A DNA stretch of 62,759 nt. It comes from Patescibacteria group bacterium. GTDB taxonomy: Bacteria > Patescibacteriota > Patescibacteriia > Patescibacteriales > WJLG01. The notes under the pieces were generated by a model. That model had not been told where the DNA came from, searched no databases, and was given only the letters and a program-made list of their open reading frames with translations. Shown here in pieces: positions 1-62,759 of this stretch. A program made the position numbers and the translations under genes. The DNA lies in NCBI GenBank assembly GCA_028707065.1, contig JAQTUZ010000008.1, positions 1-62,759 on the forward strand, written 5' to 3'. Position 1 is the stretch's first letter; the number at the start of each line of letters is the position of its first letter.

Positions 1-312
1 CGGTATTCAAATAGGCGCCAACATGTTTGAGGCCAGAGAAATTCTGCCGGTCGGCCCGGGGCGGAATTTTTTCCATCGGTTCGAAAATGATCCGCGTTTC
101 CATCAAAGGAGCGATGATCAGCGCGGAGTTGATTTGCCGGACGGCTTTCCTCTTTTACTGAAATGAAATTCAAGCTAAATTTTAAATGAAGAATTTTTTT
201 CGATTTGCGTATTAATGGGTATAAGCATTCTATGGCCCTCCCGTAGAGTGTATAAATGTCCCTGGCCATAGTCCGGCCGGGTATGGCACGGGGACGACAA
301 TCAATTAATTTA

Positions 313-371
313 GAACCCATCTCAAAAATAATCATCCGAAACGCCTTGAAAGTTATTTTTGAGATGGGTTC
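313..371. repeat. perfect 19-bp inverted repeat with 21-nt loop
   Basis: gaacccatctcaaaaataa-tcatccgaaacgccttgaaag-ttatttttgagatgggttc. Confidence 0.9.
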
Positions 372-378
372 TAACTTT

Positions 379-411
379 AGCGGTTTTTGCTGGGCAAAAG
401 CCGCTTTTTTG
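379..411 (+). terminator. Rho-independent terminator-like hairpin plus T-run
   Basis: agcggtttttgc-tgg-gcaaaagccgct followed by tttttt. Confidence 0.7.
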
Positions 412-497
412 AAGAAGATAAGCCAAATTTTCGTATTAGTAATATAATCGGTATGGGCAATTTTTGGTTTCTGGTATAATATCAGCTGGATTAGTTT

Positions 498-640
498 GTT
501 ATCAAGCGAAGCGAGTGAAATAATCCCGCGCCTCGCGGGGATTATTTCCGAGCGAGCGATGATAAGATTGGTTATCAAGCGAAGCGAGCGAAATAATCCC
601 GCGCCTAAGCTGCGATTATTTCCGAGCGAGCGATGATAAA
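498..640 (+). repeat. two tandem 73-nt PE-E hairpin elements
   Basis: gttatcaagcgaagcgag(t/c)gaaataatcccgcgcc...gattatttccgagcgagcgatgataa repeated with period 73 (498-566, 571-640). Confidence 0.9.
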
Positions 641-734
641 TGCCTAAGTCGCTTGCGGCGAGGATACCTTTTAGAAAAGATGGGCGCAGGGCTTGCCCCG
701 CGGTTGATACCATTTATTTGTAACTTTTAGCTAT

Positions 735-2636
735 ATGAAAATTTTTTTTCTGAAGATCAAGGGTATTATTGCCGCCCATAAGATCATGACCGGAGCGGCG
801 ATCATCATTTTAGCGGTCGGCGGATATTATGGCTACCAGAAATTTTTTCCGAGCGCGCCTAAATACCGCTATGCCACCGAGGCGACTGTTAAAACAACGA
901 TCTCCGTTTCAATAACCGGCTCCGGCCAGGTTTCCGAATTGAACAGCATTGACCTGAAGCCGCAAACTTCCGGAGCGTTAATCGCGATGAATATCAAGAA
1001 GGGCGATCAGGTCAAGACCGGGCAGGTCATTGCCGTGGTTGATCAGCGCGACGCGATCGCGGCGATGAATCAGGCCAGAGCTTCGCTCGCCAACGCGCAG
1101 GCAAGTTATGATACTTTGCTGGCCGGCACTGACGCCACCGATCTTAAGATCAGCCGGAACAGCGTGACGCAGGCGGAGAATTCCTATAATAACGCCGTGC
1201 TTTCCCAGCAAAATACCATCAAAACCACCGCTACCAATATTGTTCAGGCGCAAAACACTTTGGATGATTTGGAAGATTTTACCAGCCAGGCTAATCCGAC
1301 CAATCAGCGGGGGGTGACCTTGAACACGATCAACGATAAGTTGACGGTGGATCGAACGGCGCTGGACGCGGAAAATAAAATTTTTACCGATAATAATTTT
1401 CAAAACACTTTTGGCGCTTTGAATTCCGGGCTGGTGGGCCTTACTAAAGACAGCTATGCGCGGGCGGTAACGCTGTTAGCCGCGGCTAACAGCAGCTTGA
1501 ATAATGCCGAGACTTATCGCAGTGACATTAATGTCAATCAGGCGGTGAACGACGCGGTTAATGCTTTGAACCAAGCGCAAACATCGCTGAATAATTGTTA
1601 TGACGCTTTGCAGAATACGGTGTCAGGAGTCAACGTTACGCAAGCGCAGATCGATTCATATAAATCAAGCATCAATAGCCAGCTTTCGGCGGTTAATACC
1701 GGCATTACCGCCGTTCAGAACGCTTCGCAAGATCTTAAAGACGCTGTCGTGGCCGCGCAAAACAGCTTAGACTCGATAAAGCTTACTTCCGAACAGCAGT
1801 TGGCTTCAGCCCAAGCTTCAGTGCAATCTACTTATAATTCCTGGCAGACGGCCAAGGATCAATTCGCTAAATTAAAGGAGCCGCCGACCAAGCAGGAAAT
1901 TAATTCGGCTCTGGCTTCGGTTTCTTCGGCTCGCAGCCAATATCAGCAAGCGGTGGATGCTTATAATAACACCACGATCGTCGCGCCGTTCGACGGGCAA
2001 ATTGCCGTAGCCAGCGCGCAAAAAGGCGATCAGGTTTCGGCTTCGACAGTGATCGCAACGCTGATCACTAATCAAAAAGTGGCTAACGTCCCGCTGAACG
2101 AAGTGGATGTGGCTAAGGTGAAAGTCGGCGAGCCGGTGGTTTTGACCTTTGACGCAATCGACGGGCTTTCGCTCACTGGCAAAGTTATCGATATCGATAC
2201 TTTGGGCACGGTCAGCCAGGGCGTGGTGACTTATAATGTTAAAATCAGCCTTGATGCCGATGATCCGGCCGTTAAGCCGGGCATGAGCGTGAATGCCGCT
2301 ATCATCACTAATGTTAAAACCGATGTTTTGGCCGTTCCGAATGCGGCGATCAAAACGCAGGGCGGAAGCAATTACGCGCAAGTTTTGGACGCGGCGGGTA
2401 ATCCGCAAAACGTGGCCGTGCAAATCGGCATTGCTGACGATTCTTATACCGAGATTATTTCCGGATTGACCGAAGGCGAGGCGGTGGTTACGCAGACGAT
2501 CAATTTGAGCACGGCCGCCAAGACTTCAACGCAAACCAGCTCCGGCATCGGTAATATTTTGGGCGGCAGCGCCAATCGCGGCGGCAGCGGTTTTAGCGGT
2601 GGCGCGGTTCGGGCGGTTACCAGGCCCGGAGATTAA
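735..2636 (+). CDS. HlyD/MacA-type efflux adaptor (membrane fusion protein), long coiled-coil variant
   Basis: 633-aa ORF; N-terminal TM helix; split lipoyl-like halves (IDLKPQTSGALIAMNIKKGDQVKTGQVIAVVD / TIVAPFDGQIAVASAQKGDQV) around ~300 aa of A/N/Q/S/T-rich helical sequence; followed by MacB-type ATPase and permease. Confidence 0.8.
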   Translation: MKIFFLKIKGIIAAHKIMTGAAIIILAVGGYYGYQKFFPSAPKYRYATEATVKTTISVSITGSGQVSELNSIDLKPQTSGALIAMNIKKGDQVKTGQVIAVVDQRDAIAAMNQARASLANAQASYDTLLAGTDATDLKISRNSVTQAENSYNNAVLSQQNTIKTTATNIVQAQNTLDDLEDFTSQANPTNQRGVTLNTINDKLTVDRTALDAENKIFTDNNFQNTFGALNSGLVGLTKDSYARAVTLLAAANSSLNNAETYRSDINVNQAVNDAVNALNQAQTSLNNCYDALQNTVSGVNVTQAQIDSYKSSINSQLSAVNTGITAVQNASQDLKDAVVAAQNSLDSIKLTSEQQLASAQASVQSTYNSWQTAKDQFAKLKEPPTKQEINSALASVSSARSQYQQAVDAYNNTTIVAPFDGQIAVASAQKGDQVSASTVIATLITNQKVANVPLNEVDVAKVKVGEPVVLTFDAIDGLSLTGKVIDIDTLGTVSQGVVTYNVKISLDADDPAVKPGMSVNAAIITNVKTDVLAVPNAAIKTQGGSNYAQVLDAAGNPQNVAVQIGIADDSYTEIISGLTEGEAVVTQTINLSTAAKTSTQTSSGIGNILGGSANRGGSGFSGGAVRAVTRPGD

Positions 2637-2667
2637 TTACAGAATATTAATTGATTAGTTAATCCAA

Positions 2668-3378
2668 ATGATAGAATGTAAAAATATTTATAAAGCATAT
2701 AAAACCGGCGAGCTGGAAACCGAGGTTTTAAAAGATATCTCTTTCAAGATAAATGACGGAGAGTTTGTCGCGATCATGGGTCCAAGCGGGTCGGGCAAAT
2801 CGACCTTGATGCATATTATCGGCGCCCTGGACACGCCGACCCGCGGACAATATTTTCTTGATGGTATTGACGTTTCCACTTTATCCGATGATAAATTGGC
2901 CGTGATCAGAAATGCCAAGATCGGTTTTGTCTTCCAGGCTTTTAACCTGCTGCCCCGGGCCACGGTTCTGCGTAATGTCGCGTTGCCGCTGGTTTATGCC
3001 AATGTGGAAAAAAGCAAGCGGGAAGAGATTGCTAAGCACGCTCTGGTGCAAGCTGGTTTGGATGAATCGCGTTTTCATAATTTATCCAATCAATTGTCCG
3101 GCGGCCAGATGCAGCGCGTGGCCATCGCCCGGTCGCTGGTGAATAATCCCTCAATCGTTCTGGCCGATGAACCGACCGGCAATCTTGATTCCAAGACCGG
3201 CGATGTTGTTTTGGAAACCTTTCAGGAGCTTAACCGCCAGGGGAGGACGATCGTCTTGATCACCCACGAGCCCTATGTCGCCGAGCATGCCGATCGGATC
3301 ATTCTAATTAAGGATGGAAAGATTTTGAGCGACGCCAAGACGCGCAACAAGCGTCTGGCAGAAAAGGTGAAAAAATAA
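2668..3378 (+). CDS. ABC transporter ATP-binding protein, MacB/LolD type
   Basis: Walker [13 protein letters not shown] signature [15 protein letters not shown], Walker [12 protein letters not shown]-loop ITHE. Confidence 0.92.
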
Positions 3379-3382
3379 AAGA

Positions 3383-3510
3383 TAATCCGAATCTATGAAA
3401 TCCGCCAGCTGGCGGACCGCATACTACGAACTGTTGCGAAACAAAAATATTAATCAATAATGTTCGGAAAAATATTCGTAGTATTCGTGTATAATTCGTA
3501 GTATTCGCAT
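3383..3510. repeat. R1 'CGAAT/ATTCG-word' long imperfect hairpin (ATPase/permease spacer)
   Basis: ataatccgaatctatgaaatccgccagctggcggaccgcatactacgaac ... attcgtagtattcgtgtataattcgtagtattcgcat. Confidence 0.75.
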
Positions 3511-3529
3511 TTTATGCCCAAATAATTTT

Positions 3530-4750
3530 ATGAGAATTAACGATTTGTTCGAAGAAAGTTACAGTGCCTTAACGGCTAATAAGATCAGGACCGGGCTGAC
3601 TATTCTTGGTATTGTCATCGGTATCGGTTCTGTGATCGCCATGGTGTCGATCGGCCAAGGATCGCAAAAATCGATTCAAGCCAGTATTCAATCGATCGGC
3701 TCCAATTTATTGATCATCACGCCCGGAGTCCAGCGCAATTTCGGCGCCGGGGTCAGCGCCGGCCGTGGCAGCGCCCAGACGCTTACTCAGGAAGACGCTG
3801 ATGCGATCAATCAGGAAATCGCTCAAGCAAAGGCTGTCGCCCCGGAGCTTTCCGGCCGTTATCAAGTTACGGCTAAGGGGAGCAATACTAATACCCAAGT
3901 TATCGGAACAAACGATGCTTATTCTTCGGTGCGTAATGTGAGTGTTGATTCTGGGACGTTCATCACTTCCGAACAGGTTTCTTCGGACGCTAAAGTCGCG
4001 GTTATCGGCCCGACCGTGCGCGATGATTTGTTCGGCGTTGATGCCAATGCGATCGGCCAATCAATTAAAATCAAACAAATAATTTTCAAAGTTATCGGCA
4101 TCACCACCGCTAAAGGAGGCACTGGCTTTAATAACACCGATAACAGTATTTATGTGCCGATATCCACCGCCCAGCATTTTTTGGCGGGCTCAAGCTATGT
4201 TTCGCAGATCAGCGTCGAAGCGGATAGCGCCAACGACATGAGCGCGATCCAGCAGGAGATCACTGATTTGCTTTTGCAGCGGCACAAGCTTACGGCGGCC
4301 ACTGCCGACTTCACCGTCTTGAACCAATCGGATATTGTTAACGCCGCTTCCGGCGTGACCAATACTTTGACGATGCTCTTGGCTTCGATCGCCGGAATTT
4401 CCCTGGTGGTCGGCGGCATCGGTATTATGAATATGATGTTGACGACGGTCACGGAACGCACTCGGGAGATCGGCTTGCGCAAAGCGATCGGGGCGACGCG
4501 GAATAATATCAATTCGCAATTTTTAATGGAAGCGGTGATGCTGACTTTCACCGGCGGTTTTTTGGGGATAATCTTGGGCTGGATCCTGTCTTTGATCGTC
4601 ACTAAATTTGCCGGTATCGCGGCGGCTGTTTCTTTTTCTTCGGTGATACTCGCGTTCGGCGTTTCCGCGGCGATCGGTTTGATCTTCGGCTATTATCCTG
4701 CCCGCCGCGCCTCGCGATTGAATCCGATCGAAGCTTTGAGATTTGAATAA
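3530..4750 (+). CDS. ABC transporter permease, MacB/FtsX type
   Basis: 406 aa; N-terminal TM, large extracytoplasmic domain, C-terminal 3-TM FtsX-like bundle (TERTREIGLRKAIGATR...YYPARRASRLNPIEALR). Confidence 0.9.
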   Translation: MRINDLFEESYSALTANKIRTGLTILGIVIGIGSVIAMVSIGQGSQKSIQASIQSIGSNLLIITPGVQRNFGAGVSAGRGSAQTLTQEDADAINQEIAQAKAVAPELSGRYQVTAKGSNTNTQVIGTNDAYSSVRNVSVDSGTFITSEQVSSDAKVAVIGPTVRDDLFGVDANAIGQSIKIKQIIFKVIGITTAKGGTGFNNTDNSIYVPISTAQHFLAGSSYVSQISVEADSANDMSAIQQEITDLLLQRHKLTAATADFTVLNQSDIVNAASGVTNTLTMLLASIAGISLVVGGIGIMNMMLTTVTERTREIGLRKAIGATRNNINSQFLMEAVMLTFTGGFLGIILGWILSLIVTKFAGIAAAVSFSSVILAFGVSAAIGLIFGYYPARRASRLNPIEALRFE

Positions 4751-4754
4751 AAAT

Positions 4755-4862
4755 ATAACACGAATACCACAAATTTTACGCGAATACCGCGAACAATTTA
4801 ACATTTTTGTTCGTTTCGTGGAGTTCGTAGTATTCGCGAACAATTCGTAGTATTCGTGTTAT
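4755..4862. repeat. R1 long hairpin (~40-bp imperfect stem)
   Basis: ataacacgaataccacaaattttacgcgaataccgcgaac ... gttcgtagtattcgcgaacaattcgtagtattcgtgttat. Confidence 0.85.
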
Positions 4863-4894
4863 GGACATAATTTAATTTTTAATAAAAGCATTTT

Positions 4895-5374
4895 ATGAAA
4901 AAAAACATTACAATTTTAGTAGTAGCGGTGATTGTTGCTTTGGCTGTTGGCGTTTTTGGCGGTATGCAATATCAAAAAATGGCGGCAAAGAAGATTGCGG
5001 CGCAATTCCCCGGAGGCCAGGGTTTTAATCGCGGTAATTTTACCGGTTCAGTGAACAGCCAGCGCAGCCGCAACGGCGCCGGATTTACCGCCGGCAGCGT
5101 CTTGTCCAAGAACGACTCGAAAAGCTTTACGGTAAAATTAAACAGCGGCGGTTCGGAAATCGTTTTCCTTTCCGCCAATTCGAAAATTATGAAGTCGGCC
5201 ACCGGGACGATCGACGATCTGGTTGCCGGCGAGCAAGTCGTAGTCAGCGGAACGGCCAATTCCGATGGCAGTATTACGGCAACTAGCGTGCAATTGGGAA
5301 ATTCCGGTTTTGGCGGAAATCGGCCGGCGGGCGCTCCGGATCAAGGCCAAGCCGCGCCAGTGCCAGCGAAATAA
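4895..5374 (+). CDS. hypothetical membrane-anchored/secreted protein
   Basis: 159-aa ORF; N-terminal hydrophobic helix (ITILVVAVIVALAVGVFGG), G/S/N-rich linker, beta-rich C-terminal part; family not recognised with confidence. Confidence 0.5.
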   Translation: MKKNITILVVAVIVALAVGVFGGMQYQKMAAKKIAAQFPGGQGFNRGNFTGSVNSQRSRNGAGFTAGSVLSKNDSKSFTVKLNSGGSEIVFLSANSKIMKSATGTIDDLVAGEQVVVSGTANSDGSITATSVQLGNSGFGGNRPAGAPDQGQAAPVPAK

Positions 5375-5464
5375 AATTTTAAAAAAGCCTCGCTCTAGAC
5401 AAGCGGGGCTTTTTAGTTGAAAATTTGCCGAAAAGATGTTAAGCTCGCATTAATATGCATTAAT

Positions 5465-5926
5465 ATGTTGGAAATAATAATCATTGCCATTGGCAAAATA
5501 AAAAATAATTTTTTCTCCGGCGCGATCGAAGAATATCTTACGCGCCTTAAGCCGTACGCGGCGGTTAAAATTTTAGAATTGGCCCCTGAAGCGTTCAGTG
5601 AATCAAGTCGAGAAAAAGCCAAGAAGATAGAGGGGGAGAGGATTGTTAAATCGCTGGAAAAATATAATAGCGCGGAGATTTTTCTATTGCACGAGCGCGG
5701 CCGCGAAATGGACTCGCTTAAATTTGCGCAAAAAATGTCAGCCGCTAACGGCAAGATTGTTTTCGTAATTGCCGGCGCGCTTGGTTTTGACGAAGAAGCG
5801 CTTAAAAAATATCCCCAGCTTTCTCTGTCAAAAATGACCTTTCCTCACGAAATGGCGCGCTTGATCTTGCTCGAGCAGATTTATCGGGCCGCGACGATTG
5901 CCCGGGGGAAAACCTACCACTATTAA
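5465..5926 (+). CDS. rlmH: 23S rRNA (pseudouridine1915-N3)-methyltransferase RlmH (SPOUT)
   Basis: MLEIIIIAIGKIK...YLTRL...FVIAGALGF...LSLSKMTFPHEMARLILLEQIYRA matches the RlmH family; ORF-track start 5417 trimmed to ATG 5465. Confidence 0.85.
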   Translation: MLEIIIIAIGKIKNNFFSGAIEEYLTRLKPYAAVKILELAPEAFSESSREKAKKIEGERIVKSLEKYNSAEIFLLHERGREMDSLKFAQKMSAANGKIVFVIAGALGFDEEALKKYPQLSLSKMTFPHEMARLILLEQIYRAATIARGKTYHY

Positions 5927-5932
5927 ATTAAA

Positions 5933-6403
5933 ATGAAATTAAAATTCACTGAACATAATATTTTTCTTTTAAGCCTTTTACTTAAAGGTTTGAATGGCGC
6001 GCTGGAATTGATCGGCAGTATTTTGATCGTTGTTTTTCCGCCGGCGATTATCGTCCGCTTAGTGAATTTTTTGACGCAGAACGAAATCAGCGAAGATCCC
6101 AAGGACTTAGTGGCTAATTATTTAATTCACGCTTTTCAAAATTACACTCTGGGTTTGCAGACTTTTTGGTCAGTTTATTTTTTTATTCACGGGGCTATTA
6201 AAATTTTTCTGGTGGTTTCGCTTTTGCGCCGCCGGCACTGGGCTTACCCCGCGGCAATCATAGTTTTCATGCTGTTTATCGTTTATCAGCTTTATCGTTT
6301 TAGCTTTACCCATTCTCTATCTTTGATCGCTCTTTCGGCCTTTGACTTTTTGGTGATTATTTTGACTTTTCTTGAGTATAAAATACTCAAAAGAACTGTT
6401 TAG
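5933..6403 (+). CDS. small integral membrane protein, likely DUF2127 family
   Basis: 156 aa, 4 predicted TM; LLKGLNGALELIGSILI ... FIHGAIKIFLVVSLLRRRHWAYPAAIIVFMLFIVYQLYRF resembles DUF2127. Confidence 0.65.
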   Translation: MKLKFTEHNIFLLSLLLKGLNGALELIGSILIVVFPPAIIVRLVNFLTQNEISEDPKDLVANYLIHAFQNYTLGLQTFWSVYFFIHGAIKIFLVVSLLRRRHWAYPAAIIVFMLFIVYQLYRFSFTHSLSLIALSAFDFLVIILTFLEYKILKRTV

Positions 6404-6445
6404 CGGCGGCTGAAGGTAAACAGCTAAAGGTTTATTAGTTATTAT

Positions 6446-6469
6446 AAAAGGCTATTTTGGCCTTTTTTT
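6446..6469 (+). terminator. terminator after the DUF2127-like gene
   Basis: aaaaggctattttggcctttt plus a T-run. Confidence 0.55.
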
Positions 6470-6489
6470 GTTTTGATATTATGATATTA

Positions 6490-6518
6490 TTGACATTATA
6501 TAATATTTATGCTATACT
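6490..6518 (+). promoter_or_regulatory. sigma70-type promoter (extended -10)
   Basis: TTGACA-17 nt (ending TGC)-TATACT, 47 nt upstream of ATG 6566. Confidence 0.7.
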
Positions 6519-6565
6519 ATTATGATTTGGATTGTTGTTTACTAACTCACAAAAAAGGAGTCAGG

Positions 6566-6898
6566 ATGAGGCAATGTACTTTTGGATCAGATACTTTGGC
6601 TTATATCAAGGAAACCGGAGAAAGGGTCGCAGAAATTAGCTGGGAAAAAATTCCTGCCGGGAAAATAGTCCTTTTTTGCCATCTGGCTTTTCCAGGTTCA
6701 GATGCGGTAAGTGTCTTTTCGCCTTTATCCAAAACTTCCTTTGAGTTATTAATGGCAAAAGAACACGAGGACATTTTTCTTTTTCCCACCGATCAAAAAC
6801 TTTTTCCTGACCCGAACAAACCAAAGTATGTCCCCAAACCCCGCTCGCGCAAAGCCAGCGCTCGTAGCGGATATCGTAATCTAGCCTTCATCTTCTAA
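6566..6898 (+). CDS. hypothetical protein
   Basis: ATG 6566 preceded by AAGGAG (6556-6560) and a TTGACA-17-TATACT promoter; ORF-track start 6509 lies inside the promoter and was trimmed. Confidence 0.5.
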   Translation: MRQCTFGSDTLAYIKETGERVAEISWEKIPAGKIVLFCHLAFPGSDAVSVFSPLSKTSFELLMAKEHEDIFLFPTDQKLFPDPNKPKYVPKPRSRKASARSGYRNLAFIF

Positions 6899-6983
6899 TA
6901 ACCGCCCCTTGCTATTCAACGATTGAATAGCAAGGGGTATTTTTGTTTTCCCCACTTTTTGCTAAAATGGAGGTGCTATAGAA

Positions 6984-7463
6984 ATGCTCTATATGAATAA
7001 GCCGGATCAGCTATTTCAGGCATTTTTAGAGTCACCGGTCGGCGTCTTGAAGATCGAAGCGAGTAAAGATAAGATTTGCTCGGTTCTGTTCTCTGATCAA
7101 AAAAAGAAGAACGCCCGCCAGCCAGACGTGCTCAAAAATTGCCTCAAGCAATTAAAGGAATATTTTTACGAGAACAGGAAAAAATTCGCTCTGCCTTTGG
7201 AGTTGAAGGGCACTGTTTGGCAAAAAAAGGTCTGGCAGAAGCTGGCGGAAATTCCTTTCGGCAAAACCACTTCTTACGCCGAGCTGGCGGAAAAATTAGG
7301 CGGGAAAAAGATGGCCCGCTCGGTCGCTTCGGCCTGCGCCCGCAACAAGATATTATTCATCATCCCTTGCCATCGCGTGATCGGCTCGGGCGGCGGCTTG
7401 ACCGGCTATCGCGGCGGCTTGAAACATAAAAAGTGGCTATTGGATTTTGAAAATAAAGTGTAA
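6984..7463 (+). CDS. ogt: methylated-DNA-protein-cysteine methyltransferase
   Basis: Active-site IPCHRVIGSGGGLTGYRGG plus TTSYAELA helix-turn-helix region; GGAGG 10 nt upstream. Confidence 0.87.
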   Translation: MLYMNKPDQLFQAFLESPVGVLKIEASKDKICSVLFSDQKKKNARQPDVLKNCLKQLKEYFYENRKKFALPLELKGTVWQKKVWQKLAEIPFGKTTSYAELAEKLGGKKMARSVASACARNKILFIIPCHRVIGSGGGLTGYRGGLKHKKWLLDFENKV

Positions 7464-7510
7464 TTTTATCGCGCGGCCGTCGTTATATTAGTGAAAGTTT
7501 TTAACAGCCA

Positions 7511-7542
7511 AACTAATTAACTAATTCACTAATCAACTAATC
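7511..7542 (+). repeat. R5 'TTAGTTAA/AACTAAT-word' arm forming the SIMPL-gene leader
   Basis: aactaattaactaattcactaatcaactaatc; a 28-nt stretch (7510-7537) is identical to 29359-29386. Confidence 0.85.
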
Positions 7543-7543
7543 T

Positions 7544-8329
7544 ATGGAACAAGAAAATTGTTTTCATCACGGCAAGCTCAAGATGGTTATCGTCTTGGTG
7601 CTTGTACTGGGCGCCATCGCTTTGGGAATCCTGGCGATCTTGCGCGACAAGATCATGCAGAATGACCAGAACCAATTCGTGGTAACGGCGCAAGGCAAAA
7701 TCACCGCTCCGCCGGATGTCGCCACGGTTGATTTCAGCGTCCAATCGACCGTCAGCAAAAATATCGGCGATATCGTCAAAGACGGCAATACCAAAATGAA
7801 CGCGATCATCAAGGCTTTGACCGATTTAAAAATTGATAAAGCGGATATTCAGACTTCGCAATATCAGTTGGCTCCGATCTATGATTATACAAGCTGCCCG
7901 TTAAGTTCATCGATTCCTTGCCAGCAAGGCAATGTTTTGCGGGGCTATCAGCTGACCGAAGGAGTCACTGTTAAAATAAGGGATTTGAATATAGTCGGCG
8001 ATGCTATTTCGCAAGCCATCGCGGCCGGAGCTAACCAGACCGGCGGGGTTTCTTTCACGATCGATGATCAGGATAAGCTAAAGGCCGAGGCGCGCGCTTT
8101 GGCCATTGAAAAGGCGATCGAGAAAGCCAAGACTATCGCCAAGCAATCAGGTTTGAAATTAGGCAAGCTGATAAACGTGACGGAAAATACCGGCCCGATG
8201 CCTTATTATGCCAATACTTATGACATGATGGCTAAAGGCGGCGGAGTGGCGGCCGCACCGACAGCTTCGATCCAAAGCGGCTCGCTGGATATCACTGATG
8301 ATGTGATTCTGACTTACAAGGTGAAATAA
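7544..8329 (+). CDS. SIMPL (DUF541)-like secreted protein
   Basis: 261 aa; N-terminal TM; VVTAQGKITAPPDVATVDFSVQS...DIQTSQYQLAPIYDY...KAEARALAIEKAIEKAKTIA pattern typical of SIMPL domain proteins. Confidence 0.7.
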   Translation: MEQENCFHHGKLKMVIVLVLVLGAIALGILAILRDKIMQNDQNQFVVTAQGKITAPPDVATVDFSVQSTVSKNIGDIVKDGNTKMNAIIKALTDLKIDKADIQTSQYQLAPIYDYTSCPLSSSIPCQQGNVLRGYQLTEGVTVKIRDLNIVGDAISQAIAAGANQTGGVSFTIDDQDKLKAEARALAIEKAIEKAKTIAKQSGLKLGKLINVTENTGPMPYYANTYDMMAKGGGVAAAPTASIQSGSLDITDDVILTYKVK

Positions 8330-8340
8330 TCAACAAAAAA

Positions 8341-8453
8341 AACATAATCCGAACCTACAAAATATCCGAATACAACGAACCTATCCACGAAAAATTATTC
8401 GATTCGTAGAGTTCGTAGTATTCGGATACAATTCGTAGTATTCGGATTATGTT
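8341..8453. repeat. R1 long hairpin between convergent genes (likely bidirectional terminator)
   Basis: aacataatccgaacctacaaaatatccgaatacaacgaac ... gttcgtagtattcggatacaattcgtagtattcggattatgtt, followed by tttttattt. Confidence 0.85.
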
Positions 8454-8466
8454 TTTATTTAGGCAA

Positions 8467-10818
8467 TTAGTCCCTGTATATCCTTAAGCTGTTGCCGATG
8501 ACCGTGATATCCGACATGATCATCGCGAAGGCGGCGACGATCGGATTGGCAATTCCGAGGATAGCGAGCGGAATGGCAATGACGTTATAGAAGAAAGCCC
8601 AGAAAAGATTTTGGCGGATGATGCCGAAAGTCTTGCGGGCCAATTTTATCGCCTCGACGATCTTGATCGGCTCGTTTTTCATAATAATGATATTGCCGGC
8701 CTCTTTGGCAATATCCGCGCCCGCGCCCATTGCTATTCCCAGATCGGCCTGGACTAACGACGGCGCATCATTGATGCCGTCTCCGGCAAAGACCACGTTC
8801 TTGCCCGTATCTTGCAATTCTTTGACCTTTTTTTGCTTGTCCGCCGGCAGAACTTCGGCGAAGAAATTGTCGACGGCCAGAAGCGAGGCAGTGAAATGCA
8901 CGGCGGCTTCGCGATCGCCGGAAATGATGATCGATTCAATTCCCATTTTTTTCAAACTCCAAACCGCTTCCTCGGCGGTCTTTTTTAATTCATCTCTTAA
9001 GAGAAAAGCGGCGATAACATGGTCGGCTTTGGCCAGGAATAATAAGCTGCCGCCTTCCTCGGCTTTCTCTTGGCTTACTTTTTCCGCCCAGGTTTTATCG
9101 ATTTTATTTTCATCCAAAATCCTTAAGTTGCCCAAGAAATATTGGTCGCCATTAATTTTTCCGCCAATTCCCCGGCCAGGGTATTCAGTGATTCCTGCGC
9201 CGGACCGGGAAGAAAAATTCCCCTCTTGAGAGGGGTGGACCGCCGCCTCGGCGGGACGGGGTGTGTTAAAGTTGGTGGTTGCCGATAACAAATCTCCCGG
9301 CGGACAGCCTTCGTCGTTGGGCATTTTTTTCAAGGCCGGCAATTCGCCGCCGGCTCTTAATGGGAAATTATCAGCATCTTCTTTGTTTATTTGGCAGAAT
9401 TTTTGATCGCCCGAAGCGTAAATGGCGATCGCGCGGGAAAGGGGATGAGTTGAACCTGAAGCCAGATTGGCGGCGATTCTCAAGACTTCATCGGTTGAAT
9501 AATCTCGCGCCGGAATTACTTCATAAAGCTTCGGTTCGCCCAAAGTGAGCGTGCCGGTTTTATCGAATACTACGGTATCGATCTTTTTGGCTTTTTCAAA
9601 GCTCTCGCCATTCTTGATCAAGATCCCTTTCTTGGCACCAACGGAGGTGCCGACCATCACTGCGATCGGCGTGGCCAGGCCCAGCGCGCAGGGGCAGGCG
9701 ATGATCAAAACCGTCACCGCGTTGATAATGGCAATCGTGAAATCATGTTTAACCAATAACCAGCCAATTAAAGTCAAAATAGCTACGCCGATGACTGACG
9801 GGACAAAAATTCCCGAAATAGTGTCGGCTAATTTCTGCACCGGCGCCTTGAAGCTTTGCGCCTCTTCCACGGTTTTAATGATTTTGGCCAACACAGTATT
9901 GGAGCCGGTCTGGGTTATTTTTATTTTTAGCTGGCCGTCTTTATTGATCGTTCCGCCAAAAACATTTTCGCCTGATCTTTTGGCAACCGGCAAGCCTTCG
10001 CCGGTGAGCATTGATTCGTCGATATCCGATTGGCCTTCAATAATAATTCCGTCCAAGGGAATTTTTTCGCCCGGTTTCACCAAGGCAACTTCGCCAACTT
10101 GCACTTCCTCGATGTTTTTTTCTGCCGTTCCCCCCTGCGCGTTGATGATCAAAGCTTTCTTGACTCCCAATTCCATTAATTTTTTCATCGCATCCGAGGC
10201 ATGCCCCTGGGTTTTGGCTTCAAAATATTTGCCTAAAAGAATCAAGGCGGCGATGGAAGCGGCGGATTCGAAATACATCGGTTTATCGGCAAAGACCGCC
10301 CAAAGGCTGTAAAAGAAAGCCGTCAGCGTGCCGAGCGAGATGAGCGAATCCATATTGAATTGCCCGCGGATGATCTGCTTGCCGGCGCTCTTGTGGAATT
10401 GCCAGCCGAAAATAAAAACGATCACCGCGGTCAGGATGATTTGCAGCCAATCAGTATAGCCAAGATTTAAAAAGCTTCCGGGGATCTCCCATGCCCAGAT
10501 CATCCGGGATAAAAGGGGGGCGGTAAAGATCAGCGCCAAGATAGTTTTGTTTCGCTGCCAATTGCCGCTCGTCTTTTCGCCATGATGCATGTGGTCGTTC
10601 ATCGCGCCATCTTCCAAGACCTTGTAGCCGGTTTTTTTAATTATTTCCTTGATTTTGTCTAAGCCGATCTTTGCCTCGTCGTATTCGACATAAGCTTTGC
10701 CATTGGCATAATTGACGTCAGAGGAGATTATGCCGGTCTGTTTTTTCAAATTGCGATTGATATTCTGGGCGCAGGACGCGCAATCCATACCCCCAATGTT
10801 TAATGAGATTTTAGTCAT
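8467..10818 (-). CDS. copA: copper-translocating P1B-type ATPase
   Basis: [16 protein letters not shown] motif ([12 protein letters not shown]), DKTGTLT, SxHP (GSTHPLS), GDGINDAP; contains a ~55-aa extra segment in the N-domain including one PE-A repeat. Confidence 0.95.
9216..9268 (-). repeat. PE-A element, inside copA (in-frame, sense)
   Basis: aattcccctcttgagaggggtgg-accgccgcctcggcggga-cggggtgtgtta; translated on the minus strand as [17 protein letters not shown]. Confidence 0.9.
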
Positions 10819-10826
10819 ATTTTAAA

Positions 10827-10921
10827 TGTAATACTAATCCACGAATACATACTAATATAACGAATGCCCGTTTAAAATAATTCGTTATATTAGTATGTAT
10901 TCGTATTGAATTAGTATTACA
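10827..10921 (+). repeat. 95-nt R1-type hairpin element, copy 1 (upstream of copA)
   Basis: tgtaatactaatccacgaatacatactaatataacgaat ... attcgttatattagtatgtattcgtattgaattagtattaca; near-identical arms at 32287-32381. Confidence 0.9.
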
Positions 10922-10946
10922 ACTAAATATTTTTTTAAATAATTTA

Positions 10947-10985
10947 TTATTGAATTATAAATTTTCCCCAGACCATTTTCATCCC
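10947..10985 (-). pseudogene. orphan 3'-end fragment (12 codons plus stop) of a second allele/paralogue of gene 11127-12470
   Basis: 35 of 39 nt identical to 11127-11165. Both translate to GMKMVWGKFIIQ-stop. All four differences are synonymous or stop-to-stop (TGA/TAA). Confidence 0.8.
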
Positions 10986-10986
10986 T

Positions 10987-11019
10987 TTTTTGTTATCCTG
11001 AGCCCCGGGCGAAGGATCT
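10987..11019 (+). repeat. solo terminus of the TGTCATCCTGAG MITE family
   Basis: ttttgttatcctgagccccgggcgaaggatct; abuts the orphan gene fragment 10947-10985. Confidence 0.75.
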
Positions 11020-11102
11020 GTTCCTATCCCGCGCAAGATAACCAATGTTTTAAGTAATAAAGTTGTTCGTTGGCAATCATTATAATGACAAACTAAACAA
11101 AT

Positions 11103-11130
11103 CTGTAATTCTTAATTTGTAATTTGTCAT
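11103..11130 (+). repeat. R2 'TTTGTAAT-word' arm overlapping the stop of gene 11127-12470
   Basis: ctgtaattcttaatttgtaatttgtcat. Confidence 0.7.
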
Positions 11131-12470
11131 TGAATGATGAATTTTCCCCAGACCATTTTCATTCCGCAGGAGAATTTTATTTCGCTCAAGCCTGACTCTG
11201 GAGTAAAGTCGATTACTGTCTGACCGATATTGAGTTTTTTGCTTATTTGATTTTGGCCGTTATAAAGGATGATGGCATCGGTGCAGCCCATCGATTTTGG
11301 CAAATTGATTACCCAATGAACCGGCACGCCTTTCTTGATATAGATGACATTCGGCTGATAGCCGGAATAGCCAACCGTCAATTCCGCGGTTTGAGCCTGG
11401 GCTGGCGTCGGCGCAGGCGTTGTTTGAGCCGGAGTTTTTGGCGCTGACGGATTTAATAAACCAAAGCTGCTCATCGCGCGGCCAAAGGTGAAGAGACCCA
11501 GAATTATTACTATTATACCCGAAATTTTTAAAAGCTGCTTCATCCGGCTCGCCGTAAGCGTTGAGACAAAATGGCCGAAGCCGAACAAAAGGGGAATGGT
11601 GCCCAGGGCATAAAAGGCCATCGATAAAGCGCCAACGAGCCAATTGCCGGTGGACAAAGCATAAAGCTGCATGGCTTGCAGTGGTCCGCAAGGCATGAAG
11701 CCGGTCAACAAACCGATGACGAACGGTCCTTTCGGTTCGCGGTTTTGCCGATTTTTGAAGATTACCTTGGCGATGAAGTCCGGCGTCTGTATTTTTATTT
11801 TATTCAGCCATTTGATTTCTGTTGCCAGCGACAAGCCCATCAGAACCATAAAGATCGCCGCCACCAGCAAAAGCGTTCCGGAAAAATTCGGATTGATTCC
11901 GAAGAACGCCCCAAATCCTCCCAATATTCCCCCGATCACGGTATAGGAGATTAATCGCCCTAAATTATATTGTAGGTGGAGTTTGTGAGACGAAATTTGT
12001 AATTTGTAATTTTTAATTTGTAATTGTCTGGTTGAGTATGCCATCACGAATCCGCCGCACATGCCGACGCAATGGAAGCTGGCTAAAAGCCCGATCAGGA
12101 AAATTAAGCCATAGCCGACTTTTTCGTTGTTCAAATTAGCCATTATTTCCCAGCCGCCCAAGGCCTGGATGAGAAAATATCCGCCAGCGAAGATCAGCAC
12201 AAAAATTCCGGCGCCAATCCAGTTTTTATTAAATTTCTTTTTGCCGGTGGCGGTAATATCCAAAAGTTCCGGCGTATAACCCAGTTCTTTTATTTTACTG
12301 AAGATTTTATCCAGATCAGTTTTGGTTTCGTCATACTCAACTCCGGCCCGTCCTTTATCGAAGAGGACGATTATTTTTTTTACCCCGGGAAGCGAGCCCA
12401 CTTCCGCTTCCACTAATACCTTGCAAGAAGAGCAGTGCAGCCCGGATATATTGAAAGTAATCTTTTTCAT
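11127..12470 (-). CDS. HMA domain / DsbD_2(TauE)-like membrane domain / cupredoxin-like domain fusion protein
   Basis: N-terminal GLHCSSCKVLVE HMA; membrane core with FHCVGMCGG and FMPCGPL motifs; C-terminal beta domain (GVPVHWVINLPKSMGCTDAI...FSCGMKMVWGKF); between csoR and copA. Confidence 0.75.
   Translation of the reverse strand: MKKITFNISGLHCSSCKVLVEAEVGSLPGVKKIIVLFDKGRAGVEYDETKTDLDKIFSKIKELGYTPELLDITATGKKKFNKNWIGAGIFVLIFAGGYFLIQALGGWEIMANLNNEKVGYGLIFLIGLLASFHCVGMCGGFVMAYSTRQLQIKNYKLQISSHKLHLQYNLGRLISYTVIGGILGGFGAFFGINPNFSGTLLLVAAIFMVLMGLSLATEIKWLNKIKIQTPDFIAKVIFKNRQNREPKGPFVIGLLTGFMPCGPLQAMQLYALSTGNWLVGALSMAFYALGTIPLLFGFGHFVSTLTASRMKQLLKISGIIVIILGLFTFGRAMSSFGLLNPSAPKTPAQTTPAPTPAQAQTAELTVGYSGYQPNVIYIKKGVPVHWVINLPKSMGCTDAIILYNGQNQISKKLNIGQTVIDFTPESGLSEIKFSCGMKMVWGKFIIQ
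11993..12026 (+). repeat. R2 arm inside gene 11127-12470 (in-frame)
   Basis: aaatttgtaatttgtaatttttaatttgtaattg; translated on the minus strand as QLQIKNYKLQIS. Confidence 0.8.
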
Positions 12471-12477
12471 ATTTTAT

Positions 12478-12527
12478 ATTCCCCTCTAGAGAGGGGTGGA
12501 TCGCCCCTGGCGAGACGGGGTGTGTTA
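12478..12527 (-). repeat. PE-A element, intergenic (HMA-fusion gene / csoR)
   Basis: attcccctctagagaggggtgg-atcgcccctggcgagac-ggggtgtgtta; core identical to the copy at 12954. Confidence 0.9.
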
Positions 12528-12556
12528 TGCCGGTCTGCCAGAAAACGTTTATTAAA

Positions 12557-12829
12557 TTATTTATTAGCCAACTTGCTCACTCTTAAAATTTCCTCGACCA
12601 TCTTCGCTTTCACCTTTTCGTTTTTGCTCGCCATCGCGTTCTTGAAGCAAGTATGCAGATGATTTTCCATCAGCTGCTGATGAGCTGATTTTAAAAGTCC
12701 GATGACCGCCAGATTCTGCTGCATGATATCAATGCAGTATTTATTCTCTTCCGTCATCTTAATAATTTTTTCCACCAGCGATTTGGCTTTTTTGAAACCA
12801 ATCAGCGCTTTTTGTTTCTCGTTAGTCAT
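12557..12829 (-). CDS. csoR: CsoR/RcnR-family metal-sensing repressor
   Basis: 90 aa; C...H-x3-C ligand pattern (KYCIDIMQQ...ENHLHTC); first gene of the cop operon; candidate operator upstream. Confidence 0.85.
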   Translation of the reverse strand: MTNEKQKALIGFKKAKSLVEKIIKMTEENKYCIDIMQQNLAVIGLLKSAHQQLMENHLHTCFKNAMASKNEKVKAKMVEEILRVSKLANK

Positions 12830-12848
12830 AAAATATAATTTATAAAAA

Positions 12849-12882
12849 ATAATTTGTAATTTTTAATTTGTCATTTGTAATT
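12849..12882 (+). repeat. R2 arm in the csoR 5' leader
   Basis: aataatttgtaatttttaatttgtcatttgtaatt. Confidence 0.75.
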
Positions 12883-12887
12883 CCCGC

Positions 12888-12908
12888 CATACCTGGGGTG
12901 GGGGTATG
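12888..12908 (-). promoter_or_regulatory. candidate CsoR operator
   Basis: catACCtggggtgggGGTatg: ATACC-N9-GGTAT with a G/C-tract centre, resembling described CsoR boxes; overlaps the predicted transcription start. Confidence 0.6.
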
Positions 12909-12913
12909 TCATT

Positions 12914-12942
12914 ATCATAAACCCTATCAAAAAAAACGTCAA
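12914..12942 (-). promoter_or_regulatory. cop operon promoter
   Basis: Minus strand TTGACG (12942-12937)-17 nt-TATGAT (12919-12914); the CsoR box starts 6 nt downstream. Confidence 0.7.
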
Positions 12943-12953
12943 GAGGGTAATAT

Positions 12954-13005
12954 ATTCCCCTCTAGCAAGAGGGGTGGATCGCCCCTGGCGAGACGGGGTG
13001 TGTTT
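12954..13005 (-). repeat. PE-A element, upstream of the cop promoter
   Basis: attcccctctagcaagaggggtgg-atcgcccctggcgagac-ggggtgtgtttt; near-identical to 12478-12527. Confidence 0.9.
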
Positions 13006-13130
13006 TAGTTTTGTTCAAGCCGAACAAGCGCAATTACATCTCGCTCGTCGCCCCCCCTCATCATGATGATCTTCTTCCCCGCCCTCTTCTTTCTCTTCGC
13101 GCGCTTCAGTTCGGGGATGATGAAATAGAC

Positions 13131-13167
13131 AATTAAGAATTATGAATTAAGAGATAAGAATTAGAGG
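13131..13167 (+). repeat. R3 'AAGAATTA-word' repeat, intergenic
   Basis: aattaagaattatgaattaagagataagaattagagg. Confidence 0.6.
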
Positions 13168-13220
13168 AGATGATATGCATGGCAAACAAATCCCCGTTAA
13201 ACCGGGGTTTTTGTTTTGTC

Positions 13221-13270
13221 TTTTTGTCATTGCGAGCCCCTGGCGTGGCAATCTCGCGCCACGCGAAAGG
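13221..13270 (+). repeat. related TGTCATTGCGAGC...GCAATC hairpin repeat
   Basis: tttttgtcattgcgagcccctggcgtggcaatctcgcgccacgcgaaagg. Confidence 0.6.
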
Positions 13271-13323
13271 AACCACGCTTGGCCTTGTCGAAGTTTTTGA
13301 AAAGTGGTAGATTTTAAATAAAT

Positions 13324-13352
13324 TTGGTTAAAATTACAAAAATAATTATATT
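13324..13352 (+). promoter_or_regulatory. promoter of the orphan gene (near-leaderless)
   Basis: TTGGTT-17 nt-TATATT, with the -10 ending 9 nt before ATG 13362. Confidence 0.55.
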
Positions 13353-13361
13353 GTAGTAGTT

Positions 13362-15071
13362 ATGTCCCCCAGTGAAAAGTTAGAAATTATAGAAAAAGAA
13401 ATTGATGGGTATATCTCAAAACAACCTATTTTCGGCTCATCTAGAAATTTAATGGTATTAAATTTACTTAGATATTTAGAATTTGTTTCTTTATCAAATA
13501 AAGAAACATCAACCTTGGAAAATTACTTAGCCAATGGGCACTCTACTGAGTGCCAAAATTTGAGGGGTGTTTCAAATTCTATAGATTGGGCTCATGAATA
13601 TTGCAAATCAATTAATAATTTTGACTATAAATTCGATGAAAGTACTCTTAGAGAATTAAAATTAGCCTTTAGTCTATCACAAAATTACGGCAATATTTGC
13701 GACATTTTTTATTACATAAGAAAAAATATTTTGGATTGGAATTTTAAAACCGATAAAGAAATATTGTTGACGCAGAAAGATCAGGAAACTCAATTGTTTA
13801 AGGTTATAAATTATTTTATTGGTACGCACGAAGTAGAAAAGTTTAATAGTGTGCCAAGTGTTATATTAAAAATGAAAGGGTTTTTGGAAAATGTGATCGC
13901 GTTTTCAAATAAAGTTAAAATAAAGGGGAATACAAATTTCTTTAATTTCGATTTTAATATTCCAGAAATATATCCGGTATACAATGAACTGCTAAAGGAG
14001 CAAACAAGGTTGCAATGGAGGTTAGATGAAAAATGGGAATTGGGAGGATATAGCGTGAGCGATTTTCGTTTGGCATTCGTTGCTATTTTAACAATAGCCA
14101 CTCTTCACAGTTTTCTTCTTTTTGGAATTTTTTCAAAAAGGGAAAAACTTAACGTTAAACCAAATAAATTTTTTCAGAATTTGGTTATGTTCAATTCAAA
14201 GCAGAAATGGGTAAAAATGATAAAAAATTTATCAAATTTACCATCCGACAAAATCGAGCACATTATTGACGACTTAACATATGACTTTAGCAATAGACGC
14301 AATAAAAATAAAATTGGTGTAACGGCATATTGCTTTTACCGGATTGGTGATCCTGTGTTGGCTCTGAGTAACGAAATTGTTAGAAGTTCAAATGCAGAAA
14401 GGAACGCTTGGCTAATGCTTGAGAGGAAGAATCGACAACTTCACTCAAAATGGGGTAACGAGAAGGAGAATTATTGGAGAGAAAATATAATATCAGAGTT
14501 ACGGAAACGAAAAATTTGGGTTTTTGAAAGGGGGATTAATATTCTTGGTACGAATATTGATTTGCTAGTTATTGATTTCAATAAAAAATTTGGTTTATCA
14601 ATTGAATTGAAATGGTTGACTCCCCCCAATAGAATAAGAGATTACTCGAGCCTTATCGATCCGGAATTAAGAAAGGGAAGGGAGCAAGCCAGTATTTGTG
14701 AAAAATGGCTCAATAGTAGTAAAAATGAGCTGGCTAAAAAAACAGGAATAGAATATTCTAAAATCAATAATATTAATTTTGGGTCAATTGTTCTTTCAAA
14801 AAACTCAATTGGTTCGCAAGCAGTAAATACGGATGATGGCCCCCCAATTGTTAGTGAGGATTTATTTTGGTGGATAATTAAAGAGCCATTTAATGAAGAT
14901 ATTACGACCTTGTATAAAATAGCAAAAGAGAAGAAATTTTACCCCCGAATTAATAAACATTTCACTGTGCAGGATTGTGAAGTTGAATATGCGGGGTACA
15001 AATTTATTGAAAAAGATTGTTACGTGCCACACAATAATACATGGAACCCAAGGCGCGATATTAAAAAATAG
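13362..15071 (+). CDS. orphan 569-aa protein with a possible C-terminal PD-(D/E)xK nuclease core
   Basis: Uninterrupted 1.7-kb ORF, visibly AT-rich versus neighbours; own TTGGTT-17-TATATT promoter; candidate motif E(LRK)...GTNIDLLVID-x11-IELKW...REQASICEKW. Confidence 0.6.
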   Translation: MSPSEKLEIIEKEIDGYISKQPIFGSSRNLMVLNLLRYLEFVSLSNKETSTLENYLANGHSTECQNLRGVSNSIDWAHEYCKSINNFDYKFDESTLRELKLAFSLSQNYGNICDIFYYIRKNILDWNFKTDKEILLTQKDQETQLFKVINYFIGTHEVEKFNSVPSVILKMKGFLENVIAFSNKVKIKGNTNFFNFDFNIPEIYPVYNELLKEQTRLQWRLDEKWELGGYSVSDFRLAFVAILTIATLHSFLLFGIFSKREKLNVKPNKFFQNLVMFNSKQKWVKMIKNLSNLPSDKIEHIIDDLTYDFSNRRNKNKIGVTAYCFYRIGDPVLALSNEIVRSSNAERNAWLMLERKNRQLHSKWGNEKENYWRENIISELRKRKIWVFERGINILGTNIDLLVIDFNKKFGLSIELKWLTPPNRIRDYSSLIDPELRKGREQASICEKWLNSSKNELAKKTGIEYSKINNINFGSIVLSKNSIGSQAVNTDDGPPIVSEDLFWWIIKEPFNEDITTLYKIAKEKKFYPRINKHFTVQDCEVEYAGYKFIEKDCYVPHNNTWNPRRDIKK

Positions 15072-15166
15072 TTTTGGTTCCGCTACAATTTTGCCTTGGA
15101 CTGGGGCGTTTGTTTTGCGCCAAGGTGGTATAATGATTACATAGCTAATAATTAACTTTATACTTT

Positions 15167-16228
15167 ATGAATTTGTTCGAAAAATTCAACCTTAATATGC
15201 CAAAAGTTATTAAGATTGCCGGGCTTTCGCTCTTGGCGGTAATTGTGATCGTGATCCTTTTCCGGTTGGTCGGCTCTTCGATCGTGGCAATGATGCCGAA
15301 TAATCTTAGGAACACAACCAGCATTATGCCTATTCAGTCCGGCACTAGCTATGATGCGGCCAAAGGCTACGGCGAATCGGCTTCTTACGCGGCTCCCGGC
15401 ACGGCGAGTTTGTCGATCCGGAACGTTGTTTCAACTCCGGGCACGCCGATCTATCAAAATGGCGGCACGACCGGAAGCACTGCCGAGCAATTCGAAGTGA
15501 CCGAATATAATGCGACGATTGAAACGCGTCAGCTTGATAGCACCTGCGCCAAAGTTGCCGACCTCAAACCGCTAGACTACGTCATTTTCGAGAATGCCAA
15601 TAAATTTGATAATGGCTGTAATTATGTTTTTAAGGTCAAAAAGGATAAAGCCGAGGAAATTTTGGCGATCATCAAGCAGCTCAACCCCAAATATCTTTAC
15701 CAGAATACCAATACCATCAAGCAGGTCGTCGATGATTATACCAGCGAGATCGATATTCTTAAGAATCAGCTGGCATCGATCGATGATACTCTTAAGAATG
15801 CCACCGCCGCTTACGATGATATTATGAAGCTGGCTAATCAGGTGAAGGATGTTGAAAGCCTGGCTAAGATAATCGACAGCAAGATCAACACGATCCAGCA
15901 GCTGACCCAGCAGCGGATCAACATCAGTAATCAGCTCGCCTCGCTTCAGCGCTCAAAAGCCGACCAGCTTGACCGCCTGGATTATGTGAATTTCCGCGTC
16001 AGCATCACTGAAAATAAATTCGTCGACGGAAAAGTCCTGAAGGATTCCTGGGTCGCGGCGATCCAGAAATTCGTCCGCGATGTCAATCAGATCGCCCAAG
16101 ATATTTCGGTCGGCCTTGTCGCGCTCATCTTGATTATTCTGCAGTATGCGCTTTATATCATCATCCTGCTGCTCGTCGTAAAATTCGGCTGGAAATTAGT
16201 TAAGCGGATCTGGAAGGGGAAGAATTAA
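15167..16228 (+). CDS. membrane protein, likely DUF4349 family
   Basis: 353 aa; N-terminal and C-terminal TM helices flanking a central coiled-coil (ILKNQLASIDDTLKN...LASLQRSKADQLDRLDYVNFRVSITE). Confidence 0.55.
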   Translation: MNLFEKFNLNMPKVIKIAGLSLLAVIVIVILFRLVGSSIVAMMPNNLRNTTSIMPIQSGTSYDAAKGYGESASYAAPGTASLSIRNVVSTPGTPIYQNGGTTGSTAEQFEVTEYNATIETRQLDSTCAKVADLKPLDYVIFENANKFDNGCNYVFKVKKDKAEEILAIIKQLNPKYLYQNTNTIKQVVDDYTSEIDILKNQLASIDDTLKNATAAYDDIMKLANQVKDVESLAKIIDSKINTIQQLTQQRINISNQLASLQRSKADQLDRLDYVNFRVSITENKFVDGKVLKDSWVAAIQKFVRDVNQIAQDISVGLVALILIILQYALYIIILLLVVKFGWKLVKRIWKGKN

Positions 16229-16240
16229 ACGGTTTAAAAA

Positions 16241-16269
16241 AGATCGCCTGGGCTAGGCGGTCTTTTTTT
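16241..16269 (+). terminator. terminator after the DUF4349-like gene
   Basis: agatcgcct-gggct-aggcggtct followed by ttttttt; A-run upstream. Confidence 0.7.
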
Positions 16270-16395
16270 AAAAAAAGTGGCTCACCCCCTATTTAAGTAT
16301 AAAAAATGGTGACGATATTGATTAATCGTCACCCGATGATTACGGAAAAGTTTTGGTTTCGCCGCAGTCCGCGGCGAGACTGCGGCTGAACCAAA

Positions 16396-16428
16396 ATAAA
16401 AAAGAGCCCGTTGCTTCCAGGCTCTTTT
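16396..16428 (-). terminator. terminator after lipoprotein gene 16439-17179
   Basis: agagcc-cgttgcttcca-ggctct flanked by A- and T-runs. Confidence 0.6.
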
Positions 16429-16438
16429 GAAAAAAACA

Positions 16439-17179
16439 TCAGAACTTCTCGCCGTTAAAATCGAAATACAAAGATATTCCTTGCATGAAGTATTTCGTTC
16501 TTGCGCCGGCAATTGCTATTGGGGTATACCTCAGGCTATAACTGATTCCAATAACATAGACCTCAAGTGAAAATTTTCCGCTCAACCCCACGCTCCAGAC
16601 ATCAGAATGATCGACATAATATCTTTTCCAGTTTGCATAGCTCTCATCAAGCTGGAGATCATAATGTTTATCCCATTCATAATGAATGAAAGGAATGCCG
16701 ATGCTTGCCTTCGCGAATATGGGAAGGTTGCTTTTGGGAGGTACGCGCATTTCTGCTCCGAAATACGGTTCTAACGCATAATCAGGATCCAGGGAAGCAT
16801 GATAGCGGCGGTCCCAAGGATCTTGATACCAGCCCGTCGTCACATCTATTGTAAACTGAGAAAAATAAGATACCTTGATCCCCGGGAACAGCATCAGACC
16901 TTTGTTGACGCGCATCATATATTCCTCGCCCAGATTATACTCAAACGAAAGACGGCTTTGTATGGCATGAACATCGCCGTAATTCGGATCGTTAAATAAA
17001 GTCAATTCATCCATTAAATTTTTGTCGGGAATATCAGAAAAGACGCCGGTGGCTTCAACGTAGTGTGACAGGTAATTCTTTTCTTGCCGGTCTTTTTTGT
17101 AAGTAGCCGGACTGATAAATATCGCGCAGCCGATAAAATTGCAGCACAAAACGATCACGATGATTGATTGGCGATTCAT
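16439..17179 (-). CDS. putative lipoprotein, aromatic-rich beta protein ending in Phe
   Basis: AGGAGG SD; signal peptide with lipobox-like FIGC; Y/W/F-rich alternating pattern; C-terminus ...GISLYFDFNGEKF. Confidence 0.6.
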   Translation of the reverse strand: MNRQSIIVIVLCCNFIGCAIFISPATYKKDRQEKNYLSHYVEATGVFSDIPDKNLMDELTLFNDPNYGDVHAIQSRLSFEYNLGEEYMMRVNKGLMLFPGIKVSYFSQFTIDVTTGWYQDPWDRRYHASLDPDYALEPYFGAEMRVPPKSNLPIFAKASIGIPFIHYEWDKHYDLQLDESYANWKRYYVDHSDVWSVGLSGKFSLEVYVIGISYSLRYTPIAIAGARTKYFMQGISLYFDFNGEKF

Positions 17180-17289
17180 AATTACCTCCTTCGCGGATAG
17201 AGAAACTTAAAAAGGTTGTTAAAAGAGCCAAGAAAACAATATAACGAAAAAGTTAAATAGTCAAGTTTTAACCAATTAACTTAATATCT

Positions 17290-17463
17290 ATGGATGATAA
17301 AAAAGCGGCCGAAATTCTGATCGGCTTGTTGAAAAAGTATTCGCTAACTGGCGAAGAAAAGGAAGCGGTGGAGAATGCCATCGGCATTTTGAGCTGGACA
17401 TCTTTGGCTCAAAGCCGGATCAAGGCGCGAAAAGAAAAGCTGGACAAAAGTGTTAAAGAATAA
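17290..17463 (+). CDS. possible small protein (57 aa)
   Basis: ATG...TAA ORF below the track cut-off (MDDKKAAEILIGLLKKYSLTGEEKEAVENAIGILSWTSLAQSRIKARKEKLDKSVKE), followed by a hairpin; no SD. Confidence 0.3.
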   Translation: MDDKKAAEILIGLLKKYSLTGEEKEAVENAIGILSWTSLAQSRIKARKEKLDKSVKE

Positions 17464-17514
17464 AATAACCAATCCTTGCGGGTTGGTTATTGGGAATCGC
17501 GATAAATTGATTCT

Positions 17515-17787
17515 TTAGAAGTTTTGAACTTTTTTCAATTCTCTTTTCAACTCATTCTCAAGGATTGCCTTTTCTCTTTTTAGCCTTGAGCTGTTCTTGC
17601 TGAGTAGCTTGAAGTTGCTATTTTCAAGATCTGTTTTTTTGAGAGAGGTGTATTCGATAATGACGTTCTCGCGCGGTCTAAGGGCGGATAAATTAAACCG
17701 GATTGAATCGTCCATTTTGAATCGACCAGTGACCTTCAAGATTACGTCATTTCCCAAACCAAGAAAATAATCACCTTTCTTTATCAT
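17515..17787 (-). CDS. hypothetical protein (90 aa)
   Basis: GGAGGA SD 4 nt upstream of the ATG; no recognisable family. Confidence 0.5.
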   Translation of the reverse strand: MIKKGDYFLGLGNDVILKVTGRFKMDDSIRFNLSALRPRENVIIEYTSLKKTDLENSNFKLLSKNSSRLKREKAILENELKRELKKVQNF

Positions 17788-17913
17788 CGTTCCTCCTGGC
17801 TGAAGTTAAAATGTTTATAGAAAAAAGCCTTATTTTCAAAAAAGGACCGTTCAAAAAATATTATCAGGAAATTTAAAAATAAGCAATCCAATCTGAAAAA
17901 GTTAAAATAAAAA

Positions 17914-17943
17914 AGCCGTGAACGAACGCATTCACGGCTTTTG
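17914..17943. terminator. bidirectional terminator
   Basis: agccgtgaa-cgaacgca-ttcacggct flanked by aaaaaa and ttttg. Confidence 0.7.
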
Positions 17944-17958
17944 TTGTCTGAAAGAATT

Positions 17959-18276
17959 TCAGATCAGCATCCCTCTTTCCCATCCTCCTTTGATTATCAA
18001 ATTGCAGACATCATTGTCATGCTTGAGGACGAGTTCGGCGATCTTCCTGCCCGCGGCAGAAGTCGTTAAACAAAGTTCCTGGTCGGCAGTTATCTTGTTC
18101 TTGCTCGCGATATGCTTCAGGTCGCTCAAAGAACCAAAGATCAGTTTTTCCAACTCGGCTCGATCGGCGAACTCGGCATTAATCGTTCCGTTGATGAATT
18201 CTTCGGCTTGGCCGACAGTGAACTGTCCGCGGCGGTAGTTTATAGCGACTGAGAAATCACTCAGAACGATGCTCAT
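17959..18276 (-). CDS. hypothetical protein (105 aa)
   Basis: AAGGAG SD; followed by a bidirectional terminator at 17914-17939. Confidence 0.5.
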   Translation of the reverse strand: MSIVLSDFSVAINYRRGQFTVGQAEEFINGTINAEFADRAELEKLIFGSLSDLKHIASKNKITADQELCLTTSAAGRKIAELVLKHDNDVCNLIIKGGWERGMLI

Positions 18277-18448
18277 ATTGACTCCTTTTTTCGAAAGATT
18301 GTTGGTGATTTTAATGTAATTTTATTTTTAAAAATTAACTTTTGATAATACCAAATAATAGTGCAAATGTCAAGGCCATAAATGATTCTTAATAATTGCC
18401 GGCAAAGATAATGGACAAGAACCTTGAATAATCGCCACTATCGGCGAT

Positions 18449-18482
18449 AACCACCCCCAGCCCCTCCTTGAAAAGGAGAGGA
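18449..18482 (+). repeat. PE-B element, intergenic
   Basis: aaccacccccagcccctccttgaaaaggagagg. Confidence 0.8.
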
Positions 18483-18517
18483 ACACATACCCTTATAATA
18501 TAGGGGGTTTGTTTTTC

Positions 18518-18546
18518 TTGACTTTTAAGATTTTGTGTGGTATAAT
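18518..18546 (+). promoter_or_regulatory. consensus extended -10 promoter
   Basis: TTGACT-17 nt (ending TGG)-TATAAT upstream of the CxxC gene. Confidence 0.8.
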
Positions 18547-18576
18547 TTTTTAAGATAAACAATTAATCTAATTTCT

Positions 18577-19215
18577 ATGAGTAAATTTAATCAAGGAGGA
18601 GATTTTAGCGGCCGGGACAGAAGTTTTGACCGCAATGCGCCAAGACAGATGTATCAAGCTGTTTGCGCCGAATGCGGTCAGAAATGTGAAGTTCCGTTTA
18701 AGCCGTCCGGCGACCGGCCGGTGCTGTGCAGCGCTTGCTTTAAGCAATCGGGCCGCGGCGGAGATCGCGAAGATAATCGCCGGGAAGAAAGACGGGATGA
18801 ACGCCCGAGAAATGAGAATCGAAAAATGTACGATACCACTTGCGCTAAATGCGGCAAACCTTGCCAGGTTCCTTTCCAACCGAAACCGGGACGCGATATT
18901 TTCTGCTCTGATTGTTTCAGCCGCGATGGCAAACATGAAGCCAAACCTTCTGCTTCTAATCAAGGCCCGAAAGGAGCCAGTTATGATCAGCAATTCGCCG
19001 CGCTCAATGCCAAGCTGGATAAGATTATTAATTATTTGAATCCGGCTGTCATTAAACCGGCCGCCGTTAAACCTCTGGAAATGATCGTCAAACCCACCTC
19101 CGCTAAAGCTATGGCGGACAAGCCGGAAGTGAAAAAGCCCGTCTCCGCTAAGGTTCCCGTGGCCAAGGCAGAAAAGAAAATTGCTTCTAAGAAAAAAGTT
19201 TCCAAGAAAAAATAA
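18577..19215 (+). CDS. tandem CxxC-x17-CxxC zinc-ribbon protein with lysine-rich tail
   Basis: Two copies of C-x2-C-G-x2-C-x-VPF-x-P-x4-5-(R)-x3-C-x2-CF (CAECGQKCEVPFKPSGDRPVLCSACF; CAKCGKPCQVPFQPKPGRDIFCSDCF); strong promoter 18518-18546. Confidence 0.75.
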   Translation: MSKFNQGGDFSGRDRSFDRNAPRQMYQAVCAECGQKCEVPFKPSGDRPVLCSACFKQSGRGGDREDNRREERRDERPRNENRKMYDTTCAKCGKPCQVPFQPKPGRDIFCSDCFSRDGKHEAKPSASNQGPKGASYDQQFAALNAKLDKIINYLNPAVIKPAAVKPLEMIVKPTSAKAMADKPEVKKPVSAKVPVAKAEKKIASKKKVSKKK

Positions 19216-19229
19216 CTCTCAATATTTTT

Positions 19230-19260
19230 CCGCAGCCTTAACCGGGCTGCGGTTTTGTTT
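19230..19260 (+). terminator. terminator after the CxxC zinc-ribbon gene
   Basis: ccgcagcc-ttaaccg-ggctgcgg followed by ttttgtttt. Confidence 0.75.
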
Positions 19261-19264
19261 TGCG

Positions 19265-19293
19265 TTGACGGCATTAATAAATTATGGTATGCT
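19265..19293 (+). promoter_or_regulatory. extended -10 promoter
   Basis: TTGACG-17 nt (ending TGG)-TATGCT upstream of ORF 19355. Confidence 0.7.
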
Positions 19294-19354
19294 CGATTGA
19301 AAATTTATTATTGAAAGCACCTAAAATATTATAACCAAAAGAAAAGAGGAAAAA

Positions 19355-19993
19355 ATGGACAAAAGGTCGGTCAGAAAGCCATTTGATCTTGGCGATGACG
19401 TTCGCTTATCGCCTTCGATGATGTTTGCGGACCTGCCGCAGGATCTGCCGAGCAATTTGGCGCAGCTTGCTTCCTCCGGTATTTTTGGAAACCGGCCGAG
19501 CGCTAATTTCAATGTTTTTACGAGCGCTCCTCGCCATCAGCCCTGCGGCGGATGCCTGTATTTTGATAACGATATTGCCCGCGCGGATTTTGAAGCTTTG
19601 ATGAGGATTCTGAAAGTCGGGGAAAAGGACAGTCGTTTTTTTGCAGTCTTTGCCGTCGAGTCAGAACGGCCGGGGGTCGAGGGATGCTTAACTCAACTGC
19701 GAATCGTGACGCGCTTTGCGCTTCGGTTTCTGTTCAAAGTTATCAGCGACAAAGAATATGACAATTTTCGTGAACAGAAGTTATCCGTTGTTGAAGTTTT
19801 CTGGTCGTTCATGGAGTTTGAACGAAACCGCTGGGGAACAAGTTATGTTCAGGACGAGCAAAAGGGGCTCGCGGGTCTTTTTGGCGGAGACGGCGATTCT
19901 GCACGCGAGAAATTATCATTCGGTTTTATGGAGGAGAATAGCCGTAATGGCGTTTACCGCATTTGGTCGCGTGCTTGGCTCGTGACTCAATAA
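19355..19993 (+). CDS. hypothetical protein (212 aa)
   Basis: Own TTGACG-17-TATGCT promoter and purine-rich SD; terminator downstream; no family recognised. Confidence 0.55.
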   Translation: MDKRSVRKPFDLGDDVRLSPSMMFADLPQDLPSNLAQLASSGIFGNRPSANFNVFTSAPRHQPCGGCLYFDNDIARADFEALMRILKVGEKDSRFFAVFAVESERPGVEGCLTQLRIVTRFALRFLFKVISDKEYDNFREQKLSVVEVFWSFMEFERNRWGTSYVQDEQKGLAGLFGGDGDSAREKLSFGFMEENSRNGVYRIWSRAWLVTQ

Positions 19994-20022
19994 AAAATTT
20001 CAGCCGGATATTTTTCAGTCTG

Positions 20023-20056
20023 CCGCGGTTTCCCGAAAAGGAAATCGCGGTTTTTT
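20023..20056 (+). terminator. terminator after ORF 19355-19993
   Basis: ccgcggtttcc-cgaaaa-ggaaatcgcgg followed by tttttt. Confidence 0.75.
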
Positions 20057-20157
20057 ATTATTTACCCCTTGATTTTTATAAGTGAATATGATAATTTTAT
20101 CTGTTCAGTTCTTTTTATATAGACATAATCCATTCACCTTAACTTTAGGGGGTTGAT

Positions 20158-21612
20158 GTGTTAGCTGAATATTTAGGTTTTGACCTTAGCACGACGGGTC
20201 TGACCGGCGGCGTTAAAGGGATCAACGGCGATGAAGGTTTCGCTTCGGTCGATATGCTCGGAGCAACGAAATGGCTGGAACAGCCGGCATTCGACCTTGA
20301 CTATCTGCCCGAGATGATGGAAGGGGTTTTGAAACAGCTGATAGAAAAAGGCTGGGATTTTTCCTCACCGGGCGCGCTTTCTTTTTCCGTCCGCCAGCAT
20401 GACATGGTTGTTTTGGACAAGTACGGCAAATCTGTAATTCCGGCTTTAAGCTGGCAGTGCAACGCGGCCGTAAAAATGACGGAATGGATCAACGCGCAAG
20501 AGGATCTTCGGCAGATCGTGGGAAAAGTCGAAGAACGTTTTATCCTGTCGAAGCTGGGGTGGGCTTTAGCCCAGATCTCGTGCCCTGGTCAGGTTAACAG
20601 AGTGATGACGACCGGCGATTATATCGCATATCGGCTAACCGGTATTGAGCGCTTAAGCGCGTCTGACGCCTTAAGCAACGGCTTGCTTAAGCAGGCGGAT
20701 AAATGCCTGGCGGCCGAGGTAATCAAGGCGTGCGGTTTGGAACCCGAATGGTTTCCGCCCGTGATCGAAAGCGGCGCCGAGGTCGGGCGGGTGCGAATAG
20801 AAGAATCGGCCTGGAAAAAAATCTGTTCCATCTTGCAGGGCTGGAAAGTCATTTCCTGCCTGGGCGACAATCATGCCGGAGCTGTCGGCTGCGGATTGAA
20901 TTCCGACAGCGCGATTGTTGTTTCCGCCGGAACCAGCGGGACAGTCGTCCGTATCAGCCATGATGAAGATAAGCGCTTAGGCGCGGCGGCTTGTTTCGAA
21001 TATTACGATGAAAAGCTGCTGCTGATGATGATGCCGCGTTGCGCGGCCTGGTACAAAGATTTTGTCGAACACCATAGTATCGGCGGGACGTATGGGGCAA
21101 TCGATACGGATATAGAAGATCGCATTGCTCTCGGCGCTGAGCTGGAATTGGTGCGGGTGGTGCAAGAAAAAAAAGGCGATGATCTGGTCGAGCGCTATCC
21201 GCGCGATTGGGTCCACTTTCCTTTAGCCAGTCATGCCGCGAGCGTGCAGGCTTCGATCGCTTTGGAATTGCTCCTCCTGGTCAAAAAAATGCTGGTCGAG
21301 GTCGTCGATCCTGAAGCCACTATCAATAAAGTGGTTTTGACCGGCGGTCTGTCACAATCATCTTTTTTTCGCGAAGTGATCGCTATCGGCCTGGAAATAT
21401 TGCAGCCCGGTTTGAGGTTGTTCTTAAGCGACCACAAAGGTCCGCTCGCCTACAAAGCGGCGGCTCTGGGCGCCATGATCAACGCGATCATCGGCGATAG
21501 CGATGGAAACGCCCCGGATATTATCGGTGAGCTTTGCCCGACCTCTGAAGTGCAAAGACGCGGTTATATCCCCGAGGATATCGGTGTTTTTTTAAGCAAG
21601 TATTTAAGCTAA
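20158..21612 (+). CDS. divergent FGGY-family carbohydrate kinase
   Basis: GTG start after AGGGGG; LGFDLSTTG, SFSVRQHDMVVLDKYGKSVIPALSWQCNAA, GDNHAGAVGCG, SAGTSGTV and VLTGGLSQSSFFREV match the FGGY motif order. Confidence 0.7.
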   Translation: MLAEYLGFDLSTTGLTGGVKGINGDEGFASVDMLGATKWLEQPAFDLDYLPEMMEGVLKQLIEKGWDFSSPGALSFSVRQHDMVVLDKYGKSVIPALSWQCNAAVKMTEWINAQEDLRQIVGKVEERFILSKLGWALAQISCPGQVNRVMTTGDYIAYRLTGIERLSASDALSNGLLKQADKCLAAEVIKACGLEPEWFPPVIESGAEVGRVRIEESAWKKICSILQGWKVISCLGDNHAGAVGCGLNSDSAIVVSAGTSGTVVRISHDEDKRLGAAACFEYYDEKLLLMMMPRCAAWYKDFVEHHSIGGTYGAIDTDIEDRIALGAELELVRVVQEKKGDDLVERYPRDWVHFPLASHAASVQASIALELLLLVKKMLVEVVDPEATINKVVLTGGLSQSSFFREVIAIGLEILQPGLRLFLSDHKGPLAYKAAALGAMINAIIGDSDGNAPDIIGELCPTSEVQRRGYIPEDIGVFLSKYLS

Positions 21613-21632
21613 GGCCATTTTGGCCTTAATTC

Positions 21633-21668
21633 CGCCGCAGTTTTAATCATGAACTGCGGCGTTTTTTT
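21633..21668 (+). terminator. terminator after the FGGY-like kinase gene
   Basis: cgccgcagtt-ttaatcatg-aactgcggcg followed by ttttttt. Confidence 0.8.
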
Positions 21669-21695
21669 GCTTAATTGCGCTGCTGGCGATATAAT
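21667..21695 (+). promoter_or_regulatory. promoter of the YgjP-like gene (leaderless-type spacing)
   Basis: TTGCTT-17 nt-TATAAT, with the -10 ending 8 nt before ATG 21704. Confidence 0.6.
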
Positions 21696-21703
21696 AGAGC
21701 CTT

Positions 21704-22240
21704 ATGGAGATTAGCTGCAAAATCAAAAAGAGCCGGAGAGCCAAGAATATCTGCCTGCGAGTCTGCGCCGACGCGACTGCCGTGTTGACGATTCCTTGGT
21801 GGGTCTCGAAAGAGGCGGGGCTTAGATTCTTGGAATCCAAAAAAAAATGGTTAATCGATAAGATAAGAATTAAGAAAGAAGAATTAAGAATTAAGCCGCA
21901 ACGAACCAAGGCTGATTATTTAAAAAATAAACGGCAAGCGGAGAGATTGGTTTGGGGAAGATTGGAACATTTTAATTCTTTTTATAATTTTGAATACAAA
22001 CGCGTTTGCGTCCGCGACCAGAAAAGCCGCTGGGGAAGCTGCTCGGCCAAGAAGAATCTGAATTTCAGCTACAGGATCGTTTTTCTGCCGCAAGAGCTCG
22101 CTGATTACTTGATCGTCCACGAACTTTGCCACTTAGGCGAGATGAACCACTCGGCAAGATTTTGGAAGTTAGTCGAAAAAACAATCCCTAATTATAAAAT
22201 ATTACGAAAAAAATTATTAAAGAAAGGAAATCTTTACTAA
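21704..22240 (+). CDS. YgjP-like (DUF45/M48-related) metal-dependent hydrolase
   Basis: RWGSCS...NLNFSYRIVFLP...YLIVHELCHLGEMNHSARFW (HExxH); contains an in-frame AAGAATTAAG word repeat. Confidence 0.8.
   Translation: MEISCKIKKSRRAKNICLRVCADATAVLTIPWWVSKEAGLRFLESKKKWLIDKIRIKKEELRIKPQRTKADYLKNKRQAERLVWGRLEHFNSFYNFEYKRVCVRDQKSRWGSCSAKKNLNFSYRIVFLPQELADYLIVHELCHLGEMNHSARFWKLVEKTIPNYKILRKKLLKKGNLY
21857..21895 (+). repeat. R3 repeat inside the YgjP-like gene (in-frame)
   Basis: gataagataagaattaagaaagaagaattaagaattaag; translated DKIRIKKEELRIK. Confidence 0.7.
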
Positions 22241-22263
22241 AATTATAATCGATTCTTCCGCTG

Positions 22264-22312
22264 TAACACACCCTGCCTCGCTTACGCTCGGCACCCCTCT
22301 CGAGAGGGGACT
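22264..22312 (+). repeat. PE-A element (degenerate), intergenic
   Basis: taacacaccctgcctcgcttacgctcggcacccctctcgagaggggact; forms an inverted pair with 22341-22410. Confidence 0.8.
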
Positions 22313-22340
22313 TCGCAACGAAGAAATCAGCCGGTAAAAA

Positions 22341-22410
22341 GTCCCCTCTAGAGAGGGGTGGCAGTCCGCCGCCTTGTCCGCCTCGGGCGGAGGACTGACG
22401 GGGTGTGTGA
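22341..22410 (-). repeat. PE-A element with extended nested central hairpin
   Basis: gtcccctctagagaggggtgg-cagtccgccgccttgtccgcctcgggcggaggactga-cggggtgtgtga. Confidence 0.85.
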
Positions 22411-22448
22411 AAATCGGCATTAAGATTTTGCAAAATATAATTCAGAAA

Positions 22449-24956
22449 ATGAAATTTATGGAATTTAATGATGAACAGAAAAAAATAATTGAAAGTATCA
22501 ATGGCGTATTTATAATTTCCGCGCCGGTGGGAACGGGGAAGACGACGATCTTGACCGAGCGGGTGGCGAAAGCGATTGAATCGGGGATTAAGCCGGAAGA
22601 AATTTTGTGTTTGACTTTTACCAATCGGGCAGCGGAAGAAATGTCCGAGCGCATCAAAGCGAAAATTAATAATAAAAAGATTTACGACGAGATAACGGTC
22701 AAGACTTTCCATGGCTGGTGCGCTTATTTCATCAAGGCCGAGGCCAAGGCGATCGGTTTGCCGCGGGACTTCGTGATTTTCGAGGAAGAAGAACAAAGAG
22801 AAGTGATGAAAACGATTTTGGAAAAACATCCGGAAGTAAGAATTGATGAAGAAAAAGCCAGCCGGGAAATTTCCAATCTGATTGAAAAAGTTTACGACGC
22901 CCGCCTGAATGGCCTGTTAAGGGAGATCGGCATTACGATCGATGAGTTAAAAACCGACAAGTCGATGGAGGCGATCGGCGCGGAATATCATCAGGCATTG
23001 GCCGAGCAGAACGCTTTGGATTTTAATGAATTGGTCTTGCTTGCTTTGCGGACTTTATATTTAGATAAGAAAGTTCAAAAGAAATGGGCAAGCAAATATC
23101 GTTTTATCCAACTGGACGAATTCCAGGACACGCATCTTTCCGAATATCTGGTCGTCAAAGAATTGGCCAAAGTTCATCAGAATGTTTCTTTTATTGGTGA
23201 TTTGGATCAGACGATCTATACTTGGCGCGGCTCCCAGCCGGTATTTCTCACCAAGCTGATCAAAAAGCATTTCCCCGCCGTAGTTGAATTGAGCTTGTCC
23301 ACCAATTATCGCTTTGATCCGAATATTCTGGCCGCGGTCAAATCTTTTCTGGGAAGTTTTATGAATCACTCGACCCAGGAATTAAAGACGCTCAAGGAAA
23401 ATGATACGGAAGAAAAAGCGGTCAATGTTTTTTCCGCCCATAATTTCCGCGAAGAAATTTCCTGGGTGATTGAAAAAGTCAAAGATTTGCGCGAAAAAGA
23501 ACCCGAGGCTAAGATCGTCGTCATTTCGCGCACCAATAATCTGATCACTAAGACCGCGGATATTTTTGCCGAAAAGGGCGTCGCCCATATTACGGTGGAT
23601 AAATACGAATTTTTCCGCCGCCAGGAAGTGAAAGACGTTTACGCTTACTTGAAAATAATTTTTAACCGCTTTGATCTGGAAGCGGCTTACCGCCTGGTCA
23701 AGCGCCCGCCGCGCAATATCGGGTCAGCTACGCTCAAGGCGATCGTGGAAAAAGGGGATAAGATCGGCATGAAAGTTTCGGATTTTTTGAATTTCAAGAA
23801 TTATAAATACCCCGAACCATTCTTTAATCTGATCAATAAATTTGATCAGGGACGGTTGATAGTTCTGGATACGGAAACGACCGGCACCGATGTTTTGTCC
23901 GACGATATTGTCCAGATCTTCGCCCAGGAGATTATTAACGGCAAAGTTGAGCGCCGCTTCAGCCGCTATTTAAAGAACGACGTTCCGGTCGGTTTTTCCG
24001 AAACGATCCACAGCTTGTCGGATAAATTCTTGAAAGAAAAAGGCGAAAATCCGACCAAGGTTTTGCAGGAGCTGAAGGAATTTATCGCAGGCGACGCAAC
24101 GATCGGCCATAATGTTATTTTCGACTTGACCATGCTTATTGAGAACGGCAAGCGACGGGGAGTGACGTTTGATTTTAAAGAATATTATGACACGCTCGAT
24201 CTGGCCAAGCGCGTCGTGGAGTCGCCCAATTATCGTTTGAGCACCTTGGCGGAATTATTGGGACTGGCCACGGCCACGCATGATGCTGAAGATGATGTGT
24301 CGGCGACCGTCGGTTTGCTGGGCGTGGTTGTGGAACGGCTGAAAAAAGGCGCGCCCGAGCGGGTTAAAACTTGGCAGGAATATTCGGTTAAATTTTTGAA
24401 ATTATCGGGTGTGATCGACGCCTGGCAGAAAGTAGTGCAAGAAGTCAGGCCGCCCGAAGCTTTGGAAAAAGTCTGGGAAGAATCAGGGCTCAAAGAATTT
24501 TACGAGCACGACCCCGGGCGGTCTTCGTCCGCCGTAGCCTTGGCGGAGGCGGGCAAGCGCCTGAGATCGATCGAGGAATTGAAAAAAGTCTTTGCCGAAA
24601 AAGACAATCCGGATAAGCGGCCGGAAGTTTCTTTGCGCGAATTGATCCATTATGCCGCCCTGGTCAAGGATATAAATTTCCTCGGTTTGGAAAAAGGAAA
24701 AATTCCGATTGTCACCGCCCATCAGGTCAAGGGCCTGGAATTCGATTATGTTTTTATCATCGGCATGAACGAGTATATTTTTCCGATCGCCAAATCGGAT
24801 TTGGAAGAGGAGAAGCGCCTTTTTTACGTGGCCATGACTCGCGCCAAGAAAAAGATTTTTATTTCTTACAGCCAATATAATGATAATGGCTATACCGCCA
24901 CCAAAAGCCGGTTTATTGATTATATTGATGAGAAACACATCAATTTTTTTAGTTGA
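22449..24956 (+). CDS. UvrD/PcrA-type helicase with an internal DEDDh 3'-5' exonuclease domain
   Basis: Motif I APVGTGKTT, II QLDEFQDT, IV STNYRF, V/VI TAHQVKGLEFDYVF...RLFYVAMTRAKKK; between IV and V: DTETTG, GHNVIFDL, THDAEDD. ORF-track start 22374 reads through a repeat and was trimmed to ATG 22449. Confidence 0.85.
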   Translation: MKFMEFNDEQKKIIESINGVFIISAPVGTGKTTILTERVAKAIESGIKPEEILCLTFTNRAAEEMSERIKAKINNKKIYDEITVKTFHGWCAYFIKAEAKAIGLPRDFVIFEEEEQREVMKTILEKHPEVRIDEEKASREISNLIEKVYDARLNGLLREIGITIDELKTDKSMEAIGAEYHQALAEQNALDFNELVLLALRTLYLDKKVQKKWASKYRFIQLDEFQDTHLSEYLVVKELAKVHQNVSFIGDLDQTIYTWRGSQPVFLTKLIKKHFPAVVELSLSTNYRFDPNILAAVKSFLGSFMNHSTQELKTLKENDTEEKAVNVFSAHNFREEISWVIEKVKDLREKEPEAKIVVISRTNNLITKTADIFAEKGVAHITVDKYEFFRRQEVKDVYAYLKIIFNRFDLEAAYRLVKRPPRNIGSATLKAIVEKGDKIGMKVSDFLNFKNYKYPEPFFNLINKFDQGRLIVLDTETTGTDVLSDDIVQIFAQEIINGKVERRFSRYLKNDVPVGFSETIHSLSDKFLKEKGENPTKVLQELKEFIAGDATIGHNVIFDLTMLIENGKRRGVTFDFKEYYDTLDLAKRVVESPNYRLSTLAELLGLATATHDAEDDVSATVGLLGVVVERLKKGAPERVKTWQEYSVKFLKLSGVIDAWQKVVQEVRPPEALEKVWEESGLKEFYEHDPGRSSSAVALAEAGKRLRSIEELKKVFAEKDNPDKRPEVSLRELIHYAALVKDINFLGLEKGKIPIVTAHQVKGLEFDYVFIIGMNEYIFPIAKSDLEEEKRLFYVAMTRAKKKIFISYSQYNDNGYTATKSRFIDYIDEKHINFFS

Positions 24957-25065
24957 TTAGTTAATTGGTTAATTAGTTGAGAAGCTGGCGAGTTCGCAAA
25001 AATTATTTTACTTCACGAACTTAAAATGATCCACGACTAAGTAACTAATCAACTAATTAACTAAT
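24951..25065. repeat. R5 full hairpin after the helicase gene (contains its stop codon)
   Basis: agttgattagttaattggttaattagttgag ... ctaagtaactaatcaactaattaactaat. Confidence 0.85.
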
Positions 25066-25111
25066 GTGCTATAATAAATTTCGTAGTTTCTAATTTAAAA
25101 TTAAATCAACC

Positions 25112-25468
25112 ATGTCTACTAATATCCAGGAAGTCTTCGACCGCATCCAAAGAACCAGGAAAGAACAGAAGGAATTGAAAACGATGTACCGCGACGCGCT
25201 GAATAATTCCGGCGCCTATCAGCGCTCGCTGGAAGAATTGAAAAAGCTGAAAGAAGAAAAGCGGAAATACGAAGAGGGGATCAAGAAAGAATTTTCTTCC
25301 GAATTCGATAAATTGGAAATTTTGAAAAATGAATTGATGAACGATAGCCAATTGCTTTCCGATATGGTTGTTTCCCAGGTTGCCAAGGGCGTGAAGATTG
25401 AAATTAAGGATGAACATCAAGTTCAATATGAGCCAATTTTTAGTGTTAGATTTAAGAAAATAGGCTAA
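25112..25468 (+). CDS. hypothetical coiled-coil protein (118 aa)
   Basis: K/E-rich heptad-like sequence; no family recognised. Confidence 0.5.
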   Translation: MSTNIQEVFDRIQRTRKEQKELKTMYRDALNNSGAYQRSLEELKKLKEEKRKYEEGIKKEFSSEFDKLEILKNELMNDSQLLSDMVVSQVAKGVKIEIKDEHQVQYEPIFSVRFKKIG

Positions 25469-25515
25469 AATAAAGTAAATTATTCTAGAAGCCGCTCGAA
25501 ATGGGCGGTTTTATG

Positions 25516-25544
25516 TTGACAAAATTCATAAAATATGATAAGGT
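25516..25544 (+). promoter_or_regulatory. extended -10 promoter
   Basis: TTGACA-17 nt (ending TGA)-TAAGGT upstream of the SLT-like gene. Confidence 0.55.
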
Positions 25545-25607
25545 ACCCTGATTTTGTACATTCAAATATAACCCGAATCGGCTCAAAATTGAGCATGGAG
25601 GATTGCC

Positions 25608-26603
25608 ATGAAAACATTTTTGTTGGCGTGCAATGTATTGTTGCCAATTTCTCTCGTCGGTGTCGTACTGCTTTTTATCTTCGGACCGGCGATTGAAAAA
25701 AAATTGACTCCCGAGAGAAGAGCAGTTCTGGCCCGAGGCGTCGAGAACGTGATGTCGAGCAGGGTTGAGGCAAGCGTGCCGAAGTACGACCCGATGAAAA
25801 TGCCACCGAAGGACGACTTAATCAAAATGACGGGAGAGGAGCAGTCTTTTAAAAAAGATTCTCTTTTTAAAGTTTGTTTGCTCGCGGCTACGCCTTTACT
25901 CCAACCGCTAATTTTTCAGTCGCCCCCGCCCAAAGCCGCGGAAAAAGTTGCTGTTACCAAAAAAGCGGGAGTCAAAAAGGGCAAAGCGCGCGGAATTAAA
26001 TTGTGTACTCCGAAGCGGAATTCAGAAATCGAGGCGCAAATTCAGGTGGCCATCGAAGCGGGAATTGCCAGATCGCCATATATCATTCAACACTATGGCA
26101 AAATAGTTGAGGACACCTGCCCCAAAAAGGGAATTGATCCTGATCTGGAATATGCCAAGATCGCCGTCGAGTCCCAAGGTTATAATGACTCTACCGTTGT
26201 CAGTGATTCCGGCGCTCTATTTTTGGAGCAGCTCATGCCTAAAACCGCCATGCACTTGTTATCATTGCGCGGCATTATTGTTACAGACATGGCTGTTCTC
26301 AGAAAGATGCTCCTTGATCCTCGCTTGAGTATTTCTTTAGGCACGGATCACTATTTGATCAGCATGCAGCTTTTTAATGATCCGGTTAAGGCTCTTATCG
26401 CTTATGAGGCCGGAGACGATCGCGTCTTGAGGCAAATAAGAAAATATGGCGGAGACGTGGAAGTCCCATATTATCGCAAGGTCTATGGGGTTTACGCCTG
26501 GATCAAACAACACCCTGAACTGAGACAAAATCGGGGAATGCCGTTTGATCCGGCCATGAGAGCGCCAAGCGATCCGGTCCAGATCGCCGTGATTGGCCAG
26601 TAA
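25608..26603 (+). CDS. membrane-anchored lytic transglycosylase (SLT domain)-like protein
   Basis: GGAGGA SD; N-terminal TM; C-terminal AKIAVESQGYNDSTVVSDSGALFLEQLMPKTA...LIAYEAG resembles the SLT catalytic region. Confidence 0.6.
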   Translation: MKTFLLACNVLLPISLVGVVLLFIFGPAIEKKLTPERRAVLARGVENVMSSRVEASVPKYDPMKMPPKDDLIKMTGEEQSFKKDSLFKVCLLAATPLLQPLIFQSPPPKAAEKVAVTKKAGVKKGKARGIKLCTPKRNSEIEAQIQVAIEAGIARSPYIIQHYGKIVEDTCPKKGIDPDLEYAKIAVESQGYNDSTVVSDSGALFLEQLMPKTAMHLLSLRGIIVTDMAVLRKMLLDPRLSISLGTDHYLISMQLFNDPVKALIAYEAGDDRVLRQIRKYGGDVEVPYYRKVYGVYAWIKQHPELRQNRGMPFDPAMRAPSDPVQIAVIGQ

Positions 26604-26609
26604 AGACAG

Positions 26610-26641
26610 GTCCTGTTTGCAAGATGCAAGCAGGACTTTTT
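26610..26641 (+). terminator. terminator after the SLT-like gene
   Basis: gtcctgtttgca-aga-tgcaagcaggac followed by ttttt; a second hairpin plus T-run lies at ~26655-26690. Confidence 0.8.
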
Positions 26642-26701
26642 AAATAATTAATTACCTCTTATTCATAAAGAATTGTGAATAGGAGTTTTTTATCGCCGAT
26701 A

Positions 26702-26730
26702 TTGAAAAAAAGTCAAAAATCCTTTATCAT
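26702..26730 (+). promoter_or_regulatory. alaS promoter
   Basis: TTGAAA-17 nt-TATCAT. Confidence 0.6.
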
Positions 26731-26753
26731 AGTAATGATTATAATAATAAATT

Positions 26754-26787
26754 CCGTTACGGGTTATGCGTTACGAGTTATGAGATT
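26754..26787 (+). repeat. R4 'GTTACG/GTTATG-word' arm abutting the alaS start codon
   Basis: ccgttacgggttatgcgttacgagttatgagatt followed directly by ATG 26788. Confidence 0.8.
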
Positions 26788-28614
26788 ATGACCGCTCAAG
26801 AACTTCGATCAAAGTATTTTCAATTTTTTCAAAGCAAAGGGCATAAGCTGATTCCCTCGGCTTCTTTGATCCCGGAAAATGATCCGACGGTTCTGTTCAC
26901 CACCGCCGGCATGCAGCCATTGGTCCCGTATTTTTTGGGCGAGTCGCATCCGGAAGGCAAGCGCTTGGTTAATTCGCAAAAATGCGTCCGCACCGACGAC
27001 ATCGATGAAGTGGGCGATGCCACTCACCACACTTTTTTTGAAATGCTCGGCAATTGGTCGTTAGGAGACTATTTTAAAAAAGAAGCGATTGAGTGGAGTT
27101 GGGAATTCTTAACCGATCCTCGCTGGCTGGGGCTTGATAAAAATCGCTTGGCTTGCTCGGTTTTTGCCGGCGATGCTGACGCTCCGTTTGATGAAGAAGC
27201 TTTTGCTGTTTGGCAAAAACTCGGAATGGACGAAAAAAAGATCGCCAAATTACCCAAGAAAAATAATTGGTGGGGGCCGGCCGGAGTCACTGGGCCGTGC
27301 GGACCGTGTTCGGAAATGTTCTATTGGGTGGGCGATCCGGACAAAGTGCCCGCCAGTTTTAACGACGACAACGCGCTTTGGGTGGAAATTTGGAACGACG
27401 TTTTCATGCAGTATAATAAGCAGGCGGATGGGTCGTTCGAGCCGCTGGCGCAAAACAACGTCGATACCGGCATGGGACTGGAAAGGACTTTAGCGATTTT
27501 GAATGGATTTGACGATAATTATTTGAGCGATGTCTGGGCCGGCTTGATCAGAAAGGTTGGAGAGCTTTCCGGAAAAAAATACGGTGAGAGCCCGGAAGTA
27601 ACGCGCTCAATGCGCATCATTGTTGATCATCTTAAGGCCGCCACCTTTATTATCGGCGATGAGAAGGGCGTGACCCCGTCCAATACCGGCGCGGGTTATA
27701 TTGTCCGCCGCTTGTTGCGCCGGGCGATCCGTTATGGCCGGCAATTGAAAATTTCCGCGGATAATTGGGCTGCGGCGCTAGCCGAAGTGGTGATTGCCGA
27801 TTATCAGGAAGCTTATCCCGAGCTTAACAAAAATAAAGAATATATTTTAAAAGAAATTCAAGCCGAACAGGAAAAATTCAGCAAGACTTTAGAAAATGGA
27901 ATTGAGGAAATAAATAAATTATTTGATAAATATGGCGGGGACATAAAAGAATTTAAGCTTGACGCAAAAACTTTATTTGATTTATATCAAACATCCGGGT
28001 TTCCGATTGAGTTGAGTTTTGAAGAGATAAATAAAAAAAGGGTTGGTAATGGCGGAATAATGATTCCTAAGGATGTAGAAAATGTGTTTTTAAATTTGTT
28101 CAATGAAGAATTAAAAAAACATCAGGAGCTTTCGCGCACCGCCTCCGCCGGAATGTTCAAAGGCGGTCTGGCCGATGCCTCGGAAGAAACAAAAAAGTTG
28201 CATACGGCCGCGCATCTTTTACTGGCAGCTTTGCGGAAAGTTTTGGGCGACCATATCTATCAGAAGGGGAGCAATATCACCCCCGAGCGTTTGCGCTTTG
28301 ATTTTTCCCATCCGGCGAAGATGACCCCGGAGCAAGTTGCCGAAGTTGAGCGCTTGGTCAATGAAGCGATCCAAAAAGATCTGCCGATTGTCTGCGAAGA
28401 AAAACCGCTGGCCGAAGCCAAAGCCGAAGGAGCGATGGGCGTTTTCGAATCAAAATACGGCGAGAAGGTCAAGGTCTATAAAATGGGCGAAGTCTCGCAA
28501 GAAATTTGCGGCGGCCCGCATGCCTCGCGTACGGGTGAACTCGGCCAGTTTAAGATTATTAAAGAAGAGAGTTCTTCTTCCGGAGTGAGAAGGATTAAGG
28601 CGGTCTTGGAATAG
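26788..28614 (+). CDS. alaS: alanine-tRNA ligase, short form (no C-Ala domain)
   Basis: FTTAGMQPLVPYFLG, WWGPAGVTGPCGPCSEMFY, editing-site HTAAHLL and CGGPH; only 608 aa. Confidence 0.9.
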   Translation: MTAQELRSKYFQFFQSKGHKLIPSASLIPENDPTVLFTTAGMQPLVPYFLGESHPEGKRLVNSQKCVRTDDIDEVGDATHHTFFEMLGNWSLGDYFKKEAIEWSWEFLTDPRWLGLDKNRLACSVFAGDADAPFDEEAFAVWQKLGMDEKKIAKLPKKNNWWGPAGVTGPCGPCSEMFYWVGDPDKVPASFNDDNALWVEIWNDVFMQYNKQADGSFEPLAQNNVDTGMGLERTLAILNGFDDNYLSDVWAGLIRKVGELSGKKYGESPEVTRSMRIIVDHLKAATFIIGDEKGVTPSNTGAGYIVRRLLRRAIRYGRQLKISADNWAAALAEVVIADYQEAYPELNKNKEYILKEIQAEQEKFSKTLENGIEEINKLFDKYGGDIKEFKLDAKTLFDLYQTSGFPIELSFEEINKKRVGNGGIMIPKDVENVFLNLFNEELKKHQELSRTASAGMFKGGLADASEETKKLHTAAHLLLAALRKVLGDHIYQKGSNITPERLRFDFSHPAKMTPEQVAEVERLVNEAIQKDLPIVCEEKPLAEAKAEGAMGVFESKYGEKVKVYKMGEVSQEICGGPHASRTGELGQFKIIKEESSSSGVRRIKAVLE

Positions 28615-28715
28615 AATTACAAATTAATAATTACAAATTACAAATAGATAGAGCGAGAATTTATCTTAAATATTAGCTAAAATAATTTGTAATTTGTCAT
28701 TTGTAATCTGTAATT
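28615..28715. repeat. R2 full hairpin after alaS
   Basis: aattacaaattaataattacaaattacaaata ... aataatttgtaatttgtcatttgtaatctgtaatt. Confidence 0.85.
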
Positions 28716-28725
28716 GCGGCTTCTC

Positions 28726-28754
28726 TTGACATTTTTTGCTTTTGCCTATACAAT
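28726..28754 (+). promoter_or_regulatory. promoter of the infA-ribosomal protein cluster
   Basis: TTGACA-17 nt-TACAAT. Confidence 0.7.
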
Positions 28755-28813
28755 TTCCTTATAAATCAGTAACAAGATTTACCAATTATTTTGTTTGGTA
28801 ATTTTTTTTGTTA

Positions 28814-29053
28814 ATGCAAGAAGAAAAAAATCAAATTATTAATTCCAAAGATTTTCTGGAAATGGAAGGGGAGGTAACGGAATTAATGCCCGCGGGAACT
28901 TTCCGCGTTGTTTTTCCGAACGGCCATGAAATTTTGGCCCATCTTTCCGGAAAAATGCGGATGAACAAGATCAGGCTTTCCGTCGGCGACCGGGTCAAGG
29001 TGCAAATCTCGCCTTATGACCTGACCAAGGGCCGCATCACCTTCCGGTTGTAA
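28814..29053 (+). CDS. infA: translation initiation factor IF-1
   Basis: LEMEGEVTELMPAGTFRVVFPNGHEILAHLSGKMRMNKIRLSVGDRVKVQISPYDLTKGRITFRL. Confidence 0.9.
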   Translation: MQEEKNQIINSKDFLEMEGEVTELMPAGTFRVVFPNGHEILAHLSGKMRMNKIRLSVGDRVKVQISPYDLTKGRITFRL

Positions 29054-29117
29054 TTTTTAAGAAATGCCCTAGAATTTTTTGCGGAAATAATTTTACCGAA
29101 TTAACTCGTTTTATCCG

Positions 29118-29150
29118 CAATTTTTAATTTTTCATTTTTAATTTTTAATT
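29118..29150. repeat. R6-type word repeat upstream of rpmJ
   Basis: caatttttaatttttcatttttaatttttaatt. Confidence 0.5.
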
Positions 29151-29153
29151 GAT

Positions 29154-29267
29154 ATGAAGGTCAGAGCAAGCGTAAAAGTAATCTGTAAGGATTGTAAAGT
29201 TGTCCGCCGCAAAGGCAAGGTTTGTGTTATCTGCAAGAATCCCAAACACAAACAAAGACAAGGATAG
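29154..29267 (+). CDS. rpmJ: 50S ribosomal protein L36
   Basis: 37-aa ORF missing from the track: [37 protein letters not shown]. Confidence 0.9.
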
Positions 29268-29272
29268 TTTTT

Positions 29273-29390
29273 TGGTTGATTAGTTGATTGGTTAATTGGT
29301 TGAGAAGCCAATTAACCAAGACAAATAAAATATCAATTGATCAGCCAATTATTTTTTCAAACTAATTAACTAATTCACTAATCAACCAAC
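29273..29390. repeat. R5 full hairpin (rpmJ/rpsM spacer)
   Basis: ggttgattagttgattggttaattggttgag ... caaactaattaactaattcactaatcaaccaac, ending at the rpsM ATG. Confidence 0.85.
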
Positions 29391-29786
29391 ATGGCTCAAG
29401 CTAGAATCGCCGGCGTCAATATCCCCACGGAAAAAAAGGTGAAAATTTCTTTGACCTATATTTTTGGCATTGGTTTTTCCCGCGCTCTTGACGCGCTGGC
29501 GGAAGCGAAAGTCGATCCGGAAAAAAGAGTAAAGGATTTGACCGAAGCGGAAGTGAATAAGATCAGAGATATTGTGGAAAAGAAATATATCATCGAAGGA
29601 GATTTGAAAAGAGAAATCATCGGCAATATCAAGCGGATGAAGGAGATCGGCTGCTATCGCGGCGTGCGCCATATCAAGGGGTTGCCGGTTCGCGGCCAAA
29701 CCACCAAGAGAAACAGCCGCACGGTTCGCGGCAATGTCCGCAAGACCATGGGCTCGGGACGCAAGCCGGCGGCGCAGAAGACTTAA
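29391..29786 (+). CDS. rpsM: 30S ribosomal protein S13
   Basis: [28 protein letters not shown]...[23 protein letters not shown]. Confidence 0.95.
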
Positions 29787-29790
29787 GGTT

Positions 29791-29856
29791 TATACGAATT
29801 ACGAATCCGGACGAATATACGAATTCGTATATTCGTAAATATTCGTAATTCGTAGA
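29791..29856. repeat. R1 hairpin (rpsM/rpsK spacer)
   Basis: tatacgaattacgaatccggacgaatatacgaa|ttcgtatattcgtaaatattcgtaattcgtaga, centred on GAATTC. Confidence 0.85.
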
Positions 29857-29905
29857 GAATCACCTCATTTATTAAACAAGAATCCAAAAATAAAATTTTC
29901 TAAAT

Positions 29906-30523
29906 ATGCCCGAAGAGAAAAAAGATATAAAGTCTGCTGAAGAAATCAAAAACGAAGAATCCAAAATCGCCGAGAAAATCGAGACGCCGGTTTTGGTTTC
30001 CGAAAAAGATTTTGCCGATGATGATTTGGAAGATGCGGCGGAAGTCTCACCCAAGAAAGACGGCGATGTTACCGAAGAATTGCCCGAGGAAATCAAGAAA
30101 AAATTGGAAGCCAGAAAAGAAGAAAAGAGCGCCAAGAAACCGATGAAAAAAAAGAAAAAGAGAGCCAGAGTGAGAGTCGAAGTCGGCAAGATTTATATCA
30201 AAGCCAGTTATAATAATACCATCGTTACCGCCACCGATCTGAACGGCAATGTCATTGCCTGGGCTTCGGCCGGCATGGCTGGCTTTAAAGGTCCGAAGAA
30301 AGCGACTTCTTACGCCGCGCAAATCATCGCCAAGATCGTTTTAATGAAAGCTAAGGATGAATATGGTTTAAGAGAGGCGAGCGTTTTTGTCAAAGGCATC
30401 GGCACCGGCCGCGAAGCCGCGATCAGAGCCGTCAATGCCAATGGTGTCAATGTCACTTCGATCAAAGATATCACTCCGATCCCGCATAACGGCTGCCGCC
30501 CCAAAAAGCCGAGAAGAGTGTAA
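29906..30523 (+). CDS. rpsK: 30S ribosomal protein S11 with a ~79-aa acidic N-terminal extension (or start at ATG 30143)
   Basis: Canonical S11 core from [28 protein letters not shown] to [17 protein letters not shown]; the ORF is open for 79 extra E/K/D-rich codons upstream. Confidence 0.9.
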
Positions 30524-30552
30524 TTTCGATTAAATTATTATTAAGAGTTGAA

Positions 30553-30646
30553 ATAATCCGAACCTACGAATGCATCCGAATGACCCGAATAGTTTTGGTG
30601 CTATCAATAATTCGTAGATTTGGATGAATTCGTAGATTAGGATTAT
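30553..30646. repeat. R1 hairpin (rpsK/rpsD spacer)
   Basis: aataatccgaacctacgaatgcatccgaatgacccgaat ... attcgtagatttggatgaattcgtagattaggattat. Confidence 0.8.
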
Positions 30647-30652
30647 AATCTT

Positions 30653-31285
30653 ATGAAAAACACCGATCCAAAATGCAAGCAATGCCGGCGCATCGGAGAA
30701 AAATTATTCTTCAAGGGCGAGCGTTGTTTTTCGCCCAAGTGCGCGATAATCAAAAGAAATTATATTCCCGGTTTTCACGGCCCCAAAGCCAAGGGCGCGC
30801 CCCGGCGCTCTGACTACGGCTTGCAGTTGATTGAAAAACAAAAGGCCAAGAAGCAATATCTTTTGAACGAAAAACAATTCCGCATCTTGTTCGATCACGC
30901 GGCCAAGAAAAGAGGCAATACCGAAGAGCTTTTGCTCCGGCTTTTGGAATTGCGTTTGGATAACGTCGTTTATCGGGCCGCTCTGGGCGCTTCGCGCAAC
31001 GAAGCCAGACAGCTGGTCAATCACGGCCATTTCACGGTCAATGGCAAACCGGTCAATATTCCCTCCTATAAAGTCAAACAAGGCGATGTGATAAAATTGA
31101 AGGAAAGAAGCAAACGCAGTAAGAAGTTCGCCAATCTTACCGCCAAGATCAAGAAAGCGGAAATCCCCGGCTGGCTCAACGTTAGCGCTGAAGATTTTAG
31201 CGTTAAAGTTTTGCATGAACCGGCCGCCAAGGATCTTCGCGTCAACTTCAGCCCGCAAATCATCGTTGAGTTCTATTCGAGATAA
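30653..31285 (+). CDS. rpsD: 30S ribosomal protein S4
   Basis: Zinc-ribbon CKQCRRIGEKLFFKGERCFSPKC, S4 domain RLDNVVYRAALGASRNEARQLVNHGHFTVNGK. Confidence 0.95.
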   Translation: MKNTDPKCKQCRRIGEKLFFKGERCFSPKCAIIKRNYIPGFHGPKAKGAPRRSDYGLQLIEKQKAKKQYLLNEKQFRILFDHAAKKRGNTEELLLRLLELRLDNVVYRAALGASRNEARQLVNHGHFTVNGKPVNIPSYKVKQGDVIKLKERSKRSKKFANLTAKIKKAEIPGWLNVSAEDFSVKVLHEPAAKDLRVNFSPQIIVEFYSR

Positions 31286-31416
31286 TGCGCATGATGCGAA
31301 TCTACGAATTGTTCGCGAATACTATGAATAGATTTAACGAATAACACACCCCGTCCGCGCGGCGCGGCCACCCCTCTCAAGAGGGGAATCAAAACGGTTC
31401 GCGGTATTCGCATTAT
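31286..31416. repeat. R1 hairpin (rpsD/rpoA spacer) with PE-A nested in its loop
   Basis: atgcgcatgatgcgaatctacgaattgttcgcgaatactatgaat ... [PE-A 31343-31389] ... ggttcgcggtattcgcattat. Confidence 0.75.
31343..31389 (+). repeat. PE-A element nested in the loop of an R1 hairpin (rpsD/rpoA spacer)
   Basis: aacacaccccgtccgcgcggcgcggccacccctctcaagaggggaat. Confidence 0.9.
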
Positions 31417-31452
31417 ATAACAAAGCTAAAAAATAAAATAAAATAAAATTCT

Positions 31453-32259
31453 ATGGAATCAATCGCCAAGCCAAACAAAATAGAATTCATCAAGGGCGAA
31501 AAGCTCAATGAAGCTATTGTGACTGTGGAGCCTTTTTATCCCGGTTATGGCATGACCATCGGCAATTCGCTGCGCCGCGTTTTGCTTTCTTCTTTGGTGG
31601 GAACCGCGGTGGTGGGCGTAAAGATCAACGGCGCCAGCCATGAATTCACCACTTTGCCGTACGTCAAGGAAGATATCCTGGAGATCATTATGAATTTGAA
31701 GCAATTAAAGCTGGCGATGTTTGATGAGGATGAAATAAAATTGGAGCTGGACGTGCATGGTAAAAAGGTTGTGAAAGCCAGCGATATCAAGAAGGACAGC
31801 CGCGCGGAAATAGTCAATCCGGACCTGGTCATCGCTAATATCACCGATATGGCCGGATCAATGTCGATGGAAATTACCGTAGGCAAAGGACGCGGGTATC
31901 GCCCGGTGGAAGCGATCGAGAAGAAAAATACCGAAGTCGGTTATATTGAAACTGATGCTTTCTTTTCTCCGGTTTTAGCGGTCGGCTTGAAAGTGGAAAA
32001 TGTCCGCGTCGGTAAAATGACCAATTGGGATAAATTAATTATCAATATTACCACTGACGGCACAATTTCTCCGGAAAAATCTTTTACCGATTCAGTGAGG
32101 ATTCTGCAAGAACAGATCAGCGCCTTGGTCGGCGAAGAAGGGCCGGCGATTGTTGAAGAAATCAAGGCAGAAGAGGAGATTGCTAAGGACGAACCGGAAG
32201 CTGAGGGCGAGAAAAAACCGAAAAAAGAAAAGAAACCCAAAAAAGAAAAAAAGAAGTAG
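31453..32259 (+). CDS. rpoA: DNA-directed RNA polymerase alpha subunit, N-terminal domain only plus E/K tail
   Basis: GYGMTIGNSLRRVLLSS, alpha-NTD through ~residue 225, then EEGPAIVEEIKAEEEIAKDEPEAEGEKKPKKEKKPKKEKKK; no alpha-CTD sequence. Confidence 0.9.
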   Translation: MESIAKPNKIEFIKGEKLNEAIVTVEPFYPGYGMTIGNSLRRVLLSSLVGTAVVGVKINGASHEFTTLPYVKEDILEIIMNLKQLKLAMFDEDEIKLELDVHGKKVVKASDIKKDSRAEIVNPDLVIANITDMAGSMSMEITVGKGRGYRPVEAIEKKNTEVGYIETDAFFSPVLAVGLKVENVRVGKMTNWDKLIINITTDGTISPEKSFTDSVRILQEQISALVGEEGPAIVEEIKAEEEIAKDEPEAEGEKKPKKEKKPKKEKKK

Positions 32260-32286
32260 CAATTGTTTAAAATTTAAAGTTCGGGA

Positions 32287-32381
32287 TGTAATACTAATCC
32301 ACGAATACATACTAATCTAACGAATATTTTTTAGCAGGCATTCGTCAGATTAGTATGTATTTGTATTAAATTAGTATTACA
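32287..32381 (+). repeat. 95-nt R1-type hairpin element, copy 2 (rpoA/rplQ spacer)
   Basis: tgtaatactaatccacgaatacatactaatctaacgaat ... attcgtcagattagtatgtatttgtattaaattagtattaca. Confidence 0.9.
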
Positions 32382-32406
32382 ATACAATACAATATAATTT
32401 AGTTTT

Positions 32407-32757
32407 ATGCGTCATAGAAATAAGAATAAAATTTTAGATAGAAAAAAAGGTCCGCGTCTGGCTTTGTTAAAAGGTCTGACCTCGAGCGTTTTGATTTACG
32501 AAAAAGTCAAGACTACCGAAGCCAAGGCGAAAGTTGTCAGATCCCAAGTGGAAAAAATGATCACTTTAGCCAAGAAGAATGATCTGCCGGCGACCAAAAA
32601 ATTGATCGCCTTATTGCCGCAAAAAATGGCGGTCTTGAAAGTGATCGAGGTTTTGCGCGAAAGATATAAAGGCAGGACCGGCGGCTATACCAGGATAATA
32701 AAATTGGACGCGAGACCCGGAGATGGGGCTAAGATGGTTCAGTTGGAGTTAGTCTAA
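32407..32757 (+). CDS. rplQ: 50S ribosomal protein L17
   Basis: MRHRNKNKILDRKKGPRLALLKGLTSSVLIYEKVKTTEAKAK...GGYTRIIKLDARPGDGAKMVQLELV. Confidence 0.95.
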   Translation: MRHRNKNKILDRKKGPRLALLKGLTSSVLIYEKVKTTEAKAKVVRSQVEKMITLAKKNDLPATKKLIALLPQKMAVLKVIEVLRERYKGRTGGYTRIIKLDARPGDGAKMVQLELV

Positions 32758-32772
32758 AATATAAATTTGGTT

Positions 32773-32884
32773 ACATAATACGAATACAACGAATTATACG
32801 CGAATACTACGAACCGCAAACAGAAACGAATAATTCGTTAAATCATTCGCGGTATTCGCGAAAAATTAGTAGTATTCGCATCAT
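32773..32884. repeat. R1 hairpin (rplQ/rplM spacer)
   Basis: acataatacgaatacaacgaattatacgcgaatactacgaaccgc ... attcgcggtattcgcgaaaaattagtagtattcgcatcat. Confidence 0.8.
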
Positions 32885-32893
32885 ATTATTTAT

Positions 32894-33241
32894 ATGGAAA
32901 GAAAGTTATACATAATCGACGCGGAAGGAAAAGCGATTGGCAGACTGGCAACACAGATCGCTACTATTTTGCGCGGCAAGAATAAAGTTACTTATCGCCC
33001 GCATCTGGACGAAGGCGATTGCGTGCAAGTGGTCAATGCCGATAAAGTGAAGATCACCGGCAAAAAATTACAGCAGAAGAAGTATTATCGCGTTTCACAA
33101 TATCCGGGCGGCCTTAAGGAAACTTCTTTGGAAGAATTAATGGCCAAGAAGCCGGGCGAGGCTTTGAAAAAGGCGGTTAAACAAATGCTGCCCAACACCA
33201 AGCTTCGTCCCGGTATGTTGAAACGTTTGATTATTAAATAA
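32894..33241 (+). CDS. rplM: 50S ribosomal protein L13 (short, 115 aa)
   Basis: LYIIDAEGKAIGRLATQIATILRGKNKVTYRPHLDEGDCVQVVNADKVKITGKK...YYRVSQYPGGLKE. Confidence 0.9.
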   Translation: MERKLYIIDAEGKAIGRLATQIATILRGKNKVTYRPHLDEGDCVQVVNADKVKITGKKLQQKKYYRVSQYPGGLKETSLEELMAKKPGEALKKAVKQMLPNTKLRPGMLKRLIIK

Positions 33242-33251
33242 TTGATATGAA

Positions 33252-33300
33252 GTCCCCTCCGCGGGAGGGGTGGCGCCGCCTCGGCGACGGGGTGGGTTAC
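33252..33300 (-). repeat. PE-A element between rplM and rpsI
   Basis: gtcccctccgcgggaggggtgg-cgccgcctcggcga-cggggtgggttac. Confidence 0.9.
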
Positions 33301-33312
33301 CAGAAAATTTAT

Positions 33313-33822
33313 ATGCCGACTAAAAAGACAACCAAAAAAACTGAAGTAGCCGCTCCTCAAGTTGCTCCCCATAAAGTGCCGCACCAGGCAAAGGAAGCAA
33401 TAGTGGAAGTTAAAGAAGAAATTTCAGCGACCAAGGGAAAATATATCAAAGCCATCGGCCGCCGCAAGACCGCCTCGGCCCAGGTTCGTGTTTATCTTTC
33501 CGGCAAAGGCGAGATCGTAGTTAACGGCAAACCGGTAGAAAAATATTTTGATGCCGACCGCGCCGCCATCTCCGTTCAGCCGTTGAAGCTGACCGGCGTG
33601 GGCAAGGATGTGGATATTTCCGTTCTCTGCAAAGGCGGCGGAGTCAACTCCCAAGCTGAAGCGATGCGCCATGGTCTGGCCCGCGTTCTGATCCTTTTGG
33701 ATCCGGAATTGAACTTGGCGATCCGCGCCAAAGGCTGGATGACTCGCGACTCCCGCAAGGTGGAAAGAAAGAAACCTGGTTTGAAAAAAGCCCGCCGCGC
33801 TCCGCAATGGAGCAAGCGCTAG
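33313..33822 (+). CDS. rpsI: 30S ribosomal protein S9 with ~40-aa N-terminal extension
   Basis: Core YIKAIGRRKTASAQVRVY...MTRDSRKVERKKPGLKKARRAPQWSKR; ORF-track start 33247 reads through a PE-A repeat, so ATG 33313 is preferred. Confidence 0.88.
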   Translation: MPTKKTTKKTEVAAPQVAPHKVPHQAKEAIVEVKEEISATKGKYIKAIGRRKTASAQVRVYLSGKGEIVVNGKPVEKYFDADRAAISVQPLKLTGVGKDVDISVLCKGGGVNSQAEAMRHGLARVLILLDPELNLAIRAKGWMTRDSRKVERKKPGLKKARRAPQWSKR

Positions 33823-33827
33823 TTTTT

Positions 33828-33880
33828 ATTCCCCTCTCGAGAGGGGTGGACTCGCGCCGCGCGAGGACGGGGTGTGTTAC
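33828..33880 (-). repeat. PE-A element just after the rpsI stop
   Basis: attcccctctcgagaggggtgg-actcgcgccgcgcgagga-cggggtgtgttac. Confidence 0.9.
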
Positions 33881-33935
33881 GGTGGGTGCCCGATAAAAAT
33901 TTTAATTTACGTCTATCAAGTTCACATATTCAAAA

Positions 33936-33966
33936 AACGCCATTCTCTCACGAACGGCGTTTTTTG
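33936..33966 (+). terminator. terminator at the end of the ribosomal protein cluster
   Basis: aacgcc-attctctcacgaac-ggcgtt followed by tttttg. Confidence 0.6.
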
Positions 33967-33986
33967 TTTGATGTTTATGTTCGTTA

Positions 33987-34015
33987 TTGACAAAATATAT
34001 AAACTATGATATATC
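33987..34015 (+). promoter_or_regulatory. extended -10 promoter
   Basis: TTGACA-17 nt (ending TGA)-TATATC upstream of ORF 34078. Confidence 0.6.
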
Positions 34016-34077
34016 TGTCTATATGTTCTTTAAAATTAGATATTGTATATTAAACCTTAAAAAGAAGGGGAATCTGT

Positions 34078-34530
34078 ATGAGAAAAATGATTTTTATATC
34101 AATTTTGACAATCATTTTTAACATTCAGGCGCAAAGTGTGAAAGAGGTTGATTTGTTTATGATCGGTGGCCTTACGGAAATGACAAGACTCCCTTCCCAG
34201 TTTTTTACGGCCGTTAAGGAGAATGCTCAAAAAAGTTATCTGGGGCAGGTGAAATCGATATTGGTGGGTAATTTATCCTTGTCAATTTACACGGTATGGT
34301 TTATGACATCAGAAAGAAAGTTCTATGAAATGTATTTTGACATGAACTCGAAAAAGGCGGAAATGCAGCTCGATAGTCTTGGTCGGCCTCGGGCAATGAC
34401 TAGAGATAATCTTGATAAATTTTCGTTCTCCGATGAACGAGAAATCAAATATTTTGTCAGAGATCCCGACCATCGTATACCCAACGATATTCCTAATAGC
34501 CAAAACGTACTTTATGATCTTTCGCCATAA
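34078..34530 (+). CDS. hypothetical secreted protein (150 aa)
   Basis: AT-rich ORF; own promoter 33987-34015; purine-rich SD; N-terminal signal-like helix. Confidence 0.5.
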   Translation: MRKMIFISILTIIFNIQAQSVKEVDLFMIGGLTEMTRLPSQFFTAVKENAQKSYLGQVKSILVGNLSLSIYTVWFMTSERKFYEMYFDMNSKKAEMQLDSLGRPRAMTRDNLDKFSFSDEREIKYFVRDPDHRIPNDIPNSQNVLYDLSP

Positions 34531-34665
34531 AAATTGTTTTTGGGCTAAAGGTTACCTATTGAGTAAGATAGTAGGGAGGTAAAGCAGTTTACCTCCTTTT
34601 ATTTTTCTCCAATTTTTGCTAAGGTTATAGAATAAAGTGATTATTATTAATGAAGTTGGCATACA

Positions 34666-34703
34666 CGCCATGTTATGTGTTGCGTGTTATGAGTTATGTG
34701 TTT
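34666..34703 (+). repeat. R4-like arm abutting the murI start codon
   Basis: cgccatgttatgtgttgcgtgttatgagttatgtgttt followed by ATG 34704. Confidence 0.65.
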
Positions 34704-35513
34704 ATGATCGGTGTCTTTGATTCCGGGGTCGGCGGGTTGACTGTTTTGAAATCTTTGCTCAAGCATTTGCCTGATTATGACTATGTCTATTTAGGCGATA
34801 ATGCCCGCACGCCCTACGGAAATAAAACCAAAGCCGAAGTTTATGAATATACCCGCCAGGCGGTTGATTTTTTATTTTCTCATGGCTGCGACATAATTAT
34901 TGTCGCTTGCAATACGGCTTCAGCATTAGCGTTAAGGAAAATCCAGCAGGAATATCTGCCGCATAAATATCCGGGCAAAAAAGTTTTGGGCGTAGTCAGG
35001 CCGATGGCCGAAGCGATCGCCGCTAACAAAAAGTTCAAAAGAGTCGGTGTGATCGGCACCAAAGCGACGATCAAATCCAAAATTTACCCCGTCGAAATAA
35101 AGGCGCTTAATCCTGGATTGAAAATTTTCTGTCAGAGCGCGCCGCTCTTAGTGCCTTTGATCGAGTCTGGCTGGAATGATCCAAAAGAAGTTAAGGAAAC
35201 CTTGGAAAAATATCTCGCCCCGTTAAAAAAATCAAAAATTGATTTATTGGTCTTGGGCTGCACTCATTATCCTTTCTTGGAAAAACAGATTTGCCAGCTG
35301 ATGGGAAAACACTGTAAGATTTATAATTCAGGAGAGATCGTGGCCAAAAGCCTGAAAGAATACTTAACTAAGCACAAGGAATTGGCGATTGGCCGCCGGA
35401 CTAAGCCGAAATTAATTTTTTATACCACCGGCGGAGTCCAGACATTTAAAATTCTTGGTGATAGATTTCTGGGCAAGAAAATTGAGCATATTTCGCGAAT
35501 AGCATTAAAGTAA
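34704..35513 (+). CDS. murI: glutamate racemase
   Basis: MIGVFDSGVGGLTV, catalytic Cys motifs IVACNTASA and LGCTHYPF; ORF-track start 34650 reads through a repeat arm and was trimmed. Confidence 0.9.
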   Translation: MIGVFDSGVGGLTVLKSLLKHLPDYDYVYLGDNARTPYGNKTKAEVYEYTRQAVDFLFSHGCDIIIVACNTASALALRKIQQEYLPHKYPGKKVLGVVRPMAEAIAANKKFKRVGVIGTKATIKSKIYPVEIKALNPGLKIFCQSAPLLVPLIESGWNDPKEVKETLEKYLAPLKKSKIDLLVLGCTHYPFLEKQICQLMGKHCKIYNSGEIVAKSLKEYLTKHKELAIGRRTKPKLIFYTTGGVQTFKILGDRFLGKKIEHISRIALK

Positions 35514-35598
35514 ATTTTTACAATTTTTAAATTTTTAAAATAATTTTTAAGGCTTAATTTTTAAAAATTATAAAATTCAAAAATTAAAAATTTTAGAA
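35514..35598. repeat. R6 'AATTTTTA-word' low-complexity palindromic spacer (murI/prfB)
   Basis: aatttttacaatttttaaatttttaaaataatttttaaggcttaatttttaaaaattataaaattcaaaaattaaaaatttt. Confidence 0.55.
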
Positions 35599-35618
35599 CC
35601 AAGCTGATTAAATAAAAT

Positions 35619-36710
35619 ATGGAGAACCTACTCGACAGAATTAAAAAATTACAGAAGCGGTTAGATGATGTCTGGCAGGTTTTGCAATTGGAAAAAGCTA
35701 AAGCGGAATTGATCGATAAGCGGGCGATCATGGAAGAGCCCGGGTTGTGGAATGACCAGGAACGGGCGGTAAAGATCAGCAAAGAGGCCGAAGATTTGGA
35801 TAAGGAAGTTAAACGCTGGGATAAAGTCAAAAAAGAGATCGATGATTTTTTTGAATTGATCGGCGAAGCGATCAAAGAAAAAGATAATTCGCTCGAGAAA
35901 GATGTTGATAAAAATCTGGCTGATCTGGAAAAGAGATTCGAGGAGATGGAATTCTACGCTCTGTTTTCCGGCAAGTATGACCGCGATAATGCGATTTTGT
36001 CGATCCATGCCGGCACGGGAGGAGTGGACGCGCAGGATTGGGCGCAGATTTTGGAACGGATGTATTTGCGTTTTGCCGAGAAAATGGATTATCGCGCCGA
36101 AGTAATTGATCGCACGGTCGGCGCCGAAGCGGGGATTAAAAGCGTGACTATAAAAATTGACGGGCTTTGGGCTTTTGGCCATTTAAGATCCGAGGCCGGC
36201 GTGCATCGCCTGGTGCGCATTTCGCCGTTTGACGCGGAAAATATGCGCCACACTTCTTTCGCCTTGGTTGATGTGGTTCCGGAATTTCCCGAAGCCGATG
36301 AAATAGAAATCAAGGACGATGAAATAAAATTTGAGACTTATCGCTCTTCGGGCGCGGGCGGGCAGAATGTCAATAAAGTTTCGACCGCCGTCCGGCTGAT
36401 CCATCTTCCGACCGGCATCACGGTGCAATGCCAGACCCAGCGTTCGCAATATCAGAATCGCGAGCTGGCAATGAAGCTTTTAAAAACAAAATTATTGCAG
36501 CGGCAGCTGGAAGAACAGGCCAAGGAGAAAAAAGAAGTCCGCGGCGAAGTGCAGAAGGCGGAGTGGGGGAAGCAGATCCGCTCTTATGTGATGCAGCCGT
36601 ATCAGATGGTTAAGGATCATCGCACCGAATATGAAACTTCGGACATCAACAGCGTTCTGGACGGCGAGATCGACGGATTTATTGAAGCCTATTTAAAAAG
36701 TAAGAAGTAA
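35619..36710 (+). CDS. prfB: peptide chain release factor 2 (single uninterrupted frame)
   Basis: SPF (RISPFDAEN) and GGQ ([10 protein letters not shown]) motifs; no internal in-frame stop or +1 frameshift site. Confidence 0.95.
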
Positions 36711-36730
36711 GAAATTAGAAGTAAGAAATT
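36699..36730 (+). repeat. R7 'AGAAGTAAGAA-word' repeat containing the prfB stop codon
   Basis: agtaagaagtaagaaattagaagtaagaaatt; a related agtcagaagttagaagtat lies in-frame in comEC at 37751-37769. Confidence 0.6.
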
Positions 36731-36879
36731 TTTTTGTCATCCTGAGGAGTCCGACTTGTCGGACGAGGAAGGATCTAAACAACAGGAAGTTTAAAAGAGC
36801 CGATTACTTTTCTATGGTTCGAAGTTTTTTGCAAATTCCTACAGCATAGATCCTTCGCGCGGCGCTCAGGATGACAAAA
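36731..36879 (-). mobile_element. MITE-like element with TTTTGTCATCCTGAG...GAAGGATCT terminal inverted repeats
   Basis: Left tttttgtcatcctgaggagtccgacttgtcggacgaggaaggatct, right agatccttcgcgcggcgctcaggatgacaaaa; the internal ~70 nt is homologous, in reverse orientation, to the core of 41085-41255. Confidence 0.8.
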
Positions 36880-36934
36880 TAAAAAAGCAGCAATCAGATG
36901 ATCTTGATTGCTGCATTTTGCAGGTTGCTTGCTT

Positions 36935-37342
36935 CTACCTATTTATCACTTGAAGATTTTTAGCTTCAAACCGAATCGGTTCCATCGGCCCGATATAATT
37001 TACCGGCATCGCAGGTTCTCTTATTTCGATTATTTTGGGCTCCGTACTTGCCCGGAAAATGCTGATACCGATAAAGCCCCTAATAAAGGCGAAAGAAAAA
37101 CTGGTACATTCTTCGGCGTCGGCATAGGCTTTGAAATGAGAAATATTCACCTGACTGTTGTATCGGTAGACAAGAAAAACGATCCATTCGTCGACCAGGG
37201 TTTGTTGGTCTTTGGTTAAGAAAAAATGAATCATCGCGCCTTTCTTGGCCTGGTGGAGACGGATGGCGTTGGGGAGTAAATGACTTAAGAGGACGATTAT
37301 CGTGACGAGGGAAACGACTGACCACACAATAATTACAGTCAT
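36935..37342 (-). CDS. hypothetical membrane-anchored protein (135 aa)
   Basis: AAGGAG SD; promoter 37399-37427; N-terminal TM (VIIVWSVVSLVTIIVLLSHLL). Confidence 0.5.
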   Translation of the reverse strand: MTVIIVWSVVSLVTIIVLLSHLLPNAIRLHQAKKGAMIHFFLTKDQQTLVDEWIVFLVYRYNSQVNISHFKAYADAEECTSFSFAFIRGFIGISIFRASTEPKIIEIREPAMPVNYIGPMEPIRFEAKNLQVINR

Positions 37343-37398
37343 GGCAATTCTCCTTGGTGAATGGTTAAAAGGACTATCTTGATTTAATGAATATTAAT

Positions 37399-37427
37399 AT
37401 ATTAGCATAAATAATACATTTTGTCAA
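37399..37427 (-). promoter_or_regulatory. extended -10 promoter for ORF 36935-37342
   Basis: Minus strand TTGACA-17 nt (ending TGC)-TAATAT. Confidence 0.65.
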
Positions 37428-37429
37428 CG

Positions 37430-39040
37430 ATGAAAAGGAGGGTGGCTATTTTTATCGCTTGCTGGTTTTTTGCCGGCGGCATCGTTCTTGCTTCGTTTTT
37501 GCCGAAAGACTGGCTGTTTTTCGGCCTTTATTATTTTAGCGCGGCGATAATATTTTCAACCATTGCCGTCGTGTGCTGGAAGAAGAAAAACACGCGCGCC
37601 ATTTTGATTTGGGCGGCTTTTTTGTTTTTGGGAATCTGGCGATTCTCGATAAGTTTGCCGATCGATTCACCAAATAATATTTGGCATTACAACGGCCAAA
37701 AAAGAGAATTGATCGGCCTGGTTTCTTCTGAACCGGCGACGAAAGGGAAAAGTCAGAAGTTAGAAGTATTTCCCCTCCTTTTAAAGGAGGGGGTAGGGGT
37801 GGTTATTGATAGGCAAGCCGATTCGATTGCAACCACTTCCCAGAACCACCCCCAAACCCCTCCTTCGGAAGGAGGGGGGATCCTTGAAAAGGAGGGGCTG
37901 GGGGTGGTTCGGGGTGAGGTTGCAGGCAAGGTCTTGGTCATCGCCGCCGCTTATCCGCAATATGATTATGGCGACGTTCTAAAAATATCTTGTACGCTTA
38001 AGCGTCCGGATAAGTTGGACGATTTTGATTATGAAAAATATTTGGCCGGCAAGGGAATCTATTCGACTTGCAACTTTCCCAAAATAGAAATTTTGTCAGA
38101 TAAAAATTTATCACCGCCGCTATTGGCAAAGAAAAAAAGCCTGACGCGTTTTAGCTGGCTTTGGGGCGGGATTTATCAAATCCGAAAAAAATTAAGCGGC
38201 ACGATCGATAACGGCTTGGCCGAACCGGAAGCCGGACTGCTTAAAGCTTTTATCTTGAACGATCCGACCGTGCCTGATGATTTGAGCGATATTTTCCGCC
38301 AAAGCGGCTTATCGCATATCGTCGCCATTTCCGGCACGCATATCAGCTTGGTGATCGCCATTATTTTTTTCTGCTTGTTATTCCTGGGTTTGAATCGCCG
38401 GCACGCTTTTTGGTTTTGCGTGCCCATTATTTTATTGTACGTGGTGATGGTTGGAGCGCCTGCCTCGGCAACTCGGGCGGGGATTATGGGTTTTTTGGTT
38501 TTGTTGGCTATGTATCTGGGACGTTTGGCGCGATTAGATTATACTTTGGCGCTCGCCGGCGCGGGCATGCTTTTGTTTAATCCGATGCTCGTTATCGCGG
38601 ACGCCGGATTCCAATTATCTTTTTTGGCCGTTCTAGGCATGATTTATCTTTACCCGATTTTTGATAAATGGTTATCAAGGTTTTACGAAATAAAAAACGT
38701 AACACACCCCGCCAAGCGAGGCGCTTGGCACCCCTCTCGAGAGGGGATTTTAAAAATAATTTGCCAGACGGCAGCACTGACGATCGCGGCGCAAGTTTTT
38801 ACCGCGCCGATCTTGATTTTCGGCTTTCACCAAATTTCGCTGGTCGCGCCGATCGCCAATCTGTTCGCGCTTTGGGCCGCGCCATTTATCATGATCACCG
38901 CTTTCATCGCCATGGGCCTAACCTTAATATTTCCCGCCGGTGCAATATATTTTTTCCTGCCCGCGGATATTTTAGTAAAATACTTGATTGCCGTCGCGCA
39001 AATTTCGGCGAGCTTGCCATTTGCTTATTGGAAGTTTTAA
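37430..39040 (+). CDS. comEC: ComEC/Rec2-family DNA uptake channel, lacking the metallo-beta-lactamase domain
   Basis: N-terminal OB-like region (GKVLVIAAAYPQYDYGDVLKISCTLKRP), competence domain (FRQSGLSHIVAISGTHISLV...PASATRAGIM); two repeat-derived in-frame inserts. Confidence 0.85.
   Translation: MKRRVAIFIACWFFAGGIVLASFLPKDWLFFGLYYFSAAIIFSTIAVVCWKKKNTRAILIWAAFLFLGIWRFSISLPIDSPNNIWHYNGQKRELIGLVSSEPATKGKSQKLEVFPLLLKEGVGVVIDRQADSIATTSQNHPQTPPSEGGGILEKEGLGVVRGEVAGKVLVIAAAYPQYDYGDVLKISCTLKRPDKLDDFDYEKYLAGKGIYSTCNFPKIEILSDKNLSPPLLAKKKSLTRFSWLWGGIYQIRKKLSGTIDNGLAEPEAGLLKAFILNDPTVPDDLSDIFRQSGLSHIVAISGTHISLVIAIIFFCLLFLGLNRRHAFWFCVPIILLYVVMVGAPASATRAGIMGFLVLLAMYLGRLARLDYTLALAGAGMLLFNPMLVIADAGFQLSFLAVLGMIYLYPIFDKWLSRFYEIKNVTHPAKRGAWHPSREGILKIICQTAALTIAAQVFTAPILIFGFHQISLVAPIANLFALWAAPFIMITAFIAMGLTLIFPAGAIYFFLPADILVKYLIAVAQISASLPFAYWKF
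37769..37910. repeat. cluster of three PE-B elements inside comEC (in-frame)
   Basis: tttcccctccttttaaaggagggggtaggggtggtt (reverse), gaaccacccccaaacccctccttcggaaggagggggga (forward), tccttgaaaaggaggggctgggggtggttc (reverse); translated ...FPLLLKEGVGVV...NHPQTPPSEGGGILEKEGLGVV. Confidence 0.85.
38699..38749 (+). repeat. PE-A element inside comEC (in-frame, sense)
   Basis: gtaacacaccccgccaagcgaggcgcttggcacccctctcgagaggggatt; translated VTHPAKRGAWHPSREGI. Confidence 0.9.
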
Positions 39041-39042
39041 TC

Positions 39043-39071
39043 TTGACAAGGAACAATCCCTTTGTTAAATT
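39043..39071 (+). promoter_or_regulatory. extended -10 promoter for ORF 39110
   Basis: TTGACA-17 nt (ending TGT)-TAAATT. Confidence 0.6.
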
Positions 39072-39109
39072 GCTTTGTTTATCGATATTGAACAAAAAAA
39101 GGAGGTAAA

Positions 39110-39370
39110 ATGCCTAGAGCCAGGAAGAGATTGTACGTTTTGCAAAATAACGCGATGACCAAGACGAAGCACATTATCGTGATATTGGCCTTTGCCGAAA
39201 GCAAGAAAAAGGTCACGGAATTGTCAAAAGTTCTGGTCGGAAAACTCGGCTTGACGGGGAAAATACCCCTGTCTCCGAGATATACTCTTTTTGAGAAACC
39301 GAGTAGCTTTGAAAGTCCGCACGGCAAGAGTCGAATAATTTCGTACACCTATTGTTTGTTAGGACGCTAG
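39110..39370 (+). CDS. hypothetical small basic protein (86 aa)
   Basis: AAGGAGG SD, promoter 39043-39071, terminator 39387-39416. Confidence 0.5.
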   Translation: MPRARKRLYVLQNNAMTKTKHIIVILAFAESKKKVTELSKVLVGKLGLTGKIPLSPRYTLFEKPSSFESPHGKSRIISYTYCLLGR

Positions 39371-39386
39371 TGTCAATTATTTTTCG

Positions 39387-39416
39387 GAAGTCCGATTTCG
39401 TCGGGCTTCTTTTTTT
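39387..39416 (+). terminator. terminator after ORF 39110-39370
   Basis: gaagtccga-tttcg-tcgggcttc followed by ttttttt. Confidence 0.75.
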
Positions 39417-39570
39417 GCTGATTTTTTACCTTTTTTGTCAATAGCCAAGTTTAAATGGAAAAGGTATAATTTATAGACACAGAGCATGGAACATAGAGCA
39501 AAGAGCATAAAATCCGAGAACTATTTTTTTTGTGTTCTTTGATCTTTGTTCTATGTTCTCCTACCAAACG

Positions 39571-41082
39571 ATGGATTTTCGTTTCAAATTAAGAATAGTC
39601 TGGATAGCTGCGCTGGCCGTGGCGGTTTTTGCGCTGGCGTGGCTGGCTATAATTCCTTTTGGCAAGATTACTTACTTGACAAATTTCAAGGGTTTTAATG
39701 ATTTCATCGGCAAGCTAACGCCCATGGAAAGAATTGTTGCCGAAAAAGACGGCACGCAAGATATTATCGGCGATCCGGCTTATTTTTCTTTGCGCACCCC
39801 GCGGCCATTTAATCAAGCTTTGCTTTCCGTAAAATTCCAAGTTGATCCGAATCTGCCGATCGTCGAGGCCGGAGTTTCCAAGGACGGGCGCACCTGGCAA
39901 TATGATTTGCAGCCGCTCTATAATGCTAAATTGGAAGAGTTGATGGAAAACTGGTTTGTATTAGATGATTCTGTTTTACCAGCGCTAACCCACCCCGCCT
40001 CGCCGGGCTCGGCACCCCTCCCAAGAGGGGACTCCACTGTTCTCCTGCAAAGAAATAAACAATTTGATACGATTGAAGAATTTTTAAAAAATCCTCCCGC
40101 GACCGACAAGATCGCTTTGTATAATTATGATTGGAAAACCGATTATTTATTGCCCGATTATCAGCCGCGGCAAGCTACCTCGACCATGTGCCGGCCGCTG
40201 GTCGGGGCTTATCAGTTTTATACCTACATTAAAAATGAGAATTTGTCCGATGACTTTGTTTTCCAAGATTTGAATAAAAATTTGGATCCGGACCCGATCG
40301 ATGTTTATGTTTATTATCGCGACAAATTGATTTCGAGCGAGCACCTCGACGACGATGGCATTGCTGTTGATAGCGGCGCGCAAAAACCGTGGCGGCATTT
40401 GAAGTTAGATTTGGCCAATTTGCCCGAGGGCGTTTATAAGATCACGGTGCGCGCTAATGGCGATATTGTGACGAGAACGATCACCACCGGACAAAGTAAA
40501 ATGGCTTTTATCAATGCTTTAGCGATTGCCGACGCTCCCGAAGTTTCCTGCGGCCGAAATTTTTTCACGGACGGGCGCACGCTGGCGGTTCAGACTTCGC
40601 ATCCGGATAAATTAGGCAAGATAACCATCAATAAAAATAACGGCAATTCATTTTCCGGCGTTGAGTTGAACATCGATCAAACTTATAAAATATTTACGGT
40701 TAACGATTTGCCGCCGGCTGGCAGTCAGATAATTCTTAATAATGACGGAATTTCGCTTTCCGGCGATGGGCTTTTTTCCCTGTCGGCCGAACAAATGATC
40801 GATCCGCGCGTTAAATCCGTTGATGCCAAATTCGATGCCGACCAGGAAGGCGTGGATTATGTTTTGGCGCGTTATACGCCGCCGGTCAAACAAGGCGATT
40901 GGCTGGTAGCGCAAGCTAACTTTGATCTAACCAACGCTTTCCGGATGTGGAATAAGTATTATTTTTTGATCTCCGCGCCCGGGTTATCCGCCAGCGATCA
41001 GCTTAACGATCAGGTGCGGATCAAGGAAATTAAGGTTGATTTGACCGGCACTTCGTTGTGGAAAAAAATATTTAAGAAATAA
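39571..41082 (+). CDS. hypothetical membrane-anchored extracytoplasmic protein
   Basis: Start trimmed to ATG 39571 (MDFRFKLRIVWIAALAVAVFALAWLAII); one TM then ~470 aa; carries one in-frame PE-A copy; precedes the GT-C cluster. Confidence 0.6.
   Translation: MDFRFKLRIVWIAALAVAVFALAWLAIIPFGKITYLTNFKGFNDFIGKLTPMERIVAEKDGTQDIIGDPAYFSLRTPRPFNQALLSVKFQVDPNLPIVEAGVSKDGRTWQYDLQPLYNAKLEELMENWFVLDDSVLPALTHPASPGSAPLPRGDSTVLLQRNKQFDTIEEFLKNPPATDKIALYNYDWKTDYLLPDYQPRQATSTMCRPLVGAYQFYTYIKNENLSDDFVFQDLNKNLDPDPIDVYVYYRDKLISSEHLDDDGIAVDSGAQKPWRHLKLDLANLPEGVYKITVRANGDIVTRTITTGQSKMAFINALAIADAPEVSCGRNFFTDGRTLAVQTSHPDKLGKITINKNNGNSFSGVELNIDQTYKIFTVNDLPPAGSQIILNNDGISLSGDGLFSLSAEQMIDPRVKSVDAKFDADQEGVDYVLARYTPPVKQGDWLVAQANFDLTNAFRMWNKYYFLISAPGLSASDQLNDQVRIKEIKVDLTGTSLWKKIFKK
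39986..40033 (+). repeat. PE-A element inside ORF 39571-41082 (in-frame, sense)
   Basis: taacccaccccgcctcgccgggctcggcacccctcccaagaggggact; translated LTHPASPGSAPLPRGDS. Confidence 0.9.
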
Positions 41083-41084
41083 TT

Positions 41085-41255
41085 TTTTTGTCATCCTGAG
41101 CGCCGCGCGAAGGATCTATTTTGTAGGAATTGAGAATTTTTTTCGATAAAAATTTTTTAAGGAGTAGTTAAATTTTGCTCGGGCAATAGATCCTTCCTCG
41201 CTCGCCGACCTCGTCCGCCTTGGGCGGAGGCGGCTCGCTCCTCAGGATGACAAAA
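41085..41255 (+). mobile_element. MITE-like element, second full copy
   Basis: tttttgtcatcctgagcgccgcgcgaaggatct ... agatccttcctcgctcgccgacctcgtccgccttgggcggaggcggctcgctcctcaggatgacaaaa; the right terminus contains ATG 41247. Confidence 0.8.
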
Positions 41256-43058
41256 CATATGATTAATTGGTTAAAAAAGTCCGCCTTCGCCAAGGCTATG
41301 GCGGACAAGAAAGAAAATTTTGTCCCAATAATAATTTTTATTCTGGCGGCTTTGCCGTTTATTTTCAATTTCCGGGATTTTTTCGTTTCCGATGATTGGG
41401 ATTTCCTGACGCAAGTGGCCAATCCGCATCAGCCGCTTTGGCAATATTTTCTCACCAATTATGTCGGCACGCACGCGGGCGGATCATATCGTCCGCTGGT
41501 GGTTTGGTTCTGGGCTTTTTGCCATCATCTTTGGCAATTAAATTATTTTTGGTATCACCTCGTCCAGATTTTTTTGCACGCGGCCAATGTCGTCTTGCTT
41601 TATTTAATTGTTTTAAATTTTGTCTGGCCCAATAAGAAGGAAGATCGATTTGCTTGGGCAGTCGTTGCGGCGGCCATTTTCGCGATCTTGCCTAATCATT
41701 CCGAGGCCGTGGCTTGGCTGGCGGCCATCGGCGATCCGCTTTGCAGTTTCTTCTTTCTCGCCAGTTTATTGCCGCTGCTTTTTTGTTTGAAATATCCGCG
41801 GGCCAAATATTGGCTTTACGCCGGTTCTCTGGTATTTTTTTCCGCTGCTTTGTTCACCAAGGAAATGGCCATTTCGCTGCCGTTTATCGTCTTGATTTTT
41901 GCCGGTTATTATCAAGCGAGCGAGCGAAATAACGCCGCGCCTCGCGGAGATTATTTTCGAGCGAGCGCTGATAAGATTATTTATTTCTGGAAAAATCGCG
42001 CCAGCGTCAAAATGATTAAAATATTATTTGTCGTTCCGTATTTTATAATATTGGCTGGGTATTTATGGCTGCGCTATCGCGCCATCGGCTTGTTTTTTGG
42101 TTATTACGGCGCCGAGCATCTGCATCTTGGCTTAATGAAAACAGCGGCGGTTTACGGCGATATCATCACCAGTTTTGTTTTGAGCGATAATTGGCGCACG
42201 ATTTTTTCTCTTTGGTTGAATAATAATTTAGTGATTGTTTTGGCGGCTGGCATTTTACTTTTTGTCGGATTGCTCTATTTAACCTGGAAAAAAAAATGGC
42301 CGGTTTGGCCCTGGCTCGTTTTTTTATCGCTTCTGGCCAGTCTGGCGCCGGTGGCGAGCTTTGGCATCAATCTGACCAAAACGTATTTCAGCGAAGAAGG
42401 GGAGCGCTATGGCTATCTGCCGTCGCTTTTCTTTGCGATAATATTGGCGGCGGGGATTATCGCCTTATGGAAAAAAAATAATAATAAATTATATTCCAGA
42501 ATTATCTTTTCCATAATTATTATTTTGATCGCCGGCGGGTTAGCCGGGCAATTGTTGGTGAAAAATTGGCGTTATCAACAAGCGGCGATAGTGGCGCAAA
42601 AATCTCTCTCGGGCGCGGTCGCCCTGATGAGGCAAGGCGATTACATCGGAGTTTTATTTTTCGGCCTGCCGGATAATTTTCACGGCGCGCCGATCTTCCG
42701 CAACGGCTGGCAGCAAGCGATCGCTTTTTATTTGCCCCAGCCGCCGATAATCCTCTCGCCGTTCAACCGTACTGCCGATGAAACCGGGCAAAAATTCGCC
42801 GTGGAAAAAATCGATCAGAATAATTTTAATTATTACAGCGTTAAGGCGGCCAAATCGATCCTGGCCAAGCCGAATTTCTCCTCGGCCGATTATTCCACGG
42901 TTTTGCGCGATTATATTTTCGAACCGGCCGGGATCAATGACCGTTATTTTGGCGACAGTCTGCTGATAACGCTGTCAAAAGATTTGGCGGCCAATCCGCA
43001 AGTCGCCCTGTTTTTTTGGGACGGTGAAAAATGGGTCGTTTTAATCGGCCAGCGATAA
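41247..43058 (+). CDS. GT-C-like polytopic membrane glycosyltransferase (PMT/ArnT/TMTC-like)
   Basis: More than 10 TM; first loop FFVSDDWDFL (acidic DD motif shared with 45076-46539 and 56973-58676); start lies in the MITE terminus (alternative ATG 41259); in-frame PE-E repeat. Confidence 0.6.
   Translation: MTKHMINWLKKSAFAKAMADKKENFVPIIIFILAALPFIFNFRDFFVSDDWDFLTQVANPHQPLWQYFLTNYVGTHAGGSYRPLVVWFWAFCHHLWQLNYFWYHLVQIFLHAANVVLLYLIVLNFVWPNKKEDRFAWAVVAAAIFAILPNHSEAVAWLAAIGDPLCSFFFLASLLPLLFCLKYPRAKYWLYAGSLVFFSAALFTKEMAISLPFIVLIFAGYYQASERNNAAPRGDYFRASADKIIYFWKNRASVKMIKILFVVPYFIILAGYLWLRYRAIGLFFGYYGAEHLHLGLMKTAAVYGDIITSFVLSDNWRTIFSLWLNNNLVIVLAAGILLFVGLLYLTWKKKWPVWPWLVFLSLLASLAPVASFGINLTKTYFSEEGERYGYLPSLFFAIILAAGIIALWKKNNNKLYSRIIFSIIIILIAGGLAGQLLVKNWRYQQAAIVAQKSLSGAVALMRQGDYIGVLFFGLPDNFHGAPIFRNGWQQAIAFYLPQPPIILSPFNRTADETGQKFAVEKIDQNNFNYYSVKAAKSILAKPNFSSADYSTVLRDYIFEPAGINDRYFGDSLLITLSKDLAANPQVALFFWDGEKWVVLIGQR
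41905..41975 (+). repeat. PE-E element inside GT-C gene 41247-43058 (in-frame)
   Basis: gttattatcaagcgagcgagcgaaataacgccgcgcctcgcggagattattttcgagcgagcgctgataag; translated GYYQASERNNAAPRGDYFRASADK. Confidence 0.88.
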
Positions 43059-43136
43059 ATTCCGCTTTTGCGCCCCAGCCCTTGATGGTATAATTAAAAT
43101 TCGCCGAGCGGGCAGAAGATCTAAAATTATAAATTT

Positions 43137-44840
43137 ATGAACACTGCAATTCAAGCGCTTTATGACAATTTAATGTCCGTGGTCAGCGTCAAATTCGTGC
43201 TGATCATGTTTGTGGCGTTGGCGATAACTTTTGTTCTGATGAAAGCCAAACCTTGGCTGTTTTTGTTGCTGACCGGCGCGGCCGCGGCCGTTTCTTACGC
43301 TTTGATCTCCCATAATTTTATTTTATCTTTCTGGGGTTTGGTGGGCGATGAAGCGACGATCGCCGCCATTTTTAATACTTTCGCTCACGTGAGTTTCTTT
43401 TCCGATTTTGCTTATCACAATTTGCCGCCATTTTATCCGCCGCTCTTTTTTTGGATTTTCGCGCTGGTGGGAAAAATAATGTCCTGGAACGGCGTGACGA
43501 TCGCCAAATTCGCCTCGGTTGCTTCCTTTTTTCTGATTCCGCTTTTGGTTTATTGGCTTTTTAAATTTTTCAATAATCGTGATGAGAATAAAAGCGAGCT
43601 GCCCGAAGCGGCGCCGCTGCTTTTTTCCTTGTTCATTTTTATTTTGGTCGATGTCGATGTGATGATCGGCAAGCCTTACGAAGTGCTGGCCGCGGCCGCG
43701 GCGGTTCTCTGGACGATTTTTTTGGTGCGAAAAGCGCGCCAGGCTTGGAATTGGAAGATAATGGTTAGCTTTGGCGTGATCGGCGGCTTGATCTTCATGA
43801 CTTATTATCTCTGGCTGATCTTTGCCGCCATCGCTATCGCGCTTTACGCGCTGTCCGTGGCCAAGAAAGAACAATTCGTTTTCTACGGCCGACTTTTGTC
43901 CGTGGCCGGAATATCTTTGCTCGTTGCCTCGCCTTATTTATTTCCGCTTGTTTTCGCTTATTTGAAAATTGGCACGGAGAATTGGCAGACGGCGATTTTC
44001 ACGCCCAACGGATTGGTTTACAGCCTGCAGGCGCTGACCGAATTTTCCTGGCGCGGCGCGCTGATGCTCGCCGGTCTCGTTGCCGCGATTTATTATCGCC
44101 GCGACGAGCGCGTCAAGCCGGCGCTTTGCCTTTTTATCGCTTCTTATTTATGGTGGGCGATGGGATTGGCCACGGTTTATTTTTTCAACAGCCCTTTTCA
44201 AGAATTCCGCGGTTTCGGCCTGATCGACCGGCTTGCCCTCGGCTATTGCGCCGCTTTTGCCATTGCCCGATTATTCGGCAAGTGGAAAGAAAAGATCGGC
44301 CAGCGCGGGCAAGAAGTTATTTTAATAGTCGGCCTGCTTATTTTGTCGCTTTATTTGCCTTGCGGAACTTTCGTTGATGCCGACGGCGTCAGGAACAGGA
44401 TGATCAAGTCGAAATCAATGTATCCGATCGAGGTCAAGCTTTTTGATTTTTTAAAAAAAGACCAAGCGCCGCCCGGACTGGTGCTTAATTCCGGCTTGGC
44501 GGAATTGCCGGCTTTCGTGCCGGTCAACACTTTTATCTATTTCGGCCAGCATAACAATCATCCGGCGGCCCATTTTTCCGACCGCCAAGCTTATCTGCGG
44601 GCAATGGCCGGCGCCAAAGATCCGGCCGAATTTTATCGGCTTGCCGCGACGCCTTACGGGGAAATAACCCGGCTGATTTTGGCCAGAGATAAAAAGGATT
44701 ACGTGATCTATTTCAATCTGGACGAGCCGGTAGCCGGCATCAAACAGGATAATCTCAGGCTGAAAGGGGATTTGATCTCGGAAAAATATTTCACCAAAGT
44801 GTTTCAAGATGATTATTATGCGGTTTGGGATAAGAAATAA
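43137..44840 (+). CDS. polytopic membrane protein, possible GT-C-type glycosyltransferase
   Basis: 567 aa, more than 10 TM followed by a ~170-aa soluble C-terminal domain; in a cluster with GT-C-like genes. Confidence 0.5.
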   Translation: MNTAIQALYDNLMSVVSVKFVLIMFVALAITFVLMKAKPWLFLLLTGAAAAVSYALISHNFILSFWGLVGDEATIAAIFNTFAHVSFFSDFAYHNLPPFYPPLFFWIFALVGKIMSWNGVTIAKFASVASFFLIPLLVYWLFKFFNNRDENKSELPEAAPLLFSLFIFILVDVDVMIGKPYEVLAAAAAVLWTIFLVRKARQAWNWKIMVSFGVIGGLIFMTYYLWLIFAAIAIALYALSVAKKEQFVFYGRLLSVAGISLLVASPYLFPLVFAYLKIGTENWQTAIFTPNGLVYSLQALTEFSWRGALMLAGLVAAIYYRRDERVKPALCLFIASYLWWAMGLATVYFFNSPFQEFRGFGLIDRLALGYCAAFAIARLFGKWKEKIGQRGQEVILIVGLLILSLYLPCGTFVDADGVRNRMIKSKSMYPIEVKLFDFLKKDQAPPGLVLNSGLAELPAFVPVNTFIYFGQHNNHPAAHFSDRQAYLRAMAGAKDPAEFYRLAATPYGEITRLILARDKKDYVIYFNLDEPVAGIKQDNLRLKGDLISEKYFTKVFQDDYYAVWDKK

Positions 44841-44842
44841 AT

Positions 44843-45022
44843 ATGAGAGCAAGAATTATCATTGAAGAATTATTTTATTTTCTTAGTTTTACTTTGGCGG
44901 TTTTTTTCGCGCTGGAATTATTCTGGCCCAGGATCGTTTTGGCTTATCTTAATTTTTCCTGGCTGCTTTTATTTTGGCTAATCGCTGGATTTTTTCTGTT
45001 AATTTATCCTCCTGATAAATAA
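44843..45022 (+). CDS. possible small membrane protein (59 aa)
   Basis: ATG 2 nt after the upstream stop; two hydrophobic helices (FYFLSFTLAVFFALELFW, FSWLLLFWLIAGFFLLIY); below the track cut-off. Confidence 0.4.
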   Translation: MRARIIIEELFYFLSFTLAVFFALELFWPRIVLAYLNFSWLLLFWLIAGFFLLIYPPDK

Positions 45023-45048
45023 CTCCTCCTTTTTAAGGATTTTAAAAA

Positions 45049-45075
45049 ATACCCCGAGGCTTGCCAGCGGGGTAT
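45049..45075. terminator. bidirectional hairpin between convergent genes
   Basis: ataccccg-aggcttgccag-cggggtat flanked by aaaaaa and ttt. Confidence 0.65.
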
Positions 45076-46539
45076 TTAATATTTTTTTATTTTATATTCT
45101 CGGGCGTCGCCGTCCCAATACATCAGGACTTCGCCGGGCTGAAGCTGGATTTTTTCATCAGCCGGGGGAAAAATTATTCCATCATCTTTCATCCGGCCGA
45201 TGGTGATCGCCGCGCCATAGAGATGGGCGTTATTACCGGTAAAGGGGTAATCCCAGCGGATGAATAATTTTATTGGCGCCAATTTTTCGACCTCCTTCAT
45301 TGCCGCTACCAGCGACCGGCCGGTTTGATAAACATAGGGATAATCGCGGTTGACGACTTGGAATAAATAAACGGTTTGCCAGCCGGTAAGAATGATTATT
45401 ATCGCGGCCATCGCGCTGCCGCGGAGCCGAGACTTTTTTTGACTGACATGATAATGGAGAATTGCCGCCAAGATAATGATCATCCCGAAACGGGGGAGAT
45501 AGGTGTAGCGGGAAGCCAGCGGATCCCACCAATTTACGGTGGCGAGCATTATCGTCGGGGCAATAGTAATGACGATCCAAATAAATCCAAATCTGACGAG
45601 CGACAATTTTCGATAAGTGAAAGCTATTGCCACTAAAAATCCGGAACAGGCGAGGATCAGCCATCCGACTGCCAAATGATGCAAGAGAGGAGTGATTTCT
45701 CCCAGGGGGATAAAAAGATCAGCGATGACGATCGGCAGACGGGCGAAGGTATGCCAGGAAAAAGCCAGAGCGCCGCTTGATACCGTAAAACTTTGTTTTT
45801 GCCAAAGGTATTGCTGCCAACCGTAAAGTAAAAATAAAATAATTAGCGTTGTCCAATATATAAGATGCGCTTTTGAAAATATTTTATTTTTATAGTTTTT
45901 CCAAAAAATAAATAAAATCGCGATAAGCAAAACCGGAAAGATCGCCGCGATCTCTTTGCTGCCGATCGCCAAGAGCGCGGCCAGAAAAGAAAAAAGCAAG
46001 TAGATTTTTTTGCCGCCGTTCAAATAGGCAAGATAGCAGGCGATGCCGAGAAAAATAAATAAAGTGGCGATCGAATGCATATTGGCGCCGACCCAGACCA
46101 AGGGTTCAAAAGCGGCGCCCGCCCAAACGAATAGCAGCCCGGTTACCGCGGCCACGAGCCGCGAGCGGGATAATTGCCAGGCGATCAGGGCGGCTAAGAG
46201 CGAATTGGCGAGATGAACTAAAATGCCAAAAGCAAAATAAGCCGGAGCGGCAAAACCGAAAATTTGATACATCACCGTGTAAAACAAGTTCAAGACCGGC
46301 GAATAAAAACTGGACATTCGGAAAGTCAGGACGTTATAAAGATTTAAATTTATTTTGGCGCCGTGCCAAAGCCAGGTAAAATCATCCGAGAAAAAATAAG
46401 CTTTCCAAAGCGTCCAGCCGAATAAAGCGGCGGCAATGATGGCGTAAAGCAAAGCCAAGCCCAGCCAAAATTTAACGCCCGGACGGGTTTCGCCGCCATT
46501 TTCAAGAGAAAGATTGGTTGTCGAAGGGTTGATTGGCAT
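45076..46539 (-). CDS. GT-C-like polytopic membrane glycosyltransferase
   Basis: More than 10 TM; first loop YFFSDDFTWLWHG; start moved from TTG 46554 to ATG 46539, 6 nt downstream of a TATAAT box. Confidence 0.6.
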   Translation of the reverse strand: MPINPSTTNLSLENGGETRPGVKFWLGLALLYAIIAAALFGWTLWKAYFFSDDFTWLWHGAKINLNLYNVLTFRMSSFYSPVLNLFYTVMYQIFGFAAPAYFAFGILVHLANSLLAALIAWQLSRSRLVAAVTGLLFVWAGAAFEPLVWVGANMHSIATLFIFLGIACYLAYLNGGKKIYLLFSFLAALLAIGSKEIAAIFPVLLIAILFIFWKNYKNKIFSKAHLIYWTTLIILFLLYGWQQYLWQKQSFTVSSGALAFSWHTFARLPIVIADLFIPLGEITPLLHHLAVGWLILACSGFLVAIAFTYRKLSLVRFGFIWIVITIAPTIMLATVNWWDPLASRYTYLPRFGMIIILAAILHYHVSQKKSRLRGSAMAAIIIILTGWQTVYLFQVVNRDYPYVYQTGRSLVAAMKEVEKLAPIKLFIRWDYPFTGNNAHLYGAAITIGRMKDDGIIFPPADEKIQLQPGEVLMYWDGDAREYKIKKY

Positions 46540-46545
46540 GATTTG

Positions 46546-46574
46546 ATTATACAATTTCGACTAATTTAAAGCAA
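46546..46574 (-). promoter_or_regulatory. promoter giving a leaderless transcript for GT-C gene 45076-46539
   Basis: Minus strand TTGCTT-17 nt-TATAAT, then 6 nt (caaatc) before ATG 46539. Confidence 0.55.
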
Positions 46575-46692
46575 AAACCATCAGCTGCCCGGATAAAAAA
46601 AAGGGTTGCCCCAGTTCGAGAAAATTGGTATAATTTTAGCAGGATTAGGAGGAAGTTGAGCGTCCGAATAATTAAGAAATAATTGAAATTTT

Positions 46693-47670
46693 ATGATGGG
46701 GAATGAAAAATCGATTTATCCAGGCCCAGATAATGAAAATCCTTCTGCCAACGCCGGATCGTCGGAAAAATTAAAAGATACACCCAAAGAAATTTGTTAT
46801 AATCTGAGCCGGATGATGGCTGATATTGCCGTCAAAGGCAATAAAGAATTTGGAGGTAACGCGATTTTAAATAATGACGCCAGCGTAAACATGGTCCAAT
46901 GGGAAACGGGCAACGGCGGCCCGCATTCTCGGGCAGATAGAAAAAGAGATCGGAAAGTGGTAAATGAGCATCTGCTCCTTTATAGCGGACTTTCGAAAAT
47001 GGAAGAAGGGCCGAAAAGAGACGCGGCGGTCGCCGCCTGGCTGGAGAAAAGGGGATTGAGCATGACAGTTTTGATGGAGCGGTCAATCGCGGCAGCCTGC
47101 AATAAGATTGTCGGTGGTAAATTCATCATCGTTCTGCCGGCGATCTATGATGACATCGTCAACGGCGTTGATAATATGATGGTTAACAAGGAAACCGGCG
47201 ACGTGATTTGCGCTTTTGATGAGATTCGCGAGTACGAAGGTCTTCATCGGGGCGAAGCCGGTCATGAAGAAGGTACTTTAAGAAAAGTTCATTCGGATGA
47301 ATTTGCGGAATTAACCAGAAGGGAGAAGAAAGAAGAAAAGATTATCCGCAAAGCCGAGCGCGGCGGAGCGAAAATCAGGTATGGTTTTGGCAAAGAGGGC
47401 GGCAAATTAGTCAAAAAGGAAATAACCGGCGTGCCGCTGTTTTACGTTTCTTTGGCCGAGAGCGAAACCAAGCGGCTTTTAAATGGAATGGACTATGTTT
47501 CTGATCAGCCGAGCGCCGTTGAGCTGGAAGTTTTTGATAAGCTGATTCTATCTTTTGAAAAGCAGGCGGCAGATATCGGGAAAGCTAGTATTAATTCAGA
47601 CGTGCGGCGCAATCTGGCGAATTTTGAAAAATCATTGGCGGTGATGAAAGAATTGCGGAAGAGGTTTTAA
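46693..47670 (+). CDS. hypothetical protein (325 aa)
   Basis: Long ORF with no recognisable family; its last 21 codons are duplicated in diverged form at 48086-48151. Confidence 0.55.
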   Translation: MMGNEKSIYPGPDNENPSANAGSSEKLKDTPKEICYNLSRMMADIAVKGNKEFGGNAILNNDASVNMVQWETGNGGPHSRADRKRDRKVVNEHLLLYSGLSKMEEGPKRDAAVAAWLEKRGLSMTVLMERSIAAACNKIVGGKFIIVLPAIYDDIVNGVDNMMVNKETGDVICAFDEIREYEGLHRGEAGHEEGTLRKVHSDEFAELTRREKKEEKIIRKAERGGAKIRYGFGKEGGKLVKKEITGVPLFYVSLAESETKRLLNGMDYVSDQPSAVELEVFDKLILSFEKQAADIGKASINSDVRRNLANFEKSLAVMKELRKRF

Positions 47671-47708
47671 TAAATATACCCCTCCAAAATTTTCAAAAGT
47701 AAAAAACA

Positions 47709-48047
47709 ATGAAAATAACAAAAAAATCACACGAAACATTTGTACGTGAAGATGCACACGATGGAAGTGGTGGCAGAAAGTTGCTATTGGCTGACAATGA
47801 AATGAAAAATGTACAAGGAATGACATGTGGATTTTTGCCAGCTGGTGCGAAATTTGCCTGGCACACCCATGAAAAATTGAATGAAGTCATGTATGTGCTG
47901 AAGGGACAAGGTACAGTTCGTGATGAAGATGGTACTTATCCATATAATGTTGGAGATATTTTTATTTTTCCAGAGGGTATTTTCCATGAAATTGAAAACA
48001 AATCTATGGAAGAGAACGAATATATATTTGTAAGAGTTTATATATAA
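47709..48047 (+). CDS. cupin-domain protein
   Basis: GAKFAWHTHEKLNEVMYVLKGQG...GDIFIFPEGIFHEIEN (cupin motifs 1 and 2); AT-rich. Confidence 0.75.
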   Translation: MKITKKSHETFVREDAHDGSGGRKLLLADNEMKNVQGMTCGFLPAGAKFAWHTHEKLNEVMYVLKGQGTVRDEDGTYPYNVGDIFIFPEGIFHEIENKSMEENEYIFVRVYI

Positions 48048-48085
48048 GCTAGTCGGGGGTGCCATAGTCCTGACTGCGCCCGCCT

Positions 48086-48151
48086 CGGAGGAATATCGGT
48101 AATTTTGAAAAATCATTGTTGGAAATAGCCGAATTAAGAAAAAAGTTTTAA
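48086..48151 (+). pseudogene. orphan 3'-end fragment (21 codons plus stop) homologous to the end of ORF 46693-47670
   Basis: RRNIGNFEKSLLEIAELRKKF-stop versus RRNLANFEKSLAVMKELRKRF-stop at 47608-47670; includes the identical 18-mer aattttgaaaaatcattg. Confidence 0.75.
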
Positions 48152-48154
48152 AAT

Positions 48155-48305
48155 ATTCCCCTCCCTGGAGGGGTGCCGAGCCCGGCGAGGCGGGGTGGGC
48201 TATTCCCCTCCGCGGGAGGGGTGGACGCGCCGCGCGGACGGGGTGGGTTTCATTGGCGTTAATTCCCCTCCGCGGGAGGGGTGCCCGAAGGGCGGGGTGG
48301 GTTTC
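48155..48305 (-). repeat. three tandem PE-A elements upstream of the DUF559 gene
   Basis: Copies at 48155-48200, 48202-48251 and 48262-48305, each attcccctcc(ctgg/gcgg)gaggggtg-[GC palindrome]-cggggtggg(c/ttt). Confidence 0.9.
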
Positions 48306-48330
48306 AATAAAAAATTAATCAAGGAGGGGA

Positions 48331-48747
48331 ATGTTTAAAAGAAAAATATTACCATGCAACCCGAAGTTAATTGAGCTGGCCAAAAAATTAAGGAAGCAGG
48401 GGATTTTATCCGAAGTAATTTTGTGGAATCATTTGAAAGGCGGCAAACGGTTTGGCCATGATTTTCATCGCCAAAAACCAATTGATAATTATATTGTTGA
48501 TTTTTTCTCGCCCGACTTAATGTTGGCGATTGAAATCGATGGAATATCGCACGGATATAAATTTGATCAAGACGAAGAAAGAGATAGGCGGCTGGGGACG
48601 TTAGATATTAAAGTTTTAAGATTTACCGATAGCAGTGTTAAAAATAATTTGGACGGAGTTTTAGATGAAATAGATTGCTGGATAAAAGAAAATTTTCAAA
48701 CCCACCCTGCCACCGAGGCGGTGGCACCACTCCCAAGAGGGGAATAA
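48331..48747 (+). CDS. DUF559 (Vsr/restriction-endonuclease-like) domain protein
   Basis: LRKQGILSEVILWNHLKGGKRFGHDFHRQKPIDNYIVDFFSPDLMLAIEIDGISH...LDIKVLRFTDSSV; last 15 codons and the stop come from a PE-A repeat. Confidence 0.85.
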   Translation: MFKRKILPCNPKLIELAKKLRKQGILSEVILWNHLKGGKRFGHDFHRQKPIDNYIVDFFSPDLMLAIEIDGISHGYKFDQDEERDRRLGTLDIKVLRFTDSSVKNNLDGVLDEIDCWIKENFQTHPATEAVAPLPRGE

Positions 48748-48796
48748 TGCCCACCCCGTCCGGCCAGGGGCCGTCCACCCCTCCAGGGAGGGGAAT
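48698..48796 (+). repeat. two tandem PE-A elements at/after the DUF559 3' end, inverted relative to 48155-48305
   Basis: 48698-48745 aaacccaccctgccaccgaggcggtggcaccactcccaagaggggaat (supplies THPATEAVAPLPRGE-stop); 48749-48796 gcccaccccgtccggccaggggccgtccacccctccagggaggggaat. Confidence 0.9.
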
Positions 48797-48855
48797 AAAA
48801 AAAGCGCCGGAACTCGAGGTGAGTTCGGCGGCGCCTGTAAGCGAGATTGGTGTTG

Positions 48856-49071
48856 TTATCCTTTGTTTGCCCTAGCTATCGTAGGAGGATTGAAAGGGTG
48901 GATAAACTCATTGTAGAACGTAAGTGTTGCGATCAATTCAAGGATTGCACACAATATGATTGCTACAAAAGGGAGTAGCGTCCATAATGCTGCTGTAATT
49001 GGAATGATCATGCTATTAGCAACAACAATCCCCAAAACAAATATCCATGGTCTCGATTTGAAATTTTTCAT
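48856..49071 (-). CDS. small membrane protein (71 aa)
   Basis: ATG 49071 after GAAAGAGG; promoter 49119-49147; two TM helices. Confidence 0.45.
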   Translation of the reverse strand: MKNFKSRPWIFVLGIVVANSMIIPITAALWTLLPFVAIILCAILELIATLTFYNEFIHPFNPPTIARANKG

Positions 49072-49118
49072 ACACAACCTCTTTCTGTTTAATGTACTAT
49101 TCTAATTGCTTGTATTAA

Positions 49119-49147
49119 ATAATATCATATTTTACTAATTTTGTCAA
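49119..49147 (-). promoter_or_regulatory. extended -10 promoter for small membrane gene 48856-49071
   Basis: Minus strand TTGACA-17 nt (ending TGA)-TATTAT. Confidence 0.65.
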
Positions 49148-49151
49148 TAAT

Positions 49152-51089
49152 ATGACCAAAAAATCAGCAAAAAAGGCCAAAAAGACGAATGCGGGAGGGG
49201 AACTAACTGATGTTTTATTAGCTTCCAAGAAGCTTTATAAGCCGTCGGCAGAGCTTGTTAAAAATGCGGTAGTGAAGGATTGGGAAAAGGCACGAAGAGA
49301 AGCGGATAAGGATCCGCTCGGTTATTGGGAAGAAGCGGCGAAAGATCTGGTTTGGTTCAAACCCTGGACGCAAGTTTTAGATAAATCGCAGAAGCCATTT
49401 TTCAAATGGTTCATCGGCGGGCAAACCAACCTGGCTTATAACGCGATCGACCGCTGGCTGAATACGCCGAAGGAAGACAAGATTGCAATTATGTCCGAAG
49501 ATGAAACCGGCCGTGCCCGCCAATTCACCTATAAAGAAGTTTCCCGTGAAGTGAATAAGATCGTTAATGGCTTAAAGGGTTTGGGAATAAAGAAAGGTGA
49601 TCGCGTCGCGATCTATATGCCGAATATTCCCGAGATCGCCTTTGCGATGTTGGCTTGCGCCAAGCTCGGCGCGATGCACTCGGTAGTTTATGCCGGTTAT
49701 TCCGCGACTGCCTTGAAGGACAGAATCAATGACGCGCAGGCGAAGGTTGTTTTCACCGCCGATGGTTCCTGGCGCCGCGGCAAAGCGATAAATTTGAAAG
49801 CCGTAGTTGATGAAGCAGTTAAGGAATGTCCGAGCGTGGAAAAAGTTATCGTCACCAAAAATAATAATCAGGAAGTGCCGTTTGATGGCGGAAAAAATAT
49901 CTGGCTGCATGATCTGACCAAAGATCAATCAACCGAAGCAAAATGCGAAGCGATGGAAGCTGAAGACCCGGCTTTTGTTCTCTATACTTCGGGCACCACG
50001 AGCAAGCCGAAAGGTGTGGTGCATGTCCATGGCGGTTATCCGGTCGGAGTTTTGCGCACGATGAAATGGATTTGGGATATCAAGGACAATGAAATTTTTT
50101 GGTGCACGGCTGATCCGGGCTGGATCACCGGCCATTCTTATATTATCTATGGGCCGCTCTTGGCCGGCGTCACGACTTTGATGTATGAAGGCACGCCGGA
50201 TTTTCCCGAACAGGATCACATCTGGAGCATGGTGGAAAAATATAAAGTGACGATCCTTTATACGGCGCCGACTTTGATCCGCGCGATGATGAGCTTAGGC
50301 GATGAATTGCCGGACAAGCATGAGATGCCGACCTTGCGTTTGCTTGGTTCGGTGGGCGAGCCGATCAACCCCAAAGCTTGGACTTGGTATTTCAAACATA
50401 TCGGCAAATCCAAGCGGCCGGTATTGGATACTTGGTGGCAGACAGAAACCGGCTGCAATATGATTTCGCCGCTGCCGGTCACGCCGTTAAAGGCAGGCTC
50501 CGCGACCAAACCGTTCCCGGGAATCCAAGCCGACATTTTGGATATGAAAGGCAAAAAGGTTCCGGCCGGCAAAGGCGGCTACTTAGTAATCAAAACCCCT
50601 TGGCCGTCGATGATCCGTACGGTTTTCAATGCGCCGGAAAGATATCTCAAAACTTATTGGCATGATATCAAAGGCGTCTTCTTCACCGGCGATATCGGCT
50701 TTAAAGATAAGGACGGTTATTTCTTCATCCAGGGCCGCACTGATGATATGTTGAAGATCGCGGGACACAGGATTGGCACGGCGGAAGTCGAATCGGCTTT
50801 TGTTTCGCATCCGGCCGTGGCCGAGTGCGGCGTGATCGGCGTGCCCGATGAGATCAAGGGCGAAGTCATCAAGGCTTTCTGCATCTTAAAACAGGGTTTC
50901 ACCGGCGACGATAAATTGAAAGAAGAATTGAAGTTGCACGTCCGCAAGACGATCGGTCCGGTCGCGGTTATGAAAGACGTCGCCTTTGTCGATTCCTTGC
51001 CGAAAACCCGCTCCGGCAAGATCATGCGCCGCATCCTCAAGGCTAAAGAACTCGGCTTGCCGTTAGGCGACACCAGCGCCCTAATCTAA
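49152..51089 (+). CDS. acs: acetyl-CoA synthetase (AMP-forming)
   Basis: 645 aa; YTSGTTSKPKG, WWQTETG, C-terminal SLPKTRSGKIMRR with the conserved regulatory Lys. Confidence 0.95.
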   Translation: MTKKSAKKAKKTNAGGELTDVLLASKKLYKPSAELVKNAVVKDWEKARREADKDPLGYWEEAAKDLVWFKPWTQVLDKSQKPFFKWFIGGQTNLAYNAIDRWLNTPKEDKIAIMSEDETGRARQFTYKEVSREVNKIVNGLKGLGIKKGDRVAIYMPNIPEIAFAMLACAKLGAMHSVVYAGYSATALKDRINDAQAKVVFTADGSWRRGKAINLKAVVDEAVKECPSVEKVIVTKNNNQEVPFDGGKNIWLHDLTKDQSTEAKCEAMEAEDPAFVLYTSGTTSKPKGVVHVHGGYPVGVLRTMKWIWDIKDNEIFWCTADPGWITGHSYIIYGPLLAGVTTLMYEGTPDFPEQDHIWSMVEKYKVTILYTAPTLIRAMMSLGDELPDKHEMPTLRLLGSVGEPINPKAWTWYFKHIGKSKRPVLDTWWQTETGCNMISPLPVTPLKAGSATKPFPGIQADILDMKGKKVPAGKGGYLVIKTPWPSMIRTVFNAPERYLKTYWHDIKGVFFTGDIGFKDKDGYFFIQGRTDDMLKIAGHRIGTAEVESAFVSHPAVAECGVIGVPDEIKGEVIKAFCILKQGFTGDDKLKEELKLHVRKTIGPVAVMKDVAFVDSLPKTRSGKIMRRILKAKELGLPLGDTSALI

Positions 51090-51106
51090 TTTTTCTGTTT
51101 TTAATT

Positions 51107-51613
51107 ATGAAAAAAATAAAAAATTTTGTTTTTCTGTCTTGCGCCGTGATATTCACCGCGGGCGTTCTTACGGCTTGTTCGACCGAAGAACTTGGAAATA
51201 ATGGCGCAAACGACGGAGTCAAAGCCGTAACTAATAAAGTTTCGGTCTGCGATCTGGCGAAAGAACCGAATAAATATCTTAACAAAACTATCAGCGTTGA
51301 AGGTTCTTTGCGGCTTTTCAATAAGGAAGCTGAGCCGATCTTCGGCGCTTACGTTTTGGAAGATAATAATTGCAAGATCGGAGTTGAGGGCTGGCTGCCA
51401 ACGTCTGTCGCTACTTGTCCGCCTGAAGTTAAAGATTGCAATCCGCCGGATACGATCCGCGATTACGCCGGAATCGGAAAGAGGGTGCGGATAAACAGCG
51501 GGGTTTTTTATGAAGAGCCCAGGCGCGAATTGAAGAACGGCACTGTCATCGAGGCTAAATATGGAATATCCCCGGAAACCAAGAACGGGGTGAATATTGA
51601 TATTATTCAATAG
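51107..51613 (+). CDS. putative lipoprotein (168 aa)
   Basis: Signal peptide with lipobox LTAC (FLSCAVIFTAGVLTACSTEE). Confidence 0.6.
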   Translation: MKKIKNFVFLSCAVIFTAGVLTACSTEELGNNGANDGVKAVTNKVSVCDLAKEPNKYLNKTISVEGSLRLFNKEAEPIFGAYVLEDNNCKIGVEGWLPTSVATCPPEVKDCNPPDTIRDYAGIGKRVRINSGVFYEEPRRELKNGTVIEAKYGISPETKNGVNIDIIQ

Positions 51614-51747
51614 TCTTTTTTATGAAGCGAGTTTGATTCTGCAGCGGAACCAAAGATGAACTGGAGAAGAAGACTTGGTTCCATCGTAGTCAGGGCTGAT
51701 TCCGTGGTGCCACAAAAATATTAATTCAGCTAATCAACGTTAATTTT

Positions 51748-52542
51748 ATGAATGGAAAGAAGATAATATTTTACGTTGTCATTTTAATTTTGATTTTGTT
51801 CGGCGTTTCCCAATCCGTTCTCTATTTTCAGGCCGTTGAAAAAAACAAGAAATGCCAGGGTGAAACGGGGACTTTGTCGCAAAAAGTTAACGAACTGTCA
51901 GCTTCGCTCGGATCTGAAAAGCAGGCAAATGACAAGTGTGAGAAAGAAAAAGCTGATCAAGCAGATTGGCTTTTAACGCCCCAAAATTGCACAGGCAAGC
52001 AGATTCTCGAAGGAGCGATTGGCAGTGCTGTGCTGGAGAAAATTTCAACTAGCAACAATATCGGTAAAAGTAAATTTGATAACAAGAATTTTTTCTTTTA
52101 CTATCCGAATAGTTGGAAAATTACAATTTTAAGAGGCGATGAAGTAAAAAACTATGGATACAGAGAGAAAATACTGATTAAGGACAATCAGCGCGAAGTT
52201 GCTATTGGTGTCAGGACTTCATCTTTGCCAGCTTATATAAATAGTTTTTCCGCTTGCCTCGATGATTGTATCGGCGTATATGACGTTAGGTTGACTAGTG
52301 TTGTCGGCGGGGCAAGTTGCGCAGAGGAATATTCCGTCAATTTTTTAAAGAAATTTTTAACAGAAAATTATTCAGAATATATTGTTAATAATGGTACTGG
52401 TGGAGGGATAAGCTATTCTTTGAATAAAATTTCCAATGGCCAAGTCGTTTATTTATTTTGGGGGAGTGATAGTGACGGTCTTGATCATGAAGACGTAGAA
52501 AAATATGCCAGGGAGATAATACCGTCGTTTGTCCTTAAATAA
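51748..52542 (+). CDS. hypothetical membrane-anchored protein (264 aa)
   Basis: N-terminal TM (IIFYVVILILILFGV), coiled-coil, Cys-containing C-terminal domain; AT-rich. Confidence 0.5.
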   Translation: MNGKKIIFYVVILILILFGVSQSVLYFQAVEKNKKCQGETGTLSQKVNELSASLGSEKQANDKCEKEKADQADWLLTPQNCTGKQILEGAIGSAVLEKISTSNNIGKSKFDNKNFFFYYPNSWKITILRGDEVKNYGYREKILIKDNQREVAIGVRTSSLPAYINSFSACLDDCIGVYDVRLTSVVGGASCAEEYSVNFLKKFLTENYSEYIVNNGTGGGISYSLNKISNGQVVYLFWGSDSDGLDHEDVEKYAREIIPSFVLK

Positions 52543-52568
52543 TTTAGTTGATTTGACGACTTTACTAT

Positions 52569-53138
52569 ATGAAGCGAGTTTTTATTATCCATGGCTGGGG
52601 AGGATCAGGCGGCGAAGGCTGGCAGGCTTGGCTTAAAGATGAATTAGAAGAAAAGGGTTTTGAAGTCTATGCTCCCGATATGCCGGATACGGAAAATCCG
52701 GATATCGAAGCCTGGGTTTCTACTCTGGCAAAATTGGTCGGGAAATGCGATGAGAAAACTTTTTTTGTCGGCCATAGTGTCGGCTGTCAGACAATTTTGC
52801 GCTATCTGGCTGAATTGCCTGAGGGTGAAAAAGCTGGTGGTGCGGTATTTGCCGCCGGCTGGTTTAATTTAAAAGGTTTGACTTTTCAAGAAGAAGAGAT
52901 CGCGATGCCCTGGTTAAGATTGCCGATCGATTTGGAAAAAGTTAAAACCAAAACAACCAAGTTTTTTGCCGTTTTTTCCGACAACGATCCAGTCGTTCCG
53001 CTCTCCGATGAAGAATTATTCAAAGAAAATCTGGGCGCCGAAACAGCCGTCTTAAAAGATAAAGAGCATTTTACCGGCGAAACGGATATCAACGAATTGC
53101 CAATCGTTTTGGAAAAGCTTTTGGCGATGGCGAAGTAA
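52569..53138 (+). CDS. YdeN/RBBP9-type alpha/beta serine hydrolase, copy 1
   Basis: MKRVFIIHGW, nucleophile elbow GHSVGC, SDNDPVVPL, KEHF. Confidence 0.75.
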   Translation: MKRVFIIHGWGGSGGEGWQAWLKDELEEKGFEVYAPDMPDTENPDIEAWVSTLAKLVGKCDEKTFFVGHSVGCQTILRYLAELPEGEKAGGAVFAAGWFNLKGLTFQEEEIAMPWLRLPIDLEKVKTKTTKFFAVFSDNDPVVPLSDEELFKENLGAETAVLKDKEHFTGETDINELPIVLEKLLAMAK

Positions 53139-53142
53139 AAAT

Positions 53143-53784
53143 ATGAAAAGAGTCTTTATAATTCATGGCTGGGAGGCCGATCCGGGAAGCAATTGGTTCC
53201 CTTGGTTGAAAGATGAGTTAATCAAAAAAGGCATTGAGGCCGAAGTTCCGACCATGCCGAATTCGGCGCATCCTCTGTGCGCCGAATGGGTTGCTTATTT
53301 AAAAAAGATCGTCGGCAAAACCGACAAAGATACTTTTTTAGTCGGTCACAGCTTGGGCGTAATCGCTATTTTACGTTATCTGGAATCAATGGCGGCGAAG
53401 GAAAAGATCGGCGGCGCGATTTTGGTCGCCGGTTTCCCTGAACCATTGCCGGCAAGCGACGGAGGAGATTTTTCCGAACTGAATAATTTTTTTGCTAAAC
53501 CGTTGGATTATGAAAAAATAAAAAATAATGTCAGTAATAGACCCACCCCGCCTCCGTCAGGGACGGAGTCACCCCTCCCGGGGAGGGGACAAATTTTTTC
53601 CGGCTTCGTGGCAATCCACTCCGACAATGATCCTTATGTGCCGCTGGCCAACGGAAAAATTTTGCAAAAAAAATTAGGCGCTGAGTTGATTGTGATTTCG
53701 GGCGGCGGCCATTTGAATGCCGGCGACGGATTTTTCCAATTTCCTTTGGTCTTAGAAAAGATTTTGCGATGGACTAATAATTAA
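53143..53784 (+). CDS. YdeN/RBBP9-type alpha/beta serine hydrolase, copy 2 (with PE-A insert)
   Basis: MKRVFIIHGW, GHSLGV, SDNDPYVPL, GGGHL; tandem paralogue of 52569-53138 with a ~19-aa extra segment encoded by PE-A. Confidence 0.75.
   Translation: MKRVFIIHGWEADPGSNWFPWLKDELIKKGIEAEVPTMPNSAHPLCAEWVAYLKKIVGKTDKDTFLVGHSLGVIAILRYLESMAAKEKIGGAILVAGFPEPLPASDGGDFSELNNFFAKPLDYEKIKNNVSNRPTPPPSGTESPLPGRGQIFSGFVAIHSDNDPYVPLANGKILQKKLGAELIVISGGGHLNAGDGFFQFPLVLEKILRWTNN
53539..53590 (+). repeat. PE-A element inside hydrolase copy 2 (in-frame, sense)
   Basis: agacccaccccgcctccgtcagggacggagtcacccctcccggggaggggac; translated RPTPPPSGTESPLPGRG; absent from the tandem paralogue. Confidence 0.9.
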
Positions 53785-53792
53785 TTTAATTT

Positions 53793-53831
53793 CCGCGTTA
53801 CGAGTTATGCGTTACGCGTTATGAGAATATC
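53793..53831 (+). repeat. R4 arm abutting the ACD-GNAT start codon
   Basis: ccgcgttacgagttatgcgttacgcgttatgagaatatc followed by ATG 53832. Confidence 0.8.
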
Positions 53832-56573
53832 ATGGAAACAGCATATCCGCTTAGTGAAAAAAAATTAGATAAGATTTTTAATCCGCAAACGATTGCGGTG
53901 ATTGGCGCTTCCGACCGCGAAGGCGGCGTTGGTAATGCGCTGATGAAGAATCTGATCGGCAATAATTTCGGCGGCATTGTCTATCCGGTCAATCCTAACC
54001 GCGCCAGCGTGCAGGGGATCAAAGCTTATCTGAGGATTGGCGATATTCCTGATAAGATTGATCTGGCGATCATTGCCACTCCGGCGCCGACCGTTCCGGG
54101 CTTGGCGCTCGAATGCGGACAGGCCGGCGTGGCCGGTTTGATCATCATTTCTTCCGGTTTTGATGAGATCGGCGCCAAGGGCAAGAAAATGAGCGAAGAA
54201 ATTTCCTCGATCGCCAAAGAATACGGCATGCGCGTCATCGGTCCGAATTGTTTGGGATTTATCCGGCCGTCGATCAATCTGAACGCCAGTTTTGCCAACA
54301 AGATGGCTTTGCCCGGCCATATCGCTTTTATTTCCCAGTCCGGCGCGCTCTGCACTTCGATTTTGGACTGGTCGATCAAGAACAATGTCGGTTTTTCCCA
54401 GTTCGTTTCGATTGGTTCGGCGATCGATATCACTTATCATGATTTGATCGATTATTTTGGTGATGACCCGCACACTTCCAGTATCTTGATCTATATGGAG
54501 TCGCTCACTGAAGCGAGGAAATTTATGAGCGCGGCGCGAGCATTTTCTCGCCAGAAGCCGATCGTGGTCTTGAAAGTCGGGCGCACTGAAGCCGGATCAA
54601 AAGCCGCCAAATCACATACCGGCGCCTTGACCGGCAATGATGCGATTTATGACGCGGCTTTTGAGCGCGCCGGCATCATCCGGGTTGATGGCGCGCTGGA
54701 TCTTTTCCATGTCGCCAAGATGCTTTCGATGCAGTCACGGCCGGCGGATAATCGCGTGGCGGTAATCACTAATGCCGGTGGACCGGGCGTAATTGCGGCT
54801 GATCGTTTGGCTTTGAAAGGCGGGCGGTTGGCGCCATTAGCCCACACTACCGTTTCCGAATTAAAAAAAATTCTGCCGTCGGCGGCTTCCACGGCCAATC
54901 CAGTGGATATTTTAGGTGATGCTGATCCGCACCGTTATCGCGCCGCGGTGGAATTATGTCTGGCTGATCCGAACGTTGACGCGGCTTTGATAATCTTGAC
55001 GCCGCAGGAAATGACCAGTCCGACCGACGTGGCGCGGCAGATCGTTTCGATCAAGAATAAAACCGGCAAGACCATGTTCGCGTCCTGGATGGGCGGCGAT
55101 GACGTGGCCGAAGGCCGGGAGATTTTGGAAAAAGGTCATATCCCGATCTACCGCACGCCGGAAGAAGCCGTGGATATATTTATGTACGTGGATAGTTATC
55201 GGCGGCGTCTGGAATTTTTGAAAGAAACTCCGGGTTCGGTGCCGCACGCTTTCAAGCCCAAGACGGAAAAAAATCGCGAGCTCGTGGAAAAAGTCATCGC
55301 GGACGGCCGGACAGTAATGACTGAAGCCGAGGCCAAGGAAATGATCGCTAATTATGGAATTCCGGTAGCCAAGAATGGCACGGCTAATTCGGCGTCTGAA
55401 GCCGGTGCGATCGCCGAAGGGATCGGAATGCCTGTGGTGATGAAAATTTTGTCGCCGGATATTTTACACAAGACCGATATCGGCGGCGTGAAATTGAATA
55501 TCAATTCGCGCGCTGAAGCGGAAGCGGCTTATCATGAAATCATGATTAACGTCCGGAAACCCACCCCGGCCTTCGGCCACCCCTCCCGAGGAGGGGAAGG
55601 CGCCAAGAAAGGCGCGCCCAAAGCCAAGATCGATGGTATTTTTATCGAGGCGATGACCAAGAAGCGCTATGAACTTTTGATCGGCTGCAAGAAAGATGAG
55701 GTTTTCGGGCCGGCGATAGTTTTCGGCATGGGCGGCGTGGCCGTGGAAGTCTTCCGCGACACGGCCGTCGGCTTGCCGCCGTTGAACATGTCTTTGGCTC
55801 TGAAGATGATTCAGGAAACGAAAATTTATAAATTACTCGAAGGTTATCGCGGCATGCCCGGAGTTGATATCGAATCGATCCAATTTTTGCTTTATAAATT
55901 CGCTTATCTGGTCGCTGACTTTCCCGAGATCAAGGAATTGGATATTAATCCTTTCGCGGTTGATGAGAACGGGGGAGTGGTGCTTGATGCCAAAGTTATT
56001 CTGGATGAAAAAGTCTTGGGCGTAAAACACAAACCATACGCTCATCTGGTAATTTCGCCTTATCCCAAAGAATTTGAAACAACTTTGAAGATCAAGGATG
56101 GCAAGAAGGTTTTTGTCCGGGCTTTGCGCCCCGAGGATGAAGAATTAGTGGCCGGATTCTTCCATCATCTTTCACCCGCGGCGCAAAAGGACCGTTATTT
56201 GCAAGTGATCAAAAAGATCGACCATGAGTTTTTATTGCGCTTCACTCAGAATGATTATGACCGCGAGATCGGTTTGGAAGCGGAAATTTCCGCGGGCGGC
56301 AAAAGCGAAATGATCGGCGCCGTCAGATTGGTCGTTGATCCTTATAACGAGAATGCCAAGCTGGCGGCGGTAGTCGTTGACCGCTGGCAGAATAAAGGCC
56401 TGGGCAGCCAATTGATCGATCATATGCTCTCGATCGCTAAAGCTCGCGGCATCAAAAAAGTCTGGGGAGAATTCTTCCCGACCAATAAACGGATCATCAA
56501 AATTTTAGAGAAACGAAATTTTACCATCAAAGCCCGGGGGAAGATTATGATCGGAGAGCTGGAACTAGAATAA
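53832..56573 (+). CDS. ADP-forming acetyl-CoA synthetase (alpha+beta) fused to a C-terminal GNAT acetyltransferase (Pat/PatZ-like architecture)
   Basis: IAVIGASDREGGVG CoA-binding N-terminus, KSHTGALTG His loop, ATP-grasp (PVVMKILSPDILHKTDIGGV), C-terminal GNAT (VVVDRWQNKGLGSQLIDHM). Confidence 0.9.
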   Translation: METAYPLSEKKLDKIFNPQTIAVIGASDREGGVGNALMKNLIGNNFGGIVYPVNPNRASVQGIKAYLRIGDIPDKIDLAIIATPAPTVPGLALECGQAGVAGLIIISSGFDEIGAKGKKMSEEISSIAKEYGMRVIGPNCLGFIRPSINLNASFANKMALPGHIAFISQSGALCTSILDWSIKNNVGFSQFVSIGSAIDITYHDLIDYFGDDPHTSSILIYMESLTEARKFMSAARAFSRQKPIVVLKVGRTEAGSKAAKSHTGALTGNDAIYDAAFERAGIIRVDGALDLFHVAKMLSMQSRPADNRVAVITNAGGPGVIAADRLALKGGRLAPLAHTTVSELKKILPSAASTANPVDILGDADPHRYRAAVELCLADPNVDAALIILTPQEMTSPTDVARQIVSIKNKTGKTMFASWMGGDDVAEGREILEKGHIPIYRTPEEAVDIFMYVDSYRRRLEFLKETPGSVPHAFKPKTEKNRELVEKVIADGRTVMTEAEAKEMIANYGIPVAKNGTANSASEAGAIAEGIGMPVVMKILSPDILHKTDIGGVKLNINSRAEAEAAYHEIMINVRKPTPAFGHPSRGGEGAKKGAPKAKIDGIFIEAMTKKRYELLIGCKKDEVFGPAIVFGMGGVAVEVFRDTAVGLPPLNMSLALKMIQETKIYKLLEGYRGMPGVDIESIQFLLYKFAYLVADFPEIKELDINPFAVDENGGVVLDAKVILDEKVLGVKHKPYAHLVISPYPKEFETTLKIKDGKKVFVRALRPEDEELVAGFFHHLSPAAQKDRYLQVIKKIDHEFLLRFTQNDYDREIGLEAEISAGGKSEMIGAVRLVVDPYNENAKLAAVVVDRWQNKGLGSQLIDHMLSIAKARGIKKVWGEFFPTNKRIIKILEKRNFTIKARGKIMIGELELE
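55557..55599 (+). repeat. PE-A element inside the ACD-GNAT gene (in-frame, sense)
   Basis: aaacccaccccggccttcggccacccctcccgaggaggggaag; translated KPTPAFGHPSRGGEG. Confidence 0.9.
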
Positions 56574-56671
56574 AGTTGAAAGTTATAAAGTCTTAAAGTG
56601 GAAAATAAAAAAGCGCCACACTTTCAATTAATGGCGCTCAGTCGTATAATCGTTATTATTTTGTCAGGGTT

Positions 56672-56899
56672 CTAATGGGCGGCTGTTAATCTTTTTGCTA
56701 ATATAAAATTTACTATTCCCATTAAGAAGTAGACGAAACAAAGGTACCATACGTGGGTAAAAAGAACACTCCCTCCTGCTATAACAGCTAGCACGCCAAT
56801 AGCAATACGGGCTTTCTTTATTTCACCTAGTTTTGTATTAACTACTATGGTATAAAGAAAAACACACACAATGGCAAGCACAACAGCTAAATTAGACAT
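56672..56899 (-). CDS. small membrane protein (75 aa)
   Basis: AAGGAG SD; two to three TM helices; AT-rich. Confidence 0.45.
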   Translation of the reverse strand: MSNLAVVLAIVCVFLYTIVVNTKLGEIKKARIAIGVLAVIAGGSVLFTHVWYLCFVYFLMGIVNFILAKRLTAAH

Positions 56900-56972
56900 A
56901 CCTTAGCTCCTTTTGATAAGGTTCCAATTTTAATACGATTATCTTTTCATATTATATTAATTTTGTCAAGAC

Positions 56973-58676
56973 GTGAAAATAATTAGAAAAAATAAGGAAA
57001 TCGCGGTTTTTATCCTGTTTCTGATCATTGGGTTGGCCATTTACGCCAACTCTTTTGGCAACCAATTTTTTTGGGATGATGATGACGTGATCGTCAATAA
57101 TGTCTATGTCCAAAATTTTCAGCTTGATAAATTTTTCACTCAGAACGAAATTGCCGGCGCTTTCGGGCAAATTTCTAATTACTGGCGTCCGCTCCTGCTG
57201 GTTTCTTTCGCGCTTGATTATAAAATTTGGGGATTGGTTCCGTTCGGCTTTCATCTGACCAATACGCTGCTGCATATTTTGGCCGCTTGGCTGGTATTTA
57301 TTTTTTTATATCAACTGATCGAATTATTTTTGGCCAGGCAAACCGCCGCAGAAGAACCACCCCCAGACCCCTCCTTCCGAAGGAGGGGGGCGCTGCTGGC
57401 ATTTTTGCCGGCGCTGTTTTTTCTGATCCATCCGCTGCAGACCGAAGCCGTGACTTACGTTTCCGGCCGCGGCGATCCTTGGGCGGCCGTCTGGTCGCTT
57501 TTGACCTTGATTTTTTATGTTGTGTTTCGCAACAACGGCCGATGGCGCTTTTATTGGGGGGCTTTGATTTTTTTCGCCGCCGCGCTTTTAGTGAAAGAAC
57601 AGGCGATTTATCTGCCTTTGCTTATCCTTTTGCTTGAAGCGGTTTTTTATTCCATCGATTCCCGCAAAAAAATCATAAAACTTATCAAAAATGTCGCGGC
57701 TTTCTTTGCCTTGGCGGCGGCTTATTTTTTGGCGCGTTTCACTTTCTTGAATTTTAATCATTTTTTATCCGGGTCGGTTAATTTGGTAAACAGTGATTAT
57801 CATCGCAGTCTGGCGCAAAGAGCTTATACTTTTTGTTTGGTGAGCTTGGATTACCTGCGCTTGCTTCTGGTGCCGACCGGTTTGCACATGGAAAGAGAAA
57901 TTACGCCAGTGGAGCATTTTTGGTCCTGGCCGGTAATTACTTTTATCATTTTGGTTGCGGTGGCGGCGATCGTCGCGTTTAAAACCTGGCGGAAAAATCG
58001 GCTCGTGGCTTTCGGGCTCGGCTGGTTCGCCATTACTCTCTTGCCCCATGCCAATTTAGTGGAAACCAACCGGCCGATGTATGAGCACTGGCTTTATTTG
58101 CCTATGGTCGGTTTTTGGCTGGCGCTGTTTTGCCTGATTTTCATTTTGGCGCCGGCAGAGTCTCGCGTAGCGGACTCTGCCGATTTGCCGGGATTTCGGC
58201 AGAGTCCCCGAGGCGGGAGACTCTGCCGGAGCAAATCGATCAGAGTCTGGCTGAAGCGGATTTTTTGTGTTATGCTGATCGCTTGCGTGATTTTTTTCTC
58301 GTTTTTGACGATCAGGCGCAACCGCGACTGGCATGACCCGATAACTTTTTACGAAAAAAATTTAAGCTACGTGCCCGACAGTTTTATTGAGCGCACTAAT
58401 TTGGGCATGGCTTATGACGCTGTCGGACGCTTCGCGGAGGCGATCGTTCAATACCGAACGGCGATCGCCATCGCTGATATTTATCCGCAAGCGCATTATG
58501 ATCTGGCCAATAGTTTGGTGAACGTGAAGCAATACGACGAGGCGGAAAAGGAATATCGGCGCGCCATCGAGATGAGCCCCAAATTCGGCCTGGCGTATCA
58601 GAATTTGTACAATCTTTATATGTATCTTGGCGAAAAAGATAAAGCGGAAAAAATATTAAAAGAAATTAACAAGTAA
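56973..58676 (+). CDS. TMTC/PMT_2-like GT-C membrane glycosyltransferase with C-terminal TPR repeats
   Basis: GTG start; first loop NQFFWDDDDVIVNN; more than 10 TM; C-terminal TPR units (NLGMAYDAVGRFAEAIVQYRTAI..., AHYDLANSLVNVKQYDEAEKEYRRAIE...). Confidence 0.75.
   Translation: MKIIRKNKEIAVFILFLIIGLAIYANSFGNQFFWDDDDVIVNNVYVQNFQLDKFFTQNEIAGAFGQISNYWRPLLLVSFALDYKIWGLVPFGFHLTNTLLHILAAWLVFIFLYQLIELFLARQTAAEEPPPDPSFRRRGALLAFLPALFFLIHPLQTEAVTYVSGRGDPWAAVWSLLTLIFYVVFRNNGRWRFYWGALIFFAAALLVKEQAIYLPLLILLLEAVFYSIDSRKKIIKLIKNVAAFFALAAAYFLARFTFLNFNHFLSGSVNLVNSDYHRSLAQRAYTFCLVSLDYLRLLLVPTGLHMEREITPVEHFWSWPVITFIILVAVAAIVAFKTWRKNRLVAFGLGWFAITLLPHANLVETNRPMYEHWLYLPMVGFWLALFCLIFILAPAESRVADSADLPGFRQSPRGGRLCRSKSIRVWLKRIFCVMLIACVIFFSFLTIRRNRDWHDPITFYEKNLSYVPDSFIERTNLGMAYDAVGRFAEAIVQYRTAIAIADIYPQAHYDLANSLVNVKQYDEAEKEYRRAIEMSPKFGLAYQNLYNLYMYLGEKDKAEKILKEINK
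57354..57390 (+). repeat. PE-B element inside the TMTC-like gene (in-frame)
   Basis: gaaccacccccagacccctccttccgaaggagggggg; translated EPPPDPSFRRRG. Confidence 0.85.
58154..58227 (+). repeat. PE-F: two GGCAGAGTC...GACTCTGCC hairpins inside the TMTC-like gene (in-frame)
   Basis: ggcagagtctcgcgtagcggactctgcc (58154-58181) and ggcagagtccccgaggcgggagactctgcc (58198-58227); translated AESRVADSADLPGFRQSPRGGRLC. Confidence 0.85.
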
Positions 58677-58778
58677 AATTGTTCCATTGCTAAATTGTTA
58701 CATTGTTACGCGACGAATTAAACCGCACCAGATTATAAAAATCATTGCGCAACAATGTGACAATATGACAATTTAACC

Positions 58779-60428
58779 ATGATTAAAAGATTATTCAACA
58801 AAGAAATCAACAGTATTACCGTGGCGGCGATTTTGGTCGCCTTGTCTTCGCTTGTTAGCCGCTTGCTGGGGGTTTATCGCGATCGCATTTTAGCCGGACA
58901 GTTCGGCGCCGGCGCGACGCTTGATGCTTATTACGCCGCTTTTCGCGTGCCGGATCTGATGTTCAATCTTCTGGTGCTCGGCGCTTTGTCCGCCGGCTTG
59001 ATCCCGGTTTTTACTTCGCTGATCAAAGATTTCAAAGGCACGGTGCTGAATCTTTTCGGCTTGGAGAATAGCGAAGCCTGGCGACTAATCAATAATGTTT
59101 TGAATTTAATGCTGATCAGCTTGGCGCTGCTTTCAGTTTTGGGAATTATTTTTGCCGGACCGCTGATCAGAACGATCGTCGCGCCGGGATTTTCTCCGGA
59201 ATTGCAGGATAAGACCATCGCCTTAAGCCGGATAATGTTTTTGTCGCCGATACTTTTGGCTATCTCCAGTATTTTTAGCGGCGTATTGCAATCTTTCAAA
59301 AGATTTTTTGTTTATTCGCTCGCGCCGATTATGTACAATATCGGCATTATCATCGGCGCTTTATTTTTCGTGCCGCTTTGGGGAATTTACGGCTTAGCCT
59401 GGGGCGTGGTGGCCGGCGCTCTTTTGCATATGCTGATCCAAATGCCGACAGTCTTCGCTTTGGGTTACAAGTATGTTCCGTTTTTAGACTTGCGCGACGG
59501 CAATCTGCGGAAGATTTTAACGATGATGGTGCCGCGCACTTTGAGTCTGGCGGTTTCGCAATTGAATTTAGTGGTGATCACGGCGATTGCCTCCACCTTA
59601 GCCATTGGTTCATTAACGGTTTTTAATCTGGCCAATAATCTGCAATTTTTCCCCATTGGCATTTTCGGCGTTTCTTTCGCCATTGCCGCTTTCCCGGCTT
59701 TGTCCGCCGCCGCGCTTGATAATAAAAAAGTGGTGAGCAATTTTTCTTCCGCCTTAAGGCAAATCTTATTTTTTATCGTTCCGTCCACGGTTTTGCTTTT
59801 AGTCCTCCGCGCCCAGATCGTCCGCGTCATTTTGGGGTCGGGCCAATTCAGCTGGGACAATACGGTTTTGACTTTTAATACTTTGGGATTTTTTTCCATC
59901 AGTCTATTCGCCCAGGCTACCATTCCGTTATTGATCAGGGTTTTTTACGCCCGCGAAGATTCCCGCACCCCTTTCATTATCGGTTTGATCGCGGTGGTCG
60001 CCAATTTATTCTTATCTTTTTATTTTTCCGCCCAGCTCGGCGTCGGCGGTTTGGCTTTGGCTTTCTCGATTGCCAGCATTTTTAATTTTGCTCTGCTCTG
60101 GCTCTTGCTTCACTTTTCTTTGGGCGATATGGATGAAACCCGGATCTTCATCTCCGTTTTGAAATTTTCTTTAGCAGCAACAGCTTGCGGCTTTGTCGCC
60201 CAGGAAATGAAAGGGATCATCTGGCCGTTCATCGATATGACCAAGTTCTGGGGAGTTTTGGCCCAAGGGTTGGTTGCCGGTCTTTGCGGTCTGATCGCTT
60301 ATGCCCTGGTTTGCTGGCTGTTGCGAAGCGAAGAAATGGCCAGCTTTATTTCTTCCGCCAAAAGCCGCCTCTTAAGAATAATGGCGAAAAACCGCCCGAC
60401 TTCAATTGAGACAATCGAGGAGCCGTGA
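58779..60428 (+). CDS. murJ: lipid II flippase MurJ/MviN
   Basis: VSRLLGVYRDRILAGQFGAGATLDAYYAAFRVPDLMFNLLVLGALSAGLIPVF; 14 predicted TM. Confidence 0.9.
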   Translation: MIKRLFNKEINSITVAAILVALSSLVSRLLGVYRDRILAGQFGAGATLDAYYAAFRVPDLMFNLLVLGALSAGLIPVFTSLIKDFKGTVLNLFGLENSEAWRLINNVLNLMLISLALLSVLGIIFAGPLIRTIVAPGFSPELQDKTIALSRIMFLSPILLAISSIFSGVLQSFKRFFVYSLAPIMYNIGIIIGALFFVPLWGIYGLAWGVVAGALLHMLIQMPTVFALGYKYVPFLDLRDGNLRKILTMMVPRTLSLAVSQLNLVVITAIASTLAIGSLTVFNLANNLQFFPIGIFGVSFAIAAFPALSAAALDNKKVVSNFSSALRQILFFIVPSTVLLLVLRAQIVRVILGSGQFSWDNTVLTFNTLGFFSISLFAQATIPLLIRVFYAREDSRTPFIIGLIAVVANLFLSFYFSAQLGVGGLALAFSIASIFNFALLWLLLHFSLGDMDETRIFISVLKFSLAATACGFVAQEMKGIIWPFIDMTKFWGVLAQGLVAGLCGLIAYALVCWLLRSEEMASFISSAKSRLLRIMAKNRPTSIETIEEP

Positions 60429-60430
60429 GG

Positions 60431-60459
60431 TTGACAAAAGTTGGATATAGTGGTAATGT
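60431..60459 (+). promoter_or_regulatory. extended -10 promoter for ORF 60514
   Basis: TTGACA-17 nt (ending TGG)-TAATGT. Confidence 0.65.
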
Positions 60460-60513
60460 TAATTGTTAGGCTGAACATTAAATCTAAAAACATTTTTCAG
60501 GAGGAGGTTCGTC

Positions 60514-60873
60514 GTGTATTTAATAAGTAAAATTGAGCTCGCCAGAAAGTTGAGGACAATGCCACCAATGAGCGAAGATCAAGGGCTGATTAATGCATTT
60601 ATTGGTTATTTTGCAACCCAGCTTGAAGAGCATTGCAACAAGATTCCTTTAATTTCCTATGCTTCCTTTGTTTCCGAGCTTGAATCGACTATCAAGGCAT
60701 TGCTCAAGAAAGACATCGCCAGCTTTGCTGATAATGAGAATTTGCAGTTGGTCGTTGCCGGCCTAAAAGCGTTCACCGAAATCGAACGGCAGATCAAGGA
60801 TTTTTTTAAACTAGAGCAAGTTCTTAGGTGGTTGGTAGGACATGCCAACTACGTCGAATTCATCTCGGAATAA
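60514..60873 (+). CDS. hypothetical protein (119 aa)
   Basis: GTG start after AGGAGGAGG; promoter 60431-60459; terminator 60901-60929. Confidence 0.5.
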   Translation: MYLISKIELARKLRTMPPMSEDQGLINAFIGYFATQLEEHCNKIPLISYASFVSELESTIKALLKKDIASFADNENLQLVVAGLKAFTEIERQIKDFFKLEQVLRWLVGHANYVEFISE

Positions 60874-60900
60874 TAAGCAAATTATAAATTTTTTATCCAG

Positions 60901-60929
60901 CTGGCATCTTGCGACGGTGCCAGTTTTTT
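60901..60929 (+). terminator. terminator after ORF 60514-60873
   Basis: ctggca-tcttgcgacgg-tgccag followed by tttttt. Confidence 0.7.
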
Positions 60930-60942
60930 ATTGATTAAATAT

Positions 60943-61027
60943 CTCGTAACCCATAGCTCATAACCCGTAACACTTTGACATTTATTTGACTGAAAAAGAG
61001 TTATGAGTTACGAGTTGCGGGTTATGA
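60943..61027. repeat. R4 full hairpin upstream of lepA
   Basis: ctcgtaacccatagctcataacccgtaacac ... gagttatgagttacgagttgcgggttatga. Confidence 0.85.
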
Positions 61028-61104
61028 AATGGCGGTTGACCGATTAGCAAAAAAACCTTAATATTAAAGTCTGGAAGGCAAGAAGCCTTCTTTATTTATC
61101 AATC

Positions 61105-62759
61105 ATGAAGAACATCAGAAATTTTTGCATCATCGCCCATATCGACCACGGCAAATCCACTTTTTCCGACCGGCTGCTGGAATTGACCGGCACGATCGAA
61201 AAGCGGAAAATGCGCGAGCAGTTCCTCGATAAATTGGATCTGGAGCGCGAGCGCGGCATCACCATCAAATTAAAACCCGTCACCATGCATTGGGAGGGGT
61301 ATATTTTGAATTTGATCGATACGCCCGGGCACGTGGATTTTTCTTATGAAGTTTCCCGCTCGCTCGCGGCCGTGGAAGGCGCGATTTTACTGATTGACGC
61401 CACCCAGGGAATTCAGGCGCAGACTTTAGCTAATTTATATTTGGCAATCAATGAAAATTTGACTGTCGTGCCGGTGATCAATAAAATCGATCTGCCGGCC
61501 GCTGATGTGCCGAAAGTTAAAAAGGAAATAATTCATCTGATCGGCTGCAAAGAAGAAGAAATTTTATTGGCTTCGGGCAAAACCGGCGAAGGCGTGGAAC
61601 AAGTCTTGCGCGAAGTGATCGCCAAGGTTCCGGCCCCGGATAAATTTGTTAGATGTTCTGATTTGCCGCGTGGAATATCCGGCGCTAACCCACCCCGTCA
61701 GGCCGACGCGGCCTGCCACCCCTCCCGAGAGGGGAATCCCACCCGGGCGCTGATCTTTGATTCCAATTATGACGAATACAAAGGCGTGGTGGCCCATGTC
61801 CGCGTGATGGATGGCGCTTTTAAAAAAGGCGATAAGATAAAATTGTATAACACCAAAACCGTCAGTGAAGCTTTGGATGTGGGAATTTTTAATCCCGAAT
61901 ATCAGCCGACCGGAGAATTAAGCACGGGCGAAGTCGGCTATATCGTGACCAGCTATAAGAACGTTACTGAATGCGCGGTCGGCGATACGGTTACGACCGT
62001 GGCTGATTTTGATAAGATCGAACCGTTGAAAGGTTATGCCGAGGTCAAACCCATGGTCTTTGCCGGAGTTTTTCCCCGCGAAGGCGATGATTTTCAGGAA
62101 TTGCGCGAAGCCATGGATCGCTTAAAATTGAACGACGCCTCGCTCTCTTATGAACCGGAACATTCCGAAGCTTTGGGTTTTGGTTTCCGCTGCGGCTTTT
62201 TGGGGCTTTTGCATCTGGAAATTTTTCAAGAAAGATTGAGCCGCGAATTCAATTTGAATCTGATCGTTACGGTGCCAAGCGTGGCCTATAAAGTTTTCAA
62301 AAGAAACGGCGAAGAAGTAATTATTCGTACGCCGCAAAAACTTCCTGGCCCAACCGAGATCGACCACGTTGAAGAACCTTGGGTAGCGCTCGACGTCATC
62401 GTGCCCAAAGATTATATCGGCAAAGTAATGGAACTGGCCGTGGATAAAAAGGGAATTTACAAAAATACCGAGTATCTTGACGAGTCGAGAGTAATTTTGC
62501 ATTATGATCTGCCCATGGCTTCGATCTTGACTGATTTTTATGATAAGATAAAAAGCGCGAGTTCCGGATTTGCTTCGATCAATTATGAATTTTTGGATTA
62601 TCGTCCGGCTAAAGTGGTCCGGCTGGATATTTTGGTGGGCGAAGAGCCGATCGAAGCATTATCGACGATCGTTTATGAAGATGAGGCTTTCCGGCAAGGA
62701 CGGGCCGTGGTGGAAATTTTGAAAGATACCTTGCCCCGGCAGATGTTTGTGGTTAAATT
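61105..62759 (+). CDS. lepA: translation elongation factor 4 (LepA), 3'-truncated by the window end
   Basis: Not in the ORF track because it is open-ended. IRNFCIIAHIDHGKST, DTPGHVDF, NKIDL, then ALIFDSNYDEYKGVVAHVRVMDG...; carries an in-frame PE-A copy at the G-domain/domain II junction. Confidence 0.95.
   Translation, partial: MKNIRNFCIIAHIDHGKSTFSDRLLELTGTIEKRKMREQFLDKLDLERERGITIKLKPVTMHWEGYILNLIDTPGHVDFSYEVSRSLAAVEGAILLIDATQGIQAQTLANLYLAINENLTVVPVINKIDLPAADVPKVKKEIIHLIGCKEEEILLASGKTGEGVEQVLREVIAKVPAPDKFVRCSDLPRGISGANPPRQADAACHPSREGNPTRALIFDSNYDEYKGVVAHVRVMDGAFKKGDKIKLYNTKTVSEALDVGIFNPEYQPTGELSTGEVGYIVTSYKNVTECAVGDTVTTVADFDKIEPLKGYAEVKPMVFAGVFPREGDDFQELREAMDRLKLNDASLSYEPEHSEALGFGFRCGFLGLLHLEIFQERLSREFNLNLIVTVPSVAYKVFKRNGEEVIIRTPQKLPGPTEIDHVEEPWVALDVIVPKDYIGKVMELAVDKKGIYKNTEYLDESRVILHYDLPMASILTDFYDKIKSASSGFASINYEFLDYRPAKVVRLDILVGEEPIEALSTIVYEDEAFRQGRAVVEILKDTLPRQMFVVK
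61686..61737 (+). repeat. PE-A element inside lepA (in-frame, sense)
   Basis: taacccaccccgtcaggccgacgcggcctgccacccctcccgagaggggaat; translated ANPPRQADAACHPSREGN just before ALIFDS. Confidence 0.9.

Follow-up and report, generated by a model that had tools for sequence, protein, structure and literature searches.

A DUF559 gene enclosed by inverted triplex-type repeats may belong to a widespread nuclease-plus-repeat unit of REPIN/RAYT-like arrangement

The window analysed here, a stretch of 62,759 nt from a member of the Patescibacteria, contains at positions 48155–48796 a DUF559 gene that is enclosed by inverted copies of a short structured repeat, PE-A. A DUF559 gene of roughly 120 amino acids between inverted structured repeats is a unit that recurs in many bacterial phyla. 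By analogy, we tentatively interpret the locus as one copy of this minimal unit and the unit as a selfish partnership of nuclease and repeat, similar to REPIN/RAYT and using a different enzyme.

The DUF559 gene (48331–48747, plus strand) is preceded by three PE-A copies on the plus strand. Copy 1 (48155–48203) comprises hairpin 1 (CCCCTCC/GGAGGGG), hairpin 2 and the G-box GGGGTGGG; copy 2 (48202–48251) is arranged in tandem with it, and copy 3 (48262–48305), which has a short hairpin 2, ends 25 nt before the ATG. Two inverted copies on the minus strand follow downstream. Copy 4 (48697–48745) provides the last 16 codons and the stop codon and has no counterpart in the relative L201; the one copy that L201 has downstream is orthologous to copy 5 (48746–48796). 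This box of three upstream and two inverted downstream copies, and the 25-nt distance to the start codon, are as the original prediction had described them, with repeat coordinates at most 3 nt away from the re-determined ones; the C-terminal codons inside the first downstream copy, given there as 15, number 16 (residues 123–138). The statement that no other gene is enclosed by PE-A holds for inverted copies, but a CsoR-like gene (12557–12829) lies between two copies in direct orientation. The proposed resemblance of the Shine-Dalgarno/start region to an element terminus is seen as 21 nt that are 86% complementary to the outer end of copy 1, but is conserved no more than partially in the closest relative and is probably incidental. 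A recombination scar had been placed at 47608–48151; we find a direct repeat of 71 nt with 70% identity at different coordinates (47605–47675 and 48086–48156), which represents a duplicated gene end with the break at hairpin 1. It surrounds a cupin gene that is absent from L201. The DUF559 gene itself is intergenic, with the cupin gene, a small ORF and an acetyl-CoA synthetase gene as neighbours.

The product of the gene is a protein of 138 amino acids that matches the Pfam family DUF559 (PF04480) over residues 14–115 with an E-value of 2.1e-24 and a score of 86 bits (curated cut-off 20.6). A further Pfam match, to MTES_1575, was weak, and the Pfam Vsr family was not matched. The NCBIfam model of YcjD, PRK09767, scored 44.6 bits against a threshold of 218, and the protein is therefore not a YcjD equivalog. 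Nine residues (Arg47, Gln48, Lys49, Pro50, Asp57, Glu68, Asp70, Gly71 and His74) are invariant among 35 homologues; they include the putative catalytic residues, which we infer by analogy to be Asp57, Glu68, Asp70 and His74. The AlphaFold2 model (pLDDT 84) consists of a folded core of residues 9–121 and a disordered C-terminal tail of low confidence, and it is the residues from about 122/123 to 138 that are encoded by the first downstream PE-A copy. The closest structures are 3HRL (Foldseek TM-score 0.89 on the target, E-value 3.5e-8) and the catalytic domain of the homing endonuclease I-Bth0305I (PDB 3R3P; TM-score 0.79 on the target, profile E-value 1.5e-3). Matches with weak E-values were obtained to mitoribosomal proteins of Toxoplasma and Tetrahymena, which we take to be RAP-like and RNA-binding. 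Model, structure matches and profile comparison agree with the predicted restriction-endonuclease-like, Vsr-like fold rather than an HUH fold. In the model the nuclease fold looks intact, and the protein is a putative nuclease. DUF559 resembles Vsr in its PD-(D/E)xK-like fold and in how its acidic and histidine residues are arranged, and many databases name such genes "very-short-patch-repair endonuclease". Participation in Vsr/Dcm very short patch repair was nevertheless rejected, because the Vsr profile is not matched and no cytosine methyltransferase gene is found among the neighbours in the window.

PE-A follows the pattern [A/T]TTCCCCTC[C/T]-N2-4-[G/A]GAGGGGTG-(variable GC hairpin)-[G/A]GGGTG[G/T]G, starting with (A/T)TTCCCCTC and finishing with GGGGTG(T/G)GTT. 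A pyrimidine arm and a purine arm, separated by a loop, are followed by a linker, which here takes the form of another hairpin, and then by a G/T strand mirroring the purine arm. In standard DNA folding of the upstream copies two hairpins are formed and the G-box stays unpaired. The G-box 8-mer GGGGTGGG occurs 11 times in the window against 0.84 expected, so that the abundance of PE-A is not due to chance. Purine arm and G-box covary: all 18 copies of the window pair AGAGGGG with GGGGTGT or GGAGGGG with GGGGTGG, and across loci we counted 110 AGA/TGT and 87 AGG/TGG combinations, that is, 197 concordant against 11 discordant cases. With permutation and register controls, the triplex rule at position 3 was followed in 72.5% of cases compared with 45% in the permutations. 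PE-B and other variants obey the same mirror rule. A G-quadruplex or an alternative Watson-Crick pairing of the G-box would fit the equal lengths of the G-runs, but not the mirror covariation of A to T and G to G. Integron attC sites and CRISPR were considered and dropped, as PE-A resembles neither. Rfam matched no family in the whole window at gathering thresholds, and only chance-level matches in the DUF559/PE-A region at E-values up to 10; no tRNA was found.

Besides the five copies around the DUF559 gene, thirteen PE-A copies are distributed over the window. Five of the eighteen lie in frame inside genes: a GTGTG-subtype copy (9217–9269, plus strand) in a P-type ATPase gene (8467–10818, minus strand) and, on the minus strand, copies in ComEC (38699–38749), a 516-aa ORF (39985–40033), a Ser_hydrolase gene (53538–53591) and the ATP-grasp domain of an ADP-forming acyl-CoA synthetase-like gene (55556–55599), where the Pfam match is split in two. 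Solo intergenic copies are located at 12478–12528 and 12954–13006 (both plus strand), which bracket the CsoR-like gene, and at 31341–31389 (minus strand). Two plus-strand copies adjoin the gene of ribosomal protein S9, one just 5′ of or within its annotated N-terminus (33251–33300) and one 5 nt past its end (33828–33880). The remaining copies form a divergent doublet at 22263–22411 (22263–22312, minus; 22340–22411, plus, with a long hairpin 2) and a solo repeat at 61685–61737 (minus strand). Solo copies occur in both orientations relative to transcription, and no replication-strand bias is seen in the window (9 plus, 9 minus; GC skew uniformly positive).

Comparison with L201, which is syntenic with the window at 76–85% nucleotide identity and carries DUF559 at the same site, revealed presence/absence polymorphism of PE-A, which the original prediction had suggested looking for. 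The DUF559 gene is flanked by 3+2 copies in the window and by 2+1 copies in L201. The copy in the Ser_hydrolase gene corresponds to a 54-nt in-frame insertion relative to the L201 ortholog, and comparison of the two sequences shows no target-site duplication; at the site in the 516-aa ORF, L201 contains a copy with a different hairpin 2. Judged from the sequences, the repeats are dispersed and recently active.

Earlier work on BoxC, PIT and triplex-motif (TM) repeats was reportedly carried out by Bachellier and co-workers in the 1990s and by Hoyne and Maher in 2000. Like these repeats, PE-A has a C-rich arm, a loop, a G-rich arm, a short loop (often TTA) and a mirroring second G-rich block (class II purine motif), and it is likewise dispersed in both orientations, with frequent inverted pairs and local rearrangement. 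Its blocks obey the three-block mirror rule (G*G-C, T*A-T, A*A-T; third block G/T or G/A). By sequence, PE-A thus fits membership of the BoxC/PIT/TM class of intrastrand triplex repeats (Holder 2015, PMC4666352), the triplex itself being predicted for PE-A. For TMECO, a related member of the class, CD and NMR showed triplex formation in vitro; no footprint of it was seen in vivo by Holder et al. (PMC4666352). The same paper reports that repeats of the class stall polymerase in vitro and mark unstable loci, that purine-motif triplexes do not form in RNA, and that neither a mobility function nor a common flanking gene was found; earlier work cited there detected no promoter or terminator activity (PMC4666352). 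Many Bacteroidota DUF559 flanks have the layout of TMECO type A, GAGGGG-TTA-GGGGTGTG. On its sequence PE-A is nonetheless a family distinct from TMECO within one structural class: its stems are 6–7 nt rather than 9 nt, its second loop in the window is a covarying hairpin of 10–45 nt, beyond the loops of 1–6 nt allowed by the published motif finder (PMC4666352), and some of its copies are situated within genes, in frame, TMECO being reported as exclusively intergenic (PMC4666352). Consequently, the TMECO pattern CCCTCNCCC-N3-6-GGGNGAGGG-N3-GGGNGAGGG is not matched by PE-A, its stems being shorter and different and its second loop long.

The prediction that DUF559 genes are systematically flanked by inverted PE-A copies was borne out for this subfamily across many phyla. 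We analysed 80 DUF559 loci from more than 10 phyla, among them Verrucomicrobia, Bacteroidota, Brocadiales, Nitrospirota, Ignavibacteria/Chlorobiota, Cloacimonadota, CPR, Cyanobacteria and Firmicutes. The strict PE-A pattern occurred 150 times in the ∼48 kb beside DUF559 and 24 times in the 1,010 kb of flanking sequence beyond 1 kb, an enrichment of ∼130-fold. A looser finder, applied to 73 loci, detected correctly oriented copies on both sides of the gene in 38 and on one side or both in 64; inspection by eye showed degenerate or variant copies at the remaining nine. Each copy points its G-rich box toward the gene. A generic comparison of inverted and direct flank alignment scores was uninformative because long direct repeats and additional copies raise the direct scores; it led on to the recognition of tandem and duplicated structures at DUF559 loci.

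Gene and repeat are also matched in subtype. The G-box subtype left and right of the gene was identical in 37 of 40 loci, and distant solo copies had the subtype of the flanks of the DUF559 gene in 25 of 27 cases. On the DUF559 protein tree the repeat subtype is clustered, with about 11 switches compared with 22.5 expected. Pontibacter fetidus contains two DUF559 paralogs with different flanks, CCCCTCT..AGAGGGG+GGGGTGTG and CCCCCTT..AAGGGGG+GGGGGATG. Some observations on subtypes count against a partnership of nuclease and repeat: the second Pontibacter paralog falls outside the protein-tree group that bears its repeat type, so that we claim no strict clade-to-repeat specificity, and the window contains both GTGTG- and GTGGG-type solos while its only DUF559 gene has GTGGG-type flanks.

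In Escherichia coli K-12 a half-element overlaps the 3′ end of the DUF559 gene ycjD, which is followed 155 nt downstream by a full copy; the copy adjoining ycjD is TMECO-like. The 3′ end of ycjD is duplicated, a rearrangement next to the repeat. The repeat was present in all 5,426 E. coli genomes and ycjD in 3,378, the 2,048 genomes without ycjD having kept their repeats. The predicted correlation of copy numbers was seen insofar as ycjD-positive genomes are richer in repeats (median 18 copies versus 8, p = 3e-9), but it is confounded by phylogroup: ycjD is replaced by eefRABCD in phylogroups B2/D/E/F, and at the sapF-fabI site of phylogroups A/B1/C, and of ST69 and ST182 as well, it is ycjD that takes the place of eefRABCD, a distribution read by its authors as at least two independent eef losses (PMC12817139). 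Because the presence of ycjD follows phylogroups, the copy-number contrast is not decisive and was rejected as such. Two divergent ycjD-positive genomes had the repeat at only 11–12 places, as in their ycjD-negative neighbours in the ranking.

The outer limits of the unit are evident from relocated copies. Flavobacterium DUF559 genes that are 81–85% identical are found in unrelated contexts, and their homology reaches as far as the outer edges of the repeats on either side and no further; no target-site duplication is evident at these edges. Tandem DUF559-repeat cassettes are present as well. On this sequence evidence the gene and its two flanking repeats behave as a relocating unit. In a pattern-first metagenome scan, DUF559 was located beside 8 of 132 testable repeat copies. 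Convergent and divergent doublets were common in the scan, gene-free singlets and doublets far outnumbered gene-linked copies, and gene-sized convergent pairs contained no gene other than DUF559. In the 50 stretches of viral contigs (444 kb) that bear the repeat, too, DUF559 was not found beside any copy. Viral contigs gave no sign of phage carriage of this subfamily, their DUF559 matches being partial and to distant relatives of at most 47% identity.

The inverted flanks across phyla, the polymorphism and the Vsr-like fold together make the proposed REP/RAYT analogy in arrangement sound. In both cases inverted copies of the genome's dispersed structured repeat stand on either side of one nuclease gene, singlets and inverted doublets are abundant, repeats far outnumber the gene, the gene is often syntenic in close relatives, and paralogs have their own repeat variant. 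The differences are that the enzyme here is a Vsr-fold DUF559 protein and not an HUH Y1 transposase (TnpA_REP), that PE-A has a triplex-type third block and no GTAG/CGTC tag, that its core sequence is conserved across phyla, and that the DUF559 gene also bears signs of relocation and horizontal transfer. In form, the short structured in-frame insertions, which lack an obvious transposase nearby, can be likened to Rickettsia palindromic elements (RPEs) and MITE-like elements, and convergent PE-A doublets resemble internally deleted elements; unlike these, PE-A has no visible target-site duplication and has a candidate partner enzyme. Membership of the TIR transposons or MITEs was rejected, as the inverted ends are accompanied neither by an observed target-site duplication nor by a DDE enzyme. 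Our literature search yielded no paper linking DUF559 to these repeats.

We infer that DUF559 may bind and cleave the repeats and may have a role in their spread, in a scheme like that of REPIN/RAYT or of a MITE and its parent, in which a PD-(D/E)xK-type nuclease would replace the HUH or DDE transposase. The nuclease would recognise its cognate repeat, probably in the folded hairpin-plus-third-strand form and in transiently single-stranded DNA, and nick or cut there; host replication or repair would complete the process. A 120-aa nuclease is incapable of strand transfer, so spread would need host functions. The repeat-gene-repeat cassette would represent the autonomous form, and the gene-free singlets and doublets, including the in-frame insertions of the window, would be non-autonomous derivatives acted on in trans. 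No mechanistic signature of DUF559-driven insertion, such as a target-site duplication, was found. The even distribution of PE-A over both strands of the window, the missing in vivo footprint of the TMECO triplex (PMC4666352) and the presence of the repeat in E. coli genomes that lack ycjD also speak against the scheme. The extended version of this proposal, in which the intrastrand DNA triplex is the recognition structure of the Vsr-fold nuclease and the system is ancient, selfish and cross-phylum, is conceivable but doubtful.

The relocating gene-plus-repeats unit makes a homing-endonuclease-like reading a serious rival to mobilisation in trans. DUF559 would then be a parasite that cuts gene-free repeat pairs and is copied in by repair from a repeat-gene-repeat donor; the repeats would serve as homology arms and landing pad, and would themselves spread by another route, for example replication slippage or capture at triplex-caused breaks. 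Among characterised proteins, the closest relative is the I-Bth0305I catalytic domain, to which the nuclease core of DUF559 is related, and like free-standing homing endonucleases the gene is small and selfish-looking, with sharp unit boundaries and patchy cross-phylum similarity. The relocating unit stops exactly at the outer repeat ends, gene-free convergent doublets as potential empty sites are common, and the nucleotide identity of 74–80% between DUF559 genes of different phyla suggests horizontal spread. E. coli lineages without ycjD keep their repeats, and ycjD and eefRABCD alternate at sapF-fabI, including in ST69 and ST182 (PMC12817139). On the other hand, no pair of close relatives was found with gene and doublet, filled and empty, at one site, and in most comparisons of close relatives (the window and L201, Pontibacter, Brocadiaceae, Bacteroidales) there is one copy of the gene, in a syntenic position. 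It is located between genes, outside any intron, intein or conserved target gene, and has repeats, not the halves of a split target gene, on either side. Convergent doublets have spacers of anywhere between 16 and 105 nt and no evident conserved palindromic site. We consider homing unlikely as the explanation of the unit.

The stable synteny in many lineages would suit a host caretaker, that is, a structure-specific nuclease that processes repeat hairpins or triplexes at stalled forks or in repair, the flanking copies acting as a sensor or regulator of the gene's own expression or being merely co-inherited. Its fold is that of Vsr, a repair nickase, the repeats are reported to stall polymerase in vitro and to be markers of unstable loci (PMC4666352), and rearrangements adjoin the repeats both here (47605–47675/48086–48156) and at the 3′ end of ycjD. 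A caretaker role seems unlikely; it leaves unexplained the fixed inverted bracketing in more than 10 phyla, the homology that ends at the repeat ends in relocated copies, and the separate repeat variants of paralogs in one genome; nor would regulation by the flanks fit the lack of promoter or terminator activity in earlier work (cited in PMC4666352). A passive or RNA-level association, in which repeats gather round a dispensable gene or the protein is an RNA factor like RAP domains and the repeats are RNA elements of its transcript, we regard as very unlikely. The weak Foldseek matches to mitoribosomal proteins, the complementarity expected between the 5′ and 3′ flanks within a single transcript, and the variable copy number of the repeat arrays near the gene are in line with it. 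The ∼130-fold enrichment, the conserved orientation and the matched subtypes argue against it, as do the absence of any other gene from gene-sized convergent pairs, the reported failure of purine-motif triplexes to form in RNA (PMC4666352), the lack of a matching Rfam family, and solo copies in both orientations relative to transcription.

The BoxC/PIT/triplex-motif repeats have been catalogued for about 30 years in hundreds of genomes without a known function, origin or partner protein, and DUF559 is a very large protein family without an assigned function. The link between them is new and makes DUF559 the first candidate enzyme partner of these repeats, and the conserved pairing of repeat and gene renders both problems experimentally tractable in E. 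coli, Pontibacter and Flavobacterium. The repeat also explains the odd proline/glycine-rich tails of many predicted proteins (..THPxxxHPSxEG, ..PPLSRGE). If the nuclease acts on the repeats, the pair would constitute a second, mechanistically different long-lived intragenomic replicator of the REPIN/RAYT type, and DUF559 would be a rare protein that reads DNA triplex. Should the triplex be its recognition structure, this would account for the origin and spread of BoxC/PIT/TM, unexplained since the 1990s, and for the RPE-like in-frame insertions; the DUF559 family would gain its first function, and ycjD of E. coli would provide a ready experimental model.

The DUF559 gene (48331-48747, plus strand) encodes a protein of 138 residues that matches Pfam DUF559 with an E value of 2.1e-24. 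Three tandem plus-strand copies of the 44-50-nt repeat PE-A lie upstream of it (48155-48203, 48202-48251 and 48262-48305) and two minus-strand copies of the same repeat lie downstream (48697-48745 and 48746-48796), which bears out the original prediction of a DUF559 gene enclosed by inverted PE-A arrays. The first downstream copy was also correctly predicted to supply the C-terminal codons; it encodes residues 123-138 and the stop codon. In total the window contains 18 PE-A copies, nine on each strand. The repeat begins with (A/T)TTCCCCTC(C/T), a 2-4-nt loop and (G/A)GAGGGG, continues with TG and a GC-rich second hairpin that varies in sequence and keeps its pairing, and ends with a G-rich block, GGGGTG(T/G)G (denoted the G-box), followed by TT. 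When folded as DNA in silico, the repeat forms both hairpins, and the G-box stays single-stranded.

A structure model of the protein is well folded over residues 9-121 (mean pLDDT 84), and its repeat-encoded C-terminal tail is of low confidence. A profile of 35 homologues matched PDB entry 3HRL, a Neisseria DUF559 protein (E 3.7e-25), and the catalytic domain of the homing endonuclease I-Bth0305I (E 1.5e-3); Foldseek returned the same two structures, with TM scores on target of 0.89 and 0.79, respectively. Residues R47, Q48, K49, P50, D57, E68, D70, G71 and H74 are invariant. The protein is not an HUH enzyme, as had been expected from the sequence. Pfam did not place it in the Vsr family either, and no methyltransferase gene adjoins its gene.

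The first clue that the arrangement is general came from repeat-like peptides in homologues of many phyla: their tails read ..THPxxxxHPSQEGN or ..PPLSRGE and some N-termini ..SPLERGGRGADGVC, and these are the PE-A-type repeat translated in its two orientations. Nearly all of 80 DUF559 loci fetched from named genomes carry a forward copy in front of DUF559 and, at its end or shortly beyond, a copy in reverse, with the G-boxes pointing inward; across this sample, DUF559 genes are thus systematically flanked by inverted copies, as the proposed genome-wide check had asked. A strict pattern found 150 copies in about 48 kb next to DUF559 genes, against 24 in 1,010 kb lying more than 1 kb away. With a looser finder, a copy in the proper orientation flanked the gene on one or both sides at 64 of 73 loci, and on both at 38 of 73; variant or degenerate copies were seen by eye at the nine loci where it found none. 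The G-box variant, or subtype, agreed between left and right flanks at 37 of 40 loci, and 25 of 27 distant solos (gene-free copies) shared their subtype with the flanks of the DUF559 gene at their locus. Two DUF559 paralogs 5 kb apart in Pontibacter fetidus each have their own repeat variant.

The G-box mirrors the purine arm of hairpin 1, with T in place of A. All 18 copies in the window combine AGAGGGG with GGGGTGT or GGAGGGG with GGGGTGG; further pairings are AAGGGGG with GGGGGAT, GGAGGGG with GGGGAGG, and GGGAGAGGGG with GGGGTGAGGG, and the G-run lengths of arm and box also agree. Among protein-ascertained loci, position 3 follows a G*G / T*A / A*A rule in 72.5%, compared with 45% in permutations and 37-39% in shifted registers, and on the DUF559 protein tree the repeat changes subtype some 11 times. 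Judged from sequence, this mirror covariation is the signature of a putative single-strand antiparallel purine-motif triplex. PE-B, the second repeat family (37771-37806, plus; 37844-37880, minus, with a partial copy to 37910; 57355-57390, minus), shares the PE-A layout, with CCCCTCCTT..AAGGAGGGG, a 3-nt linker and GGGG(G)TGGTT, conforms to this mirror (triplex) rule at 5-6 positions, and sits within ComEC and ORF 56973-58676.

The repeat class is already known as BoxC (1990s), PIT elements (2000) and the intrastrand triplex motifs TM/TMECO (Holder et al. 2015, PMC4666352). Holder et al. demonstrated the triplex of the E. coli member in vitro by CD and NMR, catalogued triplex motifs across hundreds of genomes, associated these with local instability of the genome, and found neither a common flanking gene function nor a transposase or integrase (PMC4666352). 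PE-A differs from TMECO, the E. coli motif, in its shorter stems, in a second loop that is a long hairpin, outside what the Holder finder would accept, and in its occurrence within coding sequence.

The window shares its gene order with its closest syntenic relative, contig L201 (GCA_035506055.1, DATJQC010000111.1), where DUF559 occupies the same site. Synteny is common among close relatives, and holds too for Pontibacter, Brocadiaceae and several pairs of Bacteroidales. Flavobacterium DUF559 genes are 81-85% identical yet lie in unrelated surroundings, and their alignments extend from the outer end of the upstream repeat to the outer end of the downstream repeat. Nucleotide identities of 74-80% between DUF559 genes of MAGs from different phyla (pairs L003 and L012, L009 and L032, and L003 and L040 of the comparison loci, the first with an additional 1.1-kb flank match), one example being a Planctomycetota against a Nitrospirota MAG, point to probable horizontal transfer, unless the MAG bins are contaminated. 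One Flavobacterium genome holds three DUF559 cassettes in tandem (L053 10001-11668), and long direct repeats of repeat doublets, 54-264 nt and up to 100% identical, surround DUF559 in other genomes (L026 6417-6954; L020, L023, L068 and L069). L201 is labelled 'Candidatus Nanoarchaeia archaeon' at NCBI. Bacterial-looking genes include ComEC in both contigs and HlyD-type and UvrD-type proteins in the window; since the shared genes look bacterial, the L201 label or bin may be wrong.

A gene-blind scan of metagenome contigs by repeat pattern yielded at least 163 copies in at least 120 stretches. Among the matches listed, DUF559 lay on the inner side of 8 of the 132 copies with enough inner sequence; convergent and divergent doublets were common, and DUF559 was absent from the 50 viral-contig stretches holding the repeat. 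Five PE-A copies of the window lie in frame inside long ORFs (9217-9269, 38699-38749, 39985-40033, 53538-53591 and 55556-55599), the hosts being a P-type ATPase, ComEC, a 516-aa ORF, a Ser_hydrolase and an ATP-grasp acyl-CoA synthetase. The coding strand is the C-rich strand in all five, and the insertions, which resemble Rickettsia palindromic elements, add peptides such as THPxxxxHPSREG. The Ser_hydrolase insertion (53538-53591) is missing from L201, a presence/absence polymorphism between relatives of the kind that had been sought, and comparison of the two contigs revealed no target-site duplication there. The copy in the 516-aa ORF differs between them in its second hairpin, and DUF559 is flanked by two upstream copies and one downstream copy in L201 and by three and two in the window. 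These differences from L201 show recent change.

Other genes also adjoin repeats. A CsoR-like metal-sensing repressor gene (12557-12829, minus), with a heavy-metal P-type ATPase among its neighbors, lies between direct-orientation PE-A copies (12478-12528 and 12954-13006). A PE-A copy also overlaps the N-terminus annotated for a UvrD/PcrA-type helicase ORF (22374-24956), in which an RNase_T exonuclease domain (aa 496-648) is nested inside the UvrD_C region. A third short repeat, AGATCCTTCGCGCGGCGCTCAGGATGAC followed by an A-run, occurs at 10986-11019 (minus), 36848-36881 (plus) and 41084-41117 (minus), and in L201 (10281-10320) a small GIY-YIG nuclease gene has a copy at its 3' end, which may represent a further pairing of nuclease and repeat.

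Upstream of DUF559, a 71-nt direct repeat of 70% identity (47605-47675 and 48086-48156) brackets a cupin gene (47709-48047) that L201 lacks. Each copy comprises the end of the 325-aa gene lying upstream and the first arm of a PE-A hairpin. The duplication breakpoint falls inside hairpin 1, and the original end of the gene seems to be the downstream copy. E. coli K-12 (L279 5290-5440) shows a similar rearrangement: ~45 nt of the 3' end of ycjD are duplicated downstream, followed by partial triplex-motif fragments. In a systematic screen for programmed inversions, 'DUF559 domain-containing protein' was over-represented in the list of predicted targets (odds ratio 14; PMC9881135), an enrichment probably accounted for by the inverted repeats flanking these genes.

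In the E. coli K-12 stretch examined, ycjD is the one annotated DUF559 gene; a half-element overlaps the 3' end of ycjD, with a complete TMECO-like copy 155 nt downstream. The repeat is present in 5,426 of 5,426 complete E. coli genomes (median 18 places) and ycjD in 3,378. In an evenly spaced sample, ycjD-positive genomes had 10-26 other repeat places (median 18, n=37) and ycjD-negative genomes 1-18 (median 8, n=23; Mann-Whitney p 3e-9); two divergent ycjD-positive genomes had just 11-12. Because replacement of ycjD by the eefRABCD operon follows phylogroups (B2, D, E and F; PMC12817139), this contrast rests on very few events, and it agrees with the hypothesis without being independent evidence. 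The data show that the repeats can persist long without ycjD.

Flanking repeats that serve the putative nuclease as functional ends or cognate sites would best account for the fixed architecture, the matched subtypes, the paralog-specific variants and the sharply bounded unit; our literature search turned up no paper that connects these repeats with DUF559 or ycjD. The leading reading, which we adopt tentatively, is that the putative nuclease spreads the solos. That it only homes into the solos seems rather unlikely, and we consider it equally improbable that DUF559 is a caretaker of structure-forming DNA. With the repeats as its ends or cognate sites, the DUF559 cassette would constitute a selfish system of nuclease and repeat that parallels REPIN/RAYT, except that it uses another enzyme and that its repeat can fold into a triplex.
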